From Solirubrobacterales bacterium (GTDB lineage: Bacteria; Actinomycetota; Thermoleophilia; Solirubrobacterales; 70-9): a stretch of 24,000 nucleotides of DNA. Numbering within the stretch: position 1 is the first letter of the stretch; every line of letters begins with the position of its first letter. Both the position numbers and the translations under genes were made by a program. The stretch spans positions 47,843 through 71,842 of the forward strand of contig JADJRQ010000004.1 of NCBI GenBank assembly GCA_016712175.1, read 5' to 3'. The notes under the pieces are model-generated. The model worked only from the letters and a program-made list of their open reading frames with translations. It was not told the DNA's origin and ran no database searches. Below are positions 1 through 24,000 of this stretch, in pieces.

Positions 1-2170
1 CCACAGGGATCAGGATCACGTTGTAGGCGAATGCCCAGAACAGGTTCTGCTTGATCGTACGCAGGGTCCTTCTCGACAGCCGGATCGCGTCGGCCGCCGC
101 GCGGAGGTCACCCGAGACGAGAGTCAGGTCGGAAGCTTCAATCGCCACATCGGCTCCAGTTCCGATCGACAGACCGAGGTCCGCCCTGGCAAGCGCGGGT
201 GCGTCATTGACCCCGTCGCCAACCATCGCGACAACCCTGCCCTCCGACTGGAGTTCACGGATCACCTCTGCCTTTTCTCCCGGCAAAACCTCTGCGACTA
301 CCCGGTCGATACCGACCTGGGTCGCGACCGCCCTCGCCGTGGACCCGTTGTCGCCGGTCAGGAGCACAGGCTCGAGACCCAGTTCTTTCAGCCGGCAGAC
401 CGCTTCGGCGCTCGACTCCTTGACGGAGTCGGCAACCAGGAACACAGCCTGGGCCCCTCCGTTCCAGGCTGCGACGATCGCCGTCCTTCCTTCGTTTTCT
501 GCGGACTCGCGCGCAGCCTCGAGTTCAGGCGAAATTGACTTGCCCCGTTCAGACAGGAAAGAAGACCTGCCGACCGTCAGCACCTTGCCGTCAACTTCAC
601 CCTCCACCCCGAGTCCGGCGTGATTTGAGAAGGATTCGATTCCGGGCAGGTCAACGAAGCGGGTTCGGGCCTCCTGGGCAATCGCCCGCGCGATCGGATG
701 TTCGGATCCATCCTCGAGTGCGCCGACCAGCCGCAATGCCTCGTCCTGACCGACTCCGTCGGCGGTCACGATGTCCGACAGGCCCATCCGACCGGTGGTC
801 ACGGTGCCGGTCTTGTCGAGCACGATCGTGTCCACCTGGCGGGTTGACTCGAGGACCTCGGGTCCTTTGATGAGGAGACCGATCTGGGCGCCACGGCCGG
901 TTCCGACAAGCAAGGCAATCGGGGTGGCGAGTCCCAGGGCACAGGGGCAGGCGATGATCAGCACGGCGACTGCGGCCGTGATCGCGTACGAGGTACCTGC
1001 GTCAGCAGCAAGCCAGAATCCGAGGGTGGCGACCGACAGGACGATCACCACAGGCACGAACACTGCGGAGATCCGGTCAGCAAGCCGTTGGACCGGAGCC
1101 TTGCCGGACTGGGCATCGGTGACGAGCCGGGCGATCCTCGCAAGTGCGGTGTCATCGCCGACCCGCGTCGCCCGGACAAGCAGGCGCCCACCCGAATTGA
1201 TGGTTGCGCCGGTAACCGGATCGCCCGGAGCGACCTCAACCGGTACCGATTCACCGGTCAGCATGGATTGGTCCACCGCGGAATGTCCTTCGACAACCTC
1301 TCCGTCCGTGGCGATCTTTTCGCCGGGACGCACCACGAAAGTCTGACCGGATTTGAGTTCACTGATCGGGATCAGTCTCTCCGCACCGCCCTCGATAACC
1401 GCTACTTCCTTCGCTCCGAGTTCAAGCAGAGCCTTGAGGGCAGCACCGGCGTTCCGCTTGGCCCGGGTCTCGAAGTAACGTCCGGCGAGGATAAAGGTGA
1501 TGACGATGGCGGCCACTTCGAAGTAAACGTCGGACCCGCCCGCACCCTGCTCTGGAATCAGCTGGAAGGTCATCGTCATCCCGGGTTCGCCGGCCCCGAG
1601 GAAGAAGAGAGCGGCAACGGACCAGAAGTAGGCGGTCAGTGTCCCCAGAGAAATCAGAGTGTCCATCGTCGCGGAGCCGTGCCGCAGGTTCTGCCACGTC
1701 GCCCGGTGGAACGGCAAGGCGCACCAGAAGACCACCGGGGTTGCCAGGACGAGGCTGACCCACTGCCAGTACTCGAACTGGAGCGCGGGAATCATCGCCA
1801 TGAAGAGAACCGGAACGGACAGGATCACCGAGACGGTCAGGCGCTGTCGCCAGTCCCGCAACTCCGGGTCGACGTGGCCGTGACTTTCGTCTTCTGACGC
1901 TTGGTCACGGTCGCCTTCAGGCAGACTTGCCCGGTAGCCGGCCGCCTCGACAGCGGCCACGAGGTCGCTGGGGGCAACCGTCTCCGGATCGAACCTGACG
2001 GTCGCGCTTTCGGTGGCGAAGTTGACGGTGGCGTCGACGCCTTCGAGCTCATTCAGGTTGCGTTCGACGCGACTGACACAGGATGCACAAGTCATTCCCG
2101 CCACGGGCAGGTCGAACGACTCCTCCGAAGCTTCGGAACTCACTGGCTTCGATTTCGTTGTGTCGCGCAT
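1..2170 (-). CDS. copA: Copper-translocating P1B-1-type ATPase (CopA-like); C-terminal end cut by the window edge
   Basis: Absent from the ORF track because it runs off base 1. Reverse-strand reading from ATG 2170..2168 (AAGGA 6 nt upstream) gives [39 protein letters not shown]... It contains the HMA motif GMTCASC (Met codon 2095..2093), the CPC motif in [13 protein letters not shown] (TGC 949..947), the phosphorylation site DKTGTVT (GAC 817..815) and the hinge [12 protein letters not shown] (232..203). All are in phase with the ATG (offsets divisible by 3). The + strand ORFs 51..1897 are antisense shadows. Confidence 0.93.
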
Positions 2171-2192
2171 CTCGATCCTTACCTTGAGCTTC

Positions 2193-2205
2193 TACCCACA
2201 GGGTA
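2193..2205. promoter_or_regulatory. Candidate CsoR operator, inverted repeat TACCC-aca-GGGTA
   Basis: Perfect 5+5 bp inverted repeat with a 3-nt spacer in the 79-bp copA/DUF4396 divergent intergenic region. It has the same arms as the second site, whose centre is 34 bp away. A CsoR-family repressor is encoded in the adjacent operon. Assignment to CsoR is inference. Confidence 0.5.
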
Positions 2206-2225
2206 CTTTCAAGGACACCGTAGCA

Positions 2226-2240
2226 TACCCCTGGGGGGTA
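2226..2240. promoter_or_regulatory. Candidate CsoR operator, inverted repeat TACCCC-tgg-GGGGTA
   Basis: Perfect 6+6 bp G/C-tract inverted repeat, 10 nt upstream of ATG 2250. It resembles the TACCC...GGGTA pseudo-palindromes I recall for CsoR operators in Firmicutes and Actinobacteria. Confidence 0.55.
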
Positions 2241-2249
2241 CCTGATACG

Positions 2250-2849
2250 ATGCCCGGCATGGCCGCAAACCAGGAGCATGCGATCGCAACATCCCACGCA
2301 GGGCACGAGATGCCGACCGGAGGCCGAGAGCTAACCACCCTTTCCGTGAGCGCCACCCTCCACTGTCTGACCGGATGCGCACTTGGCGAGATCGCCGGCA
2401 TGGCCATTGGAACTGCCCTCGGCTTCTCCAACCCTGGGACCGTGATCCTCTCGATCGTGCTCGCGTTCGCCTTCGGCTATAGCCTGACCAGCCTGCCCCT
2501 GCTCAAGTCCGGCCTCGCGCTGGCTACTGTCATCCCGATTGCCCTGGCCTCCGACACCTTTTCGATCGCGACCATGGAAGTGGTCGACAACCTGATCATG
2601 GTCGTCGTACCGGGAGCCTTGAATGCAGGACTGAACAGCATTCTCTTCTGGGGCTCGCTGTCGTTCGCGCTGGCGGTGGCGTTCGTCTTCGCCGTTCCGG
2701 TCAACCGTTGGCTGATCGCTCGCGGGAAAGGACACACCGCGGTTCACAAGACAGGGGTCCACGGCGGTCCCCCGGTCCGCCTGGTCGGAGCAATTACCAT
2801 CACGGCCTTCCTTTTCGGATCCGCGGTTCTACTCATGGAGGTGTTCTAG
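2250..2849 (+). CDS. DUF4396-like polytopic membrane protein with Cys/His metal motif
   Basis: ORF-track frame 2013..2849 trimmed to ATG 2250, because the upstream part overlaps the copA start and the operators. It has a His/Met-rich N-terminus (HAIATSHAGHEMP), the motif HCLTGCALGE that I associate with DUF4396, and several hydrophobic helices. Its stop TAG abuts the csoR ATG (TAGATG). Confidence 0.75.
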   Translation: MPGMAANQEHAIATSHAGHEMPTGGRELTTLSVSATLHCLTGCALGEIAGMAIGTALGFSNPGTVILSIVLAFAFGYSLTSLPLLKSGLALATVIPIALASDTFSIATMEVVDNLIMVVVPGALNAGLNSILFWGSLSFALAVAFVFAVPVNRWLIARGKGHTAVHKTGVHGGPPVRLVGAITITAFLFGSAVLLMEVF

Positions 2850-3143
2850 ATGACAACCGAATCAGCAACACACGGATACACCGCCGACAAGGACGCGCTC
2901 CTGAAGCGCCTGCGCCGAATCGAAGGTCAGGTTCGAGGAGTGGAGAAGATGGTCGACGAAGACCGCTACTGCATCGACATCGTCACCCAGATTTCAGCCG
3001 CCCAGGCCGCCCTCGACAAGGTTGCGCTTGGCTTGCTCGAAGACCACACCCGCCACTGCGTGATCGGCGGCGAGGCCGGGCTTCAGGAAGAACGGACTGA
3101 AGAACTCATGGGTGCCGTGCGCCGGTTGGTCAAGCACGGCTAG
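2850..3143 (+). CDS. csoR: CsoR/RcnR-family (DUF156) copper-sensing transcriptional repressor
   Basis: 97 aa with the typical LLKRLRRIEGQVRGVEKM start. The Cu(I) ligand pattern Cys...His-x3-Cys is present (RYCIDI ... HTRHC). The gene is translationally coupled to the upstream membrane protein and divergent from copA. Confidence 0.9.
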   Translation: MTTESATHGYTADKDALLKRLRRIEGQVRGVEKMVDEDRYCIDIVTQISAAQAALDKVALGLLEDHTRHCVIGGEAGLQEERTEELMGAVRRLVKHG

Positions 3144-3167
3144 TTGCTGCGGCAGGGCGAAGAAAAG

Positions 3168-4325
3168 CTAGCGCCTGATCCTGAATCGTTTCTTTGCCGG
3201 CGTCGGATCGGTCTTTCCGGCGGAGGTTGCCTTCACCCGGAACCTGTGTTTCCCGGACTTCAGGTGCCTGTAGGCCCGCGGTGATTTGCATTTTCTGAAC
3301 GGCCGCCGGTCGAGGCTGCAGCGGAACCTGGAACCAGCGACGCTGGACTTGAACCGGAACTTCGCCTTGCGCTTGGCTCTCTTCACCACCGACTTCCGGA
3401 TCCTGGTCTGCGGGACCACCTTGGGTTTGGGACTTTCCACCGTAGGCCGGGGACTTTCGGGAACCTTGGATAGCACCTTCTCGGTCTGCTCCGCCATCTT
3501 CGCTTCGCCCAGGGCGTTCGGGTGGACGATCACCGGATTGGTCCCGGCCAGGACAGGCTCGACCCAGCGGGTACCGATCGGCTTGCAGGCATCGTGTCCT
3601 TCGGAAACCCCGTTCAGGTTCACGAACGTGACCCCGGTCGCTGACGCCGCGCGACGGACCGCATCGTTCAAGGTTGTCTGGAGCAACCGGAGGTAAGGAA
3701 CGTCCCCCGTTGCAATGGGCATCGTCGGGAAGCAGCCGCCGGTCTTCGGTGTGATCCAGGGGTAACTCAGGATCGCGACCCTCGCCTTCGGCGACTTCTT
3801 CCGCACGGCATCAAGGGCTTTGACGAGTGATGGATAGGTCGTGTTCCGGATCGTGTCTTCGAACGAACTTCCGTATTTGTCCTTGCAGGGGCTGCCCGTT
3901 CCGAGAGTCGACAGGCCGGAGGAACCGCAGTAGAGGATGGCGTTGATGAAGACACCGCTGTCGTTGCCACCGATGGTCATCGTTACCAGCTCGGTATCGG
4001 GCTTGAGTGCGTCGAGCTGGGGCTTCATCCCGGGGTATTGGGGTTTGAAGAAGTGGGTCGTGTCGGCCGCACCGCAGGTCACGTCGTCAAGCTTTGCGCC
4101 GATCTTCTTCGCCAGCACCTGAGGGTAGTTCTGAGTAGAACGGAGGCACTGGGGAGCCGTCGGATCGACGGGAAGGACTCCGGAAGCTGCGCTGTACGAG
4201 TCGCCAAGTGCGACGTACTTGACGGGCGTGGACGCAGCATTTGCCGGCCCACTTGCCAGGACGAACCCGGAACAGGCAGCAACCAGGGCGATCAAACCGG
4301 CAACTCGACGACTTCGGAACTTCAT
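3168..4325 (-). CDS. Secreted SGNH/GDSL hydrolase (Streptomyces-type lipase/esterase) with a Lys/Arg-rich C-terminal domain
   Basis: 385-aa ORF with AGGAGG 4 nt upstream of ATG 4325. It has a signal peptide (MKFRSRRVAGLIALVAACSG..ANA) and SGNH blocks GDSYS, TIGGND and VHPN. The last ~100 aa are a Pro-rich linker plus a very basic domain. Confidence 0.85.
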   Translation of the reverse strand: MKFRSRRVAGLIALVAACSGFVLASGPANAASTPVKYVALGDSYSAASGVLPVDPTAPQCLRSTQNYPQVLAKKIGAKLDDVTCGAADTTHFFKPQYPGMKPQLDALKPDTELVTMTIGGNDSGVFINAILYCGSSGLSTLGTGSPCKDKYGSSFEDTIRNTTYPSLVKALDAVRKKSPKARVAILSYPWITPKTGGCFPTMPIATGDVPYLRLLQTTLNDAVRRAASATGVTFVNLNGVSEGHDACKPIGTRWVEPVLAGTNPVIVHPNALGEAKMAEQTEKVLSKVPESPRPTVESPKPKVVPQTRIRKSVVKRAKRKAKFRFKSSVAGSRFRCSLDRRPFRKCKSPRAYRHLKSGKHRFRVKATSAGKTDPTPAKKRFRIRR

Positions 4326-4343
4326 CCATCCTCCTAAGGAAAT

Positions 4344-4360
4344 AGAAACAAGGTGTTTCT
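4344..4360. promoter_or_regulatory. AT-rich perfect inverted repeat AGAAACA-agg-TGTTTCT between the heliorhodopsin stop and the SGNH start
   Basis: 7-bp arms and a 3-nt loop, inside the only markedly AT-rich spacer of this region (4326..4410), 19 nt upstream of the SGNH start codon. It could be a weak terminator for the upstream gene or an operator for the SGNH gene. Function not determinable from sequence. Confidence 0.3.
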
Positions 4361-4410
4361 GACTCCTGGTTCAATACCCGCACGACGGATGAATCAACCA
4401 TCCCGGCAGG

Positions 4411-5184
4411 TCAGGATCCGGCCAGGGCACCTGAATACACCTGGATCGCCAGTGCGGTTTTCGCGGTGATACTCAGCCAGACGTAAACCTTCTCGGAGAA
4501 CAGCGGGTCCTTCCAGCGGCCGCGCCTGCGGTACGAGAGCCACATGTTGACCGCGAAGCAGTTGAAGAGAATGAACAGGGACACGAAGATCCCATAGACG
4601 AAGCCGGGAATGCCCCGGCCGCTGGTCTCGGCGAGGATGAACTGGATGATGATCGCGATCCAGGGAACCGCGCCGATCACGCAGCCAAGAATGAAAGGCG
4701 TCCAGTCGACGCGCTCCCGATCCAGATTGGCGCGCTCCATCACCAGGCCAAAGAAGATCATCGCCGCATTGGCGCCGAAGATGGCGATCAGGGCAGTTAC
4801 GTCCTTCACCCCGGTCAGCATCGCGATCAGCACAATCATCACGGACGCACTGATCGAGTACTCGTACCACCGGAAAGGGTTCTGTCCTCGCTCTACGTTG
4901 GACTCGTACCGTCCCCGGGCGACCGTTCCGACGACCAGGTGATCGACGGCCGCGAGCGCGAGGAAAAGGGCGACGATCAGATCGATCCGGAGATCAAATA
5001 TCTGGGTGCTCCCGTAGTCACCGGCGCCGGGTGGGCCGACCAGAAACGACCCGACCACAGGAAGGCTGACCGGTTCGGCCAGAACCAGGAGCACCACCAC
5101 CTGCACGGTGAAGAAAACAGCTGCGAACCGGTTCAGGCGACTGAGCCGGGCGAGAGAGCTTCGGGGTTCAGACTTGTCTGCCAA
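4411..5184 (-). CDS. Heliorhodopsin (7-TM retinal-binding protein, inverted topology)
   Basis: 257-aa ORF with TTG start 5184 (AGGG 5 nt upstream) and seven hydrophobic helices. It resembles heliorhodopsin 48C12 as I recall it, block by block. FLVGPPGAG matches YLNGPPGTT. NPFRWYEYSISASVMIVLIA matches NIFRWVEYSLSSSVMIVLIA and carries the counter-ion Glu. AIFGANAAMIFFG matches AIFGVNASMILFG. GCVIGAVPWIA matches GCIAGIVPWIG. IPGFVYGIFVSLFILFNCFA matches VPGFVYGIIISLFLFFNSFA. WLSITAKTALAIQVYSGAL matches VLSLVAKSALAWQIFSGTL and carries the Schiff-base Lys. Confidence 0.9.
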   Translation of the reverse strand: MADKSEPRSSLARLSRLNRFAAVFFTVQVVVLLVLAEPVSLPVVGSFLVGPPGAGDYGSTQIFDLRIDLIVALFLALAAVDHLVVGTVARGRYESNVERGQNPFRWYEYSISASVMIVLIAMLTGVKDVTALIAIFGANAAMIFFGLVMERANLDRERVDWTPFILGCVIGAVPWIAIIIQFILAETSGRGIPGFVYGIFVSLFILFNCFAVNMWLSYRRRGRWKDPLFSEKVYVWLSITAKTALAIQVYSGALAGS

Positions 5185-5218
5185 GGGACCCTGACACTAC
5201 AACCCGGCGTTGCCCGGG

Positions 5219-5620
5219 CTACTGACCTTCATTCACTTCGGAGGCCCGCTCGCGCACGTGGGCCTTTTCATCGATCGTCAACGCGCCCGGGTGTCCCCGC
5301 CCGGGCCAGGGCGTCAGCAGGAGCAGAAAACGCGAATCCTCATGCGCGTCAACGCGGTGACGCTCCGAGGGTTCAAACTCAACGAACAGGCCGGGTCCGC
5401 CAGAAACGCTTTCCACTGGTGATGACGCGAGTGCCGTGACTTCAAGTTCGCCCTGGACCACGACCAGCCAGGCCCGCTCATGCACTTCGTGGTCTTCCAT
5501 GCTTTCCCCGGCCGGCAAGTCGACGACGATCGCCCGCGCATCGTCGGTCGATTCAAGGATCTCGGGCTTCCGGGGCTGCGTATCCAGTTCGTTGATCTTC
5601 CAGGTCTTCACGACACCCAC
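5219..5620 (-). CDS. Small cupin-fold protein (putative)
   Basis: 133-aa ORF. Cupin-like motif regions are GESMEDHEVHERAWLVVVQGELEV and GLFVEFEPSERHRV. The start is GTG 5620 or GTG 5611 and no strong RBS is visible. It ends 34 nt upstream of the heliorhodopsin start on the same strand. Family call from pattern only. Confidence 0.6.
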   Translation of the reverse strand: MGVVKTWKINELDTQPRKPEILESTDDARAIVVDLPAGESMEDHEVHERAWLVVVQGELEVTALASSPVESVSGGPGLFVEFEPSERHRVDAHEDSRFLLLLTPWPGRGHPGALTIDEKAHVRERASEVNEGQ

Positions 5621-5699
5621 TCAGGTTCGGGGACGATTTCGCTTCTCAGACTAGTGGACGTCAGCCGGTCATTCTCGTCGAAGGGACGCACTTTCTCCC

Positions 5700-7580
5700 T
5701 TGCCCGGTGATAATTCGGCTGTGACGCCGACGGACCTCCTCGACAAAGACCGGCATTTCCTGCTCTCGCTGTCCATTTTCGCTGCGATCGTGGTCGGTGG
5801 AGCCTTTTCAATCTCGTGGAACGGCTCGGTTGCTGATCTGATCTGGGCCGTCGCGATCGTGGTGTCGATCATCCCGCTGACCATGAGCACGACCCGGAGC
5901 CTGCTGAAGGGTGACGTCGGTGTCGACGTCATCGCCCTTCTGGCCATGGCCGGCGCCCTGGCTCTCGGTGAATACCTGGCCGGCGCCGTGGTCGCGTTGA
6001 TGATGTCCGGGGGCGGTGCCCTCGAGGCCTACGCCGACCAGCGGGCCCGGCGGGAGCTGACCATGCTCCTGGAACGGGCGCCACGGGCAGCCCACCGCTA
6101 CCAGAATGACGCGCTCGAGCAGGTAGATGTCGAAGAGGTCGAAGTTGGTGATCTCGTGCTCGTTCGGACCGGCGAGGTTGTTCCGATTGACGGCACCATT
6201 GAGAGCGACGGGGCGATGCTTGACGAATCAACCCTCACCGGAGAACCTTTGCCCGTTCTCAGACACCAAAGGGAATCTGCTCGCAGCGGCATCGTCAACG
6301 CTGGATCTCCATTCGACCTGCGGGCGACACACCGCGCCGAGGACTCCACCTACAGCGCCCTGGTCTCGATCGTTCAGGCCGCCGAGCGCGAGCGCCCTCC
6401 ATTCACCCGGATGGCCGACCGCTACGCCGTCTTCTTTCTTTCCTTCACTGTGTTCCTGTGTGGCGTCGCCTGGCTGGTGAGCGGTGACCCCGTACGTGCG
6501 CTGGCTGTACTTGTAGTGGCAACGCCCTGCCCGCTGATCCTGGCCGCCCCGATTGCGATCGTCGCCGGTCTCTCGCGTGCCGCCAACCGGGGGGTGATCG
6601 TCAAGGGCGGAGGCACCATGGAACAGTTGGCCAATGCCCGGACCATGCTCCTCGACAAGACAGGAACACTCACCCTCGGCACCCCCGAGATCGAATCTGT
6701 CGAGACGATGGAAGGTACGGACCCGGATGAACTGCTGAGACTGGCGGCGTCGCTCGAACAGGCCTCGGCGCATGTTCTTGCCGAGGCGATGGTCAGGCAG
6801 GTGGCAATCCGCGGCGTGCTGCTCGAATCTCCGTCCGGCGTGGAGGAGGAGCCGGGTGGTGGAATCGACGGTCTTGTCGGCGGATATCGGGTCACGCTCG
6901 GTAGCCGGAGATATCTGAACGCCACGGGGATTCCGGTTGACCACGAAGGCCTCGACCGGCTGGAAGTGACGAGTGGACTCGGACAGGCCCGGATTGCCGT
7001 CGCCGTCGACGGCAAGTTGGCCGGAGTGATCCTGATGGGCGACCGGCTTCGCGACGACGCACCGACCCTGGTCCAGGACCTGCATTCGGAGGGGCTCACC
7101 GAAGTCGCGATGTTGACCGGCGACCGGGCCGAGATTGCCGAGGAGGTCGGGAAGCTGGCTGGCCTGGACCGGATTTACTCCGACCAGTCACCAGAGGACA
7201 AACTGGACGTTGTCCGCGAGTTCCTCGGGCGCCCCGAAGCCCGGCCGGTCGTGATGGTTGGTGATGGAGTCAACGACGCCCCGGCGATCGCTTCTGCCGA
7301 TGTCGGCATTGCGCTGGGAGCGGCGGGCGCGACAGTTTCCTCGCAAACGGCTGACGCCGTCATCGTGGTAAATCGCATCGACCGACTATTGGATGTATTG
7401 AAGATCAGCCGGAGAACGATGAGGATCGCCCGTCAAAGCGTCCTCGCCGGAATGGGCCTTAGCATCGCGGCCATGTTCTTTGCAGCTGCCGGATTCATCG
7501 AACCGGTTCAAGGCGCTTTGCTGCAGGAGGTAATCGACGTCGCCGTAATCCTCAATGCGCTTCGTGCACTGAAGGCCTGA
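5700..7580 (+). CDS. Heavy-metal P1B-type ATPase with a PCP transmembrane motif (P1B-5-like), no N-terminal metal-binding domain
   Basis: 626-aa ORF with LTGEPLP (actuator), ATPCPLILAAP (PCP instead of CPC), [22 protein letters not shown] and a last TM containing LLQEVIDV. No HMA domain, His-rich tail or hemerythrin domain is visible. Start is TTG 5700 or GTG 5721. Confidence 0.88.
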   Translation: MPGDNSAVTPTDLLDKDRHFLLSLSIFAAIVVGGAFSISWNGSVADLIWAVAIVVSIIPLTMSTTRSLLKGDVGVDVIALLAMAGALALGEYLAGAVVALMMSGGGALEAYADQRARRELTMLLERAPRAAHRYQNDALEQVDVEEVEVGDLVLVRTGEVVPIDGTIESDGAMLDESTLTGEPLPVLRHQRESARSGIVNAGSPFDLRATHRAEDSTYSALVSIVQAAERERPPFTRMADRYAVFFLSFTVFLCGVAWLVSGDPVRALAVLVVATPCPLILAAPIAIVAGLSRAANRGVIVKGGGTMEQLANARTMLLDKTGTLTLGTPEIESVETMEGTDPDELLRLAASLEQASAHVLAEAMVRQVAIRGVLLESPSGVEEEPGGGIDGLVGGYRVTLGSRRYLNATGIPVDHEGLDRLEVTSGLGQARIAVAVDGKLAGVILMGDRLRDDAPTLVQDLHSEGLTEVAMLTGDRAEIAEEVGKLAGLDRIYSDQSPEDKLDVVREFLGRPEARPVVMVGDGVNDAPAIASADVGIALGAAGATVSSQTADAVIVVNRIDRLLDVLKISRRTMRIARQSVLAGMGLSIAAMFFAAAGFIEPVQGALLQEVIDVAVILNALRALKA

Positions 7581-7642
7581 CCAGCCGGGCCGTGAGCCGC
7601 CCATCCAGGCCATTTGACCAGGAGGACCGCCCCCCGATTCGC

Positions 7643-8761
7643 CTAGTAACGAAGAGTTGCGAGCACACCGCCTGCTTCGGCCAATGCCGGAACCTCTTCG
7701 GCCGAAGCTGAACTCATCCGGGCATCCGTGCGAAGTGCGACTTCGACCAGGGCTTCCTGGATCGACGCCTCCCCGGCATCTTCGATCGCCTGAATGGCAC
7801 CATCGGAGAGGATTTCGCTCTTGGTTTCGAGGTAGGGATCGAAAATCACGTGGCCGACCCGCCCTTCACTCAAAGCAAGAAGGGTCTCATCCGGGCCACC
7901 GGCGCCGCGATCGGCCGCTTTCACCCGGGCGAGCGCCTGATCGGCAACTGTGCCGACTGATTCGCGCCAGTCCTCGCGCAGTCGCTCGTCGAGATGCTCG
8001 GCGACGTCGGCCGACGTATGGTCGATCAGATTGATCGGAACGATTTCGATCAGGGATTCACCCAGCGGATCGGGCATCGAGCTTTCGAAATGGGATCCCA
8101 GCTCGCCGTCGGCGGCGACGATCAACCGGTCGTACCCGAGCTTGGAAACGGCGTCGGCGATGTCCGCAATCGAATCCGCCTGGAACTGGTTGCGCCACTC
8201 CTTGACCCGATCCATGAAGTTCACGATGTGCGCGCGAGTATCGTCGTCATGGGTGCCGAAATCGTCTTCCCTGTCCGAGGGCTCAATGTCTTCTGCGGTG
8301 CCGTCGAACCACTCGAGCAGCCGGATGTTGTCATTGCTCATCAAGACGATGCCGGTGCGCTGACCACGGTCAACTACGTCGACGATTGGCCAGACAACCG
8401 GGCCTGAATCGAAGGTGACAAAGCCGTCCCGGACGGGAATCTGGAAGGTGTGGAGTTCGTCGATCAAACCGTCTTCACTCAGGAAGCAGGCGATGCTCCG
8501 TCCCCTCTCATGGGCCGGCGTCTCCAGGATGCGGCGCTCGGCTTCTTCAGCCAGCCGCTGGGCCACCTTGTGGGATTCGTGGCCGGGATCGATCGCTTCG
8601 AGGGCATCCCTGATCCCGTTCTTCAGGCTGATCATCCAACCCGGGTGCTCGCCACTGTTCTCCGGTTCACGGGGATCGGTCCGGCAGAAAACCGAAAGAA
8701 CCTTTCCATCGGACTGCCGGTCAACCGTGTCTCGGAGCTGCTGAAGTCTGAAATCGTTCAT
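7643..8761 (-). CDS. Bacterial eRF1/Pelota-fold (baeRF / VLRF1-like) protein
   Basis: ORF-track 7643..8845 trimmed to ATG 8761, since MNDFRLQQLRDTV...KVLSVFCRTDP looks like the family N-terminus. The C-terminal third (ETLLALSEGRVGHVIFDP ... EALVEVALRTDARMSSASAEEVPALAEAGGVLATLRY) has the pattern of eRF1/Pelota domain 3. No GGQ or GGWSQ-type loop was seen. Call from pattern memory only. Confidence 0.55.
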   Translation of the reverse strand: MNDFRLQQLRDTVDRQSDGKVLSVFCRTDPREPENSGEHPGWMISLKNGIRDALEAIDPGHESHKVAQRLAEEAERRILETPAHERGRSIACFLSEDGLIDELHTFQIPVRDGFVTFDSGPVVWPIVDVVDRGQRTGIVLMSNDNIRLLEWFDGTAEDIEPSDREDDFGTHDDDTRAHIVNFMDRVKEWRNQFQADSIADIADAVSKLGYDRLIVAADGELGSHFESSMPDPLGESLIEIVPINLIDHTSADVAEHLDERLREDWRESVGTVADQALARVKAADRGAGGPDETLLALSEGRVGHVIFDPYLETKSEILSDGAIQAIEDAGEASIQEALVEVALRTDARMSSASAEEVPALAEAGGVLATLRY

Positions 8762-8893
8762 CGAAGGATCAAACCAGAACCGTGCCTGCGGGGCACTTCC
8801 CAAGCATCTCGAACCGATCGAGGGCCAATATGGTCGAAGATTCATGGATCGAGTCGAAACGGGCCGGGACCCGAATCCAGAAGGAGGTGACTG

Positions 8894-9505
8894 ATGGCAG
8901 TACTTTCCGCGGCGCTCATCGCTGCCTTCCTCCTGATTGTCTTTCCGCTCCGGTCGCTTCGCCGAAGGCTTCAGTTCGGCTCCGCCGCGCGAGCCACCTA
9001 CGGTCGGACCCGCCCACCGCTCTGGTGGGTGGCAGACCTGCTTTTCCTCGCCGGATTCGGACTTGTGCTGGCAGGGCCGATCTTGCAGATCGTGACCGAG
9101 ACGACGCTTCTGTTCGATCCGGTACCGGTCGTTTCCGTGATCGCCTTGACGGGGGTCGTGCTCGCCACGGGCCTGTCGGTCTGGTCCCAGGAGACCATGG
9201 GCGCCGCCTGGCGTCCCGACATCGGCCCGGCCGATCAGGCCGCGCTCGTGGCCACAGGTCCCTTCAGGTTCGTTCGAAATCCGAACTATGTGGCAATGCT
9301 GGCGGCAGCCTTCTGGGCCACATTGCTCGCTCCGACCCTCATCGGATTCGCAGGGGTGTTCGTCCTGCTCGTCAGCCTGGTTCTTACATCCAGGGCAGAA
9401 GAGCCTCTATTGATTCAGACCTACGGAGCGCCCTACCGGGAGTACGCCGCCAGGACAGGACGCTTTTTCCCGAGGATCGGCCTGATTCACGAAGACAGGT
9501 CGTGA
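8894..9505 (+). CDS. ICMT/PEMT-type membrane methyltransferase family protein
   Basis: 203-aa ORF with GGAGG 6 nt upstream of the ATG. It has multiple TM helices and the C-terminal motif GPFRFVRNPNY ... SRAEEPLLIQTYGAPYREY, typical of isoprenylcysteine carboxyl / phospholipid methyltransferases. Confidence 0.8.
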   Translation: MAVLSAALIAAFLLIVFPLRSLRRRLQFGSAARATYGRTRPPLWWVADLLFLAGFGLVLAGPILQIVTETTLLFDPVPVVSVIALTGVVLATGLSVWSQETMGAAWRPDIGPADQAALVATGPFRFVRNPNYVAMLAAAFWATLLAPTLIGFAGVFVLLVSLVLTSRAEEPLLIQTYGAPYREYAARTGRFFPRIGLIHEDRS

Positions 9506-9786
9506 CCTTTGCAGGCGGTGGGATCGGCCGGATCCTCGTCCAGCTTTTCGATTACCCGATCGGCAACCCCGGGCGCCGGTCGAAAGCTGACGGACTTCAG
9601 AACGTGGACCGTCTGTTTCAGCGACTCCAGCAGGCGATGGCAACTTTCGCATTCATCGACGTGGCGCCTGAGCCGGCTTCGCTCCTCCGGACCGAGCTGA
9701 CCATCGATCTCATCGGACAGATGTGACCTTGTCCAGCGGTGGTCGAGCAGGAACCCGGGCATCCTGATCAGCTTCCTGAAGGTCAT
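9487..9786 (-). CDS. Soluble zinc-binding anti-sigma factor (zf-HC2 / ZAS type)
   Basis: ATG 9786..9784 shares one base with the sigma-gene stop (TGATG). About 99 aa with no hydrophobic segment and the H-x3-C-x2-C motif (HVDECESCH). An extra Cys/His lies near the C-terminus (TACKGH). Confidence 0.7.
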   Translation of the reverse strand: MTFRKLIRMPGFLLDHRWTRSHLSDEIDGQLGPEERSRLRRHVDECESCHRLLESLKQTVHVLKSVSFRPAPGVADRVIEKLDEDPADPTACKGHDLSS

Positions 9787-10477
9787 CAAACGTCTCCTTC
9801 CACCAGTCCGGAGACCGCCGACCGGACCTTTAGCCGGGCCCGGTGGAGCCGGCTCTTGAAGGCCGCTTCGCCCACCGCCATGATGTCCGCGGCTTCGGCG
9901 GCGGACAACCCGTTCATGTCCCGGAGAACAATCGCCTGCCTCTGACCTGCCGGCAGGTCGGCGACTGCTTCGGAAAGACCTCGGCGTAGCTCCGAGATCT
10001 GGGCGCTGCGCGCGGGATCCGCAGTCCCCGAGGCGATGTCCCGGCCCGATTCGTCGTCGATCGAGAACGCCGAGCGCGACCGTCTGGTCGTCAGTTGAGC
10101 CCCCGGCGATTCGCTTCGTTCACACCGATCCGGTAGAGCCAGGTATAGAACTGGGATCGGCCCCGGAAGCTCGCAATCGACTTCCAGGCTCGAAAGAATG
10201 TCTCCTGAACGACCTCTTCGGCCTCATGCCCGGGACCGATCAGACCCGAGACCAGTCCGTAGAGCCGATCGGCGTGGCGCCGAACCAGTTCATCGAATGC
10301 GGCCCGGTCCCCTTCCTGCGCCCTCAGGACGAGCGGATCGTCTGTCTTCTCCCTCACCAAAGGCAGGTTAACAGGCGCCGGACAGCCGATCTTCACCTTC
10401 CTTCGCAGCACTCGCGGCGAAGTCAGGACACCGTCGCCGAACCCCGTGAACTCCCAGTCTGAGATCTCAGCTTTCAC
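9786..10477 (-). pseudogene. ECF (group 4) sigma-70 factor with an interrupted reading frame
   Basis: ORF 10091..10477 encodes region 2 (DDPLVLRAQEGDRAAFDELVRRHADRLYGL...ETFFRAWKSIASFRGRSQFYTWLYRIGVNEANRR) and stops at TGA 10093..10091. Region 4 (LPAGQRQAIVLRDMNGLSAAEAADIMAVGEAAFKSRLHRARLKV) continues in the -1 frame to TGA 9788..9786. The frames can be joined at the C5 run 10100..10104 (G5 on the coding strand) if one base is missing. GTG 10477 overlaps the upstream stop (GTGA). Confidence 0.7.
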
Positions 10478-11055
10478 GTGACTCCACTGGCCTGCTCCTC
10501 GCCTCCCTCTTGACGGGAGTTGCGGCGATTCAGGAGGTAGGCAATCGCGGTGAGGACCAGGACGGCCGCCACGGAGAGGATGAAGCCGATCGAAGTCGGG
10601 TCACGAATCGTGCTGCCCAGGGCGACGTAAGCGACGGTGCCCGGAACTATTCCGATCGCCGTCGCCAGTACGTAGGGGCGGAGTTCGATCCCGGTTACGC
10701 CTAGTGCATAGTTCGAGACGTTGAAAGGCGCGATCGGCAGCAGGCGAAGAATCAGAACCGAAATGAATCCGGTCCTCGTGAGGCTCTCGTCAAATCGAAG
10801 CAGGCGGGGTCCAAGGCTTGCGTGCACACGATCCCGCCCGAGATGCTGGGCGATCAGGTATGCGGCAGTCGCCCCGATCGTGGCTCCGATGACTGTCAGT
10901 ACCGACCCCCATACGGGTCCGAACAAAGCACCCGATGCCACAGTGGCGATTGAACCCGGAAAGAGAAGCATGGTAAGGACGACGTAGGCCAGGATGAAGG
11001 CGAGCGGGGCGAACGCGCCCGCCGAGTCGACCCAGCTTTCCAGTCCTCCGATCAC
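10474..11055 (-). CDS. TVP38/TMEM64 (SNARE-associated, DedA-superfamily) membrane protein
   Basis: 193-aa ORF whose GTG 11055 overlaps the upstream stop (GTGA). Core FPGSIATVASGALFGPVWG...GATIGATAAYLIAQHLGR...RLLPIAPFNVSNYALG is typical of this family. Multiple TM helices. Confidence 0.85.
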   Translation of the reverse strand: MIGGLESWVDSAGAFAPLAFILAYVVLTMLLFPGSIATVASGALFGPVWGSVLTVIGATIGATAAYLIAQHLGRDRVHASLGPRLLRFDESLTRTGFISVLILRLLPIAPFNVSNYALGVTGIELRPYVLATAIGIVPGTVAYVALGSTIRDPTSIGFILSVAAVLVLTAIAYLLNRRNSRQEGGEEQASGVT

Positions 11056-11651
11056 TTCAGCACCTTCACCGAAATGATCAGGCGCTGGACCACGGTGATG
11101 GTCACCATCCCGGCAAAGATCCAGGCGATCAGGGCGGCCTCTTCGGGCCAGATGCAGATGGCCGAGTAGGCGATCACGGTCTCCGTTCCTTCCGCGAGTC
11201 CTGTCGTGAACCGGAGGGATCGTTCGTCTCCAAAGTCAAGTGAACGTTTTTCGACCAGCGAGGCGAACGAGAGCAGGGCCACGTTGTTCAGCAGGTAGAC
11301 CGCGAGCAGGAAAGTACAAGCGATTCGAGCGTCCGGCACCGAGATCGCAACCGCGCAGATGAAGCCCCCGTAGACGACGAAGTCGGCCAGGAAATCCAGC
11401 ATTCCACCGAGGTCGGAAACGCTCCCTTGGCGTCGGGCGAGCACTCCGTCGAGACCGTCGAGGGTTCTGTTGAGGAGCCAGCCGGCGAGTGCCAGGCCCC
11501 ACTCACCGAAAGCGGCGGCGACACAGGCACCTATCCCTACGACGAGGCCGGCTGCCGTGACCAGCCCCGGACTGGCCCCGGCGCGGTCGATCGGTGCCGC
11601 AAAGACCTCGAGGACCGGCTGCAGTCTCGGGCGCGCGTAGCCGTCAAGCAT
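11052..11651 (-). CDS. CDP-alcohol phosphatidyltransferase family protein
   Basis: 199-aa polytopic ORF. It carries an exact D-x2-DG-x2-AR-x8-G-x3-D-x3-D signature (DGLDGVLARRQGSVSDLGGMLDFLAD). Its ATG 11651 overlaps the end of the radical SAM gene by 8 nt. Confidence 0.88.
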   Translation of the reverse strand: MLDGYARPRLQPVLEVFAAPIDRAGASPGLVTAAGLVVGIGACVAAAFGEWGLALAGWLLNRTLDGLDGVLARRQGSVSDLGGMLDFLADFVVYGGFICAVAISVPDARIACTFLLAVYLLNNVALLSFASLVEKRSLDFGDERSLRFTTGLAEGTETVIAYSAICIWPEEAALIAWIFAGMVTITVVQRLIISVKVLK

Positions 11652-13050
11652 CGGAGGCCGGTCCTGCCAGCGGAAGGAGGCGGGCGAGTGCGACGTTTTC
11701 CTCGGGATCCAGCACCGAATGCTGGACGCAGGCGGGGACCATGCGCCCCTCTTCCGGGTGAGCCATGCCGTACATGCAACCCTGAAGCCGTTCCTGGGCG
11801 GCTCGAACTTCGGAGTCTTCGCTCACCTGGCCTTTCTCCATGGCTTCCCAGGCTGGTCGGACCACGGCGGCGTCCATGAAGCTGTGCATCACGAAAGTGA
11901 CAGCTACCGGTCGGCTTCTGAGTATCCGGACCAGCCCACCCATGCGAGCTGACAGTCGAAGAAGGAACGGGACTGCGGCGGCGAGGGCCCGTGGCTCGCG
12001 TAACGCAGCACGGAGCAATTTCGCGACGAGGAGCCGGCGGCTTACGGTGAAATCGATCCCGCCAACCGAGCTGAGAAACAGGTCGCGCATCCGCACATCC
12101 CGCTGGTCTTTTTCATCGAAGAGGGTCCAGTAGCGCTCACCCGTGAACCCTCCGTATGCCGTCCTGTTGCACCTCGGGTCTCCCCACTGAATTGCCCCCG
12201 GGTGGAGTTGGCCTCCGGCCCCCTCCTGAATCCTTTCCCAGATCAAGTCGTCTTTCATCTCGCCGTACTTTTCCTTCCAACGGGCCTCGCTGCCGACGAA
12301 AGCCGCCGGCTGGAAGCTGAAGAGCCGAAAGCCCATCGATCGACAGGCCCGGATAACTCCCGGAATCTGATCGATATTCCCCGGAGTCACGGTCATGTTA
12401 TGCGCCAGGAAGCTCGTTACTCCGTGCTCGATCTCGAGCGTTTTGAACATCTCGCAGAAGTTCTTCCGGTAGGGATTCAAGTCCGACTCCTTTTTGACTT
12501 TCCTGATCCCCTTGCGGCCGTGCATGGTCATGTCGAAGTGTCCGGCGAAACTGAGATGTGAAAACCGCGGCTTCCCGGTTGCCGGATCGAGTGCGAGCTT
12601 CTCCAGGTACTCGTAGTTGAAGTCACCATGGGTCATGGACATCGGCTTTCGGCCCTGGTTGATCATCGTCTGAAGCGATCTGGCATGGGCTTCGGGTCCG
12701 AGCAAAGTGACCTCGCCGCCGATCAGCTGGGCGGCCTGTCCCGGGCCCCTGATTTCGTTTGCGAGTTGCATCTGTGAATCAACTTCGCGAACGGTGTGTT
12801 CCGCGTCGATCCGGACACGATTCGAATCTTTCGAGTGATAACAGGGTGTACAGGCCAGATTGCATCGGGGGAAGACTCCATGCGTCCCTTCACAACCCGT
12901 CACCCGCCGTCCCAGAAACTGGTTGGGAGTGCGAATCGCTTCGGGGATCTCCCGCCAACGACGCTCCAGGGCAGTTTTCAGCTCCGGGGGTTCCGGCCTC
13001 GACCTCTGCTCGATAGAGCGAAGCCGTATCCGTAGGTTCCCGAGGGTCAT
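11644..13050 (-). CDS. Radical SAM enzyme of unassigned subfamily
   Basis: 468-aa ORF starting at ATG 13050. CX3CX2C (CNLACTPC) lies at residues 63-70 (12841..12864) and is followed by the GGE motif (LIGGEVTLLG). The long C-terminal region ends in a Cys pair within QGCMYGMAHPEEGRMVPACVQH. Confidence 0.85.
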   Translation of the reverse strand: MTLGNLRIRLRSIEQRSRPEPPELKTALERRWREIPEAIRTPNQFLGRRVTGCEGTHGVFPRCNLACTPCYHSKDSNRVRIDAEHTVREVDSQMQLANEIRGPGQAAQLIGGEVTLLGPEAHARSLQTMINQGRKPMSMTHGDFNYEYLEKLALDPATGKPRFSHLSFAGHFDMTMHGRKGIRKVKKESDLNPYRKNFCEMFKTLEIEHGVTSFLAHNMTVTPGNIDQIPGVIRACRSMGFRLFSFQPAAFVGSEARWKEKYGEMKDDLIWERIQEGAGGQLHPGAIQWGDPRCNRTAYGGFTGERYWTLFDEKDQRDVRMRDLFLSSVGGIDFTVSRRLLVAKLLRAALREPRALAAAVPFLLRLSARMGGLVRILRSRPVAVTFVMHSFMDAAVVRPAWEAMEKGQVSEDSEVRAAQERLQGCMYGMAHPEEGRMVPACVQHSVLDPEENVALARLLPLAGPASDA

Positions 13051-13090
13051 GGTCTAGTAGACCCCCGTGGTGCCAGAACGGTTCGGGCCA

Positions 13091-13861
13091 TCACCGGACG
13101 CGTCCAGCGCGGTTGGCGGCAGCAAGCGCGAGGACGGCAGGAACCAGAAACAGGAGCGAAAGGGCCGCGGCCACCTCAAAGTCGCTGCCGATGAAAGGGA
13201 GCAACACCACAGGCAGGGTCGGACTTCCACCGGAAATCGCAAGTGAACTGCCGTACTGGCCCCACGACACCAGGAATGCCATCAGTGCTGCGAGAGCAAG
13301 AGTGGGCCGAGTCTCCGGCAGGGTCACCATCAGCAACCTGCGCCAGGGTCCGATCCCCATCGACGAGGCCATCTCTTCCGATAGCCGGAGTCGCCTGCTG
13401 AATCCGGTGGAAAGCACGAGGACCGCGTAAGGGAGCGAGAAGACGATGTGCGCGAGGACCAGACCGGCGACGGAGTCGGTCAGTCCGAGCCGAACGAACC
13501 AGCCGGTCATCCCGGTGCCGATGGCAAACGGTGAAATCAATATCGGGACCGCGAGCAGAAGAACGACCGGCCCGGGGTGGCGCAATCTACGCTCACCGAT
13601 CACCCTGGCAGCTGGCCAGGCCAGAAGAAGCGAAACGGCCGTCACCACGAAAGCGACCAGCAGCGACCGGGTAAGCGCCACCCCCGCCCCGCCACCGGCA
13701 AATCCGTCCCGGAAACCCCGCAGGCCAAACTCCTGCGGGATCAGCGACGGTGCGGTCCAGCTGTCGGCGAACGCCTGAAGCACCAGCACCAAAAAGGGCA
13801 GGGAGAAGGCGAGGACGACCGTCGTTCTCAAGGCCCCACTCATGCGGCCGCTGTTACGCAT
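13091..13861 (-). CDS. ABC transporter permease (second membrane subunit)
   Basis: ORF-track 13091..13906 trimmed to ATG 13861, which overlaps the upstream stop (ATGCGTAA). Six hydrophobic helices and an EAA-loop-like LSEEMASSMGIGPWRRLLMVTLPETRP. Confidence 0.8.
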   Translation of the reverse strand: MRNSGRMSGALRTTVVLAFSLPFLVLVLQAFADSWTAPSLIPQEFGLRGFRDGFAGGGAGVALTRSLLVAFVVTAVSLLLAWPAARVIGERRLRHPGPVVLLLAVPILISPFAIGTGMTGWFVRLGLTDSVAGLVLAHIVFSLPYAVLVLSTGFSRRLRLSEEMASSMGIGPWRRLLMVTLPETRPTLALAALMAFLVSWGQYGSSLAISGGSPTLPVVLLPFIGSDFEVAAALSLLFLVPAVLALAAANRAGRVR

Positions 13862-14687
13862 CCGATCTCCGTTGTCGTGAGGCGAGCGCCAGGATTCCAA
13901 CGGCAAAAGCGATCGAAGCAGCCGCGCCGACGAGTAGTGCCGCTGCCGCCTCGCCGGCCCCCGAGATCGCGTCAGTCTGGGTCACCTCGAGGGCATAGGT
14001 TCCGATCGTCGGCGGATAGTTCGGGCCGACTGCAAGCGGGACCTCGAAAGCGCTGAAGACAAACGCCGTGACGATGATCGATCCGATTCCGAGGGGCACA
14101 CGAACAGCGGGCCAGATGACCCAACGCAACCTGGCCCACCTTCCCATCCCGTGGACAGCAGCCATTTCGTTTTGCTCATCGAGACGACGACCCATTACCG
14201 CCAGAAGCAGCAGCACAAGAAAGGGCGTCTCCTTGAACAGGTAAACCAGCACGATGCCGAGTCCGGCCTGATCACGAACCAGATTGATCGGCAGGGAGCC
14301 GAGCACACGATCCGCCAGACCGCCTGGAGCCAGCCAGAGTACGGCCACGACAGCAACGATCATGTGCGGCACGGGGACCGGAAAGGCAGCCGCGGTACGG
14401 GCCGCGCTGGACCCCCTCCTCATTAGCGACGCAATCACCAGGGCGAGGAGCGCCGCGAGGACCGTGGCCATGGCGGTGGTGAGCAAGGTGAAGACCAGCG
14501 CGTCACCGAACACCGGATCGCCGAAAACTGACCGCCAGTTGTCGAGCGACCAGGAGTCGAGCCCACCCCCGAGTGGTGGAGTAAAACTCTGATCGACCGC
14601 CCCTGCCAACGCACCCCCGAACAGCAACACCGTGGCCGTAACCGCCGGCGCCAGCATCGCGGCATTTCGCCAGGCCGGCTGCTTCAC
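13854..14687 (-). CDS. ABC transporter permease (first membrane subunit)
   Basis: 277-aa ORF whose GTG 14687 overlaps the ATPase stop (GTGA). EAA loop is DEQNEMAAVHGMGRWARLRWVIWPAVR. Confidence 0.8.
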   Translation of the reverse strand: MKQPAWRNAAMLAPAVTATVLLFGGALAGAVDQSFTPPLGGGLDSWSLDNWRSVFGDPVFGDALVFTLLTTAMATVLAALLALVIASLMRRGSSAARTAAAFPVPVPHMIVAVVAVLWLAPGGLADRVLGSLPINLVRDQAGLGIVLVYLFKETPFLVLLLLAVMGRRLDEQNEMAAVHGMGRWARLRWVIWPAVRVPLGIGSIIVTAFVFSAFEVPLAVGPNYPPTIGTYALEVTQTDAISGAGEAAAALLVGAAASIAFAVGILALASRQRRSDA

Positions 14688-15697
14688 CCTGCGGGTATCC
14701 GCCAGAGTTGGGGCTCAGGCAGCGAGACTCCGACTTTCGAACCGACTGCCGGTGAGACTTCTGCCTGAACATGCGCTTCGAGCACGCTCTGTTCGCCCTT
14801 CAGGATGACTCGGACGTGAGTGCCCAGATAGACCGCTTCGATGGCGGTCATCTCAACCTGGCCACCGTCGCCGATGACCACTGCTTCAGGGCGGATGGAA
14901 AGAGTCACCTCACCGTCCGGCCCTTCGACTGCGATCTCCGATCCTTCGAAAGCAAGGTGGCCGTCCTTGACCATCCCGTGGATCAGGTTCAATCCGAAGA
15001 AGCGGGCGGTGCGTTCAGTTTGCGGACGCCTGAACATCGATTCCGGGTCGTCGCTCTGCAGGATTGTGCCGGCGATCAGGAGGGCGATGACCTGGCCCAT
15101 CTCGGCAGCCTCGGCCCGGTCGTGGGTGACCGACACCGTCGTGACCCCGCGGTCCTCCTGCAGCTGGAGGATGAGGTCCATCAACGAGGAGCGGCGATTC
15201 GGATCGACCGCCGAGAGCGGTTCATCCAGCAGGAGCAGTTCGGGTTCGGCGCATAGTGCCCTGGCCAGGGCCGCACGCTGTTGTTCGCCGCCGGAAAGGC
15301 CCTTCACGCCTCCTCCGGCGAACTCCCCCAGGCCGACTTCCTCAATCAACTCACGAGCGCGGCTTCGGCGCTCCTTTCGCGGAGTCCGCTGCGCGACAAG
15401 ACTGATGGCCACGTTGTCGAGCAGGTCCAGGTGGTCGAGCAGGCGGGGTTCCTGGAAAACCACCGCACAACCTCGCCGGTGAGCGGGCAGTGCGTCGATC
15501 CTCTTGCCCCCCAGGCTGATCGAGCCCCGGTCGAGATCCTCAAGACCAGCGATCGACCTCAGCAACGTCGTCTTGCCGGCACCGGAGGGACCGACGATCA
15601 CCGTTCTCGATCCCGCCTCGGCTTCGAACGTGAGGTCGTGGAGAATCTCGTCTGATCCCGGCGAGACAGCGATGCCTTCGCATTTCAGTCCCTCTAT
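14684..15697 (-). CDS. ABC transporter ATP-binding protein (PotA/FbpC/YnjD-like with C-terminal TOBE-like region); 5' end unresolved
   Basis: Walker A GPSGAGKTT, signature LSGGEQQRAALARAL, Walker B LLLLDEPLSAVD and H-loop VTHD. The track ORF starts at GTG 15601, directly at Walker A, which is too short. The frame stays open upstream to TGA 15757..15755 and encodes a normal N-terminal strand (IEGLKCEGIAVSPGSDEILHDLTFEAEAGSRTV), but contains no ATG/GTG/TTG. See findings. Confidence 0.8.
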   Translation of the reverse strand: MEGLKCEGIAVSPGSDEILHDLTFEAEAGSRTVIVGPSGAGKTTLLRSIAGLEDLDRGSISLGGKRIDALPAHRRGCAVVFQEPRLLDHLDLLDNVAISLVAQRTPRKERRSRARELIEEVGLGEFAGGGVKGLSGGEQQRAALARALCAEPELLLLDEPLSAVDPNRRSSLMDLILQLQEDRGVTTVSVTHDRAEAAEMGQVIALLIAGTILQSDDPESMFRRPQTERTARFFGLNLIHGMVKDGHLAFEGSEIAVEGPDGEVTLSIRPEAVVIGDGGQVEMTAIEAVYLGTHVRVILKGEQSVLEAHVQAEVSPAVGSKVGVSLPEPQLWRIPAG

Positions 15698-16880
15698 CGC
15701 TGCACCTGCTGGATCCAGGCATCGTCGATCTTGCTCACTTCGGCTACCGGAAGCTCATTGAGCGGTGTGCCGAGTGACTGAAGGAGGAAAGGGCTTTCGG
15801 TGGGCGCAAGCTTCGCGGCCTGGGCCTCGTCCAACCTGTCCGGATCGAGGACTGAGAGCATTCCGACGATCTTCGGATCCTGCATCCTGGCCTGGATCGA
15901 CGGGTCGAGAAGCAGGTTCGCAACCACCTGGGCCCCTTGGGGACTGGAGGCATTCGCCGGGATAGTCACGAAAGATGCGTTCTGTAGTGCTCCGTCGCCG
16001 ATCAGAAAGGGTCTGGTGGAGTCCGGGAACTGACCCTGGAGGACGGCGTTGTCGATGAAGTTCGAGTTGTAGCTCATCGAAAAATCTACTTTGCCGTTTG
16101 CGAACAGCTGGCTCAGTTCCTGTTCTGACTTCGGCTGAATCTTGCCTTCTGCATACGTCAACGGTTTCAATTCCCTCAGATAGGCCGTAGCCGCTTCCGT
16201 CGAGCCTAGCCGCTGAACCACCTGCCTGACAAAGGCTGAACCGGTGAAGTCGGGTGGGGCCGGATACGCAAACCGGCCCGGGTTCTCTTTCGCATACTCG
16301 AGAAGTTCAGGGAATGAAGAAGGCGGCTCGGATGCAACCTTTTTGTCGTAGGCGAAGACGAATCCCGCCCGCGACCAGGGTGACTCCTGACCATCCACGT
16401 CAACCCCGAAATCCTGTGAAAGAAGGGGCGATTCGGCGTCGGTCAACTCCCGGTTGGGCAGGCCTTCGGCCCAGTCTTTTCGCCACAGGCCGACCTCCTT
16501 GCCGCTGGCGAAGTTCTCGCCGTTGATCCAGATCAGGTCGACGCCGCCGCCACTGCTCTTTCCTGCTCGCTCCTCCGCGACAACCCGTTTCACGGCATCG
16601 GCGGTGTCGGCTATCGGCACCCGGACCAGCCGCACCCCCTCCTTTGAAGCCGCAGGGGTCACCACGTCGTCAACGAAGGCGTTGAACCTGGGATCTCCGC
16701 CATACATCCACCAGCGAACGGTCTGCCCCTGAGCTTCACTGGCGATATCACCGAAGCTCGCTGTGGATTCCGAGAAATCGCCAGACGAGTCGTCAGAACC
16801 ACCCGAACCGCATGCCACGACGGTCACGGCCAGTAGCGCTGCGACGACCAGGCCAAAGTTTTTAGGGCATTCAGTTTCAT
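15694..16880 (-). CDS. ABC transporter substrate-binding lipoprotein (YnjB-like); 5' end frame-shifted
   Basis: The 377-aa track ORF starts at GTG 16827, inside a lipobox (MTVVAC). Its frame is open upstream and reads ..CPKNFGLVVAALLAVTVVACGSGG. ATG 16880..16878 (MKLNALK..) is one base out of phase and the two frames join at the T5 run 16859..16863. The body contains DLIWINGENF and other features I associate with YnjB-type binding proteins. Confidence 0.75.
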
Positions 16881-16912
16881 CTGTGCTTCGACCTGATCCC
16901 TTCGCAAACGAT

Positions 16913-18421
16913 TCAGGACCGGCGGGTCAGGTCGTGAAGGCGACGCTTCAGGGCCAGGACGGGCTTGATCAGCGCCCGGTTTCTTGGCGTAAGAAATTGA
17001 GCCGAAACGTATTCATTGGCGGCCCGGGATGCTCCTTCGGCCATGGTCGGATACGCGTGTACCTGTCTGGAGATATCGCTGATTCCGGCGCCCTGATTGA
17101 TCCAGGCTGCCATCTCGGCGATCGCGTCTCCGGCACCTTGAGCTGCGATCGTGGCGCCGACCAGCCGGCCCTTCCTGTCGCCGATCAGCTTGGCGAAACC
17201 GGATGGACGTCCGTCGACGATGGCCCGGTCGAGATTCTCGTAGTCGAACTGGACGATCCGGACTTTGTCACCCCATCGCGATCGTGCTTCCCCCTCGCTC
17301 AGGCCGACCCTCGCGACTTCCGGATCGGTGAAGGTGGCCCACGGGACCGACGAATAATCGACCTTGGTGCGAAGTCCGAATACGGCATTTGGGGCGGCGG
17401 CCCTTGCCTGCTGAGCGGCCACATGCGTGAAGGGCATGACCCCCGTGACGTCACCCACCGCGTAGATACCGCTTGCCGAAGTCTTCATCCGGTTGTCGAC
17501 TTCGATCGAGCCCCCGGCATTCACGGCAACCGAAACTGAATCGAGCCCGAGCTCACTTGTTCTCGGAGACCTGCCGACCGCAACGAGGAGGTGGGTTCCT
17601 TCCCAATCATGCGAGTCACCGTCTTCTCCTGAAGATCGCATTCGAATTCCGTCCGGGCTCGATTCAACGCCGGTCACGGTGGTTCCGGTGACTGCATCGA
17701 TGCCTTCGGACTCGAATGCCCCGGTCACGAGACGGCTGGATTCGGGCTCCTCGCGCGGCAGCAACCGGTCATCTGCCTCAATGATCGTCACCTCTGAGCC
17801 GAGGCGGGAGAAGGCCTGACCTAGCTCACAACCAATCGGGCCTCCGCCGATCACGGCCAGACGGTCGGGCAGGTGTTCCAGATCCCAGATCGAGTCGGTC
17901 GTCATCGGCCTCGACTCCCGCAGCCCCGGTACCGGTGGGATGACCGGCGCCGAACCGGTCGCGATGATGGCCGAACGGAACTTCAGCTCGGTGTCGTCGA
18001 CCAGCAGCCTTCCAGGACCGGTGAATCTTGCGTTGCCTTCGATTACATCCACGCCCTCCCGGCGCAGGCGTTCCGGGGAATCGTGAGGCTCAATCGTTGA
18101 CTGGGCGGCCCGGACCGAGTCCATCACACTCGAAAAGCCGACGTCCGGCTCGACCGAAGCGATGCCGAACCGATCGGCCCGACGCATCTGGTGGGCCGTG
18201 CCTGCGGCCGCCAACAGCGCCTTGCTCGGCACACAGCCGGTCCACAGGCAGTCGCCCCCGGTTCGCTCTCGCTCAATCAGGGCAACCCGGGCTCCAGCTC
18301 CGGCTGCGATCAAGGAGCTGATCAGGCCACCGGTTCCTCCACCGATCACTACGAGGTCATATTTTCGATTCTTCAGGCTGATGGTGTCATTTGATTGCCT
18401 AATCCCCACTCCTGGGCACAA
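16913..18421 (-). CDS. Class I pyridine nucleotide-disulfide oxidoreductase (dihydrolipoamide dehydrogenase / mercuric-reductase-like)
   Basis: FAD GxGxxG (VVIGGGTGG), redox-active CLWTGC in GGDCLWTGCVPSK, NAD(P) GxGxxG (AVIGGGPIGCE) and the interface motif HAYPTMAEG, followed by a ~40-aa C-terminal extension. There is no NmerA domain and no C-terminal Cys pair. The exact start is uncertain (TTG 18421 or GTG 18409). Confidence 0.85.
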   Translation of the reverse strand: MCPGVGIRQSNDTISLKNRKYDLVVIGGGTGGLISSLIAAGAGARVALIERERTGGDCLWTGCVPSKALLAAAGTAHQMRRADRFGIASVEPDVGFSSVMDSVRAAQSTIEPHDSPERLRREGVDVIEGNARFTGPGRLLVDDTELKFRSAIIATGSAPVIPPVPGLRESRPMTTDSIWDLEHLPDRLAVIGGGPIGCELGQAFSRLGSEVTIIEADDRLLPREEPESSRLVTGAFESEGIDAVTGTTVTGVESSPDGIRMRSSGEDGDSHDWEGTHLLVAVGRSPRTSELGLDSVSVAVNAGGSIEVDNRMKTSASGIYAVGDVTGVMPFTHVAAQQARAAAPNAVFGLRTKVDYSSVPWATFTDPEVARVGLSEGEARSRWGDKVRIVQFDYENLDRAIVDGRPSGFAKLIGDRKGRLVGATIAAQGAGDAIAEMAAWINQGAGISDISRQVHAYPTMAEGASRAANEYVSAQFLTPRNRALIKPVLALKRRLHDLTRRS

Positions 18422-19248
18422 CGATCACCGGGCAGGCCGCCGAGCGGACGACCTTGAGTGAAGTTCCACCCAGGAGGACCCGCCTGATCGGCCCGTAACC
18501 ACGCGATCCGAGGATCAGCAGATCAAGTGCCGATGATTCTCTTGCGATTTCGTCGGAGGCGTAGCCGACCCTGACCTGCGCTTCGGCTTCGGCGATACCG
18601 GTCCTGGTCACTGCGCGAGCGAGGCCTTTTTCCATCTCTTCGCTCAGGACTTTCTGATAGCCAGGGTCGGTACTCGCGATCCGCCTCGGGTTGATCACCT
18701 CGGGCACAACCCCGATCACGCACAATGCAGCTTCAAACTGGCGGGCCAGTTCCGCTCCACACAGCAGCGCTTCTTCCGCGTCGAATGTGCCGTTGAACGC
18801 GACGCCGATCCGTTCGAACTCGCTGGTTTCCTTCTGCCCCCATCCCCGGGGGACCACGGCCACCGGACAGGGAGCGCCGGACGCGACTCGCGCTCCGACG
18901 TCGCCGACGAGCACACGGCCGATAGGGCCGCGACTGCTCGAGCCGACGATCACCAGGTCGGAGTCGATCTCCTCGGCAACCTTCGTCAGTCCGGCAGGCG
19001 GCGAAGTCTCGACTATCCGATGAAAATCGAATTCCTCGCCGAGCTCACCCTCGGCGAAGTCGAATGTCCGGTCGAAGTACTCGTCCTGTATCTCTTTGAT
19101 CCGGTCCATGCCTTCATAGAAAATCGTGGCCGAATGCACGCTCACAACGTGAAGTTCGGCTCCGCTGGACCGGGCGAACAGCCGGGCGAAGCAAAGTGCG
19201 TCACGGCCATCTTCACCCAGCTCGACTCCAGACGATGACTTTCTTCAT
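18399..19248 (-). CDS. Tandem universal stress protein (UspA family); 5' end frame-shifted
   Basis: The track ORF (GTG 19145) lacks the first beta strand and ATP-binding start of USP domain 1. AAGGAG + 6 nt + ATG 19248 encodes MKKVIV and then hits a stop after 11 codons. Skipping the T at about 19230 gives MKKVIVGVELGEDGRDALCFARLFARSSGAELHVVSVH.., a canonical USP N-terminus. Two USP domains are present (..VIVGSSSRGPIGRVLVGDV.. and ..LILGSRGYGPIRRVLLGGT..). Confidence 0.75.
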
Positions 19249-19316
19249 TTCATTCTCCTTAAAGTTGGCCGCGATCCGGTGAACAAACCGATTGAGACTC
19301 CGAGGCAATCATAGAA

Positions 19317-19336
19317 CGGGCCGAAAGCCGCCCGTC
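19317..19336 (-). terminator. Possible intrinsic terminator after the DUF3179 gene
   Basis: Inverted repeat ACGGGC-n8-GCCCGT, 22 nt downstream of the stop at 19358. On the transcribed strand it is followed by UUCUAUGAUU. The stem is short and the U-tract imperfect. Confidence 0.3.
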
Positions 19337-19357
19337 CAGCCCACTTCGAAATCAAGG

Positions 19358-20536
19358 TCAGGGCGCCTGTGTTGACTCGGACGCGCCGGTCCGGATATCC
19401 GCATCGGTGTAAAAGGCAGCGACCGCAAACCAGAACTGGTCATCGGCGGCAACCCGCTTGAGCTGCTCGCCTTCCAGCGGCCCTTTGGTCCCGCGACCGC
19501 TCAAATCCCAGGTGGTACCGGTCTGCCTGTCACGGACAAGACCCCGGCCGGCGGCCGAGAAATCAAGGACCCGGCCGTTCAGTTTCCGGCTGAACACGGC
19601 CGAGGAGCCGACCTCCCGGCTGCTCGAGATCTGCGGCTGGTCGAGCGGCGAGGCGACGTTCGAGTCGAAGAAGATGACCACCGGGCGGCCGTCTACCTCG
19701 TCGTTGACGGGAGCCTGCCGTTTCAGGGTTTCCAGCGGATAGACGACGGCCGAGTCGGCCCCAGTCCGGATCGTGGTCACTCTGGCCTTCGGCGGCAGCC
19801 GGGGGTCAGCCTCTTCGTCGAGCAGGAACGGAGTCGAGTCTGGCTGGTCGTAGCCCCGGTACGGGGTCGAGCCGTAGTCGCGATCGGTGCCCGTGTCGCG
19901 GGACAGAACCTCGGCCCCGGGGTGAAGCTTCCTGGCCTCGCCCCAGGAGAGAATTCCGGACGGCAGCACCTTGAGCTCGGTGCCGGTCAGTTCACCGACC
20001 ACCGCCTCGGCGGTCAATTGCTGCCACCAGGACTCCGTCTGGCGGTCGTACATGACCAGGTCTGACTTCCTGACCCGGCCGGTGGTCCCGAAGTCGAGCA
20101 ACTGTCCCTCGACGTCGCGCGAGAAAGCCACGGTCGAGCTACAGAGAGGGCAGTAGGTCACTGCCACCGGTTCGCCACCGACCGTGTCGTTGACGATCTC
20201 GTGCCAGACCAGAATCTGGATCGGATAGATCCGGGTGGCCCCGCCGATCTCCAGCACCGCCACCGGGTCCTTGTCGACGAGAAACCCGTCGGCGCCCGGA
20301 ACCGAAACGAATTTCGGATCGTCGATCGCGGGAATGCCGTCCTTGGGCGGCCCGCCTCCGGCGAACTGATCGAGGGGCACGCTGTGCTTCGAGAAGTCAG
20401 TGCTGAAACCGGCAGAAAGTCCCGGCGGCGTGGCCGGCCGGTCGTCCTCACCACTGTTGTCCCCACCGCAGGCAACCAGCGCCAGCGGCACAAGCAGCGC
20501 ACCGGCGAGCATCGAACGTCTTCCAAAGAAACCCAT
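19358..20536 (-). CDS. DUF3179-family lipoprotein
   Basis: 392-aa ORF with a lipoprotein signal peptide (LLVPLALVACGG). It has the DGIPAIDDPKF and VAVTYCPLCSS motifs that I associate with DUF3179. Confidence 0.8.
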   Translation of the reverse strand: MGFFGRRSMLAGALLVPLALVACGGDNSGEDDRPATPPGLSAGFSTDFSKHSVPLDQFAGGGPPKDGIPAIDDPKFVSVPGADGFLVDKDPVAVLEIGGATRIYPIQILVWHEIVNDTVGGEPVAVTYCPLCSSTVAFSRDVEGQLLDFGTTGRVRKSDLVMYDRQTESWWQQLTAEAVVGELTGTELKVLPSGILSWGEARKLHPGAEVLSRDTGTDRDYGSTPYRGYDQPDSTPFLLDEEADPRLPPKARVTTIRTGADSAVVYPLETLKRQAPVNDEVDGRPVVIFFDSNVASPLDQPQISSSREVGSSAVFSRKLNGRVLDFSAAGRGLVRDRQTGTTWDLSGRGTKGPLEGEQLKRVAADDQFWFAVAAFYTDADIRTGASESTQAP

Positions 20537-20569
20537 CAGATCCTTCGACCCGGGAGCGGGCCAAACGGT

Positions 20570-22317
20570 TCAGCCTTCATCCTCCGAGGCGATCGACCAG
20601 ACCCGGATCGTGTGGTCCCGGCCTCGGACCTCGAGGTCGCCGACCAGCACCAGATCGTCAATCGGGTTCACGCATGCCTCCCTGGTTGACTCCGAGAGGA
20701 ACAGGTAGTGGCCGCTGCCTTTGGTCATGCCCTCGAGCCGGGCGGCGGTATTGGTGGTATCGCCGATCGTCGTGTACTCCATCCGGCGCTTCGAGCCGAC
20801 CTGGCCCGACATCACCACGCCGGTATTCAAGCCGATTCCCATCTTGAACCCTTTGCCACGACCGGTCTCCCGCATCCAGTCACAGAATGCCGGCAGGCGC
20901 TCGTCGAGAATCTCGCGTGAGGCTGCGATCGCACGATCGGCATGGTCTTCCTGGTCAAGCGGCGCGCCGAACACGGCCATGATGCCGTCACCCATATAAG
21001 TGACGAGGGTTCCTCCGTGGTCCATGATCGCGTCGGTCATTTCGCCCAGGTACCGATTGAGGACCTCGACTACCTCGGTCGGCTCACGACTCTCCGAGTA
21101 GGTCGTAAAGCCGCGTACGTCAGTGAACATCAGCGTGCATTCGCGCTTGGCACCACCGAGTTGAAGCTCCTCTTCGCCGCCGGCGAGCACCTGATCGACC
21201 ACGTTCTCCGGCACGAACCGGGAAAACGTGAAGCGCACCCGCTGGCGCTCGAAGGCGGCGAACAGGTAGTAGACACCCAGCGTCCCGATGGCGCCCAGGG
21301 TCAAGGCGAGCAGGGGGTCGACCAGGGGAAGGATCAGTCCCGAGTTAAAGGCGATCTGGACCAGCGCCAGGTAGAGCACCATGATCCCGACCGCGAGTCC
21401 GAAGGCGGGCAGCGGCCGCATCAGCGCTCCGGCGAGAGGGCCGGCTGCGGCAAGAAGCACGATCAGCAGCAGGTCCAGACCCGGCGGTGCCGACTCGAGC
21501 GGCAGGTCATCCAGCACCGTGGCGATCGTGTTTGCTTGAATCTCCGGCCCAGGCATCAGCCCTCCGCCGACGGCCGTCGGGTGCACATCCTGAAGGGTCG
21601 GCGCCGATGCCCCGACCACGACGATCTTGTCTTTGAATATCGCCGGGTCGACTCTTTGCCGGATCACGTCGGAGAAAGTGACCGTGGGAATCGTTCCGGA
21701 CGGGCCGGCGTAGTTGATCCAGGCACCGTCCTCATCGAAGCTACTCTTCGGGACCGGGCGCCCCGTGGCAACTTCGGCGGTCACGACCGCGAAACTCTTC
21801 AGCCCATCGATCTCGAAATGACTGCGCCGTACCGTGCCGTCCCTTCCCGGCTCGACCGCCGTATTGCCGGCACGGGCACCTACGCTCCGCAACACCTTTT
21901 CTCCGCCGAAAACGTTCGCCTCGCCGCGCTGGTTGACCTCGGTCGCCGCGAGCACCACGTTTCCCGCGAGATCGACCGCTTTGATCAGCGCGTTGTCTTC
22001 GGCCGTCTGGGTCTCCTCGGTGAACTGCACGTCGTAGGCGATCACCTTGGCGCCGGCGTTACTCAGCCGGTCGATCAGCAGTCCGTGGAGCGATCTCGGG
22101 AAAGGCCATTGCTCTCCCAGGTCGCTGAAGGTGTCGTCGTCAATCTCGACTACGACCAAACCTTTCGGTGGATCCTGCTCACCGCGGATCGAAAACCGGG
22201 CATCGACCGAATCGAGCTCGAGTCCACTGAACAATTCAGTCGAATAGCTGCCGACCCCGACCAGCACAGCGAACAGGCCGACCGCCGGAAAGCCGCAGTC
22301 TTCCGGCGAAGCGACAT
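20570..22317 (-). CDS. CHASE2 sensor-domain class III adenylate/guanylate cyclase; 5' end frame-shifted
   Basis: The track ORF (GTG 22267) begins in the middle of the N-terminal TM helix. ATG 22317 directly follows the NHL gene stop (TAGATG) and encodes MSLRRKTAAF.. one base out of phase. The frames join near the run 22289..22291. The body has a CHASE2-like extracytoplasmic region, three TM helices and a cyclase domain (FTDVRGFTTYSE, YMGDGIMAVFGAP, EYTTIGDTTNTAARLEG). Confidence 0.85.
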
Positions 22318-23886
22318 CTAACGCCGACGGGCCCGGGCCACGTAACTCCGTCCCTTCTTGACCTTCACGTTCTTCCTCCTACCGAAGTCCCGGACCGTAA
22401 CCACCCCGGATTTGACCTTGAAGAAGGTTGACTTGTTGCAGCGGTCCTCGACCAGCCAATTGGTTCCTCTGACCGAAGCCGAGCCATACTTGCCCTTTGT
22501 CTTGAAACGGCCCTTGCCTTTGCCCCAGAGCTTGCGGCCCCGCTTGCGCTTCTTCTTCTTCGAGATCAAGGTGGTCGACTCTGAGCTTGCGGCGGCGCGA
22601 GTCGCGAAGGACCGTTTCCTTTTCTTTTTTGACTTGCCGCAGCCGAGCGATCCGGCCAGGGCGAGTTCGGTGTAGGGCTTCTTGCCGGCTTTCTGGGTGA
22701 CCCGGAAAAGTCCGCTCCAGAAGTTGGCCGACTGGGTGCCTCCCGTCCTGCCTTTGGAGGAGGTCAGCCTCACAGTTCCCTTGCGGGTATCGACAAGGCA
22801 GCCGACTGGAATCTGGTCAGCGGACTTGAGGCGGGTGAACTTCTTCTCGCCCCGGCACTTGGTCTTGACTTTGCCTTTGACCGGTTCAACCACGACCTTC
22901 CTGGCGAGGACGGGCTGGGCCGAGTTGTCGCCGTCGTCGAAGAACTTCTGGATGCGATCGTTGGAAGAGTCGATGACCCAGACGTTTCCGCCGGAATCGG
23001 AGGCAACTCCTCGCGGGAGTAGCAACTCGCCGTTGCCCGTACCGCCACTGCCAAACTGGGTCAGATAGTTACCGCTCGAATCGAATTTCTGGATGCGGTT
23101 GTTGACTGTGTCAGCGACGTAGACATTGCCGAGGAAGTCGATGACAATCCCGTTCGGGGCCTTCAACTGACCGTCGCCCAGACCATCGCTGCCCCACTTG
23201 GTCAGGAAGTTTCCGCTTGAATCGAATTTCTGGATGCGGTTGTTGTCAGTGTCGGCGACGTAGACGTTGCCGGCGGAGTCGGTCGCAACTCCGCGCGGGG
23301 TACTCATCTGACCATCACTCGAGCCGGCGGTGCCCCACTTGGCCAGGAAGTTGCCGCTTGAATCGAATTTCTGGATGCGGTTGTTGTTTACGTCGGCGAC
23401 GTAGACGTTGCCAGCGGTGTCGGTGGCAACTCCATCCGGGAAGCTGAACTGTCCGTCGCCAGAACCGGCGGTGCCCCACTTGGTCAGGAAGTTGCCGCTT
23501 GAGTCGAACTTCTGGATGCGATTGTTGATGGTGTCGGCGACGTAAACGTTGCCAGCAGAGTCGGTGCCCAGTCCATCCGGGGCGGCCAACTGGCCGTCGC
23601 CCGCACCTGGGGTGCCCCACTTGGTCAGGAAGTTGCCACCTGAGTCGAATTTCTGAATGCGGTTGTTGGAAGTGTCCGCGACGTAGATGCTGCCCGTCGG
23701 ATCGGTGGCAATCCCTGATGCAGAACTGAACTGGCCGTCGCCTGAACCCGAGCTGCCCCACTGCGTCACATAGAACACAGACGCCGGAGCCAGGGACGCA
23801 GATACCAGCAGAAGCAGGCAGCCGGCCACAAATGCCGCGACCGCATTCCACCCGGATTGCCACTTCTGATGATTCCTCACGTTCAA
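22318..23886 (-). CDS. Secreted six-bladed NHL-repeat beta-propeller protein with a polybasic C-terminal domain
   Basis: 522-aa ORF with GGAGGAG 9 nt upstream of GTG 23886 and a signal peptide. It has six 47-aa NHL repeats (..GNVYVADT.NNRIQKFDSSGNFLTKWG..GSGDGQ...P.GVATD..), with RIQKF at residues 76, 123, 170, 217, 264 and 311. A ~200-aa Lys/Arg-rich tail follows. Confidence 0.9.
   Translation of the reverse strand: MNVRNHQKWQSGWNAVAAFVAGCLLLLVSASLAPASVFYVTQWGSSGSGDGQFSSASGIATDPTGSIYVADTSNNRIQKFDSGGNFLTKWGTPGAGDGQLAAPDGLGTDSAGNVYVADTINNRIQKFDSSGNFLTKWGTAGSGDGQFSFPDGVATDTAGNVYVADVNNNRIQKFDSSGNFLAKWGTAGSSDGQMSTPRGVATDSAGNVYVADTDNNRIQKFDSSGNFLTKWGSDGLGDGQLKAPNGIVIDFLGNVYVADTVNNRIQKFDSSGNYLTQFGSGGTGNGELLLPRGVASDSGGNVWVIDSSNDRIQKFFDDGDNSAQPVLARKVVVEPVKGKVKTKCRGEKKFTRLKSADQIPVGCLVDTRKGTVRLTSSKGRTGGTQSANFWSGLFRVTQKAGKKPYTELALAGSLGCGKSKKKRKRSFATRAAASSESTTLISKKKKRKRGRKLWGKGKGRFKTKGKYGSASVRGTNWLVEDRCNKSTFFKVKSGVVTVRDFGRRKNVKVKKGRSYVARARRR
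22921..23769. repeat. Intragenic 141-bp tandem repeats (NHL blades) conserved at the nucleotide level
   Basis: The string GAATCGAATTTCTGGATGCGGTTGTT and close variants recur near 22945, 23070, 23218, 23358, 23500 and 23642, with a period of about 141 nt. Confidence 0.75.
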
Positions 23887-23910
23887 GCTCTCCTCCCGTT
23901 GGCGCTTCGG

Positions 23911-23940
23911 TGCTCCCTGAACTCTTGCTCCCTGAACTCT
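23911..23940. repeat. Perfect tandem direct repeat 2 x 15 nt (TGCTCCCTGAACTCT) upstream of the NHL gene
   Basis: 23911..23925 and 23926..23940 are identical. The repeat lies 25-54 nt upstream of the GTG start at 23886, in the putative promoter or 5' UTR. Confidence 0.7.
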
Positions 23941-24000
23941 CTAAACCAGACCGTAACCAATCGATGCGGGTTGAGCGGGGTCCGGACCTACTTCTTGACT

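Follow-up and report, generated by a model that had tools for sequence, protein, structure and literature searches.

The heliorhodopsin family has been known since 2018 and several of its structures have been solved; an inverted membrane topology, with the N-terminus inside the cell, is its defining trait. Light-dependent binding and regulation of a partner protein have been shown for individual bacterial heliorhodopsins, the partner being glutamine synthetase in one (PMC9529153), a photolyase in another (PMC9769723) and an ABC exporter in a third (PMC11109279), and in these cases partner regulation runs through positively charged intracellular loops (PMC9529153, PMC11109279, PMC9769723). An earlier note on the DNA analysed here, which described the function of heliorhodopsins as unresolved and their partners as unknown, is partly outdated in this respect given these three partners shown elsewhere. 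At the present locus no gene of such a partner class adjoins the heliorhodopsin gene.

Several residues have been assigned roles in heliorhodopsin photochemistry. Ser76 of 48C12, equivalent to Ser78 of TaHeR, stabilizes the counter-ion (PMC7049168, PMC9726877). Trp246 of 48C12 has been suggested to act as a signalling 'latch' (PMC7049168) and also forms the outer end of a proposed relay running His80...His23...water...Gln26...Trp246 (PMC9726877). In the H23F variant of 48C12 the photocycle is slowed but the M state continues to form (PMC9726877), and HULAa30F3, a natural heliorhodopsin in which both of the His residues are missing, is photoactive and accumulates little M (bioRxiv 10.1101/2021.02.16.431466). 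Here a heliorhodopsin gene located within a 24-kb stretch of DNA (the window, meaning the whole of the stretch analysed) is compared with these systems.

Identification of the heliorhodopsin gene

The heliorhodopsin coding sequence occupies positions 4411..5184 on the minus strand and, according to the ORF list and its translation, specifies 257 amino acids plus a stop codon from a TTG start. The earlier note had given this position exactly and left out the strand; the plus-strand frame of 4411-5184 contains many stops on translation and offers no intact reading. All of the sequence blocks quoted for the product, FAAVFFTVQ (TM1), LAAVDHLVV (TM2), RWYEYSISASVMIVLIA (TM3) and SITAKTALAIQVYSG (TM7), are present in the translation. 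The protein matched the Pfam family PF18761 with 293.2 bits versus a threshold of 26.7 (E 1.8e-87, covering profile positions 1-242 of 242) and the NCBIfam HeR equivalog NF038020 with 281.8 bits versus a cutoff of 100, and it remained below the gathering score of the type-1 microbial rhodopsin family PF01036 in Pfam (19.5 versus 24.6 bits). A search of the sequences of solved structures returned heliorhodopsins as the sole matches, namely 48C12 (6su3/6uh3/9ljj), aligned end to end with E 1.3e-62, TaHeR (6is6) with E 5.4e-57 and 9vfc, a heliorhodopsin of 317 aa, with E 9e-37. The comparison with the family model and with 48C12 and TaHeR that had been suggested for this product therefore yields matches far above the cutoffs. 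Because of the E values obtained with Pfam and with 48C12 in the PDB, chance similarity is excluded, and it is virtually certain that the ORF encodes a genuine heliorhodopsin of a Solirubrobacterales bacterium (Thermoleophilia, Actinomycetota).

This identity is already recorded in GenBank and is not a discovery: entry MBK8295398.1 ("MAG: heliorhodopsin HeR [Solirubrobacterales bacterium]", on a 224-kb contig) is 100% identical to the window protein and uses the same start codon as the window ORF, its name having been assigned independently by NCBI. Relatives are abundant. Among the candidates scored in a word-index search, 2693 reached E<=1e-20, and when representatives of clusters at 50% identity were searched exhaustively, 3115 clusters matched at E<=1e-3, with 160 reaching E<=1e-30. 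Species-representative genomes contain at least 589 heliorhodopsin loci, the best of which is 73% identical to the window protein, and the best 80 of these come nearly all from MAGs of Solirubrobacterales and other Thermoleophilia, with some from Acidimicrobiia. The window gene is an ordinary representative of an actinobacterial (Thermoleophilia) clade that is very large and for the most part uncultured. As the family is known, structures have been solved, an identical protein has been named and close relatives number in the thousands, the gene has little value as a discovery.

Predicted fold, topology and chromophore site

An AlphaFold2 model of the window protein, built with 33 homologues as input, contained seven helices (mean pLDDT 89.5, pTM 0.85) and a beta-hairpin in the AB loop (strands 40-48/57-66) that is predicted to be extracellular. 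When the model was compared with the PDB using Foldseek, the top 10 matches were all heliorhodopsins (TM 0.87-0.90, rmsd 1.8-2.1 A, 40-44% identity), with type-1 rhodopsins reaching TM values of only 0.5-0.66. Lys and Arg residues numbered 14 in the N-terminus and the BC, DE and FG loops versus 3 in the AB, CD and EF loops and the C-terminus; applied to these counts, the positive-inside rule predicts that the N-terminus is cytoplasmic and hence that the topology is inverted, as the earlier note had anticipated. Its description of the 257-aa product as a heliorhodopsin matching 48C12 over the full length is thus borne out in agreement by profiles, solved-structure sequences, predicted fold and predicted topology.

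Conservation of individual residues was assessed in an alignment of 199 sequences, made up of 119 homologues from databases and 78 ORFs taken from the loci together with the window protein and 48C12, and in a wider set of 150 diverse cluster representatives. The Lys of the SITAK motif, K242 (codon AAA, 4459..4461, minus strand), aligned in HMMER with K241 of 48C12, the Lys that carries the retinal Schiff base, and is present in 199/199 sequences. The Schiff-base counter-ion in TM3, E108 (codon 4861..4863, minus strand), aligned likewise with E107 of 48C12 and is found in 199/199 sequences and in 125/136 of the diverse representatives. The TM2 His, H82, corresponds in the same HMMER alignment to H80 of 48C12 and is also invariant (199/199); its codon and that of the preceding residue, D81, lie at 4939..4944 on the minus strand. 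All three residues had been assigned these roles before alignment, and the assignments hold. S238 aligned to S237 of 48C12, the Ser at the position of D212 in bR, and is invariant in the clade. The window protein retains the entire cytoplasmic polar network of 48C12 (N18, H82, Y93, N102, R105, E150, E231 and S238), and the 199-sequence alignment showed that W106, Y109 and S112 are likewise conserved and that the retinal-pocket residues M116, N139, M142, I143, P174, W175 and F207 are retained.

Substitutions near the counter-ion and in the proposed relay

The TM1 His of 48C12, H23, is replaced in the window protein by Phe, as had been noted: H23 aligned in HMMER with F25 (codon 5110..5112, minus strand), so that of the pair of His residues that lines the Schiff-base cavity in 48C12, H23 and H80, only the latter is retained, as H82. 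Phe occupies this position in every relative of at least 65% identity, and the counts in the 199-sequence set were F 99, H 88, A 4 and L 2. Among the diverse representatives they were H 76, Y 12, F 11 and L 3, with His absent in 31/107 and Phe accounting for approximately 10%. The state of this position co-varies with the choice between Thr and Ser at the residue aligned to S242 of 48C12, which is T243 here. F25 is a sub-clade character and not a singularity. Since the position lacks His in those 31 of 107 representatives and a His-less heliorhodopsin is photoactive, the His pair is not a strict requirement of the family. As 48C12 H23F forms the M state, F25 would be expected to slow or otherwise alter the photocycle and not to abolish it.

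Two further residues near the counter-ion are characteristic of the clade. At the position of 48C12 Ser76 and TaHeR Ser78 the window protein has A78 (codon 4951..4953, minus strand), and Ala is found in 198/198 clade sequences; the diverse representatives have S 62 and A 47 at this position (n=131). D81, an intramembrane Asp beside H82 at the position of F79 in 48C12 and A81 in TaHeR, is equally constant in the clade (198/198), with A 51, D 30 and F 17 among the diverse representatives (n=130). A78 and D81 together could change the proton-transfer chemistry to something outside the work on 48C12 and TaHeR.

The position of the lipid-facing Trp246 of 48C12 is occupied by I247 (codon ATC, 4444..4446, minus strand). 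Trp is present here in 198/199 sequences of the set, the window protein being the sole exception, and in 113/130 of the diverse representatives. Homologues of at least 90% identity from independent Logan, JGI and ENA assemblies have Val at this position, and because these independent assemblies carry Val the loss of the Trp is real. An assembly error as the source of W246I was considered and ruled out, with the ATC codon differing from TGG at three bases and Val present in independent assemblies of the same lineage. Within the clade set the loss of Trp246 is specific to this species-level lineage, which has Ile or Val instead.

Two members of the proposed relay are therefore missing in the window protein (H23, replaced by F25, and W246, replaced by I247). 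The lineage might represent a natural double knock-out of the His80-His23-water-Gln26-Trp246 relay on an A78/D81 background, or alternatively a heliorhodopsin re-tuned for a new partner such as the product of the co-oriented cupin gene described below; we regard this as rather unlikely. If it were true, the lineage would provide a natural test between competing models of heliorhodopsin signalling, and if the doubly altered protein still works, the outer Trp 'latch' would be dispensable and D81 may share the proton-accepting role.

Genes surrounding the heliorhodopsin gene

ORFs of at least 110 aa in the 24-kb window and one frame truncated at its edge were scanned against Pfam, and NCBIfam annotation was added. 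The heliorhodopsin gene is flanked on the same strand by two genes. Upstream, at a distance of 34 nt, is a cupin-domain gene encoding 133 aa (5219..5620, minus strand), the Cupin_2 score of which, 26.9 bits, is just below the cutoff of 27.2; downstream, at a distance of 85 nt, is a gene for a GDSL/SGNH hydrolase of 385 aa (3168..4325, minus strand; Lipase_GDSL_2, 79 bits), the product of which has a lipoprotein-like signal peptide and a C-terminal tail rich in Lys and Arg. A consensus scan of positions 3000-5900 found no terminator-like hairpin in either the 34-nt or the 85-nt gap. Co-transcription of the cupin, heliorhodopsin and GDSL genes is therefore possible, given the common strand, the short gaps and the lack of such hairpins. 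The same scan of 3000-5900 found no promoter-like sites, and for an actinobacterium a scan of this kind does not decide how genes are grouped into operons.

Further to the left, a CopA-like P1B ATPase with an HMA domain (2-2098, minus strand) runs past the left edge of the window and is absent from the ORF list; genes for a DUF4396 protein and a CsoR/RicR-like repressor lie on the plus strand between it and the GDSL/SGNH gene. Beyond the cupin gene there is a second heavy-metal P-type ATPase gene on the plus strand, followed rightward by genes for a baeRF-family protein, a PEMT/ICMT-like methyltransferase, an ECF sigma/anti-sigma pair, a DedA protein, a CDP-alcohol transferase and a radical-SAM enzyme. 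A binding-protein-dependent ABC importer (13091-16827), 8 kb from the heliorhodopsin gene, is the sole ABC system in the window, and the right part also encodes a pyridine-nucleotide disulfide oxidoreductase, a USP protein, a DUF3179 protein, a CHASE2-cyclase and an NHL-repeat protein. Within approximately 8 kb of the heliorhodopsin gene there was no Pfam match to the published partner classes (GS, NAD+ synthetase, photolyase, MerR, TerC, ABC exporter, SDR, alpha/beta hydrolase, DUF2177 and DUF2238; PMC11109279), and the window contains no transducer gene of the MCP/HAMP or ASRT-like type known from SRII/HtrII- and ASR/ASRT-type systems. The earlier note had reported the window to be free of crt and blh genes, and in agreement with this Pfam detected no carotenoid or retinal-cleavage gene among the ORFs of at least 110 aa or in the edge-truncated frame. 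The window is typical in this, blh being rare both near heliorhodopsins and in heliorhodopsin-only genomes.

Gene order in related loci

To assess conservation of this neighbourhood, the best 80 of the at least 589 heliorhodopsin loci were searched by tblastn with all 24 window proteins, and no recurrent neighbour emerged. Among these 80 loci there was no match to the cupin (0/80), CsoR (0/80) or DUF4396 (0/80) proteins and one match to the P-type ATPase (1/80); for the GDSL hydrolase, tblastn found partial matches of approximately 55 aa only, none of them adjoining a heliorhodopsin gene. ORFs within 6 kb on either side were also clustered de novo, with a GC3 frame filter against the alternative-frame shadow ORFs of these high-GC genomes, and no neighbour family recurred in more than 12/80 loci. 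Relatives of at least 90% identity preserve the order cupin, heliorhodopsin, GDSL, CsoR in their contigs. In a relative of 78% identity the heliorhodopsin gene is flanked by an MFS transporter gene on one side and by an SDR/purEK/P-II/DabA block on the other.

In one sub-clade of relatives (loci L005-L010, L015 and L017) the heliorhodopsin gene is followed by a photolyase-related gene (PF04244) and genes for an SDR, a PALP enzyme and AhpC, and a MerR/B12-binding light regulator is encoded near the heliorhodopsin in 8 of the 80 loci. The photolyase-related, SDR and MerR classes seen in these relatives fit published neighbour groups (PMC11109279). The sub-clade synteny, including the photolyase-related, SDR, PALP, AhpC and MerR/B12 genes, does not extend to the window.

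A lineage-specific light-controlled module formed by heliorhodopsin, cupin and secreted GDSL/SGNH lipase, acting for example in membrane-lipid remodelling, would account for three genes on one strand with gaps of 34 and 85 nt, no terminator-like site between them and an order kept in two independent contigs of at least 90% identity, and a role in lipid remodelling has been speculated for heliorhodopsins from DegV and DUF2177 neighbours (bioRxiv 10.1101/2021.02.16.431466). However, the synteny holds at species level only and is hence uninformative, the context in the 78%-identical relative being wholly different. The cupin is found in none of the 80 related loci and the GDSL matches are short and never adjoining, and both classes fall outside the ten recurrent neighbour groups (PMC11109279). 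The signal peptide of the lipase moreover implies action outside the cell, opposite the signalling face of heliorhodopsin. Such a module is accordingly thought improbable. The gene context of the window has no meaning beyond the species level, its neighbours being lineage-specific; as they are not conserved, the window is no help on what heliorhodopsins regulate.

Proposed function

The reading we prefer is that the window protein may act as a light-activated regulator that engages a partner through its basic cytoplasmic loops, for which, by analogy with characterized heliorhodopsins, we put the prospects at about even; heliorhodopsin identity and regulatory mechanism, taken together, are somewhat favoured. 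Retinal binding, a slow photocycle lasting seconds and the lack of net ion transport would be expected by homology, at approximately 43% identity to 48C12. In the proposed sequence of events, all-trans-retinal would be bound by the protein, as in characterized heliorhodopsins, and isomerized by light, upon which the Schiff-base proton would pass to a group within the cytoplasmic cavity (E108, H82 and waters) and would not traverse the membrane. A long-lived photoproduct would then alter the cytoplasmic face, and the very basic cytoplasmic loops, such as the FG loop YRRRGRWKD, may bind and modulate a partner protein, as for the characterized bacterial heliorhodopsins. Since F25 and I247 remove H23 and W246 from the relay to the outer surface, any signalling would presumably proceed via the cytoplasmic side only. 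The partner-regulation step is without local support, because no neighbour family is present in more than 12/80 loci.

Light-driven or light-gated ion (proton) transport, as in the viral V2HeR3, in place of regulation is considered very unlikely. Proton transport is reported for one viral heliorhodopsin (PMC12873467), and the clade has in D81 an extra ionisable intramembrane residue beside H82. However, D81 lies in the cytoplasmic half next to the existing cavity and no added polar residues were found on the outer half; the hydrophobic extracellular half (L203, F207, M116, F74 and others), which explains the lack of transport by 48C12 (PMC7049168), is kept, and neither of the closest solved relatives, 48C12 and TaHeR, pumps. 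That the protein is no working photoreceptor at all, being an apo-opsin without chromophore supply or in decay after loss of H23 and W246, is hardly credible either: blh and crt are absent from the 24 kb, blh is generally rare in heliorhodopsin-only genomes and the loss of W246 is unique to this lineage, but the ORF is intact, retinal-pocket and Schiff-base residues are all conserved, relatives of at least 90% identity show conservative substitutions at equal length that look like purifying selection, and retinal might come from scavenging or from an undescribed pathway, as argued for other actinobacteria.

The identification made in the earlier note is right in every detail tested, and the window adds no handle on the functional question of heliorhodopsins. 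Its by-products are small, namely a Phe-for-His23 sub-clade (F25/T243) in Solirubrobacterales, a clade-wide Ala78/Asp81 signature and one lineage lacking Trp246. F25, A78/D81 and I247 are nevertheless cheap targets for spectroscopy and could test the published models of proton transfer and signal relay.

Comparison with known systems

The type-1 rhodopsins (bacteriorhodopsin, sensory rhodopsin II and proteorhodopsin; PF01036) have the seven-TM architecture and the TM7 Lys in common with the window protein. They have the opposite membrane orientation, and unlike them the window protein lacks a DTD/DTE-type motif and an adjoining transducer gene. The heliorhodopsins with demonstrated partners, AbHeR with glutamine synthetase (PMC9529153), TfHeR with photolyase (PMC9769723) and OcHeR with the OmrDE ABC exporter (PMC11109279), belong to the same family, and the window protein has basic intracellular loops of the kind that binds the partner in them; none of their partner genes adjoins the heliorhodopsin gene of the window. 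HULAa30F3, from Dehalococcoidia (bioRxiv 10.1101/2021.02.16.431466), also has a hydrophobic residue in place of the TM1 His, but both of its His positions are Leu (Leu/Leu), whereas the window protein keeps H82.

TaHeR, from a Thermoplasmatales archaeon (6is6, 7u55, 7clj), is 40-42% identical to the window protein and gives the best structural matches (TM 0.87-0.90). Like the window protein it has Met at the position of 48C12 Q213 and the TM6 motif 'FNCFA.NM'; unlike it, this archaeal protein has His23, Ser78, Trp at the 246 position and Ala at the position of D81.

The actinobacterial fosmid protein 48C12 (6su3, 6su4, 6uh3, 9ljj) is approximately 43-44% identical to the window protein (TM 0.90, rmsd 1.8 A), and has been characterized by experiment whereas the window protein is known from sequence and model. 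Eight differences from 48C12 were recorded, H23 to F25, S76 to A78, F79 to D81, S112 to A113, Q213 to M214, Y226 to P227, S242 to T243 and W246 to I247. The 48C12 residues K241, E107, H80, N16, Q26, Y92, N101, R104, W105, Y108, S111, M115, N138, E149, P172, W173, F206, E230 and S237 are all kept, and the AB hairpin and the positive-inside pattern, both predicted here, are common to the two proteins.

Genomic surroundings of the heliorhodopsin gene

Metal-homeostasis genes (window 2-7580) enclose a block of three minus-strand genes, comprising a GDSL/SGNH hydrolase (3168-4325), the heliorhodopsin (4411-5184) and a cupin (5219-5620). On one flank of this block lie a CopA-like P-type ATPase, a DUF4396 gene and a CsoR/RicR-like repressor, and on the other another heavy-metal P1B ATPase, this one lacking an HMA domain (TIGR01525, 515 bits). 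The CopA-like ATPase occupies a 699-codon minus-strand open frame (2-2098), absent from the ORF listing because it is cut by the left window end. Its translation contains the HMA motif GMTCASC, and Pfam matches to HMA (60 bits) and E1-E2_ATPase (184 bits) were obtained with the product. Plus-strand ORFs at 51-623, 771-1346 and 1088-1897 gave zero Pfam matches; these are antisense shadows. Among the related loci this metal-homeostasis neighbourhood is conserved in none, apart from a P-type ATPase (58% identical) located 423 nt downstream of the heliorhodopsin gene in locus L038.

The GDSL/SGNH hydrolase carries a lipoprotein-like signal peptide (...LVAACSG...) and a C-terminal tail of approximately 90 aa rich in Lys and Arg (...RKSVVKRAKRKAKFRFKSS...KKRFRIRR), and it is only from this tail that its short matches in related loci come. 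Further along the minus strand, a 400-aa protein (7643-8845) was assigned to baeRF family 10 on the basis of a bacterial archaeo-eukaryotic release-factor-like domain (51 bits), and it also matched the MSMEG_1130-family ribosome hibernation factor at a sub-threshold score (131.6 bits, cutoff 480). An ECF sigma factor gene (9789-10477, minus strand) is apparently split by a frameshift, with Sigma70 region 2 encoded by ORF 10091-10477 and region 4 by an overlapping ORF in a different frame at 9789-10199, and is followed by an anti-sigma zf-HC2 frame (9490-10119) on the same strand. This split represents either a real pseudogene or an indel in the MAG assembly.

Heliorhodopsin neighbours in related loci

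The 80 related loci (L001-L080) come from high-GC genomes, and both strands across their heliorhodopsin genes contain long overlapping shadow ORFs in alternative frames; at one locus a false 984-aa "fusion" ORF was produced by an N-masked stretch. Shadow or false ORFs concern L071 and others among the 80, and spurious conserved "neighbours" therefore result from naive longest-ORF calling. A sub-clade of Solirubrobacterales MAGs (L005-L010, L015 and L017) shares same-strand genes 3' of heliorhodopsin, in the order heliorhodopsin, photolyase-related gene, SDR, PALP enzyme and AhpC/TSA peroxiredoxin. The photolyase-related gene (PF04244 DPRP, 191 bits) lies approximately 0.6 kb downstream of heliorhodopsin. 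A CarH/LitR-like regulator combining MerR and B12-binding domains was found near heliorhodopsin in eight loci, for example at 7778-8665 in L028. These sub-clade neighbours and regulators are consistent with neighbour classes already published.

Follow-up and report, generated by a model that had tools for sequence, protein, structure and literature searches.

The archaeal tetraether synthase Tes, or GDGT-MAS, has a catalytic [4Fe-4S]C cluster with Met439 as its labile ligand, and a C-S adduct between the enzyme and its own cluster has been described (PMC9433317). DedA proteins of the COG0398 group are putative phospholipid scramblases, and their most frequent domain fusion is with PF07992/PF02852 oxidoreductases (PMC10127716). 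E. coli keeps YdjX/YdjZ, YnjBCD and YnjF together in its ydjXYZ-ynjABCD-ynjF cluster, and the literature searched reports no function for these proteins. Here we describe a locus in which relatives of these proteins occur side by side, within a 24,000-nucleotide stretch of the genome of a soil actinobacterium of the Solirubrobacterales; we call this stretch the window. The original prediction was of a self-contained operon of five genes (radical SAM enzyme, transferase, DedA protein, sigma factor and anti-sigma factor); these genes all lie on the minus strand, as do the upstream ABC transporter genes and, preceding them, an FAD oxidoreductase. Read in the direction of that strand, the features are:

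19358..20536, minus strand: DUF3179 gene (Pfam), upstream and loosely associated
18399..19145, minus strand: tandem USP gene (Pfam), upstream and loosely associated
16913..18421, minus strand: FAD-dependent pyridine-nucleotide disulfide oxidoreductase with a CLWTGC redox-active site (Pyr_redox_2, 218 bits; Pyr_redox_dim, 92 bits)
15694..16880, minus strand: YnjB-type ABC substrate-binding lipoprotein (NCBIfam PRK11622, 382.5 bits against a cutoff of 203)
14684..15697, minus strand: YnjD-like ABC transporter ATPase (BLASTP against YnjD, E=3e-22)
13854..14687, minus strand: ABC permease, homologue of the N-terminal half of YnjC (BLASTP, YnjC residues 37-231, 32% identity, E=3e-20)
13091..13906, minus strand: ABC permease, homologue of the C-terminal half of YnjC (Pfam BPD_transp_1)
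11644..13050, minus strand: radical SAM enzyme, 468 aa, with CNLACTPC as its CX3CX2C motif
11052..11651, minus strand: YnjF-type CDP-alcohol phosphatidyltransferase, 199 aa (PF01066, 44.7 bits against a cutoff of 22)
10474..11055, minus strand: COG0398/TVP38-type DedA (VTT domain) membrane protein, 193 aa (PF09335, 101.8 bits against a cutoff of 33.9)
10363..10374, minus strand: CTGTTAACCTGC, a conserved element shortly before the probable sigma start codon
9786..10357, minus strand: ECF sigma factor from its probable start, with a -1 frameshift at the G-run 10100..10104 and with Sigma70_r2 and Sigma70_r4_2 in different frames
9487..9786/9789, minus strand: soluble ZAS (zf-HC2) anti-sigma factor (PF13490, 38.9 bits)

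Comparison across loci shows a recurrent core made up of the YnjF-type transferase, the Tes-like radical SAM protein, the FAD/NAD(P)H disulfide oxidoreductase and the COG0398 DedA protein. The window is one lineage's arrangement, in which this core is joined to a YnjBCD-type importer and a cytoplasmic ZAS/ECF sigma pair. Linkage was counted in loci centred on the transferase and 6 kb or longer (n=49), and direct upstream position in those with enough flank (n=59). Among the 49 loci, 34 have the radical SAM gene, 33 an oxidoreductase homologue, 24 a YnjB-like binding protein and 18 a DedA gene; of the 59, 31 have the radical SAM gene immediately before the transferase in the same orientation. 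The pairing of radical SAM enzyme and transferase is thus conserved as expected, but the full triad with DedA that the original prediction emphasized is complete in only about 9 of 49 loci, and the oxidoreductase and the importer, both missed, are equally regular partners of a unit that had been thought self-contained. Gene order is shuffled from clade to clade, and the set nevertheless persists. All four core genes (radical SAM, transferase, reductase and DedA) are found again in a Gemmatimonadota locus, L169, at 31-41% identity (41% for the oxidoreductase), and in two of the four Gemmatimonadota loci the radical SAM gene has only DUF547 as its neighbour. Seen from the radical SAM gene, the majority of Solirubrobacterales copies belong to a different cluster; in the other large clade of this order the gene lies near a second type of CDP-OH transferase, and one or other type is within 6 kb of it in 77 of 122 pooled loci. 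The two locus sets were picked by homology to the query genes, and the frequencies are for that reason not unbiased. The USP and DUF3179 genes upstream (18399..20536 overall, minus strand) are a looser matter: DUF3179 adjoins the oxidoreductase also in loci L003 and L091, and it appears in just 1 of the 49 loci counted systematically.

Profile and model comparison show the radical SAM protein to be a distant homologue of Tes over its whole length, one that keeps the catalytic C-terminal cluster site. Its family profile matches GDGT-MAS (7tol_A) over profile positions 54-442 with E=1.1e-16, the second-best match, SkfB, reaching only 1e-4. Foldseek with the AF2 model (pLDDT 91) places 7TOL first, over 460 columns (E=2.5e-13), and all remaining matches span only the core of about 240 residues. 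Identity to GDGT-MAS is only about 17%. The original prediction left the type of radical SAM enzyme unassigned while suspecting a lipid role, and the result points the same way: the sole full-length homologue of known function is a lipid-tail enzyme, and no RiPP or cofactor family among the Pfam and NCBIfam models accounts for the protein. Seven cysteines are invariant in the family, including C53, C294, C425 and C441, and the CX3CX2C cysteines are C63/C67/C70. C294, C425 and C441 align with GDGT-MAS cysteines, the invariant His389 occupies the position of Met439, and an FMD motif is common to both. The family differs from Tes in lacking the two N-terminal metal domains, rubredoxin and [4Fe-4S]N, and its substrate and reaction may therefore differ entirely. 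The protein is no orthologue of Tes; the NCBIfam Tes model gives it just 16.7 bits against a cutoff of 450.

From the homologies, domain content, conserved residues and gene linkage observed here, we tentatively favor a reading, somewhat short of an even bet, in which a dedicated phospholipid is made and then radical-modified under thiol-redox control; what we infer is that the substrate is a lipid, which kind of bond is formed, what the reductase does and which way transport runs. The transferase would build the lipid from a CDP-activated donor and an alcohol, and the alcohol may come via the importer. The radical SAM enzyme would then take a hydrogen atom from a hydrocarbon chain of this lipid and use its conserved C-terminal [4Fe-4S] site to make a new bond, which could be C-C like that of Tes or C-S like that of the Tes intermediate. 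The disulfide oxidoreductase might carry out a thiol/disulfide step tied to this chemistry, the DedA protein could spread the product across the membrane, and the ZAS/sigma pair would make expression responsive to cytoplasmic thiol/redox stress. The soluble HxxxCxxC anti-sigma factor is in keeping with this redox theme, as are the glutaredoxin, redoxin, DsbD, DsrE and AhpC-TSA_2 genes beside related loci. We know of no established role for a class-I disulfide reductase in Tes- or Mss-type chemistry. Points against a lipid include the presence of DedA in only about a third of loci, the Gemmatimonadota loci with DUF547 alone beside the radical SAM gene, the E. coli gene set that does without this enzyme, and the host lineages of the module, which we take to be aerobic. 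Mss, the characterised lipid-coupling enzyme, is active only anaerobically (PMC13159169).

The transferase carries the exact CDP-OH signature that had been predicted (D68-G-x2-A-R-x8-G-x3-D-x3-D90), five hydrophobic segments by hydropathy, full-length similarity to E. coli YnjF (BLASTP, 34% identity, E=6e-28) and the GLTEGTET motif in common with it. No characterised equivalog matched the YnjF family, and all NCBIfam equivalog models fall far under their cutoffs on the window protein; it weakly matches the IPCT/DIPPS and AF2299 types. Non-lipid phosphodiesters are further products of CDP-alcohol transferases, and an ABC importer suggests a soluble substrate. The cluster might make or process a soluble, non-lipid compound: the importer would take up a small polar molecule, the YnjF-type enzyme would join soluble partners by a phosphodiester in the manner of DIPP synthase, that small molecule would be modified by the radical SAM enzyme, and the membrane proteins would serve transport only. 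The binding protein is of the YnjB/PRK11622 class (36% identity to YnjB, E=8e-69), a lipoprotein signal peptide is present in all its homologues, and in loci L088 and L003 its gene adjoins, or is fused with, an HAD phosphatase gene. The transporter's nearest NCBIfam models, all under cutoff, are phosphonate, polyamine and thiamine importers, and the second permease (13091..13906) matches YnjC residues 370-507 weakly. We nonetheless consider this explanation unlikely. Around half of the loci have no importer, nor has the Gemmatimonadota version; two CDP-OH transferase types are linked to the radical SAM gene, in two clades, and the only full-length relative of that enzyme with a known function works on lipid tails. 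The DedA protein, 32% identical to both YdjX (E=8e-32) and YdjZ (E=3e-24) and far from the UptA equivalog (18.9 bits against a cutoff of 250), also belongs to a group tied to phospholipid scrambling.

It is also conceivable, though we give it rather little weight, that the system primarily serves thiol, chalcogen or metalloid handling and defence, with lipid chemistry secondary; sulfur insertion could give a thiol-bearing compound that the FAD reductase keeps in its reduced form, or an organo-arsenic or organo-selenium lipid could be formed. This proposal overlaps our lipid reading in the C-S variant, and the C-S adduct of GDGT-MAS speaks for it too. The disulfide reductase accompanies the module no less regularly than the radical SAM enzyme does, a ZAS-type anti-sigma factor serves as regulator, and the window holds two heavy-metal P-type ATPases. 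Beside related loci lie genes for MerA (535 bits, cutoff 454), a homologue of a DF-family selenoprotein, glutaredoxin, rhodanese, DsrE, DsbD and peroxiredoxin-like proteins, and the E. coli cluster has AhpD-like YnjA and the rhodanese YnjE. Loci of the second Solirubrobacterales clade have as neighbours a TIGR04283 "arsenosugar biosynthesis" glycosyltransferase, which scores 199.8 bits (cutoff 182), and an MTAP-like phosphorylase. But TIGR04283 and YnjF contexts coincide in none of 122 loci, the redox neighbours differ from locus to locus, and none of the arsenic and selenium genes ArsM, ArsS and SelD is present in the window. The window reductase itself differs from MerA in lacking the C-terminal Cys pair, and it scores under the NCBIfam cutoffs for both MerA (387 bits against 454) and PRK06370.1-3 (470 against 620).

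A narrower reading, the one originally proposed, is that five coupled genes make, modify and flip a lipid under an envelope-stress sigma pair. Three of its four junctions and its five genes are borne out by the sequence: radical SAM and transferase overlap by 8 nt (ATGCTTGA, 11651..11644), transferase and DedA at GTGA 11055..11052, and sigma and anti-sigma at TGATG 9788..9784, and the five genes are co-linear in the window, L004 and L089. These overlaps fit co-translation but do not prove stoichiometric expression, since short overlaps of this type are frequent in high-GC operons. The unit does not begin with the radical SAM gene at 13050, because the last permease gene of the four-gene ABC transporter ends 40 nt upstream of its start codon, with the oxidoreductase before that. 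Within the transporter, the ATPase ORF has no canonical start codon and stays open back to a conserved ATA (15697..15695) that shares bases with the TAG at which the binding-protein gene stops, and the junction GATAGAG is ungapped and conserved in the same three loci. No promoter or terminator signal rose above chance.

The sigma gene departs furthest from what was predicted. It is not one ORF: region 2 (10091..10477) stops at TGA 10093..10091 and region 4 lies in another frame (9786..~10100), the break falling at a G5 run (10100..10104) where the close relative L089 has G6 and an intact gene. GTG at 10477 is merely the most upstream possible start. Because DNA and protein conservation set in sharply at CTGTTAACCTGC-N5-GTG in the window, L089 and L004, the start is probably GTG 10357..10355; this leaves about 116 nt after the DedA stop, and the fourth overlap, GTGA at 10474..10477, is probably no coupling site. 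The window has a single copy of CTGTTAACCTGC. The element is unchanged or almost unchanged across those loci, the preceding 100 nt or so being unconserved, and is possibly a promoter or leader element. The anti-sigma factor, with HxxxCxxC at H42/C46/C49 and an RsrA equivalog score of 28.8 bits against a cutoff of 62.5, has no membrane segment (maximum 19-residue hydropathy 0.35) and is a cytoplasmic ZAS protein, not the envelope type. The sigma/anti-sigma pair goes with the cluster in 11 of 15 close-clade loci and is missing from 32 of 34 more distant ones. Taken with the conserved partners upstream, this makes the five-gene reading quite improbable. A second frame break lies in the binding-protein signal peptide (reconstructed as MKLNALK joined to NFGLVVAALLAVTVVAC), at an A5 run (16859..16863), and two breaks inside 7 kb could mean that the cluster is decaying in this genome and has lost its function. 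We regard this as very improbable: each is the loss of one base from a homopolymer run (G6 to G5, A6 to A5), a typical signature of sequencing or assembly error, every other gene is intact, GC3 and codon-position GC are gene-like throughout, and the genes are intact in relatives. With two such breaks in one cluster, assembly errors are the probable cause.

The locus had been described as no known pathway, and this is correct for one half of it; the transferase, DedA and importer half has its homologues in ydjXYZ-ynjABCD-ynjF, which is annotated but uncharacterised. The gene cluster is conserved in two bacterial phyla, and we know of no earlier study of it. In E. coli the YnjF, YdjXZ and YnjBCD genes stand without a radical SAM enzyme. 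Here a distant relative of Tes accompanies a phospholipid head-group transferase, a lipid-scramblase-type protein and a disulfide reductase, a combination suggestive of a modified membrane lipid that is so far undescribed and tied to redox stress.

A radical SAM enzyme, a YnjF-type CDP-alcohol phosphatidyltransferase (CDP-OH transferase), an FAD disulfide oxidoreductase and a COG0398 DedA protein recur as clustered genes in two phyla, and in the window's clade this four-gene core is joined by a YnjBCD-type ABC importer and an ECF sigma/ZAS (zf-HC2) anti-sigma pair. To compare contexts we used homologous loci from other genomes (numbered with the prefix L), in which genes were detected by tblastn (E<1e-6, coverage at least 50%). 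Partner counts used the 49 loci spanning 6 kb or more in a transferase-centred set of 84: the radical SAM gene is present in 34, the oxidoreductase in 33, the YnjB-like gene in 24, DedA in 18 and the sigma gene in 13; the radical SAM gene sits directly upstream of the transferase on the same strand in 31 of the 59 loci whose upstream flank reaches 1.5 kb or more. Both locus sets were picked by homology to a query gene, and many of the metagenomic contigs are short. Seen from the radical SAM side (83-84 loci, one genome per species), a YnjF-type transferase lies within 10 kb in only 10 loci. We discarded the idea that the linkage is truly rare, as the low count stems from the sampling of one large Solirubrobacterales clade whose context is different: a tree of 123 radical SAM sequences places that clade in a different cluster, which accounts for the discrepancy between the two counts, while the YnjF context is found in the window's clade and in all more distant Actinomycetota clades of the tree. 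Neighbour clustering was run with a codon-position GC filter, as the unfiltered version was dominated by long spurious high-GC ORFs.

The second context (L001, L009, L016, L029, L030 and about 50 other Solirubrobacterales loci) contains a TIGR04283 'arsenosugar biosynthesis' glycosyltransferase (199.8 bits, cutoff 182), a metallophosphatase that carries a fused Rv1681-like radical SAM domain and a 389-aa FAD oxidoreductase, often with a divergent CDP-OH transferase of motif DGx2ARx7Gx3Ex3D and sometimes with MMPL and an MTAP-like phosphorylase. The YnjF and TIGR04283 contexts coincide in 0 of 122 loci, and one or the other type of CDP-OH transferase lies within 6 kb of the radical SAM gene in 77 of the 122. 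Neither arsenosugar-lipid genes nor brGDGT in these taxa yielded anything usable in the literature searched. Within the YnjF context the gene set persists though its order shuffles between loci:

L002: sigma, antisigma, radical SAM ... transferase, ABC, reductase
L087: ABC / DedA, radical SAM, X, transferase ... reductase, antisigma, sigma
Many metagenomic loci: radical SAM, transferase, ABC, DedA / reductase

The sigma pair is specific to the window's clade, being present in 11 of the 15 loci whose transferase is at least 60% identical and in 2 of the 34 below that level. Gemmatimonadota form a distant radical SAM branch at 31% identity. In the Gemmatimonadota locus L169 the order is transferase, radical SAM / DUF547, reductase, DedA, and its proteins are the best matches of their window counterparts (transferase 37%, radical SAM 31%, reductase 41%, DedA 38%); other loci of this phylum have DedA-reductase plus DUF547-radical SAM, or DUF547-radical SAM alone. 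A DUF547 gene always adjoins the radical SAM gene in Gemmatimonadota (L169 9379..10203, L171, L172, L173/L174), and the DUF547 protein of L169 combines a VCAAMGCPP (CxxxxC) motif with a signal peptide. The hosts of the window's radical SAM family are soil bacteria of lineages understood to be aerobic.

In the window, where G+C is 59-65%, four of the genes read as uninterrupted ORFs:

11644..13050, minus strand: radical SAM enzyme, 468 aa
11052..11651, minus strand: CDP-alcohol phosphatidyltransferase, 199 aa
10474..11055, minus strand: VTT/DedA protein, 193 aa
9487..9789, minus strand: zf-HC2 anti-sigma factor

The original prediction was a translationally coupled operon of five genes starting at 13050, with overlaps at all four junctions. 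Direct reading of the sequence bears out three of these: ATGCTTGA at 11651..11644, GTGA at 11055..11052 and TGATG at 9788..9784. The fourth, a GTGA between DedA and sigma, depends on the most upstream possible sigma start. When the window is compared with L089 and L004, DNA and protein are unconserved for about 100 nt past the DedA stop, and conservation then starts abruptly at CTGTTAACCTGC-N5-GTG; this abrupt onset argues that the sigma gene probably starts at GTG 10357..10355, with space for a promoter of its own. The CTGTTAACCTGC element itself, at 10363..10374 (minus strand) and 5 nt upstream of the probable start, is conserved in all three loci while its flanks are not, and could be a promoter -10 region whose transcript has a short leader or none. 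It occurs once in the window, so that no regulon can be defined from it. Nor does the unit begin at 13050, because a permease gene on the same strand terminates just 40 nt upstream, and the same strand carries, further 5', genes for another permease, an ATPase, a binding protein and the FAD oxidoreductase. Scans for sigma-70 promoters and intrinsic terminators gave matches no commoner than in shuffles, and Rfam and tRNA scans gave none.

The sigma gene is also not the single ORF that had been described. Regions 2 and 4 are both present, in different frames owing to a homopolymer difference: region 2 ends at a TGA at 10093..10091, and the break is a run of five G at 10100..10104 that is six G in the close relative L089, where the gene is intact. 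A similar break affects the binding-protein gene, in which an A5 run at 16859..16863 splits the ATG and signal-peptide start from the remainder; with A6 restored the N-terminus reads MKLNALK followed by NFGLVVAALLAVTVVAC, a lipoprotein signal as in every homologue. Broken frames might be read as decay of the window cluster, but both breaks are one-base homopolymer losses, less than 7 kb apart, which favours assembly error, and we consider decay highly improbable. If the sigma break is an assembly error the gene is intact, and other reading frames on the contig may also be affected by homopolymer errors. The ABC ATPase gene poses a different problem in that it has no ATG, GTG or TTG start (window 15694..15697); its conserved N-terminus is open up to an ATA overlapping the binding-protein TAG stop (GATAGAG), an arrangement kept ungapped in L004 and L089. 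A third frameshift was ruled out here, given the ungapped alignment to these two relatives and the absence of a canonical start in all three, and translation may begin at a non-canonical start codon or by termination-reinitiation.

The anti-sigma factor, a protein of 100 aa with HxxxCxxC at H42/C46/C49, belongs to the ZAS group (PF13490, 38.9 bits against a cutoff of 22.2). It had been taken for an envelope-type regulator, a view that fails on the protein itself: there is no transmembrane segment (maximum Kyte-Doolittle 19-residue mean 0.35 over 100 aa), and the protein, having no hydrophobic segment, is therefore cytoplasmic. The narrower original model, five coupled genes under an envelope-type sigma pair, keeps its three overlapping junctions and now faces both a soluble anti-sigma factor and further same-strand genes upstream, and we judge it quite improbable. 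None of the cluster genes is preceded by a GGAAT-N18-GTT promoter, and a scan for the SigR-type GGAAT-N16-19-GTT gave a single, intragenic match, as expected by chance. In some loci an extra HxxxCxxC (zf-HC2) stretch occurs besides the separate anti-sigma gene, within the sigma (289 aa) in L085/L086 and upstream of sigma in L091, L095, L097, L109, L128 and L137; the sigmas of these loci may carry a fused ZAS domain.

The case for lipid chemistry starts from the radical SAM enzyme. The window's copy is 100% identical to a protein annotated in a metagenome-assembled genome of Solirubrobacterales (Thermoleophilia, Actinomycetota); an exact-match lookup returned no record for it. Its CX3CX2C motif (C63/C67/C70) is invariant in 26 sequences with identities down to 26%, as are C53, C294, C425, C441 and H389. 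Although Pfam PF04055 stays under threshold (21.5 bits, cutoff 29.5), the motif and a core fold like that of many radical SAM structures place the protein in the superfamily. The original prediction had left its type unassigned. The protein does not reach the NCBIfam cutoffs for HpnH, viperin, TrsS, RiPP maturase and cofactor families. No NCBIfam family claims it: at E<0.01 the only matches are TrsS (19.4 bits, cutoff 490), viperin (17.1, cutoff 180) and Tes, the archaeal tetraether synthase GDGT-MAS (16.7, cutoff 450), all three covering the cluster motif only, and HpnH, SPASM and cofactor families give no match. TrsS was dropped as an identity, the 19-bit match being confined to the cluster motif and its function absent from the literature searched.

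By score against the Tes equivalog NF045702 (16.7 bits, cutoff 450) the protein is likewise not a Tes, but a profile of its family matches 7tol_A in the PDB (GDGT-MAS/Tes of M. jannaschii, MJ0619, structures 7TOL/7TOM) at E=1.1e-16 over profile positions 54-442, with SkfB next at 1e-4. This required the profile search, since a single sequence searched against PDB sequences returned only RecD, which we reject as spurious. An AlphaFold (AF2) model (pLDDT 91, pTM 0.90) has 7TOL as its best Foldseek match (E=2.5e-13, 460 columns, TM 0.53), and the remaining radical SAM structures align over a core of about 240 residues only. The HMMER alignment sets C294, C425 and C441 opposite GDGT-MAS cysteines and H389 opposite Met439 (chain index = native + 20, a tag offset), followed by an F-M-D common to both. 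In GDGT-MAS the C-terminal [4Fe-4S] cluster, which has Met439 as its labile ligand, captures the substrate radical via a C-S bond (PMC9433317; PMC13459092). Tes takes phospholipid tails into a hydrophobic tunnel and joins their terminal carbons. The rest of the four-domain Tes architecture comprises a rubredoxin-like Fe site, C9X2C12X20C33X2H36, and [4Fe-4S]N, held by C73, C77, C80 and a His (PMC9433317). In the window's family only about 50 residues, with one conserved Cys (C53), precede the radical SAM motif, and the profile alignment opens at 7tol_A chain residue 110 (about native residue 90). With the rubredoxin and N-terminal cluster domains missing, the family is best described as a remote, trimmed Tes relative rather than an orthologue. 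Mss, the membrane-spanning lipid synthase of Thermotoga and Thermoanaerobacter, likewise uses radical SAM chemistry on phospholipid tails, and is reported to have its catalytic architecture in common with Tes (PMC13274423; PMC13159169); it was found only in anaerobes and was active only under anaerobic conditions (PMC13159169).

The transferase has the exact signature D-G-x2-A-R-x8-G-x3-D-x3-D at D68...D90, which is invariant, and is a member of PF01066 (44.7 bits, cutoff 22). It reaches no cutoff for the characterised phospholipid synthases PgsA, PssA, Pcs, PIPS, AIPS and ClsA (NCBIfam equivalogs, bits/cutoff: AIPS 54.3/180, PIPS 32/170, PssA 31/107, PgsA 23/109), and PDB profile matches are at best E~1e-3 and cover the motif region only. 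To E. coli YnjF it is similar over its full length (34% identity over 202 residues, E=6e-28; 51 invariant columns in common, including GLTEGTET), and this similarity, together with a YnjBCD-type transporter as genetic neighbour in 24 of 49 loci, puts it in the YnjF subfamily. The DedA protein (PF09335, 101.8 bits, cutoff 33.9) is closest to YdjX and YdjZ (32% identity, E=8e-32 and 3e-24) and scores 18.9 bits against 250 for the UptA equivalog; with its VTT domain, and nearer to YdjX/YdjZ than to the UndP flippases, it belongs to the COG0398/TVP38 branch. Members of this branch are regarded as putative phospholipid scramblases, and their commonest domain fusion is to a pyridine-nucleotide disulfide oxidoreductase, PF07992/PF02852 (PMC10127716). 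The oxidoreductase of the cluster is of just this type, class I, with a CLWTGC site. One could imagine that the module functions primarily in thiol, chalcogen or metalloid chemistry, a proposal that overlaps in part with lipid modification and that we find unlikely. The role of the reductase is, together with the low identity to Tes and the importer, among the main weak points of the lipid reading.

The importer brings in a further possibility. Its binding protein is above the curated YnjB-family cutoff (PRK11622, 382 bits against 203) and 36% identical to E. coli YnjB (E=8e-69), and the two permeases correspond to the two halves of YnjC. An importer of this kind hints at a soluble substrate, which counts against the lipid reading, and the module product could itself be a soluble compound; since the one functionally characterised protein that the radical SAM enzyme resembles over its full length acts on phospholipid tails, we find this unlikely. 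In E. coli K-12, ydjX, ydjY, ydjZ, ynjA, ynjB, ynjC, ynjD, ynjE and ynjF are adjacent, and ydjXYZ-ynjABCD is an FNR-activated operon of the FNR regulon (PMC3688515); a literature search for ynjF, ynjB-D and ydjX-Z found no functional study. In L088 (12203..14068) the YnjB-like binding protein is fused to a HAD-family hydrolase, and in L003 (129..833) it adjoins one, which would fit a phosphorylated intermediate.

Several other genes surround the cluster:

4411..5184, minus strand: heliorhodopsin (PF18761, 293 bits), adjoining a small cupin gene at 5219..5620
7643..8845, minus strand: baeRF family 10 protein, just downstream of the cluster, resembling the MSMEG_1130 ribosome hibernation factor family (131.6 bits, far under the cutoff of 480)
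8894..9505, plus strand: PEMT/ICMT-type membrane methyltransferase, converging on the anti-sigma gene with a 19-nt 3'-end overlap
1..2170 (minus), 5700..7580 (plus), 2013..2849 (plus), 19358..20536 (minus) and 20570..22267 (minus): two heavy-metal-type P-type ATPases (one with HMA), DUF4396, DUF3179 and a CHASE2-adenylate/guanylate cyclase

The methyltransferase lies beside the module in this window only, so that its association is probably fortuitous. A P-type ATPase with HMA also adjoins the radical SAM gene in L172.

Having set out the parts, we propose that the module modifies a membrane lipid, a reading to which, taken as a whole, we give slightly less than an even chance. The transferase would make a dedicated phospholipid, whose chain the radical SAM enzyme would modify at its conserved predicted C-terminal cluster by forming a C-C or C-S bond; the reductase might carry out a thiol/disulfide step and DedA might move the product. 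In the window's clade the importer may supply a precursor, and the cytoplasmic ZAS/ECF pair may set expression. We further speculate, as a rather unlikely extension, that the family is a third bacterial lipid-tail-coupling (or lipid-thiolating) family beside the Tes homologues and Mss, and that it functions in aerobes. Here the Tes-like C-terminal cluster would form C-C bonds, giving macrocyclic or membrane-spanning lipids, or alternatively C-S bonds, giving thiol-bearing lipids, on a phospholipid from the YnjF-type transferase, and together with the FAD disulfide reductase and DedA this could amount to a redox-active or membrane-spanning lipid system.

All the protein superfamilies involved had been described before, and some of the genes correspond to the E. 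coli ydj/ynj region, which is annotated yet unstudied. The novelty lies in recognising a separate radical SAM family, related to Tes but reduced in architecture, in how tightly this family is linked to CDP-OH transferases, and in a four-gene core common to Actinomycetota and Gemmatimonadota. Tes homologues and Mss leave some producers of the membrane-spanning and tail-modified lipids of oxic soils unaccounted for (PMC13159169), and a Tes-like family with thousands of database relatives, tied to a transferase and a scramblase-type protein, is a candidate for making such lipids. If the lipid-tail-coupling reading is true, unusual membrane lipids in soils would have so far unrecognised sources in Solirubrobacterales, Acidimicrobiia and Gemmatimonadota; should the product be something other than a lipid, the module still marks a conserved redox-linked pathway. 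The module also offers an initial way into the function of the E. coli ydjXYZ-ynjABCD-ynjF genes and of the widespread DedA-oxidoreductase fusions.

Compared with known systems, the module is in each case a partial likeness. The anti-sigma factor recalls SigR-RsrA, being a small soluble HxxxCxxC protein beside an ECF sigma with redox genes in the vicinity, but it scores 28.8 bits against the RsrA equivalog cutoff of 62.5, and its probable first zinc ligand is His, not Cys. The transferase shares with PIPS and AIPS, its best (weak) NCBIfam matches, the signature motif and a small all-membrane architecture, but lies in the distinct YnjF subfamily with its own GLTEGTET motif. The oxidoreductase differs from MerA in lacking a C-terminal Cys pair. 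The pairing of a COG0398 DedA with a PF07992/PF02852 oxidoreductase in one cluster echoes the DedA-oxidoreductase fusions, although the window encodes the two separately and groups them with a radical SAM enzyme and a CDP-OH transferase. Homologues of YnjF, YdjX/YdjZ, YnjB and YnjC/YnjD are clustered in E. coli as in the window, whereas the E. coli region has no radical SAM enzyme, FAD disulfide reductase or ECF/ZAS pair and instead has YdjY (4Fe-4S ferredoxin-type), YnjA (AhpD-like) and YnjE (rhodanese). Mss we can set beside the window's radical SAM family from literature descriptions of Mss alone. The closest likeness is to Tes, with which the family shares a CX3CX2C radical SAM core, full-length profile and fold similarity and, going by the alignment, a putative C-terminal cluster domain in which three Cys line up, the labile-ligand position holds a conserved residue (His389 against Met439) and FMD recurs. 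It differs from Tes in lacking the rubredoxin and N-terminal [4Fe-4S]N domains, in an identity of only about 17%, in the additional invariant Cys53, in being bacterial, and in its gene linkage to a CDP-OH transferase, a disulfide reductase and DedA.
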